Assembly: GCA_903847405.1 (NCBI GenBank)
Contig: CAINDP010000091.1
Location: 789 to 64,788 of the forward strand
Direction of reading: 5' to 3'
Source: an uncultured Myxococcales bacterium
GTDB taxonomy: Bacteria > Myxococcota_A > UBA9042 > DTJE01
Length of the DNA: 64,000 bases
Part shown: positions 1-64,000 of the stretch, one piece after another
Position numbering within the stretch: the stretch's first letter is position 1
Layout of the letters: every line of letters begins with the position of its first letter
The notes under the pieces: model-generated
Told to the model about the DNA's origin: nothing
The model's input: the letters and a program-made list of their open reading frames with translations, nothing else
The model's database searches: none
Program-made: the position numbers and the translations under genes

Positions 1-40
1 GACCGTTCACCAGGAAGCGCCGCGCGTCGCGAACCATCAT
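1..40 (-). CDS. 5' end of an unidentified gene that runs off the left edge (MMVRDARRFLVNG...)
   Basis: ATG at 40 (second ATG at 37) on the minus strand, directly preceded by GGAGGC. Only about 13 codons are visible, and it is co-directional with the upstream gene 64..738. Confidence 0.2.
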   Translation of the reverse strand, partial: MMVRDARRFLVNG

Positions 41-63
41 GAGCCTCCGTCGAAAAAACGAAA

Positions 64-738
64 TCACAGGCGATCGGCCACGCACCGGACCAGATGCGTT
101 TCGCCGATGGCAAGAAAACCGCTGGCGCCACCGCGCATGTCGGTGCAGGCCCGGTTCGAACGGGTCGGATCGTCCGACCGGGACAGGCCGGCCGCCCAGT
201 AGGTGTCGCAGTCGCCTTCGAAATGCGTGTCCATGCGGCATCCCTGGACCGTGCATGAGTTGTCGTTGATCGCCATTTTCAGGGATTCCAGTTCTGCGGT
301 CCGGGGAAGGCGCCATGCCCGCCCGATCAGGTCGGGGTCGCAGGCCCCGGTCGCGTCGGTGCAGAACGCGGAGCAGCGCGACGCGTCGTCCAGGGCATTC
401 GGGTCCTTGCAGAGGTTCGCGCACTGCTCGACGGCGCCATCGCCCTTGACCAGGGCCAGATGGTCGTTCTGCCAGATCGCGCCCTCCCGTGCGGCGGGCA
501 GGCAGTTGACCACGGTCCCGTTGTCGAGGGCCTTGAATCGATTGGACCGGGAGTCGCCGGCGCAGGGACCGCCCTCCCCCCAAACCGCCGTCAACGGAGA
601 CGCGATTTCCGGGGACAATTCACTGCATTCCAGCGCCTGGTCGAACCATGGCACCGTGCGTTCCTCGCCCGAACAAACCGCCAGGGCCATCGCCAGGAGG
701 GAGCCAACAATCGCAACGATCTTGAATAGATATCGCAT
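64..738 (-). CDS. secreted Cys-rich protein with a DUF1566 (Lcl C-terminal)-like domain
   Basis: 224-aa ORF. N-terminal signal MRYLFKIVAIVGSLLAMALAVCSG. A WRLPRTAELESL motif typical of DUF1566. Many Cys residues. Confidence 0.6.
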   Translation of the reverse strand: MRYLFKIVAIVGSLLAMALAVCSGEERTVPWFDQALECSELSPEIASPLTAVWGEGGPCAGDSRSNRFKALDNGTVVNCLPAAREGAIWQNDHLALVKGDGAVEQCANLCKDPNALDDASRCSAFCTDATGACDPDLIGRAWRLPRTAELESLKMAINDNSCTVQGCRMDTHFEGDCDTYWAAGLSRSDDPTRSNRACTDMRGGASGFLAIGETHLVRCVADRL

Positions 739-872
739 TCTGCCCCCCGGATGGACGCGCTGATTCTTGCAGAGGGGCCCACCCGTGTCAACGGCCTTGT
801 CGGCCGTGCGGGCGGGCCCCGGCGTCGCCTGGAGACCTTCCGTCCGGTAGACTAGCCGGACGGAGGTGGCCG

Positions 873-3518
873 GTGAGAGCCGCAGGATCCGTCCCGACCC
901 TCAGAGTCGCCGCGCTGATCGGGCTGGTACTGGCCGTGGCCTGCGGCGGGACCAACCCCGGCGGCGACCTTGCCCCTGGGGGGGACGCGACCGACGCGGG
1001 CCGGGACGCGGCGGCCGACCTCGCCGACGGATTCGACGCGCCGGACTTCGCCCTGGACACGCCGGACCGCGACCTTCCAGGTTCGCCGGACGACGGCATC
1101 GCGCCCGGCGACGATTCGGGGGTTCCGGCGGACCCGGGGGATCCCGGGGATCCGGGATCGGCCGACCAGGCCGCGGACCCTGCATCGCTGGACGCGCCGG
1201 ACGACCGCGACGCCGACCTGGCGGATCCAGGCCCGCCTTGCGATCCGGCTGCCGGGCCCTGCCCCTGCGCCACCCCGGACGACTGCCCCGCGGGCGCCTT
1301 CTGTGACGGGACGGAATGCCGGCCGTGGATCTGCATTCCGGACGCCCGGTTCTGCCAGGGCACCACCCTCCTCCAGTGCGCGGTGGACGGCGGCGGGGAA
1401 ACCATCGTGGAGGACTGCGACGACGGCGACCCCTGCACCCTGGGGGACGGGTGCTCGGGAACCCGCTGCCGGGAACGGACCGCCGTGTCCTGCGACGACG
1501 GGAACCCCTGCACGTCGGATGCCTGCGAACGCGCGACCGGCGCCTGCGTTTCGACGCCCGTCGACGGCACGTCCTGCACCGACGACGATCCCTGCACGGC
1601 GAACGACCGGTGCAAGGGCGGCCTCTGCGTCGCCGGCGGCGCGACGCCGTGCTCCGACGGAAACCCGTGTACCACCGACTTCTGCACGTCCCTGCTGGGC
1701 TGCGTCCACGAACCCGCTGCCGGTTCCTGCACGCCCGCGTCGGACCCGTGTGCCGCAGGACGGGAGTGCCGGGACGCCGCCTGCCAGATCGTCCCTCGGG
1801 ACTGTGACGACGACGACCCCTGCACGCTGGATGCCTGTCAGGCCGGGGCATGCACCCACACGCCCGTCGCGGGATGCGCCTGCGAACTTGCGGCAGGCTG
1901 CGACGACGGGAATGCCTGCTCGCAGGACGCCTGCGTCGGGGGCCGGTGCGTCCACGAAGCCGCGCCTGCCATCGGGTGCTGCCAGGCCGCCGTGGACTGC
2001 GACGACAACGACCCCTGCTCCCTGGACGACTGCCGCGGATTCCGCTGCACGCACGCGCCCGCGCCCCTGCCTGCCTGCTGCAGTTCGCCGCGCCTGGACG
2101 TCGCCTTCGACGACGGAACCGTCGGCGGCTTCGTCCTGGAACCCGCCGGGCCGGACGGCGTGGGCTGGCGGCGCGCGGCAACCCCGGAAGGCGGCGGGTT
2201 CGTCCTGGCGTTCAGCAACGCCGCGACGACGGGATACGGCACCGGCGCAAGGGTCGCCGGCACCGCGTTGTCGCCGCCCGTCACGCTGCCGGCCGGCGTC
2301 GCGCTGAGCGTCACCTTCCGGACCTGGCAGGACGTCGAATCCGCCCCCGGACAGGACCCGTTCCGGGTGGACGCCCTGTCCCCGGACGGCACGGCCACGC
2401 CGGTCTGGACGCGCCCGGAAGGCTTCCCCATGCGGGCCTGGCGGACGGTGACCGCGAACGCGAGCGCCCTGGGCGGTCGCACCGTGCGCCTGCGCTTCGC
2501 CTTCGACAGCCTCGACGGCACGGCGAACGACGGCCGGGGCGTGTTCCTGGACGACATCGCCGTGACCAGCACGTGCGCGGCGTCAGGCTGCGGGCTGGAA
2601 TCGGACTGCACCTCGCTGGACTGGCACGCGACCTGCCTGGACGGCGTATGCGACTACACGCGCGTGCTGGACGTCGTGGCGACGCCGGGAGCAGGGAATT
2701 CCGCCGTGCGGTTCGCGGGGCCTTCGGACGTGGCGGTGTCGCCGGACGGCACGCGGGCGTACGTCAGCGATCGCGATGCCCACCGCGTCCAGGTCCTGGA
2801 TGCCGATGGCAACGCGGGTCCGGTCATCGGTAGTTACGGGACCGCTCCGGGCAAACTGGTATACCCCCGGGGCGTCGCGGCCGACGCCGATCGGGTGTAC
2901 GTCGCCGATTCGGGCAACAACCGCATCCAGGCGTTTTCGCCCGCGGGAACCTTCCTGTGGTCCTTCGGATCCAAGGGGGACGCCCCGGGCCGCTTCAACG
3001 AGCCCAAGGGCCTGGCCCTTTCGGACGATGGCGACACGCTGTGGGTCGCCGACACCGGCAATCACCGGGTACAGGGCCTGACGCGCTGGGGCGTTGTCCG
3101 CGTGGTCATCGGCGGCTACGGCCGGCTGGACGGCCAGTTCCGCAGCCCGTCGTGCGTCGTCCCCCTGCCCGACGGCGGCATCGTGGTCTGCGACACCCAG
3201 AACAACCGTCTGCAACGCTTTGCCGCCGGCGGCCGGCACCGGGCCACGATCACGGCGACGGACGGGGTGCCGCTGTCCCAGCCCTACGGTGCCGCCCGGG
3301 CGGAAGGGGATGCCCTCTGGGTGTCGGACACCTACAACCATCGCATCATCCTGCTGGACGCATCGGGACGGACCCGCGACGTCTACGGCCAGTTCGGCGA
3401 CGGCCCCGGGCGGTTCGCCTATCCGCTGGGGATGGAAACCGACGCGTCCGGCCGGCTGTGGGTCGTGGACAGCGGAAACAAGAGGGTCGTGGTCCTGCGG
3501 CGAGGACCGGTGCCCTAG
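873..3518 (+). CDS. lipoprotein with an acidic D/P-rich linker, about 7 Myxococcus-type Cys-rich repeats, a MAM/LamG-like module and C-terminal NHL propeller repeats
   Basis: GTG start after GGAGGTGG. Lipobox LVLAVAC-GG. Repeated DDGNPCT.D.C....G.C motifs. Repeats of the type YPRGVAADADRVYVADSGNNRIQAF / LWVADTGNHRVQG / LWVVDSGNKRVVVL are NHL-like. Confidence 0.8.
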   Translation: MRAAGSVPTLRVAALIGLVLAVACGGTNPGGDLAPGGDATDAGRDAAADLADGFDAPDFALDTPDRDLPGSPDDGIAPGDDSGVPADPGDPGDPGSADQAADPASLDAPDDRDADLADPGPPCDPAAGPCPCATPDDCPAGAFCDGTECRPWICIPDARFCQGTTLLQCAVDGGGETIVEDCDDGDPCTLGDGCSGTRCRERTAVSCDDGNPCTSDACERATGACVSTPVDGTSCTDDDPCTANDRCKGGLCVAGGATPCSDGNPCTTDFCTSLLGCVHEPAAGSCTPASDPCAAGRECRDAACQIVPRDCDDDDPCTLDACQAGACTHTPVAGCACELAAGCDDGNACSQDACVGGRCVHEAAPAIGCCQAAVDCDDNDPCSLDDCRGFRCTHAPAPLPACCSSPRLDVAFDDGTVGGFVLEPAGPDGVGWRRAATPEGGGFVLAFSNAATTGYGTGARVAGTALSPPVTLPAGVALSVTFRTWQDVESAPGQDPFRVDALSPDGTATPVWTRPEGFPMRAWRTVTANASALGGRTVRLRFAFDSLDGTANDGRGVFLDDIAVTSTCAASGCGLESDCTSLDWHATCLDGVCDYTRVLDVVATPGAGNSAVRFAGPSDVAVSPDGTRAYVSDRDAHRVQVLDADGNAGPVIGSYGTAPGKLVYPRGVAADADRVYVADSGNNRIQAFSPAGTFLWSFGSKGDAPGRFNEPKGLALSDDGDTLWVADTGNHRVQGLTRWGVVRVVIGGYGRLDGQFRSPSCVVPLPDGGIVVCDTQNNRLQRFAAGGRHRATITATDGVPLSQPYGAARAEGDALWVSDTYNHRIILLDASGRTRDVYGQFGDGPGRFAYPLGMETDASGRLWVVDSGNKRVVVLRRGPVP

Positions 3519-3850
3519 TCGAACGACAGCAGGGGTCCCAGGCGCTGGATGGTCCGCACGCCGAAGCCCTTCACCCGACGCAGATCCGAGGGGCGCTTGA
3601 ACGGGCGCTGGCTGCGGGCCTCGACCAGCGCGGCGGCCTTCCGGGGCCCGATTCCCGGAAGCTGCTGCAGTTCTTCCGACGACACGCGGTTCACGGCGAT
3701 CAGGGCCGGAACCGGCGCATCGGTTCCGGGGGTCACGGCGGATTCGGCGCACGACCTCGGGGGCCCGTCCGAATCCAGCGCCAGCGCGGGGCAAGGGTTT
3801 CCGAACGCCAGCAGGGCCATCACGGCGATCGCAAGGAAGGGGGCGGTCAT
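3515..3850 (-). CDS. comEA: ComEA-like helix-hairpin-helix DNA-binding protein (exported)
   Basis: ATG at 3850 preceded by GGAGGA. Signal peptide MTAPFLAIAVMALLAFG. C-terminal LQQLPGIGPRKAAALVEAR...RVKGFG HhH motifs. The part of the track ORF upstream of 3850 is discounted. Confidence 0.8.
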   Translation of the reverse strand: MTAPFLAIAVMALLAFGNPCPALALDSDGPPRSCAESAVTPGTDAPVPALIAVNRVSSEELQQLPGIGPRKAAALVEARSQRPFKRPSDLRRVKGFGVRTIQRLGPLLSFD

Positions 3851-3869
3851 GGGATCCTCCGTTGTCCGC

Positions 3870-3889
3870 AAAAGGGGCGACGTGCCCCC
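3870..3889 (-). terminator. candidate intrinsic terminator downstream of the tatD-radical SAM gene
   Basis: On the minus strand: GGGGC-acgtc-GCCCC followed by TTTTG. It lies 124 nt after the stop at 4013 and just upstream of the comEA start. Confidence 0.4.
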
Positions 3890-4012
3890 TTGGACCACGA
3901 AGGTTCGCAAGGCGCGTGCCGGACGGGCACATCCCGGAATCGCTGGTGATTGCAGGTTTTCTGGATTCAGGCGCCGGATCGGGGCCTGGACGGCGTCCAA
4001 CGGGTCCAGCCC

Positions 4013-5401
4013 CTACCCCGGATCGTCCAGGGTGCGGACGCGGAACCGGACCCCGATCTGGTCCTCGGCCAGGCGGCGGCAGGCTTCGATGTCCAGATCG
4101 GGCAGGGCAACCACGCTGGCGGTGACCTCCGGGATCACGTCCCGGGCGCGGCGCAGGAACGCGCACACGGCGTCGAAGGCCGCGACGCCATGCCGGCTGC
4201 GGCACACGGCGGCGTAGGACTCGCCATCGGGGGCGTTCATGCTGACGCTCAGGGCGTCGACCTTCCCGGCCAGTTCCGCGACCACGTCCCGGCCGCTGAC
4301 CAGGCTGGCCAGCCCGTCGGTGTTCACGCGCACCTTCACGCCCGCCGCCTTCACCCGGGCCGCCAGTTCCGCGACCACCTCCCAGCGCAGCAGGGGCTCG
4401 CCGTAGCCGCAGAACACGACCTCCCGGTACCGTTCGAACCCGGCCGCGACCAGCGCGTCCCACAGCGCCTCGGGGGCGGGATCGGCCGGCAGGCGCAGGT
4501 TGTGGCCCTTGACCACCCAGTCCTTGAACTTGGCGCAGAAGGTGCAGCGCAGCGTGCAGCGATTCGTGACGTTCACGTACAGCGATTCGCGGATCGGGTA
4601 GACCAGCACCGGCGCCGGCGCATCCTGGACCTCGATCCCGAACAGCCGGCGCGTCGTCAACGTGGTGATCCGCGCCACGTCCTCCGGCGTCAACCCCTTC
4701 AGCAGCGCCACGGCCTCGCCGGTGTGCCGCACGAAGGACGGCTCGTTCCTGCGGCCCCGCATCGGCACCGGGGCCAGGAACGGCGAATCGGTTTCGACCA
4801 GCAGATCCTCGGCCCGAAGGCCCCTGACGGCCTCGGCCAGCGGAACGGCGTTCCGGAAGGTCACCACCCCGGGGATGCTGATCTTGAAGCCCAGGTCCAC
4901 GTAGGCCCGGGCCGTTTCCAGGTCCGACGTGAAGCAGTGGATCACGCCCGGCGGCCAGGGCAGCCGTTCGGATCGCAGGACCTCCAGGCAGTCCGCATGG
5001 GCATCGCGGACGTGGATCACCAGGGGCTTCCCCGCCAGGGCAGCCATGGCCACCTGCCGGCGGAACACCGTCATCTGGCCGCCCCGCGACGACAGGTCGT
5101 AGAAGTAGTCCAGGCCCACCTCGCCCAGGGCCACCACCTTCGGGTCGCCCAGCAGGCGCGCCAGCGTCGCGAACGTTTCTTCCGTCGCCTTGTCGGCCTC
5201 GTGGGGGTGGACGCCGACCGCCGCCCAGATCCGTTCGTGGGCCCGGGCGACCTCGACGGCCTCGGTCATCTCGGCCGGATCGGCCGAGGCTCCGATCGTG
5301 ACGATGCCTTCGATCCCCGATGCGAAGGCACGATCGATGACCGCATCCAGGTCGTCGGGGAAGAAGTTCCGGTTCAGGTGTGCGTGGGAGTCGAACCACA
5401 T
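4013..5401 (-). CDS. fusion protein: TatD-family metal-dependent hydrolase (N-terminal) plus radical SAM domain (C-terminal)
   Basis: One uninterrupted 462-codon frame. TatD signatures MWFDSHAHL, GEVGLDY, VIHCF, ETDSPF. The C-terminal half has NRCTLRCTFC (CX3CX2C) and a GYGEPLL glycine-rich segment. Confidence 0.85.
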   Translation of the reverse strand: MWFDSHAHLNRNFFPDDLDAVIDRAFASGIEGIVTIGASADPAEMTEAVEVARAHERIWAAVGVHPHEADKATEETFATLARLLGDPKVVALGEVGLDYFYDLSSRGGQMTVFRRQVAMAALAGKPLVIHVRDAHADCLEVLRSERLPWPPGVIHCFTSDLETARAYVDLGFKISIPGVVTFRNAVPLAEAVRGLRAEDLLVETDSPFLAPVPMRGRRNEPSFVRHTGEAVALLKGLTPEDVARITTLTTRRLFGIEVQDAPAPVLVYPIRESLYVNVTNRCTLRCTFCAKFKDWVVKGHNLRLPADPAPEALWDALVAAGFERYREVVFCGYGEPLLRWEVVAELAARVKAAGVKVRVNTDGLASLVSGRDVVAELAGKVDALSVSMNAPDGESYAAVCRSRHGVAAFDAVCAFLRRARDVIPEVTASVVALPDLDIEACRRLAEDQIGVRFRVRTLDDPG

Positions 5402-5444
5402 GGCGAAACGTCCGGGGTGAATCGGTGGTGCGCGATGCCGGTCG

Positions 5445-6392
5445 TCAGTCCTCCAGGCCCTTCAGTTCGCCGGCGTCCTCGACCTCGTCCTCGCCGGGCG
5501 CCGCGGCCTCGCCGTTCTTCGGCCCGCCCTTCCATTGGACGTCGACCAGCGGGAACTCCTCGAACATGCCCGGCCCCAACGACACCCGGACGGTGTTCCG
5601 GAGGATTTGCAGTTCCTTGACCTTCCCCTCGCCCTTCGGCGTCATCACCATGGCGCCGACCTTGGGGAACGACTTCTGCATCTCGCAGTAGGACGGATGC
5701 TCGTATGCCAGGCAGCACATCAGGCGCCCGCACAGCCCCGACACCTTCTGGGGATTCGGGACCAGGCCCTGCACCTTCGCCATGCGGATCGTCACGGCCG
5801 TGAAGTCCCGCAGGAAGGATGCACAGCACAGCGGCAGGCCGCACGGACCCAGCCCGCCGGTGCAGCGCGCCTCGTCCCGGACGCCGATCTGCCGCAACTC
5901 GATGCGGGTGTGCATCGACGTCGCCAGGTCCCGCACCAGGCCGCGGAAGTCCACGCGCCCCGGTGCCGTGAAGGCGAAAATCACCCGGCCGTCGTGCAGG
6001 ATTTCCACGTCCGACAGGTGCATGTCCAGGTCGTGCCGGCGCACCAGGTCCACGAACGCCGCACGGGCCTCCTGCTCGCGGGTTTCGGCCCGGGCCAGCA
6101 GCGAATCGGCCTCGGCGAACGCGACGCGCCGGATCACCCGGACGTACCCGTCGGCGGGCAGCGAACTGCGCTCGGAGGGCTGGAGGGCCCGTGCCAGCAG
6201 GTCGCCCCGTTCGGTGCGGACCAGCAGGACCTCGTCCTTCACGAAGCGCCCCTCTTCCGACCCGACCAGGAATCGGCGCCCCGACCGGGGCCGGGCCGCC
6301 CATCCTGCCTCGACGACACGGAGATTCGAGCCGGGAACCATGGCGGCGCGCCCGGCGTCAAGCTCGGGGGTGTTCTGGGGATCGGTCGACAT
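5445..6392 (-). CDS. PSP1 domain protein (RicT/YaaT family)
   Basis: GGLGPCGLPLCCASFL and GLCGRLMCCLAYE motifs characteristic of the PSP1 C-terminal domain. 315 aa. Confidence 0.85.
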   Translation of the reverse strand: MSTDPQNTPELDAGRAAMVPGSNLRVVEAGWAARPRSGRRFLVGSEEGRFVKDEVLLVRTERGDLLARALQPSERSSLPADGYVRVIRRVAFAEADSLLARAETREQEARAAFVDLVRRHDLDMHLSDVEILHDGRVIFAFTAPGRVDFRGLVRDLATSMHTRIELRQIGVRDEARCTGGLGPCGLPLCCASFLRDFTAVTIRMAKVQGLVPNPQKVSGLCGRLMCCLAYEHPSYCEMQKSFPKVGAMVMTPKGEGKVKELQILRNTVRVSLGPGMFEEFPLVDVQWKGGPKNGEAAAPGEDEVEDAGELKGLED

Positions 6393-6399
6393 GGGACTC

Positions 6400-7236
6400 C
6401 TATTGGACCTTGCGCGGCATCCTGGCGTCGATCGGCTCCATGATCGGCTCGAGGTTCGCCTGGACGACCCGGGTCTTGTCGCGCTCGACAGCCACGTTGC
6501 GGATCCACGGTTCGTACCCGGCCTTCTCGAAGCGCACCGAGTGCTTGCGGGTTTCCAGATGCTGCTTGGCCACGGGCGTCTCGCCGATCAGTTGATCGTC
6601 GAGGTAGACCTTCACGCCCTCCTTCGGCTCGGTTTCGATCTGCAGGTAGCCGTAGGTCACCTTCCGCGTCAGCGAAATCTCGACCTCGGTGTCCTTGCCC
6701 TCGGTGATCACCACCTCGCGGGTCGCGTCGTCGAAGTCGGGGCATCGACAGGACACGCCCATCCGGTACGTCCCCGCCGGCACCTTCACCTGGGTCGCGG
6801 GCGTCCGGACCTGGAGGATGCCGTCCAGCGACACCTCGATCCCCTTGGGTTCGCTGCGCACCGTCAGGGTCCCGACCCCTTTCTGCGACTCGCATGCCGT
6901 CATCGCGGCCTTTGCCTGCCGATCGTCGTCCGTCCCGGGCGACAGGAACAGGAACCCCCGGAAGTACAGCAGGATCTCGCGGCATTTCTTCAGGCGCTCG
7001 GCCACGCTGCCGGCGTTGAAGTAGGCGTCGATTCCCGTGGGGTCGGCCCGCACCGCTTCGGCAAAGGCGTCCAGGGCCCGCGGCAGGTTGCGGGCCTTGG
7101 TCATCCGGGCGCCCTTGGTCAGCAGGTCGCCGTACGACGCTTCCTGGGCCACGGCCGGCGCAGCGAACCCCACGAAGACCAGGATGAGGATCGTTGCCGG
7201 AAAGGCGCGCCCCGCGGGATTTCCGATACGCCGCAT
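6400..7236 (-). CDS. exported TPR-like / PEGA domain protein
   Basis: ATG at 7236 after GGGAGGTGA. Signal ILILVFVGFAAPAVAQE. PEGA-like motifs GTLTVRSEPKGIEVSLDG and GYLQIETEPKEGVKVYLDD. The rest of the 708-aa track ORF overlaps the upstream protease gene and is discounted. Confidence 0.75.
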   Translation of the reverse strand: MRRIGNPAGRAFPATILILVFVGFAAPAVAQEASYGDLLTKGARMTKARNLPRALDAFAEAVRADPTGIDAYFNAGSVAERLKKCREILLYFRGFLFLSPGTDDDRQAKAAMTACESQKGVGTLTVRSEPKGIEVSLDGILQVRTPATQVKVPAGTYRMGVSCRCPDFDDATREVVITEGKDTEVEISLTRKVTYGYLQIETEPKEGVKVYLDDQLIGETPVAKQHLETRKHSVRFEKAGYEPWIRNVAVERDKTRVVQANLEPIMEPIDARMPRKVQ

Positions 7237-7238
7237 CG

Positions 7239-10200
7239 TCACCTCCCACCACCCCGAGCCGCAGCGGGCTGTACGGGTGTGGCCACGACGGGAGCCGCCC
7301 AGAACCGCGTGAAGCGCCGCACGGCCGTCCGGTCCTTCCCCTCGATGGCGAACACCGCAACGTCGTTCCGGCCGTCCACCAGCGGGACCGTGGTATCCAG
7401 ATCCACCGCGGCCTCGTTCGTGGGGCCCTTCCGCGTCCAGAAATAGACCTTGTCGTTGCCGCGGAAGATCAGCACCTTGCGCCGCGCCTCCCCCGCATGT
7501 CCCACGAACCGCGCGGTGCCCGTCAGGCGCAGCCGCGCCGCCTTCCCGTCCGCCGCGGGCAGTTCCTCCACGCGCAGGTCCAGGGCCGGGACCACGTTGG
7601 GGGTCAGCGGCGACAGGGGCAGCGTCGAGAAGCGGACCGCCCCTGCAACCGGCTCGGCATCGGCGGACCGGACGAAGGCGAACCGCCCGTCCTCGATTTC
7701 GACGCGCCACCAGTCCCCGACCCGGCCATCGGATCGCAGGTTGAAGCCCGCGGGCACGAAGAACAGTTCGCTGGCATCCTTCGTCGCCGCAGACCGGACC
7801 GCAACCCCGTCGCGCAGCACGCGCAGGGCTTCGGGGCGCGGCTCCAGCGCCGGCCCGGGCGTCGCCGCCACGGGAATCGCGGTGTCTTCGGACAGGAACT
7901 CGCGCAGCGACAGGTCCAGGATGCCGACTTCCAGGGTCGGCAGCGCCCCCGTCGGAGCATGCTTCAATTCGATCTTGAACCGCGCCTGGGCGGACTTGCC
8001 CGGCTGCAGCCCGTCGGCCAGGGTGAACCGGCCCTCGCGAACGAACACCCCGTCCTGACCCGACTTGTTCCGCAGCGTCACCAAAAGCTTGCGCGCGGCG
8101 CCCTCGCCGTCGTTGCGCAGATCCACCAGCAGCGTCGCCGTTTCGCCGGGATTCAGGATGCCGTCCCCGTTCCCGTTCGTGTCCAGGACCTGCACGCCCC
8201 AGGCGAACCGCGGCCGCGGGAGGGCCTTCGTCGTCACCATCACGGGCTCGGGGGCGGGACCTTCGTTCTCCCCCAGGAACAGGTGGAACGACACCCGGTC
8301 CAGACGGTCCCAGGCCTCGGTCGGGACCTTCACCACCACGTCGCGGGTCAGCGAGGCGCCGGGCTCCAGGCGGCCGAACACGAACTCGCGGCCGTCCAGG
8401 GTGCCGAAGTCCGATTCCGTGACGACCCGCGCCCGGTACTGCGTGTCGGTGCCCGGGTTCTTCACGGTCATCCGCAGGGTGACCTTGGCGCCCGGAGTCA
8501 GGGGACGGGAGCCGTCCGCCGACCACGTGACCCGCAGGGGCGTGCCCGCCTGCCGGGGGCCGTCCGTCCAGTCGATGCCCCGCACCGCCAGCCGCTCGAC
8601 GATCCGCGTGTCCTGGATCCGCGCCCAGTTGTCCAGTTCCGTGGAGACCGCCGCCAGGCCCTTCGCCCGCGTCGGCGTGCCCATCGCCTTGACCATGGCC
8701 TGGGCCAGTTCGATCGAGTCGTCCCGCTTGAACGTTTCCTCGTCCCGCAGCGGCGCGTCCTCGGGGTCGTCGTCGTTGCCCGCCGCATCGGATTCGTCGG
8801 CGGGCATGTGCCGGATACGACGGGCCGGAAGGTCGTGGGCCACCTTGCCGAAGGCTTCCAGCAGGCGCTTCAGGTCATGCTCGCGCCGGTCGTCGCCGGA
8901 TCCCAGGGCCACCGTTTCGGCCGAGGCCGTCGCCGGGATCAGTTCCACGTCCGGCACGACACCCACGCCCTGGATGGAAATGTCGCCCGGCGTCAGGTAC
9001 TGGGCCACGGTCAGCTTCAGCGCGCCGTCGCCCACCTCGTACATCACCTGGACGGTGCCCTTGCCGAACGTCGTCGTGCCGATCAGCGGCGCACGGTCGT
9101 CGTTCTTCAGGGCGCCGGCCACGATCTCGGCCGCGCTGGCGCTGCCGCCGTCCACCAGGACCACCATGGGCAGATCCGCGAAGGGCGCCCGGCCGTCGGC
9201 CTCGTACTCCTGGCGCATCCGCTTGCCCTCGCCTTCCGTGATGACGAGGGAGCCGGAGCGGATGAACAGGTTCGACACCTCGACCGACTGCTCCAGCAGG
9301 CCGCCGGGGTTCTGGCGGAGGTCCAGCACGAGCCCCTTCAGGGACCCGCGCGTCTTCAGGTCGGACAGGTGCTTCAGGACCTGCTGGGCCGTGTCTTCCT
9401 GGAAGTTCCGGATCCGCGCGTACCCGATGCCGTCGCCCAGCGACTCGCTGGTGACGCTGCGAACGTGGATTTCGGCGCGCTCCATCGTGATGGGATGGGG
9501 CTCGGTCCACTCCTTGCGCTGGACCAGGACGGTGACCTTCGTACCCGGTTCCCCGCGCAGCTTGGACACGGCGTCGGTCAAGGCCATGTTGATGGCGGAC
9601 TCGTCGCCGATCTGCAGGAACTGGTCGCCCGACTTCAGGGCCGCCTTGGACGCCGGCGTGTCGGGCATGACGGACACCAGCGTGATCAGCCCCTTCCGGG
9701 TCGAAATCACGATGCCGAGGCCGCCGAAGCGCCCCTGGGTGTCCAGTTGCATTTCCTGGAAGGCTTCGGGCGTCAGGTACACGGAGTGTTCGTCCAGCGG
9801 CGTCAGCATGCCGTTGATCGCCGCGTACTCCACGTCGTCGCTCTTGACGTCAGCGGGGAGGTGGGCGGCCACGAACTCGAACACGTCCAGCAGGCGCCAG
9901 TTCATTTCGTAGAGGTCGGACACCCCGCCCACGTCGAAGGTCCGCCGGTGATCCCCGATGCGGACCTCGACCGACTTCACCTTCGCGGCCTCGTCGCTGT
10001 CGGGCGTGACCATGAGGTCGGGAACGGCGTTTTCGGCCCCGCGAAGGGCGCCGATCAGCAACGCTGCAGGCTTCACGCGCTGGGGCACGACGTAGTTGGT
10101 ACGGATGAAGCCGACACACCGGGTCAGCAGGCGAAGACGCGACAGGTCGACGGCGCGACGTTCGCCGGCCTCGGCCGACGGGCTGCCCAGGGTTTCCAGG

Positions 10201-10334
10201 AGGGGCGAATGCGCGCCCAGGTCGGCCGTCGTGACGACCCACCCGACCAGAAGTGCGGAAGCCGCAACCACGAACAGGCGCAACGCCCGCCGCAGCCCAC
10301 CGTCCCCCCCGCCGCTATCTGCCAGACGACGCAT
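7239..10334 (-). CDS. S41-family C-terminal processing peptidase with PDZ domain and a roughly 500-aa Ig/CARDB-like C-terminal extension
   Basis: Start ATG at 10334 (MRRLADSGGG..., followed by a TM segment). PDZ segment GGLGIVIS...KSGDQFLQI. S41 core LVLDLRQNPGG, GGSASAAEIVAGALK, TFGKGTVQ. Confidence 0.85.
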   Translation of the reverse strand: MRRLADSGGGDGGLRRALRLFVVAASALLVGWVVTTADLGAHSPLLETLGSPSAEAGERRAVDLSRLRLLTRCVGFIRTNYVVPQRVKPAALLIGALRGAENAVPDLMVTPDSDEAAKVKSVEVRIGDHRRTFDVGGVSDLYEMNWRLLDVFEFVAAHLPADVKSDDVEYAAINGMLTPLDEHSVYLTPEAFQEMQLDTQGRFGGLGIVISTRKGLITLVSVMPDTPASKAALKSGDQFLQIGDESAINMALTDAVSKLRGEPGTKVTVLVQRKEWTEPHPITMERAEIHVRSVTSESLGDGIGYARIRNFQEDTAQQVLKHLSDLKTRGSLKGLVLDLRQNPGGLLEQSVEVSNLFIRSGSLVITEGEGKRMRQEYEADGRAPFADLPMVVLVDGGSASAAEIVAGALKNDDRAPLIGTTTFGKGTVQVMYEVGDGALKLTVAQYLTPGDISIQGVGVVPDVELIPATASAETVALGSGDDRREHDLKRLLEAFGKVAHDLPARRIRHMPADESDAAGNDDDPEDAPLRDEETFKRDDSIELAQAMVKAMGTPTRAKGLAAVSTELDNWARIQDTRIVERLAVRGIDWTDGPRQAGTPLRVTWSADGSRPLTPGAKVTLRMTVKNPGTDTQYRARVVTESDFGTLDGREFVFGRLEPGASLTRDVVVKVPTEAWDRLDRVSFHLFLGENEGPAPEPVMVTTKALPRPRFAWGVQVLDTNGNGDGILNPGETATLLVDLRNDGEGAARKLLVTLRNKSGQDGVFVREGRFTLADGLQPGKSAQARFKIELKHAPTGALPTLEVGILDLSLREFLSEDTAIPVAATPGPALEPRPEALRVLRDGVAVRSAATKDASELFFVPAGFNLRSDGRVGDWWRVEIEDGRFAFVRSADAEPVAGAVRFSTLPLSPLTPNVVPALDLRVEELPAADGKAARLRLTGTARFVGHAGEARRKVLIFRGNDKVYFWTRKGPTNEAAVDLDTTVPLVDGRNDVAVFAIEGKDRTAVRRFTRFWAAPVVATPVQPAAARGGGR

Positions 10335-10543
10335 CGCCACAGGGTACCTCAGAAGGTCCGTACCCGCAAGCCGCAGGCGGGGGAGCGTCCAGTTCCAACC
10401 ATCTGCGGCCGTGAAGACCGGGGGAATGTCGGGCGATGCGATCGGCAGGTCGATTCGGGGGTGTTCAAGGGCGTTGCATCGCTTCCCGGAACCGGTAAGA
10501 TAACGGCGACCTTGCTTCACCACTCCAGTTCTTGAGGTATGGA

Positions 10544-13525
10544 ATGCGTAAAACGGCGTTGTTCGCAGGGATTCTGGCAATCGTCATGGTGGCATGCGGC
10601 GGCGGCGGCACGTCCGGCAGCCCCGATGCGCTGGGGCCGGACTACGGCGACGGCGTCGGCTACAGCATCGAAACCCAGGTTTCGTCCGACGCGGTCGAAT
10701 CGGGCGCCCCGGTCACGGTCACCTGCACCGTCACCGGACCGTCCGGCACCGTCGCGGTCGGGACCCAGATCACCGTCACCCCGTCCGAAGGCGCGACCGT
10801 GGCCGACGGTACGGTGACGTTCACGAAGGCCGGCGACTACCAGGTCGCCTGCGAAGCCGCCGAAATCCCTGTCGTCGATGCCACCCCGACAACGGTCACC
10901 GTGACCGCGGGCCGGCCCTCCGCGGTCGACACGGCCGTCGCCCCGGGTTCCATCACGTCCGGCACGTCCGCGGTCGTGACCTGCACCGCCAAGGACGCCC
11001 AGGGCAACCCGGCATCCGGCACCTTCGCCGTCGTCGCCACCCCGGCCGAGGGCGTGGTCGTCACCGCCGGAACCGCCGCCGACACCTTCAACGTCGCGGG
11101 CCAGATCGTCGGCACGTACGCCCTGGCCTGCGGCCTGGCGGGCGGCGCAACGGACGAGTCCCCGGCTTCGCTGGCGGTGGTCGCCGGCGCCATGACCAAG
11201 GTCGTGACCACGATCGACGAGGAAGCGATCACGGCGGGCGACACGGCGAACGGCAAGTGCATGGCCGTGGACGCCTTCGGAAACGAGGTCTCGGGCATCG
11301 AGTTCGCGGTGCTCCCCCCGGCCGACCTGACCATCGTCAGTTCGTCCGTCGGCTTCACGGTCACCGGCACGAAGTCCGGCCTGTACACCGTCACCTGCAA
11401 GCCGGCGGACGACGCCGCAGCCACGCTGGAAGGGGACACTCTGACGATCAACGCCGGCGTGGCCGTCGGCATCGCGCTGAAGCTGATCCCCGAAAAGCCG
11501 GCGTACCAGGTGGGGAACCAGGTCAAGGTCGGCTTCGACCTCGTGGACCAGTACGGGAACGCCGTGCCCGGGGGCGCGATCACCAACCCGACCGTGGACC
11601 CGACGGTGGGCACCACCCAGATCTCCACCGACCAGTTCCAGTTCGACGCGGAAGGCCAGTTCGTCTTCCACGCGTGCGACGCCACGAACGCGGCCCTGTG
11701 CGACGACGTGACGGCGTGGTGCGACGGGACGGCCCCCCTGCTGACCATCACGTATCCCGAGCGCGGCGCCACGATCGACGGAAACCGCCTGGTCGTCGTG
11801 ACGGGCACGGTCGTCGAAAGCGTCAGCCAGATCGCATCCCTGACCATCAACGAGCAGGTCATCGAGATCGGCGCGGACGGCTCGTTCCAGTTCCCGATGG
11901 TGCCCGCCCAGGGCATGAACCTGATCGACGCCACGGCCGTCGATACCTTCGGCAACACGATCCGGACGCTGCGTTCCTACCTGTACAGCAGCCTCTGGTA
12001 CACGATGGACCTGCCGGACCCGCTGGCGTCCGCGATCCCGAACGCGCTGAAGGCGTACCTGGACGACACGCTGTTCTGGAATGCCGACACGACCGATCCG
12101 GCGACGATTTCCGCGCTGCTGGAAATGGCCCTCAAGGATCTGGACCTGACCGCGCTGATTCCGAACCCGGTCACCACCATATCGCAGAGCATTGCCCTGG
12201 ACACGTGCGGCTACCAGGTCTTCCTGGACTCGGTGACCTTCGATGCGCCGACCGTGAAGATCGTCCCGGACTTCGGCGCGCTGAAGCTGGCGATCGGCAT
12301 CCCGAACCTGAAGGCCGACGTGCGCCTGGTCAAGATCGACGGCGGCTTCCTGTGCCCCGGCAACCAGGCCGGCACGGCGACCGCCACCACGGTCACGCTG
12401 GACTCCACGGTGACCATGAGCGTGGACCCGGCGACGCACCTCATCGCCATGTCCGCCTCCGACGCCATCCTGAACATGGTCGACTTCACGCTGAAGATCG
12501 ACAACTGGTTCTACAACCTCATCGTCGGCGCCCTGCGGGGCACGATCGAGAACCTCCTGAAGGACCAGGTCAAGACGCTGCTGACGGACCAGATCAACAA
12601 GCTGCCCGAAACCCTGAACGCGGCGCTGGCCAAGCCCTTCGAGGTCGCGATCCCGGAACTGCTGCCCGGCATGAACGGGATGACCCTGCGGATTTCGATC
12701 CAGCCGCAGGCCCTGAACATGGACCCGCTGGGCGGCGCGCTGGACCTGAATGCCGCCATCACCACGGACCACACGATCGACCGCACGATCCTGGGGACCA
12801 TCGGCCGCGCGTCCTGCCTGGGCGCCCCCGACGCCTTCGGGTTCGACATGGGCAACCCCGAAAAGCTGATGCTGGGCGTGTTCGATGACGTGCTGAACGA
12901 GGCCCTGTACTCGATTTGGAACGGCCGCCTTCTGAACATGCACCTGACCGCCGAGGCCCTGAAGGACACGATGGACCTCAGCCAGTACGGCGTTGCGGAC
13001 CTGGACGCCACGACCGCGGCGCTGCTCCCGCCGGTCATCACGGCCTGCAACCCGGCCGGCACCCTCACGGTGCAGGTGGGCGACCTCTACCTCGACGCCA
13101 CGATGGTGCTGATGGGCGAACCGGTCCACCTGCGCACGTTCCTGTTCCTGGAAATCGAACTGGCGTTGAGCCTGGCGGACGACCCCGAAAAGGGCCGCGT
13201 GATCAGCATCCAGGTGGCCAGCGAGCCGAAGGTGTCCGACATGGACATCGTCTTCCTGGAGTCCAACTTCACCGAGGACGACATCAAGGGCCTGATCCTG
13301 GGCGCCCTGATCCCGGTCGTGTTCGAGCAGTTGAAGGATCCGATCACGTTCGCGATCCCGTCCTTCAACCTCAAGGGCCTGCTGGGCGCCGACTCCCCGA
13401 TCAGCCTGCCGGACAAGGACCTGGTCATCAACCCGACGGCCATGGGCCACGACAACGGCTACCTGCACATCGCGGCCGGCCTGGAACTGCGCGATCCGGT
13501 CGTCGTCCCCCCGCCCGCACCCTGA
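10544..13525 (+). CDS. large lipoprotein with N-terminal bacterial Ig-like repeats and a C-terminal domain of unknown function
   Basis: ATG at 10544 after GAGG. Lipobox IVMVAC-GGGG. Repeated roughly 90-aa T/V/A-rich beta-type segments (VTVTCTVTGP..., AVVTCTAKDAQGNP...). High GC3 along the whole frame. Confidence 0.7.
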   Translation: MRKTALFAGILAIVMVACGGGGTSGSPDALGPDYGDGVGYSIETQVSSDAVESGAPVTVTCTVTGPSGTVAVGTQITVTPSEGATVADGTVTFTKAGDYQVACEAAEIPVVDATPTTVTVTAGRPSAVDTAVAPGSITSGTSAVVTCTAKDAQGNPASGTFAVVATPAEGVVVTAGTAADTFNVAGQIVGTYALACGLAGGATDESPASLAVVAGAMTKVVTTIDEEAITAGDTANGKCMAVDAFGNEVSGIEFAVLPPADLTIVSSSVGFTVTGTKSGLYTVTCKPADDAAATLEGDTLTINAGVAVGIALKLIPEKPAYQVGNQVKVGFDLVDQYGNAVPGGAITNPTVDPTVGTTQISTDQFQFDAEGQFVFHACDATNAALCDDVTAWCDGTAPLLTITYPERGATIDGNRLVVVTGTVVESVSQIASLTINEQVIEIGADGSFQFPMVPAQGMNLIDATAVDTFGNTIRTLRSYLYSSLWYTMDLPDPLASAIPNALKAYLDDTLFWNADTTDPATISALLEMALKDLDLTALIPNPVTTISQSIALDTCGYQVFLDSVTFDAPTVKIVPDFGALKLAIGIPNLKADVRLVKIDGGFLCPGNQAGTATATTVTLDSTVTMSVDPATHLIAMSASDAILNMVDFTLKIDNWFYNLIVGALRGTIENLLKDQVKTLLTDQINKLPETLNAALAKPFEVAIPELLPGMNGMTLRISIQPQALNMDPLGGALDLNAAITTDHTIDRTILGTIGRASCLGAPDAFGFDMGNPEKLMLGVFDDVLNEALYSIWNGRLLNMHLTAEALKDTMDLSQYGVADLDATTAALLPPVITACNPAGTLTVQVGDLYLDATMVLMGEPVHLRTFLFLEIELALSLADDPEKGRVISIQVASEPKVSDMDIVFLESNFTEDDIKGLILGALIPVVFEQLKDPITFAIPSFNLKGLLGADSPISLPDKDLVINPTAMGHDNGYLHIAAGLELRDPVVVPPPAP

Positions 13526-13563
13526 CCGTCCTTCCTCCCCCTGACCTCCCCTGACGCCCCCCC

Positions 13564-13676
13564 GAAATGGGGACAGACACCATTTCCCGCGCGTGGACTC
13601 CGACGTGGACGTGCAGGTGGACGTGGACGTAGACGCAGACGTGGCCGCCGCCGAAATCGGTGTCTGTCCCCATTTC
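13564..13676. repeat. composite intergenic element: perfect 18-bp inverted repeat flanking a 9-unit hexanucleotide array
   Basis: GAAATGGGGACAGACACC at 13564-13581 is the exact reverse complement of 13659-13676. In between, 13593-13646 reads GTGGAC TCCGAC GTGGAC GTGCAG GTGGAC GTGGAC GTAGAC GCAGAC GTGGCC. The element fills the gap between two convergent genes. Confidence 0.75.
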
Positions 13677-14449
13677 TAGGACCGGACGTTCCGCTCCCAG
13701 ATCAAACGGAGGCCCTGGAGGGTCAGGTCCGGCAGGACCTCGTCGATGATCGTGCTGTCGGCGCACAGCAGCGGTGCGAGGCCGCCGGTGGCCAGCACGC
13801 GCACCGGGTCGGTCAGTTCGGCCTTCATGCGGACCACGAGGCCCTCGACCATCGACAGATAGCCGTAGTAGGCGCCCGACTGGATGCTGTGGACGGTATC
13901 GCGCCCGATGACCGTGTCGGGCCGCACCACGTCGACGCGGGGCAGTTTGGCGGTACGCAGGAACAACGCATCGAGGCTGACGGTCACGCCCGGGACGATG
14001 ACGCCGCCCAGGTAGTCGCCGGCCACCGTCACCGCGTCGAACGTCGTCGCGGTGCCGAAATCCACGATCACCAGGTCGGCGCCCGGGTGCAGGGCATGGG
14101 CCGCCACAGCGTTCACGATCCGGTCGGCGCCCACGTCCCGCGGGCTGGAATAGTGCACGGCGATCCCCGTGGGCGTGTCCGGCCCGACCACCAGGGCACG
14201 AACCTTCATCCAGCGCTCGGCCCACCCGACGAAGACCGGGGTCAAGGGCGGCACGACGCTGGCCACGATGGCCGCCTCGACGCAATCCTCCGGGAGCCCT
14301 TCCATCCGCATCAGGCCGAACAGCAGGCACGCCACCTCGTCGGCCGTGGACGTCCGGTGGCTGGCCAGCCGGAACTGCGTGACCAGCCGGTTGCCGTCGA
14401 AGAAGCCGACCACCGTGTTCGTGTTGCCGACGTCAATGGCTGCCAGCAT
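13676..14449 (-). CDS. coaX: type III pantothenate kinase
   Basis: MLAAIDVGNTNTVVG N-terminus, DFGTATTFD and ATGGLA motifs. 257 aa. Confidence 0.9.
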   Translation of the reverse strand: MLAAIDVGNTNTVVGFFDGNRLVTQFRLASHRTSTADEVACLLFGLMRMEGLPEDCVEAAIVASVVPPLTPVFVGWAERWMKVRALVVGPDTPTGIAVHYSSPRDVGADRIVNAVAAHALHPGADLVIVDFGTATTFDAVTVAGDYLGGVIVPGVTVSLDALFLRTAKLPRVDVVRPDTVIGRDTVHSIQSGAYYGYLSMVEGLVVRMKAELTDPVRVLATGGLAPLLCADSTIIDEVLPDLTLQGLRLIWERNVRS

Positions 14450-15203
14450 CGCTCACCTCTCCCACCGAGACCCGGACGGCCGTCCCGTCGGGCGTGTCCA
14501 ACACCAGTTCGCCCAGCGCCGTGATCCAGGCAGGGCGGCCCCGCACGCCCGCGACCACGACCTCCCGCGACCGGTCCAGCCAGCGGGATGCCCGGACCGG
14601 GTCCACGATTGGATTCAATGAACCGCCCATGCAGGCGACGGCGATGGCCGCCAGAACGTCGGCGCAGACCATCGTCGCATCCGCCGACGGCAGGTGCGTG
14701 GCGAGGTCGGTCGCGAGGTCCCGGATGTCCGCCGGCAGGTCGTCGGTCAGTTCGACGTTCAACCCCAGGCCCAGCACTGCGAAGCCGTCCGCGGCATGCG
14801 CCTCGGCCAGCAGGCCCGCGACCTTGCGCCGCCCCAGCAGGACGTCGTTGGGCCATTTCACGGTCACGTCGCGGGCCCCCGACGAGGACAGCGACTCGGC
14901 CAGGGCCGTCCCGGCCAGCACGGCCAGCACGGGCCACTGCGACGGCATCCCCGTCGGCCTCAGCACCAGGCTGGCGTACAGCCCCCCCGACGGCGAATGC
15001 CACGACCGCCCCACGCGCCCCCGCCCGGCGGTCTGCGCCGCGGCGACCACGAGCGTCCCGGCGGGCGCACCGCACCGGGCCAGGGCAGCGGCCTCGTCCT
15101 GCGTGCTGCCCACGGTGCCGAAGACGACGATGCGGGAGATCCGCCCGAGCACGGAGGCGGAGGCGAGGCAACCGCCCAGCCTCCCGAGATCAAGCGCCTC
15201 CAT
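14433..15203 (-). CDS. birA: biotin--[acetyl-CoA-carboxylase] ligase (group I, no N-terminal HTH)
   Basis: QTAGRGRVGRSWHSPSGGLYASL and KWPNDVLL motifs. Overlaps coaX by 17 nt. Confidence 0.85.
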   Translation of the reverse strand: MEALDLGRLGGCLASASVLGRISRIVVFGTVGSTQDEAAALARCGAPAGTLVVAAAQTAGRGRVGRSWHSPSGGLYASLVLRPTGMPSQWPVLAVLAGTALAESLSSSGARDVTVKWPNDVLLGRRKVAGLLAEAHAADGFAVLGLGLNVELTDDLPADIRDLATDLATHLPSADATMVCADVLAAIAVACMGGSLNPIVDPVRASRWLDRSREVVVAGVRGRPAWITALGELVLDTPDGTAVRVSVGEVSDAGSH

Positions 15204-16053
15204 GGGAGGGCTCCACGGGGGTCAGGTACATCGCGAAATCCAGCCAGGGCGCGGAGTGGGTCAGGGCACCGGCCGACACGAAGTCCACGCCGACGTCCGC
15301 CACGGCGCGCGCCGACTGGGGAGTCATGTTCCCCGACACCTCGACCGCGACCTTCCAGTTGCAGTAGTCCACGACGGCGGCGACCTGGTCGATGGTCATG
15401 TGGTCCAGCAGCAGCACGTCCGCACCGGCCTCGATGGCCCGCTTGGCCTCTTCCATCGTCCGGACTTCGACCTCGACCTTGCACAGCGACGGGGCGCCGG
15501 CCCGGGCCAGGCGGACCGTTTCCTTCAGGTCGCCCCGCAAGGCGAGGTGGTTGTTCTTGACCAGCACGCCGCCCGACAGGCTGGTGCGATGGTTGTGGCC
15601 CCCGCCGACACGGACCGCGTATTTTTCCAGGGCGCGCAGTCCGGGCGTCGTCTTGCGGGTGTCGAGGATGATGGTCCGCGTGCCCTCCAGGGCATCAACG
15701 AACTCCCGGGTCCGGGTGGCCACGCCCGACAGGCGCATGACGAAGTTCAGAAGGGTCCGCTCGGCGACCAGGACCGTCCTGGCGGGCCCCTCCAGACGCA
15801 TCACGACCATGCCGGGCGTCACGACCGTTCCGTCGGCAACCAGCGGCGTGGCGACGATCGACGGATCGATCGCCTCCAGCACCATCAGTGCGACCGGGAT
15901 CCCGGCCAGCACGCCGACGGCCTTGGCGACGACTTCGCCCGCCACGCGGGCCTGCGGCGGAACGCAGGCCTCGGTGGTCACGTCGCCCGTGCCGAGGTCC
16001 TCTTCGATGGCCAGTTCGACGATTCGACGTACCAGTGGGTTGATCTTCAGCAT
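15190..16053 (-). CDS. nadC: nicotinate-nucleotide pyrophosphorylase (carboxylating)
   Basis: ATG at 16053 (MLKINPL...). EEDLGTGDVTT, TRKTTPGLR, GGGHNHR and LLDHM motifs. Confidence 0.9.
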   Translation of the reverse strand: MLKINPLVRRIVELAIEEDLGTGDVTTEACVPPQARVAGEVVAKAVGVLAGIPVALMVLEAIDPSIVATPLVADGTVVTPGMVVMRLEGPARTVLVAERTLLNFVMRLSGVATRTREFVDALEGTRTIILDTRKTTPGLRALEKYAVRVGGGHNHRTSLSGGVLVKNNHLALRGDLKETVRLARAGAPSLCKVEVEVRTMEEAKRAIEAGADVLLLDHMTIDQVAAVVDYCNWKVAVEVSGNMTPQSARAVADVGVDFVSAGALTHSAPWLDFAMYLTPVEPSHGGA

Positions 16054-16085
16054 GGGCGGATGATACCGCAGGCACACCGTCAAGG

Positions 16086-16133
16086 TCCACGACGGACACG
16101 GGGACGGGTACGGGTACGGGTACGGACGCGACG
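16086..16133. repeat. ACG-phased hexanucleotide array, core (ACGGGT)x3
   Basis: ACG recurs every 6 nt from 16092 to 16122: ACGGAC ACGGGG ACGGGT ACGGGT ACGGGT ACGGAC. It lies in the divergent intergenic region between nadC and the L,D-transpeptidase gene. Confidence 0.55.
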
Positions 16134-16150
16134 CGCCATTGGCGCTCGCG

Positions 16151-16179
16151 TTGACGCATCCCTTCGACGCGACTATCCT
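16151..16179 (+). promoter_or_regulatory. candidate sigma70-type promoter for the L,D-transpeptidase gene
   Basis: TTGACG (16151-16156), a 17-nt spacer, then TATCCT (16174-16179), about 30 nt upstream of the GTG at 16208. Confidence 0.35.
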
Positions 16180-16207
16180 TTGCCCGCGGAAAAGCCCGGG
16201 AGGGGCC

Positions 16208-18235
16208 GTGAAGGCGCATCTGTGGATTGCGGTGATCGTTGCGACCGGCCTGGGGTGCAGGACCAGTGGGCCAAAGGAGCCGTCGGCCTACCTGGGGCGC
16301 GCCGTCGGTCCCGGAGGCGATACCCCTGCGGGAACGCCCTCCCCGGCGAACGGGAAGACCGCCCTGGCCCCGGCAGCCGCGCCCGCGGTGAACGTGCCGC
16401 CGGCCCAGGACGACGAGGCCGCCTCCAAGGGTCCCCTGGAAACCGCCCGCCGCCTGTGGACCGATCGACAGGCACTTCGTTCCAGCCTGGCCTCCGACCT
16501 TGCCGGGACCGTCGCCGCCGACACCGCCTTTGCGGCCCTGACCGCGAAGTCCCTGGAAGCCCGCGGGAGCGAACCGCTGTTCACGACGCCCGACGGCGCG
16601 TCCCGGGCATTGGAAGCGCTGCTGGATGCCCTGCGGTCGGCCGCGGATCACGCCCTGTCCACGCCCCGGCACTCCCCGGCCGCCCTGGAAGCGGCCCTCG
16701 CCGACATGAAGGCCGCGTCGGACGCCGCCGCACCCCTGCGGGCCGACCTCGATCGCGCTCCGGCCTGGGCTGCCTTGAAGATGCTGTCCTTCGGACGGCC
16801 GGCGCCCACCGACGTCGAGGTCGAGGGCCTGGACGACGCGGGCCGGTTGAATGGCCTGGGTCGGAAGGAATACGCCGAAGCGATCGCCGCCCACTCGCGG
16901 GTCCTCCAGGCCGAAGGCGCCATCGGACGCGCCCGCAACCGGATCGAGGTCCTGGCCCAGGCCGCCTTCTTCCGCTGGGCCCTGGACATGAAATTCCGGG
17001 TGGTGGCGGAACCGTTCCGTGCCGACAAGGACGAACCCACCGCGATCGCGGACCGCGGCGACGCGCTGCTGCTGGCATTCGACGCATTCGCCAAGGATCC
17101 GCTCGCCGGCCTGGCGGCCCTGCCCCCGAAGCACCCCGACTACGCCATCCTGCAGGAACGTCTGGCGGCCTACCGGAAGATCGCCGCGGCCGGACCCTTC
17201 ACCCCGGTCCCCGTCAGCGGGACGATGAAGCTGCGTCGCGGTTCCCGGGGGCCCATCGTCGAGGCCCTCAAGCAGCGCCTGACGCAGGAGGGCTACTACG
17301 GCGGCCCCATCGACCCCGTGTTCGACGCCGGCCTGGAGGCCGCCTTCCAGGACTACGAAGCCACCCACGGCTTCGAGACCGAAGGGGTCGTGGAAGAACG
17401 CCACGCGAAGTCCCTGAACGTGCCGGTCGAGCAGCGCGTGCGCCAGATCGAACTGGGCCTGCAGCGCTGGCGCGAAAGCCTGGTGCGGCCCGACGAGCCC
17501 CTGTACGTCCGCGTGAACCTGCCCGAGTTCGCGATGGCGGTCTGGGAAAACGGCAAGATGCTGACGAAGCACCGCATCGTCTGCGGCAACAACAACTGGG
17601 ACACGGACCCCGGCCTCCGCCTGGAGGGCCGAATCAACCGCACGAAACTGTTCGAGGCGAAGATCGAACGCGTGATCCTGAATCCCCGCTGGTACGTTCC
17701 CAAGCGCATCCAGAAACTGGAAACGGACTACGAACTGCTGAAGGACCCGGACTACTACGGCAAGCACAAGTTCGTCGTGAAGACCCTGGCCGACGGTCGC
17801 GAGGAAATCTACCAGGACTCCGGCGACGCCAACGCCCTGGGACGCGTGAAGTTCGTGTTCCCGAATCCCTACGGCATCTACATGCACGACACGAACAGCA
17901 AGTCCTTCTTCAAGCGCGAGATCCGCGCCTTCAGCCACGGGTGCGTCCGGCTGCAGAATCCCTTCCAGATCATGGACCTCCTGCTGGAAAAGGCCGCGGG
18001 CATCAGCCCCGAGAACGGCCGCGCGATCCTGGCGAAGGAGGAACTGCGGGAAATCGCCTTGAAGACGCCGGTGCCGATCTTCGTCGAGTACAACTCGGTC
18101 GGGGTCGACGAGAAGGGCCGCGTCATGTTCTTTTCGGATGTGTATGGCTACGACAAGGACTGGTTCGAGGGGAAGATCCCCTACTCCCCCGAGGAGCTCA
18201 AGCTCCTCACGAAGAAGATCACGCGCTTCGACTGA
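16208..18235 (+). CDS. L,D-transpeptidase (YcbB-like) with PG-binding domain; lipoprotein
   Basis: GTG at 16208 after GGGAGGGG gives VKAHLWIAVIVATGLGC (an alternative ATG is at 16139). PG_binding_1-like LKQRLTQEGYYGGPIDPVFD. YkuD catalytic motif FSHGCVRLQNP. Confidence 0.85.
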   Translation: MKAHLWIAVIVATGLGCRTSGPKEPSAYLGRAVGPGGDTPAGTPSPANGKTALAPAAAPAVNVPPAQDDEAASKGPLETARRLWTDRQALRSSLASDLAGTVAADTAFAALTAKSLEARGSEPLFTTPDGASRALEALLDALRSAADHALSTPRHSPAALEAALADMKAASDAAAPLRADLDRAPAWAALKMLSFGRPAPTDVEVEGLDDAGRLNGLGRKEYAEAIAAHSRVLQAEGAIGRARNRIEVLAQAAFFRWALDMKFRVVAEPFRADKDEPTAIADRGDALLLAFDAFAKDPLAGLAALPPKHPDYAILQERLAAYRKIAAAGPFTPVPVSGTMKLRRGSRGPIVEALKQRLTQEGYYGGPIDPVFDAGLEAAFQDYEATHGFETEGVVEERHAKSLNVPVEQRVRQIELGLQRWRESLVRPDEPLYVRVNLPEFAMAVWENGKMLTKHRIVCGNNNWDTDPGLRLEGRINRTKLFEAKIERVILNPRWYVPKRIQKLETDYELLKDPDYYGKHKFVVKTLADGREEIYQDSGDANALGRVKFVFPNPYGIYMHDTNSKSFFKREIRAFSHGCVRLQNPFQIMDLLLEKAAGISPENGRAILAKEELREIALKTPVPIFVEYNSVGVDEKGRVMFFSDVYGYDKDWFEGKIPYSPEELKLLTKKITRFD

Positions 18236-18266
18236 GGCGATCGCACCGGACCTGGGCGCGGGGCTG

Positions 18267-18427
18267 ATGCCGCCCGCGGAGGTTTCGGTGTTCATCGACC
18301 CGGACGGCAGCGTGACCTTCAGCGACCTGCCGGCGGATCTGGCCGAGGTCGTGCTGGCCCTGGATCCCCAGGCCGCGCCCGCGTGCCCCGTTTCGAAGCG
18401 CACACCCCGCCCACCCAAGGAGACACG

Positions 18428-18431
<4 letters not shown>
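18267..18431 (+). CDS. possible small acidic protein (54 aa) translationally coupled to mtnA
   Basis: [56 protein letters not shown]3-rich frame. Its TGA overlaps the mtnA ATG (ATGA). No clear RBS. Confidence 0.3.
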
Positions 18432-19477
<1,046 letters not shown>

Positions 19478-19543
19478 CGGCCTGCCCGAACGCAGCGATG
19501 CCCTGCGGCCGACGCGCGTTCAGACGAAGAAAATGTAGGCGTG

Positions 19544-19618
19544 TGGTGGCCCTTACGGGAATCGAACCCGTCTCCCAAGATTGAGAGTCTTGTGTCCTAA
19601 CCGATAGACTAAAGGGCC
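19544..19618 (-). tRNA. tRNA-Glu (anticodon CUC), CCA encoded
   Basis: Hand-folded cloverleaf: GGCCCTT/AAGGGCC acceptor stem, GTCT..GGAC D stem, CAAGA-CTCTCAA-TCTTG anticodon arm, ACGGG-TTCGATT-CCCGT T arm, then A-CCA. Confidence 0.85.
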
Positions 19619-19690
19619 GTTGGCCGCAAACCCCCGGGGTCTCACCCCCGGGGGCGGCGCGTCTGGTCGCGCCGGGCCGATGTCAAATAG

Positions 19691-19761
19691 TTCGGGAACA
19701 GGGATTCGAACCCCGACAGGCAGCTCCAGAGGCTGCAGTCCTACCGTTAGACGATTCCCGA
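19691..19761 (-). tRNA. tRNA-Gln (anticodon CUG), CCA not encoded
   Basis: Hand-folded cloverleaf: TCGGGAA/TTCCCGA acceptor stem, GTCT-AACGGTA-GGAC D arm, GCAGC-CTCTGGA-GCTGC anticodon arm, CGGGG-TTCGAAT-CCCTG T arm. Confidence 0.8.
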
Positions 19762-19810
19762 AACGCAAAGAACGTCGGTAGAGGGCCACGCGTCGCGCTT
19801 TCCCTTACCG

Positions 19811-19844
19811 GAGCGGGAAGGATTATAGATTCTCCTTCCCGCTC
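19811..19844 (-). terminator. hairpin immediately downstream of rplQ (candidate operon terminator, no U-tract)
   Basis: Perfect 12-bp stem GAGCGGGAAGGA / TCCTTCCCGCTC with a 10-nt AT-rich loop, 8 nt after the rplQ stop. Confidence 0.4.
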
Positions 19845-19851
19845 GTCAAGA

Positions 19852-20259
19852 TCAATCTTCAGCAGCAGCGGCGCCCTTCGGAGCGTCCACGACGGTCCCG
19901 GGGTGGGCCCCGATGATCTCGACCAGGCACATCAGCGCGGCATCGCCCTTCCGCTGGAACAGCTTGACCGTACGGGTGAAGCCCGACACGCGGTTCGGGA
20001 AGGACTTGCCCCACTTGTCGAACAGCTGCTGCACGGGCAGCGCGCCGAACAGGTCGGCCGCGGCCATGCGCCGGTGGTGCAGATCGCCGATCCGCGCCCA
20101 GCCGATCAGGATGTCCGCGCGCCGCTTCACTTCCTTGGCCTTGGCCTCGGTCGTGATGATGCTGCCGTGCTCGAACAGCGACGACAGGAGGTTCCGGAAC
20201 ATGGCGCGGCGGTGCGACGCCGTCCGTCCGAGCTTGACCTGCTTTCTATTGTGCCGCAT
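19852..20259 (-). CDS. rplQ: 50S ribosomal protein L17
   Basis: MRHNRKQVKLGRTASHRRAMFRNL. Last gene of the alpha operon. Confidence 0.95.
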   Translation of the reverse strand: MRHNRKQVKLGRTASHRRAMFRNLLSSLFEHGSIITTEAKAKEVKRRADILIGWARIGDLHHRRMAAADLFGALPVQQLFDKWGKSFPNRVSGFTRTVKLFQRKGDAALMCLVEIIGAHPGTVVDAPKGAAAAED

Positions 20260-20282
20260 CGTTCAACTCCTCCGAACGCCTC

Positions 20283-20306
20283 GGGGACAGCCTTCAGGCT
20301 GTCCCC
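20283..20306 (-). other. perfect 10-bp hairpin in the rpoA-rplQ spacer
   Basis: GGGGACAGCC-ttca-GGCTGTCCCC, located about 12 nt upstream of the rplQ RBS GGAGGAG. Confidence 0.5.
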
Positions 20307-20360
20307 ACGCCACCGCTGATGTCCGCGTCATTGCGCAGGCCCACCGCGGGCCGCACCGCG

Positions 20361-21386
20361 TCAAACCCGGTTCAACGGGTCGAAGCCTTCGAGCCGCATC
20401 CCCAGGGACAGCCCCAGGTCCTGCAGCACGTCCTTGATTTCCTTCAGAGACTTGCGACCGAAGTTCCGGGTCTTGAGCATTTCCTGCTCGGTCTTCTGCA
20501 CCAGTTCGCCCACGTGGCGGATCCCCGCGTTCTGCAGGCAGTTCTGGGCGCGAACCGACAGGTCCAGTTCCTCGACCAGGCGGTACAGCACGTCCGAGGT
20601 CGCGCCGTCGGCCGTCGCCACCGGGGCTTCGCCATCTTCCAGCGAGGGCATCGCGACCGGACGCATCTCGTCCTCTTCGCTGCCTTCGTCGAAGTTGATG
20701 AAGACCTGGACCTGCTCCTTCATGATCTTGGCAGCGATGGCGACCGCTTCCTGCGGCAGCACGGCGCCGTTGGTCCAGACCTCGAGGGTCAGGCGGTCAT
20801 AGTCCGTCATCTGACCAACGCGGGCGTTGGTGACGCGGTAGTTGACCTTGCGGATCGGCGTGAACACGGCGTCCATCGGGATCGTCCCGAGGGGCGCGTT
20901 CGGATCCTTGCTGCGGTCGGCGGGCTGGTAGCCGAAGCCTTCCTTGACGGTCATTTCCATGTCCAGGACCGCGCCCGGACCCATCTTGCAGACCGTGATC
21001 TCGGGGTTCAGCACCGTGACTTCGGGGCCCTGGAACAGGTCGCCGGCCGTCACGTTCTGCTCGCCTTCCAGGTGGATGTGGACCAGCTTCGGGCCGTCCA
21101 CTTCCAGGCGAAGGTCGATGCTCTTCAGGTTCAGCACGATCTCGGACACGTCCTCGACGATGTCGGGAATCGTGGAGAACTCGTGCAGCACGCCTTCCAC
21201 CTTGATGGACGTCACGGCTGCGCCGCGGACCGTGGACAACAGGATCCGGCGCAGGCTGTTGCCCAGCGTGGTCCCGAAGCCGCGCTCCAGGGGTTCGGCA
21301 ACAAACTTGCCGTAATAGTCGGTCAATGAGTCCGAGTCGACGAGGATCGACCTCGGGCGAATCAGTTCCCGCCAATTCCTTTGCAT
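20361..21386 (-). CDS. rpoA: DNA-directed RNA polymerase alpha subunit
   Basis: [13 protein letters not shown]...[17 protein letters not shown]-terminal domain [21 protein letters not shown]. Confidence 0.95.
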
Positions 21387-21432
21387 CGTGGCGCCTCCTG
21401 GCTGAAGTCGGTTCGGACTCCCAGCGGGTGTC

Positions 21433-22089
21433 CTACTTGGAGTACAGCTCGACGATCAGCTCCTGCCGGATCGCGCGCCCCTCGACCTCCGCTGCCGGCA
21501 GCAGGTCGGACAGGTCGTCGTGCTCGGGCATCGACGTCACAATGGCCTTCATCTTGGCCCGATCCACTTCCAGCCAACGGACCGTGCGGGTCCGCTCGGC
21601 CACGGCGCCGGCCTCGTTCACGCGCTTGATGCCCGTGGACTTCGGACGGACCTCGACCACGTCCCCCGCCTTCACGATGAAGGAAGGGATGCTGACGCGC
21701 TTGCCGTTCACGTTGACGTGACCGTGGCGAACCAGCTGGCGCGAGTCGTTGCGGTTCACCGCGAACCCGGCGCGGTAGCAGACGTTGTCCAGACGGGTCT
21801 CGAGCAGGCGCAGCAGGTTGTCACCCGTAACGCCCTTCATGCGCTCGGCGCGCTCGAAGAACAGGTGGAACTGCTTCTCGAGCATGCCGTACATGCGGCG
21901 TACCTTCTGCTTTTCCCGCAGCTGGACGCTGTACGGCGTCGGCTTGCTGCGCCGCTGGCCATGCTGGCCCGGGGCGTAGCCGCGACGCGCAAACGAGCAT
22001 TTTTCGGTATGGCACCGCTCGCCCTTCAGGAAGAGCTTCATGCCTTCCCGGCGGCAGATCCTGCACTGACCGTCCGTGTACCTGGCCAC
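21433..22089 (-). CDS. rpsD: 30S ribosomal protein S4 (Zn-ribbon type)
   Basis: MARYTDGQCRICRREGMKLFLKGERC... and YSVQLREKQKVRRMYG. Confidence 0.95.
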   Translation of the reverse strand: MARYTDGQCRICRREGMKLFLKGERCHTEKCSFARRGYAPGQHGQRRSKPTPYSVQLREKQKVRRMYGMLEKQFHLFFERAERMKGVTGDNLLRLLETRLDNVCYRAGFAVNRNDSRQLVRHGHVNVNGKRVSIPSFIVKAGDVVEVRPKSTGIKRVNEAGAVAERTRTVRWLEVDRAKMKAIVTSMPEHDDLSDLLPAAEVEGRAIRQELIVELYSK

Positions 22090-22102
22090 ATCAACCTCCT
22101 GA

Positions 22103-22489
22103 TCAGACCCGACGACGCTTCGGGGGGCGGCACCCGTTGTGCGGGACCGGCGTCACGTCACGGATGTAACTCACGCGCAGACCGGCAGCCGACAGCGCGC
22201 GAATCGCAGACTCGCGACCGCCGCCCGGACCCCGGACGAGGACCTGCACCGACTTCATCCCGACTTCCTGGGCGCGCTTGGCCGCGTCCTCGGCCGCCAT
22301 CTGGGCCGCGAACGGGGTGGACTTGCGCGAGCCCTTGAACCCCCGCCGACCGGCGGAGGACCACGCCACCACCGCGCCATTCGGGTCGGTGATGGTTACG
22401 ATCGTGTTGTTGAAGGTCGCACTGATGTGGACGACGCCCTGCGGCACGTCCTTGCGGACCTTCTTCTTTCCCACCTTCGCCTTGGCCAT
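22103..22489 (-). CDS. rpsK: 30S ribosomal protein S11
   Basis: ATG at 22489. [35 protein letters not shown]. Confidence 0.95.
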
Positions 22490-22502
22490 GGTGTGGATCC
22501 TC

Positions 22503-22871
22503 CTACTTCTTCTTCCGGATCGTCGCGCCGCGCTTGCCCTTGCGGGTACGGGCGTTGGTGTGCGTCCTCTGGCCACGCACGGGCAGACCCTTGCGGTGCC
22601 TGAGGCCCCGGTAGCACCCCATGTCCATCAGGACCTTGATGTTCGCCGACACCTCGCGGCGGAGGTCACCCTCCACCTTGTACCCGGCGTCGATCACCTC
22701 ACGGATGCGAGCGATCTCGCCTTCCGTCAGGTCATCCGTACGCGTCCTGGGATCCACGCCCGCCTGGGCGAGGACCTTCAACGCGTTCGTCGGTCCGATG
22801 CCGTAGATGTACCGGAGGGCGATCCCAACCGGCTTCTTCCTCGGGAGGTCAACACCAGCGATTCGAGCCAT
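22503..22871 (-). CDS. rpsM: 30S ribosomal protein S13
   Basis: ATG at 22871. [26 protein letters not shown]. Confidence 0.95.
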
Positions 22872-22894
22872 GACGCCTCCAAATCTCCCTGCAC

Positions 22895-23008
22895 TCAGCC
22901 CTGGCGCTGCTTGTGCCGCGGGTTTTCGCAAATCACCCGCACCACACCGCGGCGCTTGATGATCTTGCACTTCTCGCAAATCTTCTTCACCGAAGCCTTG
23001 ACCTTCAT
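22895..23008 (-). CDS. rpmJ: 50S ribosomal protein L36
   Basis: Not in the ORF track; hand translation gives [37 protein letters not shown]. Confidence 0.9.
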
Positions 23009-23020
23009 GGCCGCCTCCAA

Positions 23021-23239
23021 TTACCGCACCCGGAACACGATCCGCCCACGGGTGACGTCATAGGGCGACAGTTCCACGCGTACCTTGTCCCCGGGCAGGA
23101 TCCGGATGAAGTGCATCCGCATCTTCCCGCAGACGTGTCCCAGCACACGGTGGTTGTTCGCCAGTTCGACACGGAACATCGCGTTCGGGAGCGCCTCGAC
23201 GACGACACCCTCAACCTCGATGGCCTCTTCCTTCGGCAT
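23021..23239 (-). CDS. infA: translation initiation factor IF-1
   Basis: [41 protein letters not shown]. Confidence 0.95.
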
Positions 23240-23305
23240 CCAGGACCCCTTCGTTTCAGGAAACTCGTATCCAATCCGGGACGACCAGGTCGGCCCAGGT
23301 CAGGC

Positions 23306-24646
23306 CTACCCGTTGTCCCGCCGGCCGCGAACCCGCGGACCATGAGCACCAGCGAAACCTTCGTACGAACGGCTGATCAGGTGCGACTCGATCTGGCCCG
23401 CAGTGTCCATGGCCACGCCGACGACGATCAGCAGCGAGGTGCCGCCGAAGTAGAACGGCACCGAGTAGTGCGACTGCAGAATGGTCGGCAGCACGCAGAT
23501 CCCGCTGATGTAGATCGCGCCGCCCACGGTGATCCGGGACAGGACGCGATCGATGTAGTCCGCCGTGGCCTTGCCGGCACGGATGCCAGGCACGAAGCCG
23601 CCGTTCTTCTTCAGGTTGTCCGCCACGTCTACCGGGTTGAAGGTCACCGCGGTGTAGAAGAAGGCGAAGAACACGATCAGGCCGATATAGATCACGTTGT
23701 ACAGCAGGTTCCCGGGAACCAGCGAGTTCTGCATCCACGAAACCCACGACGCGCCGGGGAACAGGTTGGACAGCGTCGCCGGGAACATCAGGATGGAGGA
23801 CGCGAAGATCGGCGGGATGACGCCCGCGGTATTGACCTTCAGGGGCAGGTACGTCGTCTGGCCGCCGTACAGCTTGCGCCCTACGACCTTCTTGGCGTAC
23901 TGCACCGGGATGCGCCTTTGACCGCGTTCGAAGAACACGATCACGCCCATCGTGACCAGGACCATCAGGAGGATCAGCACCAGGGTCAGGGGCTCCAGGC
24001 GCCCGCCGGCCAGCGTGGACAGCGAGAAGGTCTGGACGACGGCCTCGGGGAGGCGCGCCACGATGCCCGCGAAGATGATCAGGGACACGCCGTTGCCGAT
24101 GCCGCGTTCCGTGATGGATTCGCCCATCCACATCAGCAGCATGGTTCCGGTGGTCAGCGACAACACCGTCAGGAACTTGAACAGGAAGGACGACATCCGA
24201 ACGACGTTTTCGGTGCCGGCCTGGGAGTTCAAGGACTGCAGCCACACCGCGATGCCGACGCCCTGGATGGCGGCGAGGATCACGGCGGAGTACCGCGTGT
24301 ACTGGTTGATCTTGCGACGACCGGCGTCGCCCTCCTTCTGCAACCGCTCCAGGGCCGGGACGACCACGGCCAGGAGCTGGAAGATGATGGAGGCACTGAT
24401 GTACGGCATGACACCCAGGGCGAAGATCGACATCTGCGAGATGGCGCCGCCCGAGAACATGTCGAACATGCCCAGCAGACCGGTCTGGCCAAACTTTACG
24501 TAGTTGGCCATGATCTCGCGGTCAACGCCGGGAACCGTGACGAAGATACCGATGCGATACACCGCCAGCATTCCCAGCGTGTACAGCAACCGCTTGCGCA
24601 GCTCGGGGACCTTTCCGAGTCCTTCCAGGCTGTGGGCCACGTTCAA
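23306..24646 (-). CDS. secY: preprotein translocase subunit SecY
   Basis: 446 aa and multi-TM. Motifs [46 protein letters not shown]. Confidence 0.95.
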
Positions 24647-24666
24647 CCCTCCGACGCAGGGGCGAT

Positions 24667-25134
24667 CTACGCCTCGACGTCCTCGATCTCGACCACCAGG
24701 CGCGCCGTGCCGCCCGCCGCCTCGATCTTCTGGCGAGCCGCCTCGCTGAACGCGTGGGCGACAACTTCCAGCTTCTTGGTCACTTCACCGGTGCCCAGGA
24801 CCTTGACCCCGTCGCCAATCTTGCGGACGAGGCCCGAGGCCAGAAGGGACGCCGGATCAACATGGGTGCCTTCCGGGAAGATATCCAGGGAGCCCACGTT
24901 GACCACCGAGAACTCGATGTGGTTCAGCGGCCGGAAGCCGATCTTCGGCAGGCGGCGCTGCAAGGGCATCTGGCCACCCTCGAAGTACGCGGGACGACCC
25001 TTGCCCGTGCGGGCGCCGGTTCCCTTGTGGCCGCGACCTGACGTCTTGCCGAGTCCGGATCCGTAGCCGCGACCAACGCGCTTGCGCGTCTTGGTCGAGC
25101 CGGGGATCGGCGACAGGTGCGAAAGTTCCTTCAT
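24667..25134 (-). CDS. rplO: 50S ribosomal protein L15
   Basis: [20 protein letters not shown] and [14 protein letters not shown]. Confidence 0.95.
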
Positions 25135-25634
25135 CGCGAAACCTCCTGAACAAGGCCGCGCTTCTCCGCGACCTCTTCCGGCGTCATCAGCAGGCGAAGG
25201 CCCGCGATCGTCGCCCGGACGACGTTGTGCGCGTTCCGGCTGCCGACGTTCTTCGCCAGCACGTCCTTCACGCCCGCCGCCGCCAGGACCGCGCGAGTCG
25301 CGCCGCCGGCGATGAGGCCGGTACCGGCCGAAGCCGGACGCATGACCACGAGGCCCGCGCCGTAGTGGCCGACGACTTCGTGCGGGAGGGTGTCGCCGAA
25401 CAGGGGCACGCGAATCATGTTCTTCTTCGCGTGCTCGCTGCCCTTGCGGATGGCCTCCGGAACTTCCTGGGCCTTGCCCAGGCCGAACCCGACCAACCCC
25501 TCGCCGTTGCCGATCACGACCAGCGCCGCGAACGAAAACCGGCGTCCGCCCTTGACCACCTTGGCCACGCGGCCGAGGTGGACGATGTGCTCGGAGAACT
25601 CGAGTTTCTCCTGGACCTGATTATCAGCGCTCAA
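25131..25634 (-). CDS. rpsE: 30S ribosomal protein S5
   Basis: [38 protein letters not shown]. Overlaps the rplO start by 4 nt. Confidence 0.95.
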
Positions 25635-25650
25635 GACGCCACCTCCTGGG

Positions 25651-26025
25651 TCAGAACTTCAGGCCCGCTTCCCTGGCCGCATCCGCCATCGCCGCAATAC
25701 GGCCGTGGTACAGGAAGCCGTTTCGATCGAAGACGACGGTATCGACCCCGGCCGCCTTGCAGCGTTCGGCGATCATCAAACCGACCTTCTTCGCGACGTC
25801 CATCTTGCTGGCGTCCGGGTTGCCCACCGCGAACTCCTTGCCTTCCGAGGTCGCGGAGCACAGCGTCCGGCCGGCGTCATCGTCGATGACCTGGCAGGAG
25901 ATGTGCTTGGTGCTGCGGAAGACGACCAGGCGGGGCCGTGCCTGGCTCCCCGAGACCTTCTTCCGGATCCGCGCCTTACGATTCAGCCGGGCTTCGAGCC
26001 GGCGCTTCGCGTTCTGAACTTCCAC
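25651..26025 (-). CDS. rplR: 50S ribosomal protein L18
   Basis: [20 protein letters not shown] and [19 protein letters not shown]. Confidence 0.95.
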
Positions 26026-26039
26026 GTTGCCCTCCGAAG

Positions 26040-26579
26040 CTACTTGGCGCCCGCCTTGCCGGCCTTGCGCTTGATCTTCTCGCCCAGGTAGGCAACGCCC
26101 TTGCCCTTGTAGGGCTCGATCTCGCGCAGCGCGCGGATCTTGGCGGCCGTGTCCCCCAGGGACTCCTTGTTGATGCTCTTCAGCAAGATCTTCGTTCCCT
26201 TGTCCTCGACCGTCGCCGTGACGTCAGCCGCGAGGGGGAAGTTGACCGGCTTCGAGTATCCGAGGTACAGGGTCAGGCCCGTTGCCACGAGTTCGACCTT
26301 GTAGCCCGTACCCGTGATCACCAGCGTCTTGGAAAAACCCTTGCTGACGCCGTCGACCATGTTGGCCACCAACGTCCGCATCAGGCCGTGCAGCGACGCC
26401 GCCTTGACGTGGGTCGGGTCCGGGTGGACCACGATTTCCGTCTTTTCCACGGCGAGCGTCACACCCAGCATGTCCCGGGACAGGACGCCCAGGGGGCCCT
26501 TGGCCGTGACGGTCGGGCCTACGACCTTGATTTCCACGCCGGTCGGTACCGGGATGGGCTTCTTACCGATTCGCGACAC
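26040..26579 (-). CDS. rplF: 50S ribosomal protein L6
   Basis: GTG start after GGAGGG. MSRIGKKPIPVPTGVEIKV and EPYKGKGV. Confidence 0.95.
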   Translation of the reverse strand: MSRIGKKPIPVPTGVEIKVVGPTVTAKGPLGVLSRDMLGVTLAVEKTEIVVHPDPTHVKAASLHGLMRTLVANMVDGVSKGFSKTLVITGTGYKVELVATGLTLYLGYSKPVNFPLAADVTATVEDKGTKILLKSINKESLGDTAAKIRALREIEPYKGKGVAYLGEKIKRKAGKAGAK

Positions 26580-26679
26580 GGTACCCTCCGCATTCGTCAG
26601 TGCTGCACGAACGGTCAGCGCGCTGCCGTCCTCGCCACACCGCGCCCGTCAATCCCGGCCAGCCGGGATCCGCCGGGCC

Positions 26680-27075
26680 TCACCAGATCGTCAGCAGGAC
26701 CTCGCCGCCGATGCCCAGCTTCCGGGCTTCGGCGTCCACCATCAACCCCTGGGGGGTCGAAAGGATGGCCAGGCCCAGGCCGCGCTTCACGCGAGGGATC
26801 TCGCGGTGGCCGACGTAGACCCGACGGCCCGGCTTGCTCTCGCGACGGATACCGGCGATCGCGGGCCGCTTCGGCGCCACGTACTTCAGGTAGATCTTGA
26901 GGATCCCCTGGAGTCGGTCTTCCATCACCGAGCAGTCCTCGATGTAGCCCTGCTGCTTCAGGATTTCAGCAATCCGTCGCTTCACGTTGGAGTTGGGCAT
27001 CTCCAGCGACGGGAATCCGGCCTGAATGGCGTTCCGGATCCGGGTCAGCATGTCCCCGATGGGATCGGTCGTCAT
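26680..27075 (-). CDS. rpsH: 30S ribosomal protein S8
   Basis: [16 protein letters not shown] and GEVLLTIW. Confidence 0.95.
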
Positions 27076-27087
27076 GGCAACGCTCTC

Positions 27088-27273
27088 CTACCAGCTGGCC
27101 TTGATCACGCCGGGAAGGTCCCCGCGCAGCGCCGCGTTACGGAAGCAGATGCGGCACATGTTGAACTTCCGATAGTACGCATGGGCGCGCCCGCACAGGG
27201 GGCAGCGCCGATAGGCGCGCACCTTGAACTTGGGCTTCCGGGTCGCCTTGATCCTCAACGACGTCTTAGCCAC
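27088..27273 (-). CDS. rpsN: 30S ribosomal protein S14 (short Zn-binding type Z)
   Basis: 61 aa with [20 protein letters not shown]. Confidence 0.95.
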
Positions 27274-27285
27274 GCCTCAACCTCC

Positions 27286-27831
27286 TCACGCCTGCTTCCG
27301 GAAGGGCATCCCCATCCCCTTCAGCAGGGCGAACGCCTCTTCGTCGGTGCCGGCGCTCGTCCCGATGGTGATGTTCATCCCCTTGTACTTCTCGACCTTG
27401 TCATAGTCGATCTCGGGGAAGATGATCTGCTCGCGCAGGCCCAGCGTGTAATCCCCATGACCGTCAAAGGCCTTGGTGGGAACGCCACGGAAGTCGCGCA
27501 CGCGGGGCAAAGCAACGTTCAGCAGCCGATCCAGGAACTCGAACATCCGCACGCCACGCAGCGTCACGGAGCATCCGACGGCATTTCCCTGCCGGACCTT
27601 GAAGGCCGCGATGGACTTGCGGCACTTCGTCACGACAGGCTTCTGGCCCGCGATCAGGGCCAGCTCGCCAACCGAAGTCTCGATCAACTTCGGGTTGTGC
27701 GTCGCCTCGCCCAGACCCATGTTCAGGGTCACCTTGAGGAGCCGCGGGACCTGAAGGCGGTTCTTATAACCGAACTGCGCCATCAGGACCGGCACTACCT
27801 CGTCCTCGTACTTTTTCCGCATTCTGGTCAT
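27286..27831 (-). CDS. rplE: 50S ribosomal protein L5
   Basis: [15 protein letters not shown] and [28 protein letters not shown]. Confidence 0.95.
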
Positions 27832-27870
27832 CGTTCCTACCCCGCTCGCGCCGGGAGGCCTTGCGGCCCC

Positions 27871-28197
27871 CTAGTCGAAGACCTCGCCCGTCCGGGCGGC
27901 GACGCGAACCTTCCGCGTCTTGCCGGCCGTCTCGCGCAACTCGATGTGGGTCCGCACCGGCTTGCCGTCCTTCTTGCTCACCAGGGCCAGGGCCGCCATC
28001 GGAATCGGCGCCGGCTTCTCGATGATCCCGGCCTTCAGGTTCTTCGCCGAGCGCTTCTGGTGCTTCTTGCACAGGTTCAGCCCATCGACGATGGCCCGCC
28101 CCTTCTCGAGATCCACTTCCAGGATGCGGCCCTTCGAGCCGGCGTCCTTTCCGCGGAGCACCACGACTTCGTCGTCCTTCCGGATCTTCTGCATCAC
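27871..28197 (-). CDS. rplX: 50S ribosomal protein L24
   Basis: [28 protein letters not shown]. Confidence 0.95.
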
Positions 28198-28562
28198 AGC
28201 ACCTCCGGGGCCAGCGACACGATCTTCATGAACTTCTTGGCGCGAAGTTCACGAGCGACTGGCCCGAAGATACGGGTGCCGATCGGCTCCATCGCCGCGT
28301 TCACGAGAACGGCCGCATTCTGATCGAAACGGATATAGGTGCCGTCCGCGCGGCCGACTTCCTTCGCCGTCCGCACGATGACGCACTTCACGACGTCGCC
28401 CTTCTTCACCTTGGCGCGCGGCAGGGCCTCCCGGACGGAGACCACCACGATATCGCCCAGGCTGGCGCTCTTGCGGCCCGACCCGCCCAGGCAACGGATC
28501 ACCTGGAGGAGCTTGGCGCCCGAGTTGTCTGCCGAGATCAGGTAACTTTCCTGCTGGACCAT
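28194..28562 (-). CDS. rplN: 50S ribosomal protein L14
   Basis: [17 protein letters not shown] and [11 protein letters not shown]. Confidence 0.95.
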
Positions 28563-28605
28563 CAGTCACCTCGCCCAATCGGAACCCGCGATGCGAGCGC
28601 CGCTC

Positions 28606-28875
28606 TCAATCCTCGGCCTTCGACCCGGAGACCACGCGCCACCGCTTGCGCGCCGACAGGGGCCGGCTTTCTTCGATGGTGACCGCGTCGCCCACCGCGC
28701 ACTTGCAGTGCTCGTCGTGGGCCATGTACTTGGTCACCCGCGTGATGTACTTGTGGAACTTCGGGTGCTCGAACTTCCGCGCCACCTCGACGACGATCGA
28801 CTTCAGGCCCGCGACGGACGTCACGGTGCCCGCGACTTGCCGCTTCCGACGGATCGGTGTGGTATCCAGTTCCAT
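28606..28875 (-). CDS. rpsQ: 30S ribosomal protein S17
   Basis: ATG at 28875 after GAGGG (an alternative GTG at 28887 overlaps the rpmC stop). GTVTSVAGLKSIVVEVARKFEHPKFHKY. Confidence 0.9.
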   Translation of the reverse strand: MELDTTPIRRKRQVAGTVTSVAGLKSIVVEVARKFEHPKFHKYITRVTKYMAHDEHCKCAVGDAVTIEESRPLSARKRWRVVSGSKAED

Positions 28876-28883
28876 CGCTGCCC

Positions 28884-29090
28884 TCACTGCGCGGCCTCAT
28901 GCCGCCGGTTCTGCTCGGTCAGGATCCGCGCCAGGTTCCGCTTCGTCGCGGTGATGTCCGCCATCTTGGACATCTGTCCCGTGGCCAGCCGCATGCGGAT
29001 CTTGAACAGCGACTCCCGAAGTTCCTTTTCGCGAGCCAGGAGCTCCTCGACGGTGAGGGCCCGCAACTCCTCGGTCTTCAGCGCCTTCAT
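28884..29090 (-). CDS. rpmC: 50S ribosomal protein L29
   Basis: ATG at 29090. [39 protein letters not shown]. Confidence 0.9.
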
Positions 29091-29503
29091 CGGATCTCCC
29101 CCCGCTTCAGCACCTTCGTGTGGAGTGGAAGCTTGTGGGACGCCAGGCGGAACGCCTCGCGAGCCACGGCTTCTTCCACGCCTTCCAGTTCGTACAGCAC
29201 CTTGCCGGGGCGGATCACGGCGACCCACTGCTCGGGAGCGCCCTTGCCGCGACCCATGCGGGTCTCGAGGGGCTTCTTCGAGATGGGCTTGTCCGGGAAG
29301 ATCCGGATCCACACCTGGCCACCGCGCTTGACATAGCGGGTCAAGGCAATACGACCGGCTTCGATCTGCCGGGCCGTAAGCCAACCGCACTCGGTCGCCT
29401 GCAGGCCGTACTCGCCGAACGAAACCTCGGAGCCGCGGTAAGCGGTTCCGCGCATCCGGCCCTTCTGCTGCTTCCGGAACTTCATTCTCGACGGGGACAG
29501 CAT
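29087..29503 (-). CDS. rplP: 50S ribosomal protein L16
   Basis: [19 protein letters not shown] and RMGRGKG. Confidence 0.95.
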
Positions 29504-29576
29504 CGGTCGTCCTCCCGCTGGCGGCCCCTGCCACCGCGCGTTCCGGGTCGCGGCAAATCCGCCGCGCCCGACTTCC

Positions 29577-30206
29577 TCACTTCTTCAGGATGTCGCCCTT
29601 GAAGATCCACGTCTTGACGCCGATGACCCCGTAGGTCGTCTGCGCCTGGGCGAATCCGTAGTCCAGGTCCGCACGGATCGTGTGCAGCGGCACGCGACCT
29701 TCACGGTACTGGAGGACGCGGGACATTTCCGCGCCACCCAGACGACCCGAGCAGCGAATCTTGATCCCCTTGCCGCCCAGCTTCATCGCCTGCGTCACGG
29801 CGCGCTTGGTGGCGCGACGGAACGACACGCGGCGCTCGAGCTGCTGCGCAACGGACTCGGCGACCAGCTGCGCATCCAGTTCCGCCTTGCGGACTTCCTG
29901 GATGTAGGGCACGACTTCGAGGGACGTGAGCTTCGTCAGCTCGCGCTTCAGGTCCTCGATGTTCTCGCCCTTGCGGCCGATGGCGATGCCGGGACGCGCC
30001 GTGTAGATGTAGACCTTGACCTTGTTCGCCGTCCGCTCGATCTGGACCGAGGAGATCCCCGCGGCGCCCATCTTGTGGCGGACCATGTCGCGAATCTTCA
30101 TGTCGTCGCGGGCCCACAGACCGTAGTTCCGGTCCGCGTACCAGCGGCTGTTCCAGGTCTTCACGTAGGGGATCCGAAATCCCACCGGATGAACTTTCTG
30201 GCCCAC
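29577..30206 (-). CDS. rpsC: 30S ribosomal protein S3
   Basis: [24 protein letters not shown]; KH domain and [10 protein letters not shown]. Confidence 0.95.
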
Positions 30207-30215
30207 GAGGTCCTC

Positions 30216-30560
30216 CTACTCCAGTTCCCCAAGCACCACGGTGATGTGGCTGGTGAACTTGTGGATCTTCGTCACGATGCCACGAGCCCGCGACAGGCCG
30301 CGCTTCAGGGCCGGCCCCTGGTCGACGTAGATTTCCTTCACGAACAGGCTGTCCAGGTCGAAGTTCCCCGCCTGCTTCGCCGCGTCGATGGCGGTGTTCA
30401 ACACCTTCGACACCGGGCGAACCGCACGGCGGGTGATGAACGACAGCACGGCGTTCGCCTCGTCCACGCGCTTGCCGCGGATCGCGTTGGCGACCACACG
30501 GACCTTGCGGGGAGCCATCCGGATGTAGCGGGCCTTGGCCCTTACCACGTGTTCTTCCAT
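30216..30560 (-). CDS. rplV: 50S ribosomal protein L22
   Basis: ATG at 30560 after GGTGGGAG. MEEHVVRAKARYIRMAPRKVRVVANAIRGK. Confidence 0.9.
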   Translation of the reverse strand: MEEHVVRAKARYIRMAPRKVRVVANAIRGKRVDEANAVLSFITRRAVRPVSKVLNTAIDAAKQAGNFDLDSLFVKEIYVDQGPALKRGLSRARGIVTKIHKFTSHITVVLGELE

Positions 30561-30571
30561 CGCTCCCACCT

Positions 30572-30868
30572 CTACTTGCCGCCCTTCTTGTCGACCTTGC
30601 CCTTCTTGTCACCGCCGGAATGGCCGTGGAAGGTGCGGGTCGGGGCAAACTCGCCCAGCTTGTGGCCGACCATGTTTTCCGTCACGAAGACGGGGATGAA
30701 CTTCTTGCCGTTATGAACGGCGAAGTTGAATCCAACCATCTCGGGAAGGATCACGGACCGGCGAGACCATGTCTTGATGGTCTTCTTCTGGCCGGACCGC
30801 AAAGATCCTTCGATCTTCTCGATCAGGTGCGTGTCCACGAACGGGCCCTTCTTAACGCTCCGCGGCAT
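30572..30868 (-). CDS. rpsS: 30S ribosomal protein S19
   Basis: [12 protein letters not shown] and [30 protein letters not shown]. Confidence 0.95.
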
Positions 30869-30881
30869 CGGTCCCTCCGTC

Positions 30882-31706
30882 CTACTTCGAGCGCCGCTTG
30901 ACGATCAGGCGGTCGGTGCTCTTGTTGTGACGCGTCTTGTAACCCTTGGTCGGCCGGCCCCAGGGAGTCGTCGGGTGACGTCCACCGGAGGTCTTGCCTT
31001 CGCCACCGCCCATCGGGTGATCGACGGGGTTCATCACGACGCCGCGGCTCTGGGGGCGGATGCCCTTCCAGCGGTTGCGGCCCGCCTTGCCGATCGAAAC
31101 GTTCTCGTGCTCGGGGTTGCTGACGTCACCGATGGTGGCGCGGCACTCCTCCCGAACCTTGCGCAGCTCGCCCGAGGGCAGGCGGAGCAGCGCGTAACCG
31201 GCCTCGCGGGCCATCAACTGCGCGGAGCCGCCGGCGGACCGGACGAGCTGGGCGCCGTGGCCGGGCTTCAGTTCCACACAGTGGATCATCGTGCCCTGCG
31301 GGATCGCGGTCAGGGGAAGCTGGTTGCCCGGGCGGATTTCCGCATGGGCTGCAGCCATCAGGGTGTCACCGACCTTCACTTCGCGAGGGGCGATGATGTA
31401 GCGCTTCTCGCCGTCCACGTAGTTCAGCAGACAGATGCGCGCGCTGCGGTTCGGGTCGTATTCGATTTCCGCCACGACCGCCGGCACGCCGACCTTGTCG
31501 CGCTTGAAATCGATGACACGGAACAGCTTCTTGTGCCCGCCGCCCTTGTGCCTGGAGGTGATCCGGCCGTACGAGTTGTGGCCGACCTTCCGGGTGTTCT
31601 TCGCGACCAGGGAACGCTCGGGGCCGTTCCGCGTGATGTCGGAGAAGTCGTACCCTTCCGCCGAGCGCCGGCCGGCTGAGGTCGGCTTGTACTTGATGAT
31701 GCCCAT
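30882..31706 (-). CDS. rplB: 50S ribosomal protein L2
   Basis: [14 protein letters not shown] and [23 protein letters not shown]. Confidence 0.95.
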
Positions 31707-31733
31707 CGTTCGCGCTCCTTCCTCGCCCCGGTA

Positions 31734-32024
31734 CTACTGGGCCTCGAAGATGTCGATCGTTTCGCCCGCTTTGAGCGTCACGATGGCCTTCTTCCACGTC
31801 GCACGCTTGCCGACGAAACGGCCCATCCGCTTTTCCTTGCCCCGGACGATCTGGGTCCGCACGCCTTCGACGTGGACCTTGAACACCGTGGCAACCGCTT
31901 CCGCGATTTCCTGGCGGTTCGTCGTCACCGGGACCTCGAAGTGGAACGTGTTGCGACGTTCCTTGTCGATGTTGGCCTTCTCGGTGATGAGAGGCCGACG
32001 AATCACGTCGTACGCACTCTTCAT
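31734..32024 (-). CDS. rplW: 50S ribosomal protein L23
   Basis: VIRRPLITEKA...TFHFEV...VFKVHVEGVRT. Confidence 0.95.
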   Translation of the reverse strand: MKSAYDVIRRPLITEKANIDKERRNTFHFEVPVTTNRQEIAEAVATVFKVHVEGVRTQIVRGKEKRMGRFVGKRATWKKAIVTLKAGETIDIFEAQ

Positions 32025-32641
32025 GGCAGCATCGCTCCTTCGATCGCCTCGACGGCGCCCCGGGTCAGGACCAGGTGGTCGTACTTGAGCACGTCGAAGA
32101 GGTTCAACCCCTTCGAGCTCAGGTACTTGGCCGTCGGCACGTTCCGGCAGGACAGGGACAGTTCCCGGTTGGTCACGTCGACCAGCAGGGCCGAACTCAA
32201 CTCGAAGCGGCCGAGGAACTCGACCACCTTCTTCGTCTTGATCGCGTCCATCGCCAGCGTCTCGATGACCAGAAGGTGGCCCTCGCGCATCCGGTCGGAC
32301 AGGGCCGACAGCAGCGCGGCGCGCTTGACCTTCTTCGGTACCTTCATTTCCCAGTCACGGGGCATCGGTCCGAAAACCACGCCGCCGCGACGGTAGGTCG
32401 GCGACCGGCTATCGCCGTGGCGAGAGCGGCCGCTGCCCTTCTGCTTGAGGACCTTGCGGGTCGAGCCGGCAACCTCGTCACGCTTCTTGGTCTTCACGGT
32501 GCCCTGGCGCTTCGACAGCAGCTGGGCCTTGACGACCTCGTGATAGAGGTGCGAGCAGGACTCGGCCGCGAAGACCTCGTCCGACAACGCGATCTCGCCA
32601 ACCTTGCGGCGCGAGATGTCGAAAATTTCCACGTTCGGCAT
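32021..32641 (-). CDS. rplD: 50S ribosomal protein L4
   Basis: KQKGSGRSRHGDSRSPTYRGGGVVFGP. The start lies 17 nt after the rpsJ stop. Confidence 0.95.
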   Translation of the reverse strand: MPNVEIFDISRRKVGEIALSDEVFAAESCSHLYHEVVKAQLLSKRQGTVKTKKRDEVAGSTRKVLKQKGSGRSRHGDSRSPTYRRGGVVFGPMPRDWEMKVPKKVKRAALLSALSDRMREGHLLVIETLAMDAIKTKKVVEFLGRFELSSALLVDVTNRELSLSCRNVPTAKYLSSKGLNLFDVLKYDHLVLTRGAVEAIEGAMLP

Positions 32642-32658
32642 GATTCCCTCGTCCTCGC

Positions 32659-32967
<309 letters not shown>

Positions 32968-32969
32968 GG

Positions 32970-35063
<2,094 letters not shown>

Positions 35064-35096
35064 TAATCGACCATCCGTTCTAAACGACTACAACTG

Positions 35097-35567
35097 CTAC
35101 CAGCGGTAATGGGCGAAGGCCTTGTTGGCTTCCGCCATGCGGTGGGTATCGTCGCGCTTCTTGATCGCGTTGCCACGACCGTTGAAGGCGTCGATGATTT
35201 CCGCCGACAGCTTGTTCGAGAAACCCTTCTCGGAGCGGCCACGGGCATAACCGATCAGCCAGCGAATCGCCAGCGCGGTCTTCCGCTCGGGGCGGATCTC
35301 GACGGGCACCTGGTACGTGGCGCCGCCGACCCGTCGAGACTTGACCTCGACCTGGGGCTTCACGTTCTCCAGGGCACGCTTGAAGATCTTGAGCGGATCC
35401 TCGCGAGTCTTCTTCGCGATCTGATCCATGGAATCGTAGAAGATCCCCTCGGAGATCGACTTCTTGCCGCGAGTCATCAAGTAGTTGACGAACTTCGCAA
35501 CGAGCCAATCGTTGAACCTTGCGTCCGGGAGGATTTCCCGCTTCTCAACTACTCTGCGCCGCGGCAT
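35097..35567 (-). CDS. rpsG: 30S ribosomal protein S7
   Basis: ATG at 35567. [18 protein letters not shown] and KAFAHYRW. The long track ORF upstream is discounted. Confidence 0.95.
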
Positions 35568-35581
35568 CGGATGCCTCCGTA

Positions 35582-35962
35582 CTACTTCACGCCCTTGGGC
35601 TGCTTCGCGCCGTACTTCGAACGGCTGCGACGACGAGCGTCCACGCCCTTGGCATCCATCGTGCCGCGGACAATGTGGTAGCGCACGCCGGGGAGATCCT
35701 TGACGCGACCTCCGCGAACCAGCACCTGCGAGTGCTCGCTGAGGTTGTGGCCTTCGCCCGGGATATAGGCGATGACCTCGAAGCCGTTCGTCAAACGGAC
35801 CTTCGCAACCTTTCGCATGGCCGAGTTCGGCTTCTTGGGCGTCGTCGTGTAAACACGAGTGCAGACGCCTCGCCGCATCGGGCACTTGGCCAGTGCGGGG
35901 GACTTGGTCTTGTACTTCGCAGGGGTGCGTCCCTTGCGAACCAGCTGATTGACCGTCGGCAT
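35582..35962 (-). CDS. rpsL: 30S ribosomal protein S12
   Basis: ATG at 35962. [12 protein letters not shown]...[12 protein letters not shown]...[14 protein letters not shown]. Confidence 0.95.
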
Positions 35963-36039
35963 CGCTGTCTCCGTACGCGCCAGAGCCGCGTGTTCTCCAC
36001 CTGCGGTCAGGCAGGGTCTGCCCAATCGCGAGGAACGGT

Positions 36040-36067
36040 ATTCTAGGCTGTTTGGGCTGGGTGTCAA
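36040..36067 (-). promoter_or_regulatory. candidate sigma70-type promoter of the str/ribosomal operon
   Basis: On the minus strand: TTGACA (36067-36062), a 16-nt spacer, then TAGAAT (36045-36040). This gives a leader of about 70 nt to the rpsL ATG. Confidence 0.45.
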
Positions 36068-36176
36068 GCCGGATTTTTCTGCAGGTGCTGGAGTTGGGGG
36101 GCGGAGGCGATTGTGCCCCGTGTTTCGATCGGGTGTCAAGAGAGTCCGGCGGGGCGAGGGAGGGCGGGAAAGTCGT

Positions 36177-36202
36177 GGGAGAATGGCACTGTCCCCGTTT
36201 CC
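36177..36202. repeat. degenerate copy of the GGGGACAGACACC hairpin repeat (inverted orientation)
   Basis: GGGAGAATGGCACTGTCCCCGTTTCC compared with the reverse complement of the 58903 copy, GGAAATGGTGTCTGTCCCCATTTTCC. The blocks AATGG, TGTCCCC and TTTCC are shared. Confidence 0.35.
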
Positions 36203-36210
36203 GGCGCTCC

Positions 36211-36239
36211 TTGACAGGCGCCGGACCGCCTCCGAGAAT
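36211..36239 (+). promoter_or_regulatory. candidate sigma70-type promoter for the endonuclease I gene
   Basis: TTGACA (36211-36216), a 17-nt spacer, then GAGAAT (36234-36239), about 50 nt upstream of the GTG at 36291. Confidence 0.45.
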
Positions 36240-36290
36240 GCTGCGGCGGCCTGCCTGCCGCGCGGGCAGCATGCTGCCGAGGAGGCCCTG

Positions 36291-37376
36291 GTGGTCCGGA
36301 CGATCCCGTCGAACCTTTCGTCGTTGATCCTCTATATGGCGATCCTGGGAGCGTCCGCCTGCGGAGGCGGTACTTCGATCCTGGCTCCCGGGCATCGAGA
36401 CCTCCTGTTCGTCGATACGCCCGACGTCGTGGACGGCCCCCGGGAACTGGACCCGGGCGGCCTGCGGCCCGACGGCGAGGCGGTGGGCGAGGACGTGGCC
36501 CCGGCGGCCGACATGGCGGCCGAGGAAGGGGACGAGGCGGACACTGCGGCCGGCGATCCCGGACCGGACGATCCGGGACCGAGCGACCCCGGGCAGCCCG
36601 ATCCGGGCCCCGGGGATCCGGGCCCGGGGGACACGGGAAGCGTCGCCCCCTACACGGGCGTCTACGCGGGCCTGGAGGACGTCACGGGCACGGAACTGGC
36701 CCGCCGCCTGTGCGCGCTGGTGACCGACGGCTACGACTCGGTGGGCTACAGCACAGCGGGGGATCTGATCCGGGACGAAGTGGACAACTTCGGCGGCCGG
36801 CTGGAGGAAATCTATTCGGGCATCTGGCAGAACCCCGGCGGGCTGAACATGGAGCACACGTGGCCCCAGAGCAAGGGCGCCGACGGGATCGCCAAGAGCG
36901 ACATGTACCACTTGTATGCGTCGAACCCCGACTACAACAGCCCGCGCGGCAACCTCCCCTACGGCGACGTGACCGTGAAGGACTGGCCCGACGCCGCCGA
37001 CGAGGTCTGCAACCACGCCTGCACGGACGCCTTCCCGGGGCGGGCGGACGTGGGCTGCTGCAGCATCCGGGGCACGGACGGCAGCGGGCAGAAGGTGTTC
37101 GAGCCGCGGGACGCCCACAAGGGCAACGTGGCCCGGGCCGTGTTCTACTTCGCGTTGCGCTACGAGGGCTGCGAGCGGCCCAGCATCTCGGCGTACGACG
37201 GCTACGGCGCCTCCCATGCGGCGATCACGGAGGCGGTGCACAAGGAGTGGAACCGCCTGGACCCCCCCGATGCCGACGAGCGGGCCCGCAACCAGCGCAT
37301 CGAGGTGTACCAAAGGGTGCGAAACCCCTTCATCGACCACCCGGAATTCGCCGATCGAATCGATTTCACGCCGTAG
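36291..37376 (+). CDS. Endonuclease I family extracellular nuclease; lipoprotein with acidic D/P-rich linker
   Basis: GTG at 36291, 5 nt after GAGGAGG. Signal [27 protein letters not shown]. Motifs [41 protein letters not shown]. Start is uncertain (alternative ATGs at 36183 and 36336). Confidence 0.8.
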
Positions 37377-37404
37377 GAAAAATGGGGGCCGCGGGAGAGG
37401 CAGG

Positions 37405-37956
37405 CTAGCCGAGAGCCCGGCCGAGGTCAGCGTGGGGGGCGGGGATGAGTTCGCTGCGCAGCAGGAGCCCGGACTCGACCGCAGCGACGCCGGCGGCCAG
37501 GGCGGCCTCGACCGAATCCTGCTGGCCGGTGAGGGTCACGTAGGCCTTCCCGCCCAGGCCCGTGCCCAGGCGAATCTCGATCAGCGTGACTTCGGCGGCC
37601 TTGCAGGCGGCATCGGCGGCCAGGACCGTGCCTACCACGCTGAAGGTTTCGATGATTCCTACCGCCATCAGGCCCGGAAGCGGCTGGACCGCGGCCATCG
37701 CAGGCAGGACCTGGGGATGGATGTTCGGGATCACCAGGCTGTCCACGAGGTACGCGCCCGCGTAGTGCACGCCCGTCGCCATGGACAGCGCGACCGACTC
37801 CTCGTCGCCCGCGATCAGCACGATGTACTTGCCCGGGCAGACCGTCTGGGAGTGGACGACCCGCACCGCGGCCCGCTTGGCCATGGCGTCGGTCGCCACG
37901 ATCCCGCGGGCGATGCTGGTCAGTTCCAGGAGGCCGATGGCGGTGATGTCGCTCAT
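37405..37956 (-). CDS. pduT: PduT-like tandem-BMC-domain (BMC-T) microcompartment shell protein
   Basis: ATG at 37956. Two BMC domains ([24 protein letters not shown] and [24 protein letters not shown]). TVCPGKY Cys at the PduT Fe-S position. [14 protein letters not shown] and [11 protein letters not shown] match my recollection of Salmonella PduT. Confidence 0.8.
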
Positions 37957-39280
37957 GGGGCCCTCTCGATGCGGATGGAACGATCGTCGACGAAGGACAC
38001 GACGCCGCCGATGGAGGCGTGGAGCCGAGCCCCCAGGGCGCCTGCGGGGATGTCGGCCACCAACTGGCCGCGCACCACGCGATCGCCCTTGCGGACGCAC
38101 GCACGGACGGCGCCCCGACGTGCTGCTTCAGCAGCAGGCGCACCTCCCACGGATCCGGCACCGGCACGATGGCGCCCTCGTGGGGGGGGACGTAGTCCGT
38201 GAGGTTCAGCCGCAGGGCCACGCGGGGCTTGGGCGCCCGGGCCCAGGCCTGGGCCTCCAGGGCCGCCTCGGGACGGTTGCGGTAGGGATTGGGCGTCCTG
38301 GCTGCCCCGACGCGCCCCCGGTACTCGCCCAGGATGTGGCGGGGCGACAGGCCCATCGTGCAGGCGTACACCTCGCACACCCCGCACTGGCTGCACAGGT
38401 AGCCCATCGCCAGGACGTCCGGCGGCACTTCCCACCCGGCCAGGGCCGCCCGCATCGCCAGGTGCGGCCGGATGCGATGGCCCAGCAGCGCCCGCGGGCA
38501 CATGTCGGTGCAGGTGCGGCACTGGCAGCAGGCCGCGGTGGCGCGACGCAGGTGGGTCGCGGTGGAGATCTTCCGGGACGTGACGACCGGGTGGTCCAGG
38601 GGCAGGACCAGGTACCCGGAGGTGGTCTTGGTGACGGGGTGGTCCAGGTCCGGCAACAGCCAGCCCATCATCGGACCGCCCTCGATCACGGCGACGTCGG
38701 CCCGCAGCGCGCCGCCGGCAGCGGCGATCACCTCGGCGGCCGACGTGCCGATGGGCGCCTCGTAGACCCCCGGACGCGCCACTTCGCCGGCGACCGTGAT
38801 GGGACGCGTGATGACCGGCCGGCCGTCCAGCGCGCGCCGGACGTTCAGCAGGGTCGCGACGTTCTGGACGACGACGCCGACTTCCAGGGGGATGCCGCCT
38901 TCGGGGACCACGCGACGCGTGACCTCGTGGACCAGGACGTGCTCGTCGCCGGCGGGGTAGAAGTCGTCCAGCAGGAACAGTTCGACCTCAGGGCCGTCCT
39001 TCAGAAGGGGAAGGACGCGCGAAATCACGGGGTGGTAGTGGCGCTTGACGGCCAGAACACGCCGGCGGGCCCCGACGGCGTCGGCCGCCAGGCGAAGGCC
39101 TTCGAGGATGGCTTCGGCGTGGGCGATCGTCACCCACTGGTCGGTGACCAGGACCGGCTCGCACTCGGCGCCGTTGGCGATGAAGGTGTCGGCACGGGCC
39201 GCCAGCTTGACGTGCGTGGGGAATCCCGCCCCGCCCGCGCCAACGACCCCCGCCTCTCGCACCCGATCTGCCAGCGTCAC
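37953..39280 (-). pseudogene. pduS: PduS-like Fe-S flavoprotein (RnfC/NuoF-like; cobalamin reductase family), reading frame broken near 38101
   Basis: GTG at 39280. Motifs GVVGAGGAGFPTHVKL, ANGAECEPVL, CCQCRTCTDMCP, CSQCGVCEVYAC. The frame runs up to LLLKQHVGAPSV. The conserved C-terminus CVRKGDRVVRGQLVADIPAGALGARLHASIGGVV then continues in another frame and ends in an ATGA overlap with pduT. Confidence 0.75.
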
Positions 39281-39373
39281 GCAACAAGCCCCGTCCGGCC
39301 CCGGGCGCGGAGTGTAGCAGAAGGGGGACGTCCCGTGGTATCGATCCGAGCGTCTGCTGCTGGATGCCCCGCC

Positions 39374-39952
39374 ATGTGGGAATGGTACCTGTCGATCGTC
39401 ACCGAACATCCCTTCGCCGCCGCGGCGGTGCAGTTCGCCCTGCTGGGAACGGTCGGGGAGTTGCTGTCCACGCGCATCCGGGACGGATCCTGGGGCGCGA
39501 TGCTGCACCCCCCCCGCATGGCCCTGAAGGCCATCGGCTGGGCGCTGCTGGGCATCTACGTCAAGGTGATGTTCCTGACCGCGTCGGCCGGCGTGAAGGC
39601 CCTGGCGGACTTCGGGGCGCTGCCCCTGGCGGCGGCGGCCCCGGACGGCACGCTGGAACTGATCCTGGCCGCGTTCGCCGCCTCCGCGCTGATGAACGTC
39701 ATGCTGGGGCCGTCGATGATGGTCCTGCACCGGGGGGCGGACAACGCCATCGACCGGGTGCTGGGCGCCGTCCCGGCGGGCTGGCGAGGCCTGGACAAGG
39801 GCATGCTGACCCTGCTGTGGCTGTGGATCCCGCTGCATACGATCACGTTCACCCAGCCCCGGGAGATCCGGATCGGGATCGCCGCCGTGCTGTCCATGGT
39901 CCTGGGCGTCGTGATGGGATGGACCAACCGGCGGGCGCCCGTCCGCGCTTGA
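39374..39952 (+). CDS. integral membrane protein of unknown function, divergent from pduS
   Basis: ATG at 39374 (MWEWYLSIVTEHPFAAAAVQFALLG...). About 5 hydrophobic segments. GC3-rich frame. 192 aa. Confidence 0.6.
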   Translation: MWEWYLSIVTEHPFAAAAVQFALLGTVGELLSTRIRDGSWGAMLHPPRMALKAIGWALLGIYVKVMFLTASAGVKALADFGALPLAAAAPDGTLELILAAFAASALMNVMLGPSMMVLHRGADNAIDRVLGAVPAGWRGLDKGMLTLLWLWIPLHTITFTQPREIRIGIAAVLSMVLGVVMGWTNRRAPVRA

Positions 39953-40014
39953 TGGCACCCCTCCCGGGATTGGCCTCCGTGCGTGCGATCCTCGGCAACC
40001 CCCGGTTTTTCCCC

Positions 40015-40041
40015 TTGCATCATGGACCGTTCTTGTAGAAT
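40015..40041 (+). promoter_or_regulatory. weak candidate promoter for the 40092 lipoprotein gene
   Basis: TTGCAT (40015-40020), a 15-nt spacer, then TAGAAT (40036-40041), within an AT-enriched patch. The spacer is shorter than optimal. Confidence 0.25.
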
Positions 40042-40091
40042 GATGCGGCCCTCGGAGTCCAGGGTACGGATCCGTCGCGGAGGTGTGTTCC

Positions 40092-43000
40092 ATGAAGATC
40101 GCTCGCTACCTGGTGTTGGGACTGATGGCGGCCATGCTGGCCGGTCCGGGGAACGTCGGCTGCTCGTGCAAGGACTCGGGGGGATCGGTCGCCGACGACC
40201 TGGATCTGACCTGGGCGCCCAGCAACCTCCCCTTCGGAACGGTGGCCCTGGGCAACACCAAGACGCTCACCGTCACGCTGAGGCACAACGGGACGTCCGG
40301 CACGATCCAGCTCAGCAACCTCTTCCTCGAGGACCTCAGCGAGGAATTCACCTTCGAACCCCCGTCCAAGCTGTCGCTGGCGGTGGGCGAGGAGGTCGTC
40401 GTCAAGGTGACCTACACCCCGCTCAGCGCGACCTCCAGCTACGGCTTCCTGGTCATCGAGAACAACGTCGCCTCCCTGGGCGGCGTGGCCCGCATTCCCG
40501 TGACCGCCAACGGCCAGGTCGGCGAAATCCTGGTCAACCCGAACCCGATCGACTTCGGGCAGGTGGACACGGGCGACAGCCTGATGCTGGACGTGATCGT
40601 GACGAACACCGGGTCCGACTCGGTCGTGCTGAACGCGATGTCCCTGCGCCTGGACGGCAGCGCCGACTTCACCATCGAGGCCGTCAACCTGCCCGACAGC
40701 AAGGTGATGCCCTACACGCTGGCCCCGACCGAGTCCATCGGCCTGGTCATCAAGTACGCGCCGACCGGCGGCGGCAACGACACCTCCACGCTGGTCATCG
40801 AGGGCGACACCCAGGGCACCTACGCCGTGTGGTCCTTCGACGTCCTGGGCGAGGAGATGGGCCCCCTGCTGGTGGCCAGCCCCGGCCAACTGGACTTCCA
40901 GTACGTGCCGCTGAACAGCGAAAAGACCCTGCTGCTGAACGTCGCGAACACCGGGAACGCCGAACTGGTGATCCCGAAGGACGGCCTGTCCCTGTGGATG
41001 AACTCGGACCCGAACATCGTCATCAAGAACCCGCCGACGGCCGACGTCAAGATCGCCCCCGGCGCCTCGTACGACTACACGATCGGCTGGACCTCCGTCG
41101 CGGTCACCGTGGATGACGGCAAGCCGATCGGCCAGTTGATGATCGCCAGCAACGACGTGTCCCACAGCCCGATGCCCATCCCCGTCTACGGCCGGCCCGA
41201 CGCGCCCATCCTGGTCGTCATCCCCGACGCGGTCGACATGAGCTTCGGCGCCATGATGACGCCGGTCTACCGCACGGTCACGATGCGCAACGACGGCAGC
41301 GCCATGTTGAACGTGGTCAGCCTGGCCATCGTTGACGCGTCGGACACGACCTACGGCGACGAGTTCGCGATCGTCCACGGCAACACCACCGCCGCGACCA
41401 TCGGCGCCTTCGGGATCCCCGGAGCCGGTGCGCCCGGGGCGGCGAACTCGGATTCCGTCCAGATCAAGTTCACGAACAAGGCCCCCAAGGAAAAGAAGGG
41501 CCAGTGCCTGACGGCCAAGATGCGGATCGTGTCCAACTACGCGGGCCACGAAACGGTGGACGTCCCGATTTCCGTCTGCCGCTCGGACGCCCCGGTGTGC
41601 AACATCGCGATGGTCCCGGCCGGCATCAATTTCGGGACCGTGCCGATCGGCTTCCCGAAGGAACTGCCCGTCAACATCGTGAACATCGGAACCGGCAACT
41701 GCACGTTCCAGAACGCCAAGATCCAGGACTGCACCAGCGGGTTCCTGGGCGGCGCAACCTGTACCGCACCGAACTTCTCGGGCGGCTCCTCGGCGATCTT
41801 CAAGTTGTCGAACCTGCCCCCGGTCACCGCGGGCGGGATCACTCCCGGCATGACGCACACGATGACCGTGCGGTTCAACCCGCCCAGCGCCACTCCCCTG
41901 TTCGGCCTGCTGAACCAGTACTCCGCGGTGCTGGGGATCCAGGTCAAGGACGTCGTCCTGGGAACCACCATCGTGCTGCCCAAGGCCCCCACGTCGGGCG
42001 CCTACCTGGCCAACGTCATGGGCTCCTCGGGCATCGCCAAGATCAGCGTGCTCCCCGGCGAACTGAAGTTCGGCGTCACGACGATCGGCTGCTTCAGCAA
42101 GACCTACAAGGTCTGCGTGTACAACTCGGGCAACGCCCCACTGATGGTCACCGACATCCGCCTGGTCGGCTGCTCGCCCGAGTTCAAGGTCAAGAACATC
42201 CCGGCCCTGCCGATGGCCGTGCCGAACGGCGCGCCGAAGTGCATCGAGGCGGTGTACGCGCCGCAGGACGAGGGCCCGGACACCTGCTCCATGCAGATCG
42301 ACGCCACGGACACGTCGTCGCCGACCGTCGCCGTGAAACTGTCGGGCGCAGGGACCTATGACACCCACCAGACGGACGAATTCACGCAGGTCACGGGCCA
42401 GGAAGTCGACATCCTCTGGATCATCGACGACTCGGGCTCCATGTGCGAGGAACAGACCCGCCTGAACTCGTCGTTCAGCGACTTCATCGCCCAGGCGAAC
42501 GTCTGGAAGAACGACTTCCACCTGGGCGGCATCAGCGTCAACGTCACGGACGAGGCGGTCATCGGTCGCCTGAACCGGGGCGACAAGTCGATCACTCCGC
42601 GGTACATGACCAAGACCAACGGCGGATCCTTCGCCAAGTTGACCATGTACGGGTGCGACGGCGGCTCGGACTCGCAGGAAGCCGGCATGCAGGCGGCCCA
42701 GACCGCCCTGTCGGCCCCGCTGGCCACCGATACGGGCGTCGTCTGCGGCAGCGACACCGACTGCGCAAACGACGCGAACATCTGCCCGGATCCGGCGACA
42801 TGCTCCTACAAGTGCGTCGACGGGAAGTGCGGCGGCTTCAACGCCGGCTTCCTGCGCGACGGGGCGCAGTTGGAGATGGTCGTCCTGTCCGACGAGGAGG
42901 ACCAGTCGTCCGGCGGGCTGCCCTTCTACGTCGATTTCTTCAAGAACATCAAGGGCTGGTACAACGTCGACATGATGCACTTCAACGCCATCGTCGGCAT

Positions 43001-43373
43001 CGACGGCGTGCCGAACTCCGGCAGCGAAAGCGCCTGCGTGTCGTCGGACGGCGGCACGGCGGATTCGGGCGATCGGTACCTCCAGGTGGCCACGGAAACG
43101 AAGGGCCTGTCGGGCTCGATCTGCGAGTCGTCCTACTCGAAGATCATGAACGAGATCGGAAACCTCACGTTCCATCCGAAACTTCAGTTCTTCCTGTCGC
43201 GCCTGGCGGACCCGGCGACCGTGACGGTCAAGGTGAACGGGACTGCGTGCACCTCGGGCTGGCGCTACGACGCGCCGTCCAACTCGATCATCTTCGACCC
43301 GGCGGCCGCGTGCATGCCCGGCCCGGGTGACAAGGTCGTGATCGACTACGAAACGCTCTGCCTGACGTCGTAG
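40092..43373 (+). CDS. giant lipoprotein with tandem HYDIN/choice-of-anchor-D-like Ig repeats and a C-terminal vWA-like domain
   Basis: ATG at 40092 after GGAGG. Signal MKIARYLVLGLMAAMLAGPGNVGC. At least 6 repeats of the type L.F..V..G....L.V.V.N.G...L. A MIDAS-like motif DILWIIDDSGSM. Confidence 0.8.
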   Translation: MKIARYLVLGLMAAMLAGPGNVGCSCKDSGGSVADDLDLTWAPSNLPFGTVALGNTKTLTVTLRHNGTSGTIQLSNLFLEDLSEEFTFEPPSKLSLAVGEEVVVKVTYTPLSATSSYGFLVIENNVASLGGVARIPVTANGQVGEILVNPNPIDFGQVDTGDSLMLDVIVTNTGSDSVVLNAMSLRLDGSADFTIEAVNLPDSKVMPYTLAPTESIGLVIKYAPTGGGNDTSTLVIEGDTQGTYAVWSFDVLGEEMGPLLVASPGQLDFQYVPLNSEKTLLLNVANTGNAELVIPKDGLSLWMNSDPNIVIKNPPTADVKIAPGASYDYTIGWTSVAVTVDDGKPIGQLMIASNDVSHSPMPIPVYGRPDAPILVVIPDAVDMSFGAMMTPVYRTVTMRNDGSAMLNVVSLAIVDASDTTYGDEFAIVHGNTTAATIGAFGIPGAGAPGAANSDSVQIKFTNKAPKEKKGQCLTAKMRIVSNYAGHETVDVPISVCRSDAPVCNIAMVPAGINFGTVPIGFPKELPVNIVNIGTGNCTFQNAKIQDCTSGFLGGATCTAPNFSGGSSAIFKLSNLPPVTAGGITPGMTHTMTVRFNPPSATPLFGLLNQYSAVLGIQVKDVVLGTTIVLPKAPTSGAYLANVMGSSGIAKISVLPGELKFGVTTIGCFSKTYKVCVYNSGNAPLMVTDIRLVGCSPEFKVKNIPALPMAVPNGAPKCIEAVYAPQDEGPDTCSMQIDATDTSSPTVAVKLSGAGTYDTHQTDEFTQVTGQEVDILWIIDDSGSMCEEQTRLNSSFSDFIAQANVWKNDFHLGGISVNVTDEAVIGRLNRGDKSITPRYMTKTNGGSFAKLTMYGCDGGSDSQEAGMQAAQTALSAPLATDTGVVCGSDTDCANDANICPDPATCSYKCVDGKCGGFNAGFLRDGAQLEMVVLSDEEDQSSGGLPFYVDFFKNIKGWYNVDMMHFNAIVGIDGVPNSGSESACVSSDGGTADSGDRYLQVATETKGLSGSICESSYSKIMNEIGNLTFHPKLQFFLSRLADPATVTVKVNGTACTSGWRYDAPSNSIIFDPAAACMPGPGDKVVIDYETLCLTS

Positions 43374-43380
43374 CGCGCTT

Positions 43381-43452
43381 CGTCCACGTCCACGTCTACG
43401 TCTACGTCCAAGTCCACGTGCACGTCTAGGTCCACGTCCACGTCTGCGTCCA
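43381..43452. repeat. 12-unit hexanucleotide tandem array (CGTCYA)n
   Basis: CGTCCA CGTCCA CGTCTA CGTCTA CGTCCA AGTCCA CGTGCA CGTCTA GGTCCA CGTCCA CGTCTG CGTCCA. It lies between the convergent stops at 43373 and 43468. Confidence 0.8.
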
Positions 43453-43467
43453 CGGCCTGGGGGAGGT

Positions 43468-45915
43468 TCAGCGCGAGCCAGGCGCACGGGCCGGGAACCG
43501 CGGGCCCGGCGTGCGGGTGCCCCCGACCGTCAGGATCCCGTCCTCGTCGATACGGACCGTGACATCACCGGCATCGGGGGTCGCGAACAGCGCCGCGCCG
43601 ATCGCGCCCACCCGGCGGACGGTCTCGGGGGACAGTTCGCGCAGGCGCCGGGTGCGGAAGCCCGAGATGACGGCGGTGGCAGGATGGACGGCGTCCAGGA
43701 ACGCCGGGCTGGACGCCCCCGGGCTGCCGTGGTGGCCCAGTTTCAGGACGTCCGCGCGAAGGTCGACGCCCGTGTCGACCAGCGCCTCCTCGCCCGCGGA
43801 TTCCAGGTCCCCGGTCAGCAGGATCGAGCGTCCCCGCCACGACACGCGGAAGACCAGGGAAGCCGCGTTTCCGCGGGCCGGGACGAGGGCAGGCGGCGCC
43901 AGGATCGGCGTGGAGTCCGCGCACCCGGGCAGGGCGTCCACGTCCGCCACCACGCAGCGGACAGGCACGCCGCGGGACCGGGCGTCGTCCAGGATCCCGC
44001 GCAGGGGCTCGGCCGGGGCGGCCGGACAGGACGTGACCACCTCGGCGATCGTCAGGGACCGCAGCAGCAGCGGCGTGCCGCCCACGTGATCCTCGTCGGC
44101 ATGGGTCAGGACCAGGCCGTCCAGGGCGTCGACCCCGATGGCGCGCAGCTTCGCCACCAGGCCCGAGGGGCCGTCGGCCATCCGGGCCTCGGCGGCGTCC
44201 ACCAGGAACACGCGCCCCGTCGGGCATCGGACCAGCACCGCATCCCCCTTGCCCACGTCCAGGAGGGTCACGGCCAGGGTTCCGGCAGGCGGAGGCGTCG
44301 TGGCCCGGGGAAACGACAGGACGACCGCCACGCCCAGCAGTGCCGCGCCCAGGACGGGCACCCACCCGCGCCGCAGAAGGCCCGCGATCGCCGCCAGGGT
44401 CAGGGCCATCGTCGCCGCCAGGACGACGGTCCCGGGCGCCACCAGGGCCGGAAGCACCCGCGCCTGGACCCGCTGGGTCCACAGGAAGGCGTCCAGGATC
44501 CAGCCGACGGGAGGGGACGCCCACGGCAGCGCCCCGGGCGCGACCGCGGCGACCACCAGCAGGCCCAGGGCGGCGGGCATGACCACCAGGGTGGTGGCCG
44601 GAATCGCGAAGAGGTTGGCCAGGGGACCCGCGGGACCAGTCTGCCCGAAGGCCATCAGCGTCACCGGGGTCGTCGCCAGCGTCGCGGCCAGGGAGGTGGC
44701 GGTGGCGACGATCAGGGCGCGACCCAGGCGGGCCGGGCGCGAGAGTTCATCGGCCGGACGTCCCCGCCATCGTGCGGGAACCATGCGGTCCGCCAGGGGA
44801 GGCCCCAGCACGGCCAGGCCCAGGATGGCCCCGTAGGACAGCAGGAAGGAAATCGAAAACGCGTCCGAAGGCCACGCCAGCAGCGACGCGAATCCCGTGA
44901 CCGCCACGGCCCCTTCCACGCGCTGGGGCCGCCCGCCCAGCGCCCCGACGGCCGCCACCGCGAACATCCCGGCGGAGCGCACGGCAGGCGCCGGGGATCC
45001 GGCCAGCAGGGAAACGCCCCAGGCCGCGAGGATCGATGCCCCCATGTGCCACGTCACCAGGTTCGTCGCGGGCCACGCCCGCAGCAGCAGCGGCCCCAGC
45101 AGGCGCACCACGACCAGGCCCACCAGGAAGGCCGCGGCAGCGACGTGCAGGCCGGAAACGCTGAGGACGTGGGCGGTCCCCAGCACCGCCAGGTCGGCCC
45201 GGGTGCCCGCGTCGATCCCGTTGCCCTCGCCCAGCAGGACCGCCAGCGCGAAATCGGCGGCGGACGGGGGCAGGTGCAGGCGCAGGCGCGTCGCCAGGAC
45301 GGCGCGGATCCGGTCGATCCACGAACCGGTCGGCAGGTCCGGTCCCGACAGGACGACGGCGTCCGCCGGGGCGACCAGGGCCAGGGTCGGTCGCGGAGCC
45401 GGGGACGGCCAGGCAGGCGAAATCGCCTCGGAGGGCCGGGGCGGCGGGATCCACCGGGCCCGGACCGCCAGCACCCGGCCCTCGGGCAGATCCAGGAACC
45501 CCTTGAAGCGCAGGCGGGCGCCGCCGTCCTCCGGCAGGACCACGGCGCCCGACGGGTCCGCGACGGCCCGCAGCGACACCTCGGCCACGGTGGCCAGCCG
45601 GTGACGCTGGAGGACGCGGCCCAGGCGCACCTCGGCGCGAACGGCTTCCGGGGGGGCGGGCATGCCCGCACCGGGCGGCAGGGACCCGGCGTCCATGCCG
45701 ACCCGAAGGGCGCCCAGGAGGACCAGGGCCCACAGCGGCGGAACGCTCCGGGGCAGGCGCAGGCCGCGCGCGAGCAGGGACACCCACGCCAGGATGAAGA
45801 CGAGGCTGCCTGCCGCAAGGGCGTGAGCCGGCCCCACGAGGCCCGCGCCGACGGCCCCGATCAGGATCGCCAGGAAGGCCCACAGGACGGGAGGCGTGGG
45901 AGGAGGGTTGCGCAC
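43468..45915 (-). CDS. comEC: ComEC/Rec2 DNA internalization channel with metallo-beta-lactamase domain
   Basis: 815 aa with a polytopic N-terminus. VTLLDVGKGDAVLV and LVLTHADEDHVGG (beta-lactamase fold). LKLGHHGS. Confidence 0.85.
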   Translation of the reverse strand: MRNPPPTPPVLWAFLAILIGAVGAGLVGPAHALAAGSLVFILAWVSLLARGLRLPRSVPPLWALVLLGALRVGMDAGSLPPGAGMPAPPEAVRAEVRLGRVLQRHRLATVAEVSLRAVADPSGAVVLPEDGGARLRFKGFLDLPEGRVLAVRARWIPPPRPSEAISPAWPSPAPRPTLALVAPADAVVLSGPDLPTGSWIDRIRAVLATRLRLHLPPSAADFALAVLLGEGNGIDAGTRADLAVLGTAHVLSVSGLHVAAAAFLVGLVVVRLLGPLLLRAWPATNLVTWHMGASILAAWGVSLLAGSPAPAVRSAGMFAVAAVGALGGRPQRVEGAVAVTGFASLLAWPSDAFSISFLLSYGAILGLAVLGPPLADRMVPARWRGRPADELSRPARLGRALIVATATSLAATLATTPVTLMAFGQTGPAGPLANLFAIPATTLVVMPAALGLLVVAAVAPGALPWASPPVGWILDAFLWTQRVQARVLPALVAPGTVVLAATMALTLAAIAGLLRRGWVPVLGAALLGVAVVLSFPRATTPPPAGTLAVTLLDVGKGDAVLVRCPTGRVFLVDAAEARMADGPSGLVAKLRAIGVDALDGLVLTHADEDHVGGTPLLLRSLTIAEVVTSCPAAPAEPLRGILDDARSRGVPVRCVVADVDALPGCADSTPILAPPALVPARGNAASLVFRVSWRGRSILLTGDLESAGEEALVDTGVDLRADVLKLGHHGSPGASSPAFLDAVHPATAVISGFRTRRLRELSPETVRRVGAIGAALFATPDAGDVTVRIDEDGILTVGGTRTPGPRFPARAPGSR

Positions 45916-45971
45916 GCGTCATGATCGACGCCGCGGCCCAGGCGTTTCACGGGCCGGGCGCCCGGGCCGAA

Positions 45972-47171
45972 TCAGGCCTCGTCCACGCGGAACAGGGGCA
46001 GGCGCAGGACCTGCACCATCAGGAACCCCAGCACGAACCCCATCGCCACGCTGTTCAGCGCCAGGCAGGCCCCCGCGGTCAGGATCATCGCGAAGGCATC
46101 CGGCCGGCGCGTCTGGTCGCGGGTCACCAGGGCCAGTTCCATCCCGCTGAAGGCCAGCATCACCCCCAGGAGGCTGGCCGGGAACGCCTTGCACAGGGCC
46201 ATCAGCGAGGCCCCGAACACCACGGCCACGACCATCTTGACCCCGCCCAGGAACAGGATCGAGCCGTTGGTGCGGGCTCCAAAGCGGTACTGGCCCGCGA
46301 TGCCGCCCGCCCCGTGGCACATGGGCATGCCGCCGAACCAGCCGGCCACCAGGTTCATGATGCCGACGGAAATGGCCACCCGACGGGCCGGGACCGCCCG
46401 GTCCGGGAACAGGTCCCCCGACAGCGCGCACACCGCCACCACCGAGTTCAGCATCGTCAGCGGGATCTGGGGCAGGGCCGCCTTCGGGAAGGCACTGACG
46501 AAATCCTCCCAGGCCGGGGGCGACCAGGCCGGCAGCGAAATCCCCAGCCCCAACTGGTCCACCACGGTCGGCTCCCGCAGGATCGCCAGGACGACGCCCG
46601 CCCCGAACAGGACCAGGGCGGCCGGCACGCGGCGCGAAAAGAACAGGGCCAGCACGACCAGCGTGGCCAGGGCGCCGGTGATCCAACTGTCCAGGCCCAC
46701 CGCGCCCCCCGTCCCGGCGACCATCTGGAGGCCCTTCATCAGCAGCGACAGCCCCAGTGCCAGTTGGAGTCCCCGGACCACGCTCTTCGGGACCACGCGC
46801 CCCACCCAGTCGATCAGCCCGGTGACGCCCAGCAGGAAGACGACGGCGCTGACCGTGATGCCCGCCGCCAGGATTTCCGGGGCGGTCAGGCCCTCGGTCA
46901 AGGCGACGGCCGCGATGGCCTTCATGGGCTGGACGGCCATGGGGACCGCGAAGACCAGCCCCGTGACCACGTTGAACAACCCGGCGAAGAACAGCGACGC
47001 GGCGAAGTCCAGGCCGTTCTGCGAGGCCATGCCCACCAGCAGCGGGAGGAACGTCCCCAGGTCGCCCAGCGATCCCGCGATTTCGTGCCGGTCCAGGCGC
47101 GCCTGCCCCAGCGTCCTGCGGACATTGTTCCACCACGAAACCGGGAATCCCCGCGGCATGTGCGACGCCAT
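45972..47171 (-). CDS. MOT1/SulP-like putative molybdate or sulfate transporter
   Basis: ATG at 47171 (alternative 47159). EIAGSLGDLGTFLPLLVGM and MPMCHGAGGIAGQYRFGART motifs. Polytopic. Confidence 0.7.
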   Translation of the reverse strand: MASHMPRGFPVSWWNNVRRTLGQARLDRHEIAGSLGDLGTFLPLLVGMASQNGLDFAASLFFAGLFNVVTGLVFAVPMAVQPMKAIAAVALTEGLTAPEILAAGITVSAVVFLLGVTGLIDWVGRVVPKSVVRGLQLALGLSLLMKGLQMVAGTGGAVGLDSWITGALATLVVLALFFSRRVPAALVLFGAGVVLAILREPTVVDQLGLGISLPAWSPPAWEDFVSAFPKAALPQIPLTMLNSVVAVCALSGDLFPDRAVPARRVAISVGIMNLVAGWFGGMPMCHGAGGIAGQYRFGARTNGSILFLGGVKMVVAVVFGASLMALCKAFPASLLGVMLAFSGMELALVTRDQTRRPDAFAMILTAGACLALNSVAMGFVLGFLMVQVLRLPLFRVDEA

Positions 47172-47255
47172 CCTTCGCCGGAAGCCAGACGGGAGTGTGG
47201 ACCGAACCCCCCGGGGATGGCAAGGCGGGTCGGCGGCAGGATAAGATGCGACACG

Positions 47256-47915
47256 ATGAACGCCGATCTCCCCGCGATGTTCCTGCTGGGCCTGACAGGC
47301 ACCGTCCATTGTGCCGCCATGTGCGGCCCCCTGGTGGTTGCGCTGGCCGGGACGTCCCGCGGCTGGAGCGCCCTGGCCTACCACGCCGGCCGCATCACCA
47401 CCTACACGATCCTGGGCGGACTGCTGGGGGCGATCGGCCAACAACTGGGGGACGGAACGCCGACCGGCGCGATGGGTCCCACGATGCACGCCCAGGTGGT
47501 GCTGTCGCTGGTGTCGGCAGGCCTGCTGCTGTGGCTGGGCCTGGCGCGGCTGGGGATCCTGCGGGAACCGGGGTTCCTGTCGAACCCGATCAGCCTGTTC
47601 GGCCGCGCGGGGCGTGCCCTCCGGACCGGGGGCGCGCCGGGGCTGCTGGTTCTGGGATTGCTGCTGGGCCTGCTGCCCTGCGGGCTGTCCTGGGCCGCGT
47701 TCGCCCGGGCGCTGGCCGGCGGTTCGGCGTCGGAGGGCGCGCTGCTGGTGCTGGCCTTCGGCATCGGGACCCTGCCGGGGCTGATCCTGGTGGGCACCGG
47801 GGCGGCCGCCCTGGCCCGCCGACATGCCCGGCTGGCGGACATCCTGGCCGGGATCCTCCTGGTGGGAATGGCCGTGTCGCTGCTGGCCGAGGCCGTCCCG
47901 ACCCTGCTGTCGTGA
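47256..47915 (+). CDS. DsbD_2 / TauE-SafE-like membrane protein with HCxxMCGP motif
   Basis: ATG at 47256. GTVHCAAMCGP in TM1 and LLPCGLSW in a later TM. 219 aa. Confidence 0.7.
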   Translation: MNADLPAMFLLGLTGTVHCAAMCGPLVVALAGTSRGWSALAYHAGRITTYTILGGLLGAIGQQLGDGTPTGAMGPTMHAQVVLSLVSAGLLLWLGLARLGILREPGFLSNPISLFGRAGRALRTGGAPGLLVLGLLLGLLPCGLSWAAFARALAGGSASEGALLVLAFGIGTLPGLILVGTGAAALARRHARLADILAGILLVGMAVSLLAEAVPTLLS

Positions 47916-47933
47916 GCCCCTGGAGGTGACCCC

Positions 47934-50687
47934 ATGCGCCGCCCGAACCTGGTCGTCGCCGCCGCCCTCGCCGCCCTCGCCTGCCCCGGGGTCTTCGGGG
48001 CCTGCGACGGCAAGAACTCGACGGGGCGTCCGCACGTCCCGGGCGCCGTGGACCTCGACCGCTGGGACCCGTCGTTCTACCGCGCCGCCGAGTTGTCGCT
48101 GGACGGCCCGTGGCTGTTCCGGAAGGACCCGGACCGCCAGGGCGACCTGATGGGCCTGGCGCAGCCGGGTTCGGAAACACACTACGACGCCACAATCACC
48201 GTCCCCTACCCGTGGCAGTCCGCCCTTTCGGGGATCGGCGGGCCCGCACCGGCCACCTATGCCATGAAGGGCTCCGAGGCCGTCCTGCAGACCTATCGCG
48301 GCACGGCCTGGTATGCCCGGACCGTCGAGGTGCCGGCCGACTTCCCCGCCGCCGGGCGCACGTTCCTGCGGTTCGGCGCGGTGGACTGGAAGGCGCGGGT
48401 GTTCGTGGACGGGACACCGGCCGGCGGGCACGAGGGCGGGTACGACCCGTTTGAAATCGACGTCACGCGATGGGCAACGCCCGGAGGCAGTTTCTACGTC
48501 GCGGTCGAGGCCGTCGATCCCTGCGACGGGGACGCCGGGATCCTGACGGGCAAGCAGGGAGGCGCCTGGTACACCTGCGGGGGCGGGATCTGGCAGTCCG
48601 TCACGCTGCTGGCGCGGCCGGTCACGCACGTCGCCCGGGTGCGCGATGTTCCGGGCACCACCGCGGGAGCCCTGGCCACGACGGTGACGGTCCGCGGGGA
48701 CGGGGGCCAGGCGAGCGTCCGGGTGACCTGGGAGTGCATGGACCCTGCCTGCCCCGTGGCTTGCGGCGCCACGTCCGCCAGCGTCACGGTCATCGCAACG
48801 CCGGAGGGCACGTCGGTGGACATCCCGGTCCAGGTGCCGGCCGCCGACGAATGGTCCCCCGAATCCCCGTGCCTGGTCGGCCGGGTCATCGAGGTGACCG
48901 ACGCCGCGGGCGCGACCGACACGGTGAACGGGTACTTCGGGGCCCGGCGCATCCGCACCGCCGCGGTGCCGGGCATCGATGCCGACAGCGCGCCGCAGCC
49001 CTGGAGTGGCATCCTGGTCAACGACCGGATGGTCTATGTCCGGGCCGCGCTGGACCAGGCCTACCACCCCGACGGCATCCTGCAGTACCCCTCGCCGACG
49101 GCCCGCCGGGAGGATCTGGCCTTCCTGAAGCGGTCCGGGTTCAACACGGTGCGCATCCACATCAAGCCCGAGGAGCCGCGGGTCTACGCGATGGCCGACG
49201 CGCTGGGCCTGTTCGTGATCTACGACCTGCCGACGCCTGCGCCCTCGAGGCTGCCGGCGCCGGGCGCCCCCTGGAACGCCACCTTCGACCACCTGCTGGA
49301 GGCCGCGATCGCCCGGGACGCCAACCACCCGTCGATCCTCTGGTGGGTCGTGTTCAACGAGGCCTGGGGCCTCAGCACACCGGGATTCTGGACGACCGAC
49401 GAGGGCATCGCCTTCGTGAAGTCCCGCTGGCTGAAGGCGAAGGAACTGGACCCGACGCGCCCGGTCGAGGACAACTCGCCCACGCTGTACGACGCGCACG
49501 CGCAGTCGGACCTGGCGACGTGGCACGCATACTCGTCGGACATCCCGTTCTTCGAGGAGATGGTGTCGATGCTGGAACCCGGCATGACCGCCGGCGGGGC
49601 GACGCTGCTGTACGGGGCCGATGCCTGGACAGGCCAGCCCTGGATCAACACCGAGTTCGGCGGCCTGTCCGCGATGGATTCGAAGGGCGACCACGGATTC
49701 CTGATCCACGGGTTGATGAACGTGCTGCGTCGCCACGCGGCGCTGGTCGGGTACGTGTTCACCGAAGCCTACGACGTGGAATGGGAGCACAACGGCCTGA
49801 TGACCTACGACCGGCGCCCGAAGGATTTCGGGCTGGACGAGCTGGGCCTGTCGCTGGCGGACATCTTCGGCGAAGCCTACCTGGTCCTGGGCATGGAGCC
49901 GATCGTCGCCGCCCGGCCGGGCGCCGTGGTGACCCTGCCGGCGGGACTGTCGACCCCGGTGACCCTGGACGCGACGACGATGGACGTGGAACTGCGCCGG
50001 CGCGACGGGACCGTGATGACGGCCGCGACCCTGCCGGTGACCCGGTGCGGGCCGGGAACCACGTCCCTGCCCGACGTCACGGCGACGCTGCCCGACGGGA
50101 ACGAGGTCTACGTGCTGGCCGCGCAGGTGAAGGCGGGCGACCGGGTGCTGGCGAAGAACGCCGCTTACGTCGTGGCCGACGGTGGCCTCGAAACCGAGGA
50201 CCCGACGGGCCAGGCGCGGCTGGAACAGTGGGGCGGCTGGATCGACGGCGGGCTGGGCAGTTGCGCCTTTGGCGCCTGCTGGTGCCAGGGCGACTGCTCG
50301 TTCACTTACACGCTGTACGGGTTGGGGTATGGCCGGCGCCACCTGCGCCTGGTGGCCGAGGTCGCGGCGCACGATCCCGACATGCCGCAGACCGACGAAC
50401 GCCTGTTCCCGTCACGCCTGGAGGTCGAGGTCGACGGCGAGCGCCTGGCGTCCGTGGACCTGCCCGACGCGCCCAACGATCACCGCGGCGTACTGTCCCT
50501 GTCCCGCTCGTACACCGCCCTCCGAGGCTCGTACGGGCAGGTGGTCCGGCTGGACCTGGGGACCCGGGACGTCCCCGACGTGATCACGGTGCGGCTACGG
50601 GGAATCGGGGGCGGGCTGACGATCTTCGGGCGCGACGGGGGCCGGACCCTCGAATCCCCTCGGATCGAGTGGGAAAACGCGCCATAG
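47934..50687 (+). CDS. glycoside hydrolase family 2-like lipoprotein
   Basis: Signal AAALAALACPGVFGAC. FGAVDWKARVFVDGTPAGGHEGGYDPFEIDVT (GH2 sugar-binding). NTVRIH and NHPSILWWVVFNEAWG (TIM barrel with acid/base NE). Confidence 0.75.
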   Translation: MRRPNLVVAAALAALACPGVFGACDGKNSTGRPHVPGAVDLDRWDPSFYRAAELSLDGPWLFRKDPDRQGDLMGLAQPGSETHYDATITVPYPWQSALSGIGGPAPATYAMKGSEAVLQTYRGTAWYARTVEVPADFPAAGRTFLRFGAVDWKARVFVDGTPAGGHEGGYDPFEIDVTRWATPGGSFYVAVEAVDPCDGDAGILTGKQGGAWYTCGGGIWQSVTLLARPVTHVARVRDVPGTTAGALATTVTVRGDGGQASVRVTWECMDPACPVACGATSASVTVIATPEGTSVDIPVQVPAADEWSPESPCLVGRVIEVTDAAGATDTVNGYFGARRIRTAAVPGIDADSAPQPWSGILVNDRMVYVRAALDQAYHPDGILQYPSPTARREDLAFLKRSGFNTVRIHIKPEEPRVYAMADALGLFVIYDLPTPAPSRLPAPGAPWNATFDHLLEAAIARDANHPSILWWVVFNEAWGLSTPGFWTTDEGIAFVKSRWLKAKELDPTRPVEDNSPTLYDAHAQSDLATWHAYSSDIPFFEEMVSMLEPGMTAGGATLLYGADAWTGQPWINTEFGGLSAMDSKGDHGFLIHGLMNVLRRHAALVGYVFTEAYDVEWEHNGLMTYDRRPKDFGLDELGLSLADIFGEAYLVLGMEPIVAARPGAVVTLPAGLSTPVTLDATTMDVELRRRDGTVMTAATLPVTRCGPGTTSLPDVTATLPDGNEVYVLAAQVKAGDRVLAKNAAYVVADGGLETEDPTGQARLEQWGGWIDGGLGSCAFGACWCQGDCSFTYTLYGLGYGRRHLRLVAEVAAHDPDMPQTDERLFPSRLEVEVDGERLASVDLPDAPNDHRGVLSLSRSYTALRGSYGQVVRLDLGTRDVPDVITVRLRGIGGGLTIFGRDGGRTLESPRIEWENAP

Positions 50688-50769
50688 GGGGAGCTCGAAT
50701 GCCCTCGGGACTACAATCAACATTCGGGTCGATACGATCCAGGTTTCCAACCGGCGACAGGGAGACGTC

Positions 50770-51330
50770 ATGAAGGGAATCATCTTCAATCTTCTGGAGG
50801 ATTTCATCGTCGAGAACCTGGGCGACGAGGCCCTCGAGGAGATCCTGGCCGGGACCGGGCTGCGGACGACCGAACCCTTCGTGGGCCCCGGCTCCTACCC
50901 CGACGAAGACCTGATGGCCCTGGTCGCCCAGGTGGTGGAACGGATGGGCATCCCGACCGACGAGGCGCTCCGGGCCTTCGGCCGGTTCTGCATCCCGCCG
51001 CTGGTCCGCCGGTTCCCGGGCTTCGTGACCCCGCACTCCCACCCGAAGGATTTCCTACTGACGGTGGACGCCTTCCACAGCACCGAAATCAACAAGCTGT
51101 TCGAGGGAGCGCAATGCCCCAGGTTCCATTACGAGTCGCCGGCGCCCGACCGCCTGATCATGCGGTATGAATCGGAACGCCGCCTGTGCGCCCTGGTCGA
51201 GGGACTGCTGGAGGGCGTGGCAACCCACTTCGACGTTCCGATCCGTCACTCGCAGACGGCCTGCATGCTGCACGGCGACCCGGCGTGCGTCTTCGACCTG
51301 ACCTTCCTCCCGCCACCGGGGACGCCATGA
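50770..51330 (+). CDS. hnoX: H-NOX (heme nitric oxide/oxygen binding) sensor protein
   Basis: [19 protein letters not shown]-terminus, a proximal His candidate in DAFHSTE, and a Y-x-S-x-R motif (MRYESERR). 186 aa. Confidence 0.85.
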
Positions 51331-53855
51331 CGACGTCCGAACTCCTCGAGCAGCGCCTGGCGCGGACCCAGCGCAAGGTCGAAATCCTGGAGGCCCTGAT
51401 CGAGGACCGGACCCGGGACGTCTACCTGGCGCAGCAGGTGCTGCGAGCCAGCGAGGAGATGTTCCGGGGCCTGTTCGAAAGTTCCCGGGACGCCATCATG
51501 ACGCTGGAACCACCGACCTGGGAGTACACGTCGGCGAATCCGGCAACCCTCACGATGTTCGGCGCCCGAACCATCGACGAATTCGTGGCCCTTCAATTGC
51601 GGCAGGTGTCGCCCCTGATCCAGCCGGATGGTCGCGCCTCGGCGGAAAAGGCCGGGGAAATGATCGGCCACGCGATGCGCGAGGGGTTCCACTTCTTCGA
51701 GTGGACGCATCGGCGGATCACCGGCGAGGTGTTTCCGACCACGGTGCTGCTGACCCGTGTGGAACTGGCGGGCAAGCAGTTCCTGCAGGCGACGGTTCGC
51801 GACATCACCGAAAGCAAGCGCGTGGAACAGGAGCTCATCCTGGCCCGCACGGCCGCCGAGGAGGCCAGCCGGGCCAAGAGCGAATTCCTGGCGAACATGA
51901 GCCACGAGATCCGGACGCCCATGAACGGCGTCCTGGGCATGACGGAACTGCTGCTGGACACCCCCCTGTCCCGCGAGCAGGGCGAGTACGCCCGTGCGGT
52001 CAAGTCGTCGGCCGAGGCGCTGCTGGGAGTGATCAACGACATCCTGGACTTTTCGAAGATCGAGGCCCAGCGCATCGACCTGGACCCCATCGATTTCCAC
52101 CTGCGGGACTGCCTGCACGAACTGCTGCAGACCCTGGCGTCCCGGGCCGGCGACAAGGGCCTGGAACTGGCCTTCCACGTCCCGGCCGACGTGCCCGACC
52201 GCGTGGTCGGCGACGCGGGCCGCCTGCGGCAGATCCTGGTGAACCTGGTCGGGAACGCGATCAAGTTCACGGCCCACGGCGAAGTGGTCGTCACCGTGAC
52301 GAAGGAACAGGAGTCCGAGGACGAGGTGTTCCTGCGGTTCGACGTGACCGACACGGGCATCGGCATCCCGGCCGACAAGTTGGGCAAGGTGTTCGAGGCC
52401 TTCTCGCAGGCCGACGCATCGACAACGCGCCGGTATGGCGGCACCGGCCTGGGGCTGACGATCTCCAAGCGCCTCATCGAACTGATGGGTGGGGAGATCG
52501 GGCTGGAAAGCGAAGTCGGGCGCGGCAGCACCTTCCATTTCACCGCCCGGTTCGGACTGCGGGAAGGGCCGGTGCGGCTGTCGATCCCGGCCCGCCTGGA
52601 CAGCCTTCAGGGCCTGCCGGTCCTGGTGGTGGACGACAACGGTACGAACCGGCGCATCCTGTCGGAAATGCTGCGCAACTGGGGCTTCCGGCCCACCGTC
52701 GCCGAGGACGCCGACCGTGCCCTGGAAGCCCTGGCCCAGGCCAACGCCGACGGCGATGCCTTCCGACTGGTGCTGCTGGACGCCAACATGCCGGGCATGG
52801 ACGGGTTCGAACTGGCCGAGCGGATCCGGACGACTCCCGGGGCCGCCCCCTGCCTGATGATGATGCTGACGTCGGCGGGGCGGCGGGGGGACGCGGCCCG
52901 CTGCCGGGAACTGGGAATCGCGGTCTACCTGACCAAGCCCATCTCGCAATCGTCGCTGCTGGACGCGACGATGACCCTGTTCGGCGCCCAGGACGCGGCC
53001 GGGACGGCACCGCCCGCCCTCGTCACCCGTCACTCGCTGCGGGAGGGCCAACGCGCGCTGAAGGTGCTGCTGGCCGAGGACAACGAGGTCAACCAGCGGT
53101 ACGCCAGCCGCCTGCTGGAACGACGCGGCCACGAGGTGGTCGTGGCCTTCGACGGACGGCAGGCGCTGGCCCAACTGGATGCGCCGGCGGCCCGGCCCTT
53201 CGACCTGGTGTTGATGGACGTGCAGATGCCGGAAATGGACGGCTTCGAGGCGACGGCCGCCCTGAGGGCCCGGGAGGCGGGGTCCTCCAGGCACATGCCC
53301 GTGATCGCCCTGACCGCCCACGCGATGAAGGGCGATCGGGAACGTTGCCTGGCCGGGGGTTTCGACGATTACGTGTCCAAGCCGGTCCAGCCCGACGCGC
53401 TGTTCGATGCCATCGATCGCGTTGTCCGCCTCCGACCTGCCGATGGCCCGGAGCCGGCGGGCGTCGTGGCATTGTCGGCCCAATCGCGGTCTTCCCATCC
53501 CGGGGACGATGACGTCCTGGACCGCGCCAGCCTGCTGGCCCGCTTTGACGGCGACGGCGACCTCCTGGCCGAACTGGCGGACCTGTTCCGCGCCAGCGCG
53601 CCGGCCCTGGTGGCCGAGGTCCGGAACGCGGCGGCCCGGGGCGACGCGCCGGGGTTGACCCGGGCCGCACACACCTTGCGGGGCATGGTGGGCAATTTCG
53701 GAGCGCCGCGGGCCGTGGGCCTGGCGCAGGACATCGAAGACCGCGGAAGGGAAGGAAACCTGGCCGATGCGGAAGCCCGGGCCGCGGACCTGGAACGGGC
53801 GGTTTCGCGTCTTGCAGCACGTTTGGAGGCCCTCGTCGCGGAGGTCGTCCCGTGA
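51327..53855 (+). CDS. hybrid sensor histidine kinase (coiled coil-PAS-HisKA-HATPase-REC-REC-Hpt)
   Basis: ATGA overlap with the hnoX stop. H-box [15 protein letters not shown]. HATPase motifs [16 protein letters not shown] and GGTGLGL. Two receiver domains ([24 protein letters not shown]). C-terminal Hpt [12 protein letters not shown]. Confidence 0.9.
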
Positions 53856-54790
53856 AGATCCTCATCGCCGACGACGAAGCCATCTCCCGGAAGATCCTGG
53901 AATCCCGCCTGGGCAAGTGGGGCTATGACGTCGTCGTCGCCACCGACGGCACCGAGGCCTGGAACGCGCTCCAGGGACCCGACGCCCCGAGCCTGGCCAT
54001 CCTGGACTGGGAAATGCCCGGCATGGACGGCGTCGAGGTGTGCCGCCGCCTGCGACAGGTGGACCTCAATCCCCAGGGCCGGGGACCGGAGTTGCAGGCG
54101 CACTACGTGTACGTGATCCTGCTGACGTCGAAGACCCGAGGCGAAGACATGGTGGCGGGGATGGAGGCCGGAGCCGACGACTACGTGGCCAAGCCCTTTG
54201 ACGCAAACGAATTGAAGGTGCGCCTGCGGGCGGGCCGACGCATCCTGGACCTGGTCGCGGAACTGGTCCGGGCCCGGGAACTGCTGGCCGACAAGGCCAC
54301 CCGCGATTCGCTGACCAGCCTGTGGAACCGGGGGGCCATCCTCGAGGCCCTGGAACGCGAGATGGCCCGATCGGATCGCGAGAACGCGCCCCTCGGGATC
54401 CTGATGGCCGACATCGACCTGTTCAAGCGCGTCAACGACACCTTCGGGCACCTGGCGGGGGACGCGGTCCTGCGGGAAACCGCCCGGCGGATGCTGGCGG
54501 CGCGGCGCCCCTACGACGCGGTCGGTCGTTACGGCGGCGAGGAGTTCCTGATCCTGGCCCCCGGATGCGGGATGGAAGCGGCCCGTGGCGTGGGCGAGCG
54601 GATGCGTGCCGCCATCGCCGCCGAACCGATGAACACCGCCGACGGCCTGATCCCGGTGACGATGAGCCTGGGCGCCGCCTGCCGTCCCCCTCGCAGCGGA
54701 GTCACCGCCGAGGCGCTGCTGAGGACCGCCGACGAGGCCCTGTACCGGGCCAAGGCGAACGGCCGCAATCGCGTGGAAGCGGGCGGCTGA
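53852..54790 (+). CDS. response regulator-diguanylate cyclase (REC-GGDEF)
   Basis: [17 protein letters not shown] and [10 protein letters not shown] in the receiver domain. A-site GGEEF with an RPYD (RxxD) I-site five residues upstream. Confidence 0.9.
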
Positions 54791-54818
54791 CCGGACACCT
54801 CCTCCCGGATCACGCCAC

Positions 54819-54847
54819 TTGCATACAACCGTTCAAGCAGTTATATA
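54819..54847 (+). promoter_or_regulatory. candidate ars promoter with an overlapping imperfect palindrome (possible ArsR operator)
   Basis: TTGCAT (54819-54824), a 17-nt spacer, then TATATA (54842-54847). ATACAAC-N10-GTTATAT at 54823-54846 matches 6 of 7 positions between arms. It is the only AT-rich patch in this gap. Confidence 0.4.
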
Positions 54848-54872
54848 GGTCTTCAGGCCGGGCACCCGACCG

Positions 54873-55232
54873 ATGGAGGTCCCGATGCGGAACCTGTCCG
54901 AACTCTTCAAGGCCCTGTCGGATGAAACGCGGCTGCAGATGCTGGCGCTGCTGCTGCGGCGCGGAGAACTGTGCGTCTGCGAGTTCGTCGAGGCCCTGGG
55001 CATCACGCAGTCGAAGGCGTCGCGGCACCTGCGGTACCTGGCCCATGCGGGGCTGGTCCGGGATCGCCGCGAGGCCGTGTGGGTGTACTACCGGGTTCGC
55101 CCGGACCCGGACGCGGACCCGGCGGCCGTGCTGGACGCGATCGGCCCGCTGCTGGCCGGACGCGACCTGGCGGAACTGGAACGGCGCCTGGAGGCATTTT
55201 CGTGCGTGCCGGCAACAAGGAGGGCAGGATGA
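54873..55232 (+). CDS. arsR: ArsR/SmtB-family metalloregulator
   Basis: [28 protein letters not shown] (CVC metalloid site) and a winged [20 protein letters not shown]. Confidence 0.9.
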
Positions 55233-56329
55233 GCGGTGCATCGACCCGGGCGAAGGGCGTCGTCCGGCAGTTGTCGTTCCTGGACCGGTTCCTGACGCTG
55301 TGGATCTTCCTGGCGATGGCCGCGGGCGTGGGCTCGTTCTACGTGTTCCCGGACATCGTGCCGTTCCTGAACCGCTTCAGCGTCGGCACCACGTCCATCC
55401 CGATTGCCGTCGGCCTGATCCTGATGATGTACCCGCCGCTGGCCAAGGTCCGTTACGAGGACATGGGCCCGGTCTTCCGGAACTGGCGGGTGCTGCTGCT
55501 GTCGCTTGTCCAGAACTGGATCGTCGGGCCCATCCTGATGTTCGGGCTGGCCGTGCTGTTCCTGCGGGACCAGCCGGAATACATGGTCGGGCTGATCCTG
55601 ATCGGCCTGGCCCGCTGCATCGCGATGGTCATCGTCTGGAACGACCTGGCGAAGGGCGACAGCGAGTACTGCGCCGGGCTGGTCGCGCTGAATTCCGTGT
55701 TCCAGGTGCTGTTCTACTCGGTCTACGCGTGGGTGTTCATCACCGTGGTGCCCCGGTGGCTGGGCCTGCCGGGAACCGAGGTGAACATCACCATCGGCGA
55801 GATCGCGACGAGCGTCTTCATCTACCTGGGGATTCCGTTCATCGCCGGCATCGTGACGCGCTTCAGCCTGATCGCGTGGAAGGGCAAGGAGTGGTACCAC
55901 GACAGGTTCATCCCGAAGATCAGCCCGATCACCCTGGTCGCCCTGCTGTTCACCATCGTCGTGATGTTCAGCCTGAAGGGCGAAACGATCGTCGAGGTCC
56001 CGCTGGACGTGGTCCGCATCGCGATCCCGCTGCTGATCTACTTCGTCGTGATGTTCCTGGTGTCGTTCTGGATGTCGAAGAGGGTCGGCGCGAATTACGG
56101 CCAGGCGGCGACCCTGTCGTTCACGGCGTCGTCGAACAACTTCGAGCTGGCCATCGCCGTTGCCGTGGCGACGTTCGGGATCAACCACGGCGCGGCTTTC
56201 GCGGCGGTCATCGGGCCGCTGGTCGAGGTCCCGGCGCTGATCGGCCTGGTGAACGTGTCCCTGTGGATCCGGCGCAAGTGGTTCGCAACGGAACCGGTCG
56301 GCGCAGCCGGCCTGGGAGGGAGGGCATGA
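55229..56329 (+). CDS. acr3: ACR3-family arsenite efflux permease
   Basis: ATGA overlap with ars[38 protein letters not shown]. 366 aa, polytopic. Confidence 0.9.
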
Positions 56330-57189
56330 TGGACGACAAGGACGAGGTCCGGAAGAGCGTTTCGGAATTCTATACGCAGGCAGTGAAGGGTGGTTCGTGG
56401 TGCTGCGGCCCGGCGTCATCGGGGTGCTGCGGCAGCGCGGCGGCGCCCGACGTCGTCGCCAAGGGCTTCGCGGCGCAGTTCGCGGGGTACGGCGCCGATA
56501 CGGTCGGCCTGCCGGCGGACGCCGTGGAAAACAGCTTCGGCTGCGGCAACCCGCTGGCCTTCAGCGAAGTGCAGCCCGGCCAGGTGGTCCTGGACCTGGG
56601 CAGCGGCGCGGGGATCGACCTGCTGATCGCCGCCCGCAAGGTGGGCCTGTCCGGCCGCGTGATCGGCGTGGACATGACGGACGAGATGATCGACCGGGCG
56701 CGGGCCAACGCCGACGCCGCGGGCTTCCCGAACATCGAGGTCCGCAAGGGCATCATCGAAAACCTGCCGGTGGAATCGGGCAGCGTGGACTGGGTCATCA
56801 GCAACTGCGTGATCAACCTGTCCCCCGAAAAGGACCGGGTATTCGCCGAGATCGCCCGCGTGCTGAAGCCGGGCGGCCGGATGAGCGTGTCGGACATCGT
56901 GGTCCAGGACGTGCCCGACTGGGTGCGCCAGAGCATGGCCCTGTACGCGTCGTGCGTGGCCGGGGCGGTGTCCGAGGACGAGTACGCGGCCGGCCTGCGC
57001 CGCGCCGGCCTGGCGGACGTCGAGGTCGCCGAGCGGTTCCCCTACGACCTGGAGCAGGTCCGATCGCTGATCGAGTCGGAGGTCCCGGGAGCCATCCTGG
57101 GGTCGATCGACACCCCCGCCCTGGCCGCGGAGGTCGCGGAAAAGGTCTGGAGCGTGAAGTTCCACGCCCGGAAACCCCTGGAGGGTTGA
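56326..57189 (+). CDS. arsM: arsenite S-adenosylmethionine methyltransferase
   Basis: Overlaps the acr3 stop. N-terminal Cys pairs WCCGP...GCCGS. SAM motif [25 protein letters not shown]. Confidence 0.9.
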
Positions 57190-57191
57190 CC

Positions 57192-57653
57192 ATGAACATC
57201 CACCAGGAAGGCTGGATCGCCGAGGCCGACCACCTGCGGGAACGGGCGCCCCGGGGCATCCTGTTCCTGTGCGTCGCCAATTCGGCCCGCAGCCAGATGG
57301 CCGAGGGGATCGCGAGGTCCCTGGCGCCGCAGGGCGTCGAGGTGTTTTCGGCGGGGTCGAACCCGGGGGTGCTGAACCCCCTGGCCGTGCAGGCCCTGGC
57401 CGAAATCGGCATCGACATCTCGGGACATCGCAGCAAGGGGATCCCGGAGGTTCCCGCGGATCGGGTCGACGCGGTCATCACGCTCTGCGCCGAGGAGGTC
57501 TGTCCGGCCTGGCTGGGTCGAGCCCATCGCCTGCACTGGGGGCTGCCGGACCCGGCCGGGGCCGGGGACGACGACGCGGCCCGATTGCAGGCGTTCCGAA
57601 CCGTGCGCGACGAACTGGTGCGACGCCTCGGGCGCCTCTTTGGCGATTCGTGA
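57192..57653 (+). CDS. arsC: arsenate reductase, LMW-PTPase (thioredoxin-coupled) type
   Basis: ILFLCVANSARSQMAEG P-loop (CX5R) and distal Cys residues in TLCAEEVCP. Confidence 0.85.
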   Translation: MNIHQEGWIAEADHLRERAPRGILFLCVANSARSQMAEGIARSLAPQGVEVFSAGSNPGVLNPLAVQALAEIGIDISGHRSKGIPEVPADRVDAVITLCAEEVCPAWLGRAHRLHWGLPDPAGAGDDDAARLQAFRTVRDELVRRLGRLFGDS

Positions 57654-57696
57654 CGGACGGCTGCAGAAACAGGTACGAATACAGAGAGGTCCTGCC

Positions 57697-58209
57697 GTGA
57701 ACCCGAAGACGATCGTGACCATGCTGCTGCTGGCGTTCGTTGCGGCCGCGGCCGGCTTCCTGGTCCTGAAGGAGATGCGCGGGAAGGTCGTCGCGGACCC
57801 GGTGCCTGCCGACGTCGCCTCCGGTTCGACGACCGGTGCGCCCGCTGCGGTCGCCGAGGATCCGTCGGTTCCCCGGAAGCTGGTGGCGTACTACTTCCAC
57901 GGAAACAAGCGCTGCAACACGTGCCGCGCGATCCAGGCGCAATCGAAGGAGGCCCTGGACACGGGCTTCCCCGAGGCCCTGATGGCCGGCCTGCTGGAGT
58001 GGCGCGAGGTGAACCTGGACGACCCCGGCAACGACCACTTCACCACCGACTACGACCTGACCGGCAGCGGCCTGGTCCTGGTGGACCTGCGGAACGGCAG
58101 GCTGGCCCGCTTCAAGAACCTCCTCAAGGTGTGGGACCTCTGGGCGGACAAGCCGGCATTCCTGGACTACGTGCAGGGCGAAACGCGCAACTGGCTGGAG
58201 GCGCCCTGA
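57697..58209 (+). CDS. membrane-anchored thioredoxin-fold protein with CNTC (CxxC) motif
   Basis: GTG at 57697 after AGAGAGG. N-terminal TM TIVTMLLLAFVAAAAGFLVL. LVAYYFHGNKRCNTCRAIQ. Family not recognised. Confidence 0.6.
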   Translation: MNPKTIVTMLLLAFVAAAAGFLVLKEMRGKVVADPVPADVASGSTTGAPAAVAEDPSVPRKLVAYYFHGNKRCNTCRAIQAQSKEALDTGFPEALMAGLLEWREVNLDDPGNDHFTTDYDLTGSGLVLVDLRNGRLARFKNLLKVWDLWADKPAFLDYVQGETRNWLEAP

Positions 58210-58901
58210 TGCCCGAACTGCTGATCGCTTCCCTGTCGGCCTTCTGGCTGGGCGTCCTGACGTCCATCAGTCCGTGCCCCCTGGCCACGAACATCGCCGC
58301 GATCTCCTACGTCGGCCGACGGATGGAAAACCCGCGCCGGGTCCTGCTGGGCGGGCTGGCCTACACGCTGGGCCGCGCCCTCGCCTACGGGGTCCTGGGC
58401 GCCCTGCTGGTGGCCAGCCTGCTGAACGCCCCGGTCCTGTCCCACGTCCTGCAGAAGTACCTCAACCAGGTTCTGGGGCCGTTGCTGGTCGTCATCGGGA
58501 TGTTCCTGCTGGAACTGCTGTCGCTGGGCGGGTCGGGATCGGCGTGGATGGCGCGACTGCAGGAGCGGATGGCGACGCACGGGATCTGGGGCGCCGGGCT
58601 GCTGGGCGTCCTGTTCGCGCTGTCCTTCTGCCCCATCTCGGCGGTGCTGTTCTTCGGGAGCCTGATCCCCCTGGTCGTCGCCAACGAGTCCGGCGTGATG
58701 CTGCCCATGATCTACGGCCTGGGCACCGGCGTTCCGGTCCTGGCCCTGGCCGTGATCATCGCGCTGGGCACGAAGTCGCTGGGTGCGACCTTCCGGAAGA
58801 TGACCTCCTTCGAGAAGTGGGCGCGCCGGGCCACGGGCGTCATCTTCATCGTGGTAGGCATCTACCTGACGCTGGTCTACGTCTTCGGCGTGTTGTCCTG
58901 A
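58209..58901 (+). CDS. CcdA/DsbD-beta-like transmembrane thiol-disulfide electron transporter
   Basis: The start overlaps the previous stop. Two membrane-embedded Cys-Pro motifs (SISPCPLATN and LSFCPISAV). 230 aa with about 6 TM segments. Confidence 0.75.
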   Translation: MPELLIASLSAFWLGVLTSISPCPLATNIAAISYVGRRMENPRRVLLGGLAYTLGRALAYGVLGALLVASLLNAPVLSHVLQKYLNQVLGPLLVVIGMFLLELLSLGGSGSAWMARLQERMATHGIWGAGLLGVLFALSFCPISAVLFFGSLIPLVVANESGVMLPMIYGLGTGVPVLALAVIIALGTKSLGATFRKMTSFEKWARRATGVIFIVVGIYLTLVYVFGVLS

Positions 58902-58902
58902 C

Positions 58903-58928
58903 GGAAAATGGGGACAGACACCATTTCC
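58903..58928. repeat. solo copy of the 23-nt hairpin repeat
   Basis: GGAAAATGGGGACAGACACCATTTCC. Positions 58906-58928 (AAATGGGGACAGACACCATTTCC) are identical to 13565-13587. The copy fills the 30-nt gap between the convergent stops at 58901 and 58932. Confidence 0.75.
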
Positions 58929-58931
58929 GAT

Positions 58932-59180
58932 TCAGCCTTCCCTTGCGGCCTCGTTGATCCAGGCCACCATCTCGGATAGGGCGGGAACGCGCCCGGCGGC
59001 CTTCACCTGGCCGTCGATCACCAGCGCGGGGGTCATCAGCACGTCGTACTTCAGGATCTCGGTGATGTCTCCGACGTACTCGACCGTGAGGCCCAGGCCG
59101 GCCTGCTCGACGGCCTTCTGCGCGTCCTCGTGCAGCTTCTTGCAGCGGGCACACCCGCCGCCCAGCACCTTGATTTCCAT
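58932..59180 (-). CDS. small thioredoxin-fold protein (redox-active disulfide protein 2 / Thioredoxin_3-like)
   Basis: ATG at 59180 after GAAGGAGGG. MEIKVLGGGCARCKKL (CxxC) and TPALVIDGQVK. 82 aa. Confidence 0.8.
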   Translation of the reverse strand: MEIKVLGGGCARCKKLHEDAQKAVEQAGLGLTVEYVGDITEILKYDVLMTPALVIDGQVKAAGRVPALSEMVAWINEAAREG

Positions 59181-59194
59181 CTCGCGGCCCTCCT

Positions 59195-59644
59195 TCAATC
59201 GATCGTGATCTCCGGCTCGATCACGACCTCGGACTTCACCGAGTTCGCGACCAGGCTGTACTTGCGGGCTGCCGCCAGAGCCTTCGTGACGCGCGCCTCG
59301 ATCACGGCGCGCGGCTCGCCACCGGCGTCGATGCGGATCAGCGGCTTCAGGTGCACCTTCGTGAACGTCTCGGTCCGGTCCAGTTCGATCACCTTCGTGC
59401 CCTCGGCGCGGCATTCGAAGGACACCAGGTTCAACTTGAAGCGCTGGCAGGCCCACAGGAACATCATCATCACGCAGGTGTTCACGGAGGCCACGAAGGC
59501 GTCCTCGGGCGTGAAGACCCCGGGATGACCCTGGGCGTCCGGCGGCGCCGAAAAGGGCATTTCGGGACCGTTGCCCATCGCGAGGTGCCCCCAGTGCTCG
59601 CCGGTCCAGCGGACCGTCGTGTGGTACGTTGCGGTGCGGCTCAT
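59195..59644 (-). CDS. OsmC/Ohr-family protein (atypical Cys arrangement)
   Basis: ATG at 59644. TPEDAFVASVNTCVMMMF and KYSLVANSVKSEV. 149 aa. ATGA overlap with the upstream gene. Confidence 0.75.
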   Translation of the reverse strand: MSRTATYHTTVRWTGEHWGHLAMGNGPEMPFSAPPDAQGHPGVFTPEDAFVASVNTCVMMMFLWACQRFKLNLVSFECRAEGTKVIELDRTETFTKVHLKPLIRIDAGGEPRAVIEARVTKALAAARKYSLVANSVKSEVVIEPEITID

Positions 59645-60063
59645 CGTGCGCCCTCCCGGCCCAGGACCTGGTCCACCAGTCCCGCCAGTTCGTCCGCCAC
59701 GGCCTCGACCGCCCGTTGCCCGGCGTCGTTCAGGCGGCGGCATCCCGCAACCCCGGTGATTCCACGCGCGGCGGCCAGTTCGGTGACGACCAGGCTGGCG
59801 GCCGGCCTGGCCGAGTACCGTTCGGTCGCCCGTGCGGCGCACCGCAGTTCGCAACCGTCCACCGTGATGGTCGGAAAGTCGCGCGCGAACGTCCGCTCGC
59901 CCTCGCCGCCCGCCAGGAACAGCGGCAGGCACAGCGTGACCGTGTCGCCTCGCCGCGTATCGTGCAGCACCCTCAACGCCGCCAGGCGCGTGACCGTGCC
60001 CTCGGCCAGTTCCTCCCCCGAACACGCGATGATCCCGGCCTTCCGTTCCGGGCTGTCAGACAT
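59641..60063 (-). CDS. DGC-domain putative metal-binding Cys protein (copy 2)
   Basis: GIIACSGE and ITVDGCELRCA motifs. 140 aa. Confidence 0.7.
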   Translation of the reverse strand: MSDSPERKAGIIACSGEELAEGTVTRLAALRVLHDTRRGDTVTLCLPLFLAGGEGERTFARDFPTITVDGCELRCAARATERYSARPAASLVVTELAAARGITGVAGCRRLNDAGQRAVEAVADELAGLVDQVLGREGAR

Positions 60064-60475
60064 GGTCGTCCTCCCCTGCGGCCCCGGCGGTCAGCGCGTC
60101 GATTTCCGGCAACAATTCCTCGGCCAGCACGCGGGCCAGCCGAACCCCCTCCGGGTTCAATTCGGCGATGCCCTCGGGCTTCAGATCCTTGTGCTGCCGG
60201 AAGACCTCCAGCACCGCCACCTCGCGGACGATCGTGCCCCCGCTCTCCTGCACGCACTTCGCGGCGCAGTTCAACTTGCAGCCGTCGATGGTGATGACCG
60301 GGTGGGCCGCGACGATCGCCCGGGATTCCGCATCCCCCAGCACCAGTTTCGACAGGGCGACCAGGCGCGTCGCGTGGGGCCGCAGGTCCTCGACCAGGTC
60401 GTACGCCGCCTCCCGGGCCACGGTCCCGAAGGGCTTCCCGATGCCGCTGCACGGAACGATGACCACCTTGCGCAT
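60056..60475 (-). CDS. DGC-domain putative metal-binding Cys protein (copy 1)
   Basis: ATG at 60475. VIVPCSGIGK and ITIDGCKLNCAAKC motifs. 139 aa. 8-nt overlap with copy 2. Confidence 0.7.
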   Translation of the reverse strand: MRKVVIVPCSGIGKPFGTVAREAAYDLVEDLRPHATRLVALSKLVLGDAESRAIVAAHPVITIDGCKLNCAAKCVQESGGTIVREVAVLEVFRQHKDLKPEGIAELNPEGVRLARVLAEELLPEIDALTAGAAGEDDHV

Positions 60476-60483
60476 ACCGTCCT

Positions 60484-60945
60484 TCACAGCGCATCCACCT
60501 CCGCCTCGGCCTGTTCCTTCATGTGGGCAAAGTAGGCGTCCGGGTCCAGCAGGCGCGACTGCTGTGCCGCGCCGTCGGTGACCATGATTTCCGCCAGCCA
60601 ACCTTCGCCATACGGATCCTGGTTGATGATTTCCGGCGCCGTCCCAAGGGCGGGGTTGGTGGCGACGACGACGCCCGCGATCGGCGACACCAGTTGCAGG
60701 GTCGCCTTGATCGTTTCAATCGTGCCGGCCTCGTCCCCCGCCTTCAGTTCCGTCCCGGCCGGCATCATGTCGGCGAAGGCCACGTCGCCGCTGTGCTGCT
60801 GCAGGTAGTCGGTCACGCCGATGCGAACCCGCCCTTCCGCGGTGCCGGGCAGCCACATCACCCAGACGCCTTCCGGGCTGAAGACGCGGTCCGTCGGCAC
60901 CCGGAACGTGAACTTGTCGACCGTGACCTGCAGGATGTCCGGCAT
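60484..60945 (-). CDS. glycine-cleavage H-protein-like lipoyl carrier (no gcvP/gcvT nearby)
   Basis: IGVTDYLQQHSGDVAFADMMPAG, GTIETIKATLQLVSPIAGVVVATN (lipoyl-Lys context) and NQDPYGEGWL. 153 aa. Confidence 0.8.
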   Translation of the reverse strand: MPDILQVTVDKFTFRVPTDRVFSPEGVWVMWLPGTAEGRVRIGVTDYLQQHSGDVAFADMMPAGTELKAGDEAGTIETIKATLQLVSPIAGVVVATNPALGTAPEIINQDPYGEGWLAEIMVTDGAAQQSRLLDPDAYFAHMKEQAEAEVDAL

Positions 60946-60963
60946 CGTCGCCCCCCGTGGGCC

Positions 60964-61257
60964 CTAGAGGGCCTTGTCCTTCAGCACCTGGGTCGCGCAC
61001 GCGAAGAAGTTCATCACGCAGGGGGTCATCAGCCGGTAGAACACCGTGGTCCCCGCGCGGCGATCGTCCACGATGCCGCTGGCCCGCAGCACGGACAGGT
61101 GCTTCGACACGGTGGAGGCGTCCAGTCCGACCAGGGCCACCAGTTCCCCCGCGCTGCACTCGCCCCGCGCCAAGCGGTCCACCATCATCAGGCGGGCCTC
61201 GTTGGCCAGTGCCTTCAGGACCCGTGCCTGCCTGCGGAACACGTCCCGATCGTCCAT
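60964..61257 (-). CDS. ArsR/SmtB-family transcriptional regulator (second copy)
   Basis: LKALANEARLMMVDRLARGECSAGELVALVGLDASTVSKHLSVLRASGIV. 97 aa. Confidence 0.85.
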   Translation of the reverse strand: MDDRDVFRRQARVLKALANEARLMMVDRLARGECSAGELVALVGLDASTVSKHLSVLRASGIVDDRRAGTTVFYRLMTPCVMNFFACATQVLKDKAL

Positions 61258-61278
61258 GCAATCCTCCGGCCGGCAGTA

Positions 61279-61307
61279 ACGCTAGGACTATTTTGCCAAG
61301 TTTGCAA
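61279..61307 (-). promoter_or_regulatory. candidate promoter of the ArsR2-led operon, overlapping direct repeats
   Basis: On the minus strand: TTGCAA (61307-61302), a 17-nt spacer, then TAGCGT (61284-61279). It sits in an AT-enriched patch carrying the units TTTGCCAAG / TTTGCAAG / TTTGAAG. Confidence 0.3.
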
Positions 61308-61337
61308 GTTTGAAGACCCGGGGGGATGCGGATCGGT

Positions 61338-62978
61338 TCAGGGCACCGGTTCGACCACAACCTCGGCGAAATCGGCATGTCCCGCGCCGGCCGCCGCGGA
61401 CGCCGCCGCGAACAGCCCGACACGAGCCCCGATCCACCGTCCCATCGACGCGGGAAAGTCTTCCGTGTCGGCCGGTGTGAACGCGACGCCATCGACGCTG
61501 AACCCGAACCGGCACAGGCCGCCCTCCCGGACGGAAACGCGCAGGCGGATCGGCCGGTCCGCGGCGCCCTCGGGCAGGGCGACGGCGGTTTCCCCCTGGG
61601 GCAGGCCCAGCAGGCCGCCACGGCCATCGGCCAGAACCAGCGTGACGACACCGTCGATCCGCTGGAGGCCCAGCCAGGCGTAGTCGTACCCGAAAACGAT
61701 CAGGCCGGCGCTCTCCCCCTCGGCCAGGCCGGTCCCGTCGATGGTCGTCGTGACGGAAAACACCTCGGCGGGGAACTTCTGCAGCAGCAGGGACGGCGCG
61801 TCATACAGGTTGCCGGGGTTGGGTTCGGGCTGCGCGAACAGCCGCAGCCGGCCCGGGGCGTCCGCCAGGGAGTACCAGGCGGGTTCGGGGTTGGCCTGCC
61901 ACTGCCACTGGAGTCCCAGGTCGGGCGCGTCGAACGCGTCGCTGGTCGGCGGCGTCGCGTCGGGCTGCCCGGGCAGGTCCGGCCGGCGATGCGCCAGGAC
62001 CGGCTGGCCCGTGCCGTCGCCGTCGGGATCCTCGCCGATCACCGGCCAGTCGTCCTTCCAGACCACCGGTTCCAGGTGCACGACGCGCCCGTAGACGCCC
62101 TTGTCCTGGAAGTGCAGGAACCAGAACTCGCCCGACGGGGTGTCCACCAGCGCGCCCTGGTGCGGGCCGTTGACGTCGGTCGCGCCCTGGTCCAGCACGA
62201 TGCGTCCCTCGTAGGGCCCCCGGATGTCCCGCGCCCGGAACACCGACTGCCAGCCGTACGTCACGCCGCCGGCCGGGGCGAAGACGTAGGTCCAGCCGTC
62301 GCGCCGGTAGACCTTCGGCCCCTCCAGCGTGGAGGTGCCGGGCAGCGCGTCGCCGTCGATCAGAACGCCCAGATCCTCCGCGACGCCTGTGCCGTCGGCG
62401 GTCAACCGGAGCAGCGTCAGCACGTTGTCGATGCCCGAAAAGCTCCTGGCCCAGGCGTGGACCAGGTACACGCTGCCGTCCTCGTCCCAGAAGGGGCAGG
62501 GATCAATCAGGCCCTTTCCGCCCTTCACCAGGATGGGCGCGCTCCAGGGCCCCCGGGGATCCGTCGCCGTGATGACGTACAGGCCGGTGTCCGGGTCGGG
62601 GTAGTAGATCCAGAACCGGTCGGCGTGATGACGGATGGAGGGCGCCCAGACGCCCTTGCCGTGCTGGGGTGTCCGGTGGGCGTCCTCCGGGACCAGCCGG
62701 GGCAATGCGTGGGCGACCAGGCTCCAGTTCACGAGGTCCCGGGAATGGAGGATGGGCAGGCCGGGCACCTGGCTGAAACTGGACGAGGTCATCCAGAAGT
62801 CGTCGCCCACCCGCACCGCGTCCGGGTCCGAGTAGTCGGCGTGCAGGATCGGGTTGACGTAGGTGCCGTCGCCCGGGTCGGGGACCGTACCGGCGCAGCC
62901 CAGCGCGGCGCCCAGGACCACGAAGAACGCGATCAGGCACGCGGCGGTCCACCGGGCGGCACGGGGCGCGTCGCTCAT
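61338..62978 (-). CDS. glycoside hydrolase family 43 (beta-xylosidase/arabinofuranosidase-like) lipoprotein with C-terminal beta-sandwich domain
   Basis: ATG at 62978. Signal CLIAFFVVLGAALGC. NPILHADYSDPDAVRVGDDFWMTSSSF, KGVWAPSI, GLIDPCPFWDEDG, TLEGPKVY. Confidence 0.85.
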   Translation of the reverse strand: MSDAPRAARWTAACLIAFFVVLGAALGCAGTVPDPGDGTYVNPILHADYSDPDAVRVGDDFWMTSSSFSQVPGLPILHSRDLVNWSLVAHALPRLVPEDAHRTPQHGKGVWAPSIRHHADRFWIYYPDPDTGLYVITATDPRGPWSAPILVKGGKGLIDPCPFWDEDGSVYLVHAWARSFSGIDNVLTLLRLTADGTGVAEDLGVLIDGDALPGTSTLEGPKVYRRDGWTYVFAPAGGVTYGWQSVFRARDIRGPYEGRIVLDQGATDVNGPHQGALVDTPSGEFWFLHFQDKGVYGRVVHLEPVVWKDDWPVIGEDPDGDGTGQPVLAHRRPDLPGQPDATPPTSDAFDAPDLGLQWQWQANPEPAWYSLADAPGRLRLFAQPEPNPGNLYDAPSLLLQKFPAEVFSVTTTIDGTGLAEGESAGLIVFGYDYAWLGLQRIDGVVTLVLADGRGGLLGLPQGETAVALPEGAADRPIRLRVSVREGGLCRFGFSVDGVAFTPADTEDFPASMGRWIGARVGLFAAASAAAGAGHADFAEVVVEPVP

Positions 62979-63042
62979 CCGATCGGCTCCCTGGGGCGAG
63001 GGTTCGATGGTACCCTTCTTCCGGGCCGCCCGGGGAGTTCCG

Positions 63043-64000
63043 ATGAACGTGCGTTGCGCCGGTGCGGGAGCGAAGAAAGTGTTTCTGGCGCTGGTGGTCG
63101 CGATCGCGGCGGCGGGCTGCGGCGCGGGTGCTTCCGGATCGCCGGACCTGCCGCCCGACGCGCCGGATGCCGTGGGGGACGCACCGTCCGACGTGGCCGA
63201 TCCCGGGCTTGCGGACGAGGATCTGGCGGCCGGCGACACCGACGACACGGCGGACCTCGCACTGCCCGACCTCCCCACCGACCTGGCGGCCGACGTTTCC
63301 GGCGACCTCGGCCCTCTTCCGGACTGGCCCCAGCGGCCGGCCCTCGTTACCCGACCCGATCGCAAGGCCGCGATCCTTGCCCACGCGGCCACCCCGCCCT
63401 GGGATGCCATCGTGGCGCGCGTCCGGGCGACCGCCGCAGGCACGTGCGCCCAGGACACGAACCCGAAGTGGAACGTCGGCGTCCACCAGTCCAACGGCGC
63501 GATCGCGCAGGCCAACGCCGTGCTGGCGTGGCTGTTCGACGAGGAGGCCGCTGCGGACAAGGCGCGGAGATGCTTCACCTTCATCCGGACCGACTGGGAA
63601 ACCAGCACGGGCGAAAACCACACCATGGCCGGCTTCCAGATCCCCTTCGCCATCGCCTGGGACCTGATGGCGGGCACCTCCCGCTTCCCGGCGGACGAGT
63701 CCGCCGAGGCCCGGACCCGGCTGGTGACCGTCAATGAGAAGTTCTTCGACACGACCGTGCTGGACGACTTCAACCGGTGGACGATGCTGACCGTCACGCA
63801 CAACAACATCCTGATCCGATCGACCGCAGCCATGGCCTACACCGCGCTGGCCTTCCCCGACGCGCCCCGCAGCCGCGAGATCCTGGACTTCGCGGCCGGC
63901 GAACTGGCCTACGTGTGGGGCCCGGACGGCCGCTACATCGGGGAGGACGGCGTCGTCAGCGAGGAACCGTTCTACTTCGGCTACGGCTTCCCGCCGGCCC
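63043..64000 (+). CDS. lipoprotein with acidic D/P-rich linker, 3'-truncated by the window edge; function unknown (possibly a polysaccharide-active alpha/alpha-toroid enzyme, weak)
   Basis: Not in the ORF track because there is no stop in the window. Hand translation: MNVRCAGAGAKKVFLALVVAIAAAGC-GAGASGSPDLPPDAPDAV...WPQRPALVTRPDRKAAILAHAATPPWDAIV. The frame stays open and GC3-rich to base 64000. Confidence 0.6.
   Translation, partial: MNVRCAGAGAKKVFLALVVAIAAAGCGAGASGSPDLPPDAPDAVGDAPSDVADPGLADEDLAAGDTDDTADLALPDLPTDLAADVSGDLGPLPDWPQRPALVTRPDRKAAILAHAATPPWDAIVARVRATAAGTCAQDTNPKWNVGVHQSNGAIAQANAVLAWLFDEEAAADKARRCFTFIRTDWETSTGENHTMAGFQIPFAIAWDLMAGTSRFPADESAEARTRLVTVNEKFFDTTVLDDFNRWTMLTVTHNNILIRSTAAMAYTALAFPDAPRSREILDFAAGELAYVWGPDGRYIGEDGVVSEEPFYFGYGFPPA

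Follow-up and report, generated by a model that had tools for sequence, protein, structure and literature searches.

An MNdh/BMC-T^SE gene pair in an uncultured Myxococcota genome as a probable satellite of its HO-type microcompartment, with a one-base frame break in MNdh

The window analyzed here, a 64,000-nucleotide stretch of one contig (C91) of a Myxococcota MAG (5.65 Mb, 273 contigs), carries a pair of minus-strand genes at positions 37405–39280 that most probably constitutes a two-gene MNdh/BMC-T^SE operon and a satellite of the host's HO-type microcompartment (rough probability 0.8). This assignment draws on gene identity, domain order, motifs, adjacency, conservation, a genomic link to aldehyde dehydrogenase (AldDH), and clade membership, all of which were observed directly. 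The kind of module itself was already described in 2024; what is new here is the loss of a single G in the MNdh gene of the window.

The upstream gene of the pair encodes MNdh (PduS-like; 37953..39280, minus strand; 442 aa in the intact allele) and starts with a GTG codon at 39280. The downstream gene (37405..37956, minus strand) encodes BMC-T^SE (PduT-like), a 183-aa protein with tandem BMC domains and a pore cysteine, Cys40, in a CPGK motif. As the preliminary description of this DNA had stated, the two genes overlap in an ATGA, read in the sequence at 37953..37956 (minus strand), that joins the TGA stop of MNdh to the ATG start of BMC-T^SE. The 4-nt overlap is called likewise in three other assemblies (L034–L036), and a Shine-Dalgarno-like GAGAGGG lies 5 nt upstream of the BMC-T^SE start. 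The divergent intergenic region of 93 bp (39281..39373) between MNdh and the gene for a 192-aa membrane protein presumably holds the promoter of the two-gene operon; a scan of 35900–40300 found neither a sigma-70-like site nor a terminator. At 37377–37382, between the stop codons of BMC-T^SE and the neighboring endonuclease gene, about 38 additional bases are present in L034 and L037 and missing from the window, L035, and L036, which indicates an intergenic length polymorphism within the population.

A Pfam profile search finds two PF00936 stretches in BMC-T^SE (E = 7.8e-39) and bears out the earlier reading of the 183-aa product as a BMC-domain protein, of the PduT type and with its pore cysteine retained (QTVC40PGKY). 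The nearest solved structures are those of the PduT-type proteins 3NWG, 3PAC, and 3N79, and the CPGK of BMC-T^SE aligns with the CPGK of 3NWG and 3PAC. This motif is kept in 19/19 MNdh-adjacent orthologues; the AldDH-adjacent T1 paralogs have S, T, A, D, or Q in place of the pore Cys. A maximum-likelihood tree places the Cys-pore BMC-Ts in one clade (support 100/98), comprising the window BMC-T^SE, its orthologues, PduT, and proteins from other phyla, that is separate from the AldDH-adjacent T1 paralogs. The pair is homologous to PduS/PduT of Salmonella and Citrobacter (3N79, E = 4.6e-41; 3PAC, E = 3.8e-45; pore Cys aligned), with an identity between BMC-T^SE and PduT that we estimate as moderate; however, it lies outside any pdu operon, with no pdu genes beyond the pair itself within the window, and BMC-T^SE branches apart from 3PAC in the tree. 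A Cys-pore BMC-T with 52% identity to the window BMC-T^SE is also found on CAZFHY010000011.1 (L060), which is labelled 'Candidatus Undinarchaeota archaeon'; mis-binning is more likely to account for the BMC genes of this archaeal MAG than a true archaeal microcompartment.

MNdh is built from a NuoF-like FMN/NADH domain, followed by an SLBB domain, two [4Fe-4S] motifs, and a C-terminal RnfC_N barrel. In the window these parts are distributed over two reading frames, with profile matches to PF01512 (Complex1_51K), PF10531 (SLBB), and PF13534 (Fer4_17) in frame A and to PF13375 (RnfC_N) in frame B. The GAGGAGFP motif and eight cysteines of MNdh are conserved across 20 relatives. Both Fe-S motifs had been given as CxxCxxCxxxCP in the preliminary description; the first stands, but the second reads CxxCxxCxxxxC and is followed by T in the window and by P in most relatives. 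In an alignment with RnfC (7ZC6, E = 3.4e-52), the NADH/FMN, SLBB, and dicluster ferredoxin domains are matched, with MNdh residues 6–321 aligning to RnfC residues 126–425 and MNdh residues 379–431 to RnfC residues 32–83. From this order of the aligned segments, MNdh is circularly permuted relative to RnfC: the barrel is N-terminal in RnfC and C-terminal in MNdh. MNdh further differs from RnfC in that rnf partner genes are absent nearby and its partner is a shell protein.

The module described in 2024 consists of a PduS-like MNdh, with PF01512, PF10531, a dicluster, and a C-terminal PF13375 in an order permuted relative to RnfC, and a PduT-like BMC-T^SE that has a universal CP(G/S)K and stands beside MNdh in 97% of 2,172 loci (PMC11626177). 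It is restricted to AldDh-type microcompartments and frequently occupies satellite loci (18/20 PVM and 5/7 ACI cases), and its proposed function is lumenal NAD+ regeneration, with electrons relayed from NADH by FMN and three [4Fe-4S] clusters to the shell exterior (PMC11626177). The window pair shares with it the tandem PF00936 chain, the CPGK pore motif, immediate adjacency, a satellite locus, and an AldDh metabolosome genome; the four MNdh domains are all present in the intact population allele, with the PF13375 part out of frame in the window. Unlike the published module, it belongs to an uncultured Myxococcota whose microcompartment is HO-type, a type absent from those named in the main text of the 2024 paper (PMC11626177, PNAS 2024); its satellite lies beside the rpsL-rpsG-fusA operon in several genera of one family (f1); and its MNdh is frameshifted here.

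The pair had been described as an orphan with no other microcompartment genes around it. The second half of that statement holds for the window and for the whole 65-kb contig, on which the profile search found no PF00936 or PF03319 match besides BMC-T^SE; it fails for the genome, and with it the label of orphan. On contig C179, a BMC-T, an AldDH (PF00171), a BMC-P, a BMC-H, and a BMC-T^dp form one run, a complete main locus that has no PduS-like gene of its own and whose BMC-T carries a pore Ser. The BMC-T^dp matches the solved HO-5816 (E = 1.9e-94), and the gene order is the same as in the HO-type locus of Haliangium ochraceum, which we take to be that of Hoch_5812-5816. Elsewhere in the genome, C10 carries two BMC-P genes adjoining a class II aldolase (PF00596); C135 a BMC-P triplet, included in the genome's total of seven PF03319 matches; C258 one more BMC-P, a lone one (PF03319 match at 9264–9578); and C213 an EUT module composed of eutC (6940–7848), eutB (7848–9299), and an EutL fusion. 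With the BMC-T^dp, the AldDH, the BMC-P triplet, the satellite of two BMC-P genes plus aldolase, and the EUT module all present, the C179 main locus and its satellites are, as judged from sequence, an HO-type microcompartment; the HO type and satellites with these hallmarks are catalogued in Sutter 2021 (PMC8217296). A satellite locus is one that is distal to a main locus with BMC-H and BMC-P and itself lacks that combination (Axen 2014, Sutter 2021), and C91 has BMC-T^SE as its only shell gene, with the main locus on C179. The genome-wide search, which found both BMC-H and BMC-P in the main locus and further BMC-P genes on C10, C135, and C258, supports one of the two possibilities raised in the preliminary description, that of a satellite serving a distant microcompartment. 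That description had also named the finding that would turn the pair into an ordinary satellite, a full microcompartment locus at another site without its own S/T pair, and the C179 main locus, with its Ser-pore BMC-T and no PduS-like gene, matches it. The host genome also shares the aldolase, BMC-P triplet, and EUT satellites with H. ochraceum, to which it adds a second, Cys-bearing BMC-T with MNdh as an extra satellite; in the literature, the BMC-T^S of the H. ochraceum type strain is without the pore Cys, and an MNdh partner for that strain is undescribed.

The EutL fusion on C213 (5613–6953, minus strand, 446 aa) joins a full EutL-type shell protein (residues 13–222, E = 1.9e-68 to 4EDI) to a C-terminal cobalamin adenosyltransferase domain of the PduO type (PF01923, residues 267–427); a shell protein carrying a B12-adenosylating enzyme is an uncommon type of fusion. 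On C258, the BMC-P gene is followed by a gene for an ACT-domain protein (9614–10261) with an N-terminal extension of ~120 aa, which might be a candidate encapsulation signal, and then by a gene for a 457-aa protein (10324–11697). The sole DeoC homologue of the genome (C48, 237-aa open frame) has no obvious long extension. An iron-type alcohol dehydrogenase (Fe-ADH) gene was found on none of the BMC-bearing contigs and PduL nowhere in the genome, which fits a need for another NAD+ recycler. The diol dehydratase profile PF02286 gave zero matches in the host genome and likewise in control genomes, so this result is uninformative.

The lumenal location, electron flow, and acceptor suggested for the pair are carried over from the published module, and a role in electron export would follow by analogy with work on a Clostridium homologue. 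In such a scheme, the AldDH of the C179 main locus would produce NADH in the lumen, and MNdh, seated against the BMC-T^SE trimer on its lumenal side, would oxidize this NADH at FMN. Electrons would pass through the two [4Fe-4S] clusters of MNdh to a [4Fe-4S] cluster that is held in the pore by three Cys40 residues, and this pore cluster would hand them to an acceptor beyond the shell, so that NAD+ would be regenerated without an alcohol dehydrogenase. The cofactor-binding motifs for this putative relay, namely GAGGAGFP, the eight cysteines, and the pore Cys, are visible at the level of sequence.

Conservation among relatives agrees with the assignment as an MNdh/BMC-T^SE satellite. In loci fetched with wide flanks from relatives that span four or more families of the class, MNdh and BMC-T^SE were adjacent in 20/20 cases, and MNdh was intact in each of them. 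Within family f1 the pair always keeps a distance of at least ~8 kb from other shell genes and, in several genera, stands next to rpsL-rpsG-fusA; in G051, a class-level relative from a different family, it is part of the HO-like main locus, flanked by BMC-H and BMC-T^dp. The module is present in 30/61 genomes, 29 of which also encode the HO-type AldDH, and the lone exception is an 86%-complete MAG. A further 20 relatives lack the module but have the AldDH microcompartment. The congener G002 (C35, L160) lacks the whole four-gene block of endonuclease, BMC-T^SE, MNdh, and membrane protein, its fusA-rpsG-rpsL being followed directly by the gene for a 1093-aa protein at a syntenic rpsL/1093-aa-protein junction. 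G015 has neither MNdh nor a Cys-type BMC-T, and G012 (C3, L161) keeps MNdh with a BMC-T reduced to its first BMC domain. The AldDH organelles without the module, together with the clean loss in G002, indicate that the module is dispensable, and NAD+ recycling must then have another route in those genomes.

In the window, the 1328-nt MNdh span (39280..37953) does not form one open frame, a break that the preliminary description, right about the PduS type and the GAGGAGFP motif, had missed. It is split into frame A (38103–39280, minus strand), which covers the N-terminal ~391 codons, and frame B (37953–38102, minus strand), which covers the final ~50 codons with the RnfC_N barrel and ends in the ATGA overlap. 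The identical BMC-T^SE protein is present on six other metagenome contigs, and the DNA of four of these (L034–L037, 99.7–99.9% identical to the window) was read. Base-by-base alignment with these four assemblies locates the break in a lost G at 38101..38102 (minus strand), where the window reads CCGTCCGTG-CGTGCG and L034–L037 all read CCGTCCGTGGCGTGCG. An intact 442-aa MNdh is called on 5/6 contigs, the L037 copy being cut by the contig end, and the parts of MNdh are in one frame in 19/19 relatives taken from whole genomes. The aberrant 617-aa product of the frameshift has zero matches in public assemblies. The lost G may reflect either an error of the assembly or real variation between strains; the population allele of MNdh is intact. 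With the window MNdh frameshifted, the module is possibly inactive in this strain.

An alternative reading would make MNdh a true, recent pseudogene in this strain, in a decaying module of which the shell protein alone is functional; it bears on the state of the MNdh gene and not on its identity. The G loss is unique among the five near-identical assemblies and is the sole uncompensated indel in the ~8 kb common to the window and L034–L037, and the losses in G002 (whole block), G015, and G012 (half of the BMC-T) lend some weight to real decay in the window, although they are not decisive. Against this, there are no further disabling changes, the frame B codons downstream of the lost G are still open and conserved, and a single mistake in the consensus or polishing of a MAG with 273 contigs would explain the lost G just as simply. 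We regard a pseudogene as possible but improbable, at somewhat less than one chance in three. Slightly more doubtful is the wider proposition that the G loss is real and that, taken with G002, G015, and G012, it marks a family that repeatedly sheds the module and keeps the HO-type organelle.

The classical role of PduS, with the flavoprotein as a reductase that yields cob(I)alamin from cob(III)/cob(II)alamin (literature summarized in PMC4207490 and PMC11626177), was weighed as an alternative function. Here the cob(I)alamin would go to the adenosyltransferase that keeps the B12-dependent EutBC of the EUT satellite active, and the Fe-S BMC-T would supply or remove electrons, an arrangement that is compatible with NAD+ recycling. 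The host does encode, on C213, EutB, EutC, and an EutL with a fused Cob_adeno_trans domain of the PduO type, and EutB occurs in 26 of the 30 module genomes. However, the module occurs without EutB in G038 and in two 96%-complete genomes, G006 and G020, 16 genomes have EutB without the module (three of them also without a BMC AldDH), and an Rfam scan of 35900–40300 gave zero matches, cobalamin riboswitch included. In the 2024 analysis, the module is moreover argued to be a general feature of AldDh BMCs, the majority of which do not use B12 (PMC11626177). A cobalamin-reducing function of this kind is unlikely for the window pair, at about one chance in five.

The other possibility raised in the preliminary description was a use independent of any shell, in which the BMC-T trimer and the flavoprotein would act together as a redox pair, in solution or at a membrane, with the membrane protein as a possible partner. 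The gap of at least ~8 kb that separates the pair from further shell genes in family f1 and the divergent transcription of the membrane protein gene from the pair in this genus would suit such a use. It is nevertheless very improbable, given the BMC AldDH in all module genomes except one incomplete MAG and the position of the pair inside the main locus of G051; among the 61 genomes, no complete genome has the pair without BMC-H, BMC-P, and AldDH. The 192-aa multi-pass membrane protein (39374..39952, plus strand) lies outside the module, has zero Pfam or NCBIfam matches, and contains no Cys. The link to the pair that had been suggested for it does not hold up, as it adjoins the pair in 3/20 relatives (G001, G003, and G016), and on these grounds it was rejected as a functional partner or electron acceptor.

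On the other side, also outside the module, an Endonuclease I family lipoprotein-like protein of 361 aa (36291..37376, plus strand; PF04231, E = 2e-28) is encoded convergently with BMC-T^SE; profile searches agree with the earlier account of both neighbors. A partnership with Endonuclease I is tempting given the nucleic-acid catabolism role proposed for HO/SPU organelles. This candidate was rejected as well, the gene being adjacent in this species and in 2/20 relatives (G006 and G012) and not in the congener G001. The neighbor most consistently conserved beside the pair in family f1 is the gene for the 1093-aa protein (40092–43373, plus strand), a secreted protein with ASH/HYDIN-like Ig domains whose paralogs form a multi-copy family; in the congener G002, full-length copies number at least four. 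Programmed −1 ribosomal frameshifting in MNdh was rejected: a −1 shift would indeed lead from frame A into frame B, and both are open at the junction, but a slippery heptamer is absent at CCGTCCGTGCGTGCG and the 19 relatives and four near-identical assemblies all encode MNdh in a single frame.

The assignment of the pair to the MNdh/BMC-T^SE module mainly clears a false lead, in that it is probably an ordinary satellite of a dispersed microcompartment, and the frame break in MNdh calls for caution when annotating or cloning from this MAG. It also adds a data point, the 2024 module attached to HO-type organelles across an uncultured Myxococcota family in which its two genes are gained or lost together. 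If the module is indeed shed repeatedly in this family, the enigmatic HO microcompartment would have a second way of recycling NAD+, and natural MNdh/BMC-T^SE knock-outs would exist for comparative study. Structural work on BMC shells has the HO organelle as its main model. In many relatives this organelle is coupled to an NADH-oxidizing Fe-S relay, as the pair would provide, to an EUT module, and to an aldolase, which helps to frame the question of which substrate the organelle may oxidize.

Follow-up and report, generated by a model that had tools for sequence, protein, structure and literature searches.

In Trichomonas hydrogenosomes, according to the relevant passages of PMC7946386, OsmC detoxifies peroxides with electrons of lipoate that are supplied via orphan L and H proteins. 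As outlined in passages of PMC7946386 and PMC5384416 that refer to Nyvltova et al. 2016, this L protein-H protein-OsmC system of Trichomonas vaginalis is composed of an orphan H protein without the T and P proteins, a dihydrolipoyl dehydrogenase and an atypical OsmC, and electrons pass from NADH to lipoate and then to OsmC. In bacteria, furthermore, lipoylated proteins are known reductants of the Ohr/OsmC peroxidases, the hallmark of which is two Cys residues ~60 residues apart and which also have catalytic Glu and Arg residues (PMC5384416). We describe here an operon in a 64-kb stretch of DNA (hereafter called the window), the core of which, GcvH-like-DGC1-DGC2-OsmC-like, is on comparison of gene neighborhoods predicted to be a conserved accessory unit of arsenic-resistance (ars) gene clusters. 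This four-gene cassette is apparently undescribed to date; indeed, literature searches on GcvH, DGC, OsmC, lipoamide dehydrogenase, arsenic, the ars operon and PF08859 found no paper on it, and a search for the term "TsoR" gave no paper containing the term.

The operon comprises six tightly packed open reading frames, all on the minus strand at 58932-61257 of the window and in the order of ArsR, GcvH-like protein, DGC1, DGC2, OsmC-like protein and Thioredoxin_3 protein (Table 1). A sequence-only reading of this DNA had described six co-directional genes with gaps of 18, 8, -8, -4 and 14 nt, and all of the frames and gaps were found as claimed. The families that it had named, GCV_H, DGC, OsmC and Thioredoxin_3, each exceeded the Pfam gathering score, as did HTH_5, and the motifs that it had quoted were all located; namely, ETIKATLQL, CSG and DGCxxxC in both DGC proteins, NTC, WAC, KYSLVANSV, and GCARC. 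From the sequence, the six genes are predicted to be one ArsR-controlled operon. The leader in front of arsR contains two copies of CAAACTTG and an imperfect palindrome, TTGCAAACTTGGCAA, both read from the sequence, and is a candidate operator or promoter; scans of 58800-61500 for sigma-70 consensus promoters and for terminators were both empty, and the hairpin in the gap between the two converging operons is weak (-13.2 kcal/mol, z = -1.76). A search of the 64-kb window found none of gcvT, gcvP, lpd and lipA, in agreement with the earlier statement that gcvP and gcvT are missing there. The sole BPL_LplA_LipB protein in the window (14433-15203) was considered as a candidate for lipoate ligase and rejected; with its gene located between coaX and nadC, this protein is most probably a biotin ligase.

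Table 1. Features of the cassette operon and of the converging ars operon, in the order of their positions in the window
Feature	Position	Strand	Match or description
arsR, CVC type	54873-55232	+	convergent ars operon, upstream part (arsR to arsC)
acr3	55229-56329	+	453.5 bits (cutoff 282.8)
arsM	56326-57189	+	arsenite methyltransferase model 289.8 bits (cutoff 263)
arsC, LMW-PTP type	57192-57653	+	arsC match 107 bits, below cutoff; PF01451 (LMWPc)
ArsF-family protein, 189 aa from TTG start (170 aa per gene callers)	57640-58209	+	NF040494 94.9 bits (cutoff 60)
ArsG-family permease, 230 aa	58209-58901	+	NF040495 289.9 bits (cutoff 200)
Inter-operon gap, 30 nt	58902-58931		modest hairpin CGGAAAATGG...CCATTTCCG
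ArsE-family CxxC mini-thioredoxin, 82 aa, last gene of the operon	58932-59180	-	TIGR00412 97.5 bits; PF13192 (Thioredoxin_3) 84.8 bits
OsmC-family protein, 149 aa	59195-59644	-	PF02566 46.9 bits
DGC2, 140 aa (short form)	59641-60063	-	PF08859 62.1 bits (cutoff 27)
DGC1, 139 aa from ATG	60056-60475	-	PF08859 56.4 bits (cutoff 27)
GcvH-like lipoyl carrier, 153 aa	60484-60945	-	PF01597 (GCV_H) 96 bits
ArsR/SmtB-family repressor, 97 aa, first gene of the operon	60964-61257	-	NF033788 84 bits (cutoff 55); PF01022 (HTH_5)
Leader, 80 nt	61258-61337	-	separates arsR from the GH43 gene upstream of it

By a motif scan of species-representative genomes, 426 loci were found, and the best 80 of these were inspected, 74 of them being testable. 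The four core genes were complete in 73 of the 74 testable loci, with a constant gene order except for L062, and the arrangement is far beyond chance because the same four genes recur in so many loci of other genomes. Co-occurrence of GcvH-like, DGC and OsmC genes across phyla was hence confirmed by these neighborhoods; the uncultured host bacteria span at least five phyla and come from soil, sediment and freshwater. Among the best 80 of the 426 loci, the hosts are Chloroflexota, Acidobacteriota, Verrucomicrobiota, Myxococcota, Planctomycetota, Binatia and unclassified "Deltaproteobacteria", and all are recorded either as metagenome-assembled genomes or as assemblies of uncultured organisms. 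Neighboring genes of the cassette overlap by 4, 8 and 4 nt in most loci, which suggests translational coupling. Broken DGC or OsmC-like frames in L045, L076, L088 and L067 were inspected for selenocysteine at a conserved Cys (in-frame TGA) and turned out to be frameshifts.

The linkage of the cassette to arsenic genes is observed in a majority of the loci. ArsR was nearby in 70 of the 74 testable loci, Acr3 in 41, ArsC in 32 and ArsM in 12, and at least one core ars gene (Acr3, ArsC, ArsM, ArsA or ArsD) was present in 46; in the other 28, a search of 8 kb around the cassette gave ArsR and/or genes of the Trx_3 or ArsF/ArsG families but none of the core ars genes. The cassette is embedded in operons such as ArsR-Acr3-[cassette]-ArsD-ArsA-ArsC, and most of the cassette-adjacent ArsRs possess the canonical CVC motif (alignment with 45 of them), which we take to be the As(III)-binding site of ArsR. 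In the same alignment, the ArsR of the window has a different Cys pattern, ECS...TPC-x6-C, and is not of the CVC type.

At the other end of the operon, the sequence-only reading had seen a CxxC mini-thioredoxin, and both the CxxC motif (GCARC) and the Thioredoxin_3 assignment stand; the protein can be further specified as a member of the ArsE family, since it passes the cutoff (62 bits) of the "MTH895/ArsE family" model, TIGR00412. On the opposite strand, genes of the ArsF and ArsG families end 30 nt from this ArsE-type gene. The operon had also been proposed to converge on an ars/CcdA operon, and the cassette does lie in or beside ars genes; the neighbor called CcdA was misnamed, and is an ArsG-family permease preceded by an ArsF gene. 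With ArsE in the cassette operon and ArsF/ArsG in the converging one, therefore, the ArsEFG set for nitroaromatic arsenicals is split across two operons, and the function of the ArsE-type gene may be tied to arsF-arsG of the converging operon.

The GcvH-like protein retains the lipoyl-lysine context, as had been noted; the lysine (K80) within its ETIK motif aligns with the lipoyl Lys of E. coli GcvH and is invariant in 29 homologues. The two proteins encoded next are less readily interpreted, as DGC (PF08859) proteins have, to our knowledge, no known function. The Pfam entry describes four conserved Cys residues including the DGC motif, and suggests that zinc may be bound. DGC1 and DGC2 are paralogous to each other (hhalign probability 99%), and both were rightly described as having the CSG and DGCxxxC motifs. 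In DGC1, C9, C66 and C70 are invariant (n = 73 sequences), and the second Cys of the DGC family is replaced by Ala40; in DGC2, C14, C45, C71 and C75 are invariant (n = 75 sequences). DGC2 is 66-90% identical to its homologues among the matches listed and had zero matches in 72,556 plasmids. A predicted model of DGC2 is a parallel alpha/beta domain, with the invariant DGC Cys residues placed after strands 1-3 and at the start of the next helix. In a Foldseek search, the model had no significant neighbor in the PDB (best E = 0.036), the top non-significant matches being lumazine synthase, PTS IIB, low-molecular-weight phosphatases and response-regulator receiver domains, and a sequence search of the PDB with DGC1 gave chance matches only. 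The idea that DGC proteins might be DsrE/TusD-like was dropped for want of a significant Foldseek match in the PDB, and a relationship with the LMW-PTP-type ArsC was also rejected (hhalign probability 0.2%). As for the start of DGC1, gene callers choose a GTG at 60487, which gives a protein of 143 aa and a 4-nt overlap with the GcvH-like gene; such a 4-nt overlap is also usual in most relatives.

Of all the cassette proteins, the OsmC-like protein is conserved best (74-93% identity among the homologues listed), and its search against 72,556 plasmids gave a single distant match with 31% identity. Its model (pLDDT 79.9) matched the OsmC-family structures 2d7v, 2onf and 1qwi with a Foldseek probability of 1.00. 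Earlier, Cys residues in the NTC and WAC contexts had been pointed out together with an apparent loss of the usual C-terminal Cys. Among 70 homologues, the NTC Cys (C57) is indeed invariant, and the position of the canonical resolving Cys, at which 2d7v has Cys, is S130 in 97% of the sequences; the WAC Cys is not conserved, however, and the second invariant Cys is C78 in FEC, only 21 residues downstream of C57. C57 is located in helix 1 at the peroxidatic position, where it aligns with Cys of 2d7v, 2onf and 1vla, and E47 (in TPED), 10 residues before C57, is also invariant. No conserved Arg is present in the loop that joins strand 3 to helix 1, the site of the catalytic Arg in OsmC, and R12, nearly invariant, is found near the position of Arg in Ohr. 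Because the hallmark second Cys is lost (S130) and that loop has no conserved Arg, it is uncertain that the OsmC-like protein has peroxidase activity.

From the observed gene content and its conservation, the ars linkage and the conserved residues, we tentatively infer, with a probability of about 0.45, that the cassette is induced by arsenic and functions as a lipoyl-dithiol relay, the OsmC-like protein being its end point and the DGC proteins serving to bind arsenic or a metal. A lipoyl redox relay is supported best by the gene of dihydrolipoyl dehydrogenase (TIGR01350, 489 bits, cutoff 408.8), which immediately precedes the H-like gene in 13 of the 80 loci, from three phyla. In this relay, NAD(P)H would be oxidized by dihydrolipoyl dehydrogenase, which is encoded just upstream in some genomes and would be the housekeeping E3 in the case of the operon in the window; the dehydrogenase would reduce the lipoyl arm that K80 carries in the H-like protein, and the arm would then reduce a C57/C78 center in the OsmC-like protein. 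As the putative terminal reductase, the OsmC-like protein would act on a hydroperoxide-type oxidant arising from arsenic stress or on an oxidized arsenical; against this, many of the host lineages are presumed anaerobes, for which a defence against peroxide would be less obviously needed. The Cys3 cluster of DGC1 and the Cys4 cluster of DGC2 would bind As(III) or a metal, and this binding could either shield the dithiol arm from capping by arsenite or hand arsenic on towards efflux, while the ArsE-type thioredoxin would probably serve as the partner of arsF-arsG. The sequence-only reading had favored a self-contained lipoyl-dependent module under ArsR. The conserved gene combination, the frequency of ArsR and the upstream dehydrogenase gene agree with such a module, but it is not self-contained in the window because neither E3 nor lipoylation genes are encoded there.

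Several other readings have been weighed against this relay. The H-like protein might simply be the housekeeping H protein of glycine cleavage with unrelated neighbors, and its identity of ~40% to canonical GcvH and its lipoyl lysine would fit; this is hardly credible, however, since the protein falls below both of the NCBIfam gcvH cutoffs (NF002270, 107.8 vs 117 bits; TIGR00527, 91.7 vs 115.85 bits) and belongs to a compact clade, in which only 17 clusters (50% identity) reach E<=1e-30 and which has a subfamily-specific N-terminal motif, VDKFTFRVxTDR. DGC and OsmC-like genes are, furthermore, its neighbors in 73/74 loci, and no gcvT- or gcvP-like family was recognized among the 40 most frequent neighbor families of the 80 loci. 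Sulfur or persulfide trafficking related to sHdr-LbpA, in which the H-like protein would carry sulfane sulfur and the arsenic linkage would be secondary, is very unlikely. Sulfur oxidation by sHdr strictly requires LbpA, a GcvH homologue (PMC10332631), the ArsR of the window weakly resembles BigR, a sensor of sulfite (59 bits, cutoff 155), and a TauE-like exporter is found in 9/80 loci. Nonetheless, no sHdr-, sLpl(AB)- or LipS1/S2-like family was recognized among the annotated frequent neighbor families, SPASM-type maturases are the best match of the neighboring radical SAM protein, most of the adjacent ArsRs are of the CVC type, and the DGC2 model has no significant match to solved structures.

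More closely tied to arsenic is the idea of a sink or chaperone without redox catalysis, in which the dihydrolipoyl arm and the Cys3/Cys4 sites of the DGC proteins would chelate As(III) or methylarsenite as a decoy sparing essential lipoyl enzymes and would deliver arsenic to Acr3 or ArsA in an ArsD-like manner, E3 merely keeping the arm reduced. It is established that the vicinal dithiol of dihydrolipoyl groups is the classical target of arsenite and that Cys3 sites of ArsR, ArsD and ArsM bind As(III); DGC1 has exactly three invariant Cys residues, and Acr3 is beside the cassette in 41/74 loci, with ArsD/ArsA in some. We still regard such a sink as unlikely, because it leaves the most conserved component, the OsmC-like protein with its peroxidatic-type Cys and Glu, unexplained, and because stoichiometric chelation is costly compared with efflux. 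Alternatively, the OsmC-like and/or DGC proteins might use the dithiol arm for transforming arsenicals; namely, for reduction of arsenate, methylarsonate or aromatic arsenicals, or for As-S cleavage of thioarsenicals, with E3 and the H-like protein as a dedicated reductant pair, comparable to thioredoxin reductase with thioredoxin, which some ars clusters encode. Dithiols reduce pentavalent arsenicals, the cassette is linked to ars genes and even shares one operon with ArsM and ArsE/F/G in some loci, such as L010, L022 and L062, and the thiol-redox proteins AhpD/CMD and Trx_3 are frequent in the same islands. Such a transformation is quite unlikely, however: we know of no precedent of an arsenical reductase with the OsmC fold or of the DGC family, ArsM is nearby in only 12/74 loci, and a role as arsenate reductase would be redundant because ArsC co-occurs in 32/74. 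It is also possible, if somewhat doubtful, that the cassette handles arsenic directly via protein-bound lipoate, the H-like arm capturing As(III) or an organoarsenical and the DGC1/DGC2 clusters and the OsmC-like protein processing it; this might serve to free poisoned lipoyl groups of arsenic, or to act by reduction or de-thiolation on pentavalent or thiolated arsenicals.

Capping of the lipoic-acid dithiol in key enzymes of metabolism is the classical cause of arsenite toxicity, and the recurrence of a lipoyl-carrier cassette in ars clusters suggests a defence built around the target chemistry of arsenite itself. If the proposed relay is confirmed, the cassette would be a new gene set for arsenic resistance or arsenic transformation, for example in Anaerolineae and Acidobacteriota, which are common in arsenic-cycling environments; it would also provide the first function for the DGC domain (PF08859) and for a poorly characterized OsmC subgroup, and would extend the lipoyl-to-OsmC relay of Trichomonas hydrogenosomes to bacteria. 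If direct handling of arsenic is true, the cassette would represent the first pathway for arsenic that is based on the cofactor targeted by arsenite, and the DGC domain and this OsmC subgroup would likewise gain their first function. The four core proteins all fail to reach any NCBIfam cutoff, and DGC1 and DGC2 match no model at all; for lack of a core protein reaching a curated cutoff, marker-based surveys of arsenic genes miss these conserved components.

In comparison with known systems, the cassette shares with some of them a GcvH paralogue that would act outside glycine cleavage. GcvH-L is accompanied by sirtuin/macrodomain partners. As with sHdr-LbpA and GcvH-L of S. aureus (PMC10332631; PMC12440151), the GcvH paralogue appears to have moved to a redox or stress role; unlike in those systems, its partner proteins are others, and no sHdr or dedicated lipoate-assembly genes were recognized among the annotated frequent neighbor families. 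The locus in the window also resembles the accessory genes of ars clusters in its predicted regulation by ArsR and in lying beside acr3, arsM and arsC. Furthermore, its last gene is of the ArsE family and the convergent operon ends in ArsF/ArsG, as in the ArsEFG genes (Chen, Zhang and Rosen 2019, as described in passages of PMC9144182), whereas the GcvH-like, DGC and OsmC-like genes are not listed among the ars determinants in that source. Like bacterial Ohr/OsmC, the OsmC-like protein matches OsmC-family structures in its model and keeps the peroxidatic-position Cys and the Glu, but unlike them it has lost the Cys pair ~60 residues apart, with C78 instead, and has no Arg at the OsmC position; its closest structures are those of the uncharacterized family members 2d7v and 2onf. 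With the Trichomonas system, the 13 relatives share the trio of Lpd, H-like and OsmC-like genes, and the operon in the window shares the H-like and OsmC-like genes, the E3 gene being absent from the window. Unlike in Trichomonas, the OsmC-like protein of the cassette is without the canonical resolving Cys, two DGC genes always stand between the H-like and OsmC-like genes, and the whole is placed under predicted ArsR control in the setting of ars operons.

Listing the ORFs of the window and searching them with profiles established an operon on the minus strand (see the table), and both the six co-directional genes and the gaps of 18, 8, -8, -4, and 14 nt between them, as described in the sequence-only reading, were borne out; also, every motif quoted in that reading was found in the window ORFs. 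The product of the last gene, described there as a mini-thioredoxin, indeed matches Thioredoxin_3 and can be assigned more precisely to the ArsE family (TIGR00412 “MTH895/ArsE family”, 97.5 bits, cutoff 62). For DGC1, an alternative GTG start at 60487 is preferred by gene callers and gives a 4-nt overlap with the H-like gene, as is usual in most relatives; this GTG may hence be the true start. In the leader upstream of arsR (61258-61337), CAAACTTG occurs twice in tandem together with an imperfect palindrome, TTGCAAACTTGGCAA, which makes this region a candidate operator. A scan of the same leader for consensus promoters was negative.

Genes of the minus-strand operon and their profile matches
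Gene	Position	Strand	Profile match
ArsR/SmtB regulator	60964-61257	minus	NF033788, 84 bits (cutoff 55)
GcvH-like (H-like) protein	60484-60945	minus	PF01597, 96 bits
DGC1	60056-60475	minus	PF08859, 56.4 bits
DGC2	59641-60063	minus	PF08859, 62.1 bits
OsmC-family (OsmC-like) protein	59195-59644	minus	PF02566, 46.9 bits
Thioredoxin_3 protein	58932-59180	minus	PF13192, 84.8 bits

When 185,579 species-representative genomes were scanned with two clade-specific peptide patterns, 426 loci were found, and our locus-level counts rest on the best 80 of these 426. As assigned from the record titles, the 80 best loci belong to Chloroflexota (46 loci), Acidobacteriota including Aminicenantes (20), Verrucomicrobiota (5), Myxococcota (3), Binatia (2), Planctomycetota (2), and unclassified “Deltaproteobacteria” (2). 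By tblastn with the window proteins, the order H-like, DGC1, DGC2, and OsmC-like (the cassette) was found in essentially all loci and was permuted only in L062; indeed, all four core genes were present in 73 of the 74 loci having enough downstream sequence, and the gene combination, whose conservation the sequence-only reading had left to a neighborhood check, is therefore conserved across phyla. Adjacent cassette genes overlap by 4, 8, and 4 nt in most loci, a pattern suggestive of translational coupling. With the top 120 homologues listed for each, the OsmC-like protein of the window shares 74-93% identity, DGC2 shares 66-90%, and the H-like protein shares 54-71%. In a collection of 72,556 plasmids, furthermore, no match was found for DGC2 and only one, distant, for the OsmC-like protein. 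Cassette genes are broken by frameshifts in four uncultured-bacterium assemblies (L045, L067, L076, and L088), which are possibly assembly errors rather than pseudogenes.

Within 8 kb of the cassette (n = 74 loci), ArsR was found in 70 loci, ArsE-family Trx_3 in 66, Acr3 in 41, ArsC in 32, ArsM in 12, and ArsA in 7, with any core ars gene in 46. Precomputed Pfam hits in gene tables placed the cassette within ars operons such as ArsR-Acr3-[cassette]-ArsD-ArsA-ArsC, ArsR-Acr3-ArsC-[cassette]-methyltransferase, and ArsR-[cassette]-Trx_3-Acr3. Most ArsRs just upstream of the cassette carry a CVC motif, which we take to be the classical As(III) site. The window ArsR is without CVC and has the pattern ECS...TPC-x6-C, with one Cys in helix 3 and a C-terminal PC-x6-C pair; this pattern is common to five other loci (L021, L054, L062, L034, and L055) and is found in only a minority of cassette-linked ArsRs. 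The window ArsR might respond to an effector other than As(III).

The ars operon converging from the plus strand has the order arsR (CVC type), acr3, arsM, arsC, an ArsF-family gene, and an ArsG-family permease; the last, named CcdA in the sequence-only reading, was found instead to be of the ArsG family (289.9 bits vs cutoff 200). According to PMC9144182, which cites Chen et al., ArsE and ArsF are for resistance to organic arsenicals, and ArsG is an efflux transporter. In the window (57640-59180), the ArsE/ArsF/ArsG family genes are divided between the two converging operons: arsF-arsG close the plus-strand operon and arsE closes the minus-strand one, with stop codons 30 nt apart. In L010 and L062, arsE, arsF, and arsG lie consecutively on one strand after the cassette in a single operon. 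Directly upstream of the plus-strand operon (51186-54790) are a hybrid histidine kinase (PAS, HisKA, HATPase, two receiver stretches, and Hpt) and a receiver-GGDEF protein.

The H-like proteins form a compact clade of ~150 aa, in which the lipoyl lysine (K80) is invariant and the N-terminal motif, VDKFTFRVxTDR, is the clade's own. In a search of 1.84 billion representatives clustered at 50% identity, no more than 17 clusters matched at E<=1e-30, and the matches of canonical GcvH length (127-133 aa) were ~40% identical and aligned only from about query residue 15. The reported lack of gcvP and gcvT in the window stood, as Pfam scans of its non-ribosomal ORFs gave no match for gcvT, gcvP, lpd, or lipA; also, tblastn of the window with a cassette-linked dihydrolipoyl dehydrogenase (Lpd or E3) was negative. 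Judged from the window and the best 80 loci, it is scarcely credible that the H-like protein is simply a housekeeping GcvH. When all ORFs around the 80 best cassettes were clustered without prior assumptions, a ~475-aa family emerged whose gene immediately precedes that of the H-like protein in 13 loci spanning Acidobacteriota, Chloroflexota, and Verrucomicrobiota, and this family is dihydrolipoyl dehydrogenase (equivalog TIGR01350, 489 bits, cutoff 408.8). No other evidence speaks as strongly as this upstream E3 for the H-like protein being a carrier that NAD(P)H would cycle between dithiol and disulfide. Known reductants of Ohr/OsmC proteins are lipoylated proteins, and from gene context, conserved residues, and precedent, which are the basis of all our functional readings, we infer as the best-supported skeleton a relay in which electrons would pass from NAD(P)H to E3, then to the H-like protein by way of its lipoyl arm, and finally to the OsmC-like protein, the substrate of which might be a peroxide or an arsenical.

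The two DGC proteins are paralogues (hhalign probability 99%) with three invariant Cys residues in DGC1 (C9, C66, and C70) and four in DGC2 (C14, C45, C71, and C75), the second of which is replaced by Ala in DGC1. In addition to the relay, these Cys clusters would bind As(III) and thereby protect or unload the dithiol arm otherwise capped by arsenite; it is unlikely that the cassette is an arsenic sink or chaperone in place of the relay, and a role in sulfur trafficking is very improbable. DGC2 is ~240 aa in most relatives (including L010, L012, and L016), and the window copy is a short form missing the C-terminal extension of ~95 aa with a CSCGSG motif. This extension has no match in Pfam or NCBIfam; in 7 loci, a small gene of its own encodes it (e.g., L019 7733-8092 and L036 9203-9604). 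The AlphaFold model of long DGC2 (pLDDT 81.6) has alternating strands and helices, which we interpret as a flavodoxin-like, parallel alpha/beta domain, with Cys directly after strands 1-3 opening the next helix; none of the solved structures matched it significantly (best E = 0.036). The model of the OsmC-like protein (pLDDT 79.9) matches the OsmC-family structures 2d7v, 2onf, and 1qwi, and C57 is aligned with their helix-1 Cys. While the OsmC family is marked by a Cys pair ~60 residues apart with Arg and Glu (PMC5384416), the OsmC-like protein keeps C57 and, ten residues upstream, an invariant E47, has Ser130 in place of the canonical second Cys, and has an invariant C78 instead; the peroxidase site therefore appears to be retained in part, not whole. 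That this protein and its partners act as an arsenical reductase in place of the relay is unlikely.

A radical SAM/SPASM maturase-like protein of ~420 aa, which might modify a cassette protein, was found in 18 of the 80 best loci; its gene immediately precedes the H-like gene in L013, L030, L039, L050, L065, L078, L087, and L088 and lies downstream in L041, L042, and L044. Its best NCBIfam match was to ‘tungsten cofactor oxidoreductase radical SAM maturase’, at 296 bits against a cutoff of 380 and thus under it. Two further families recur in these arsenic islands: PF04060 ‘putative Fe-S cluster’ proteins (15/80 best loci; e.g., L048 4569-5111 and L030 11864-12256) and AhpD/CMD-family proteins (8/80), with CMD also fused to ArsD in L004. 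Their recurrence points to a wider ars-linked repertoire of thiol or Fe-S redox genes that are uncharacterised. None of these three families nor a standalone DGC2-extension gene is present in the window.

Elsewhere in the window, a BPL_LplA_LipB-family ligase (14433-15203) is encoded between the genes for type III pantothenate kinase and for quinolinate phosphoribosyltransferase and, from this context, probably acts on biotin rather than lipoate. At 19852-35063, the N-termini of the translations, and these only, indicate a cluster of genes for ribosomal proteins, secY, rpoA, and EF-G; should this hold, the window would belong to the core chromosome, not to a mobile island. Also seen were a TatD-nuclease/radical SAM fusion protein of 462 aa (4013-5401) and a 723-aa ORF (37781-39952) with no Pfam match and unusual codon-position GC (0.80/0.55/0.80), which may not be a real gene.

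Full-text literature searches found no description of the cassette; all four core proteins scored below the cutoff of every NCBIfam model, and DGC1 and DGC2 matched no such model at all. Every one of the best 80 of the 426 loci is listed as a metagenome-assembled genome or an uncultured-organism assembly, and no cultured isolate is named among them, which may explain why the cassette was overlooked.

In conclusion, we read the cassette as a probable lipoyl-to-OsmC relay that ars operons have taken up, in which the two partner proteins, DGC1 and DGC2, are new. In Trichomonas, as stated in PMC7946386, OsmC detoxifies peroxides by drawing on lipoate for electrons, which reach it through orphan L and H proteins; compared with this L protein-H protein-OsmC system, the cassette adds an obligatory DGC pair and the arsenic context.
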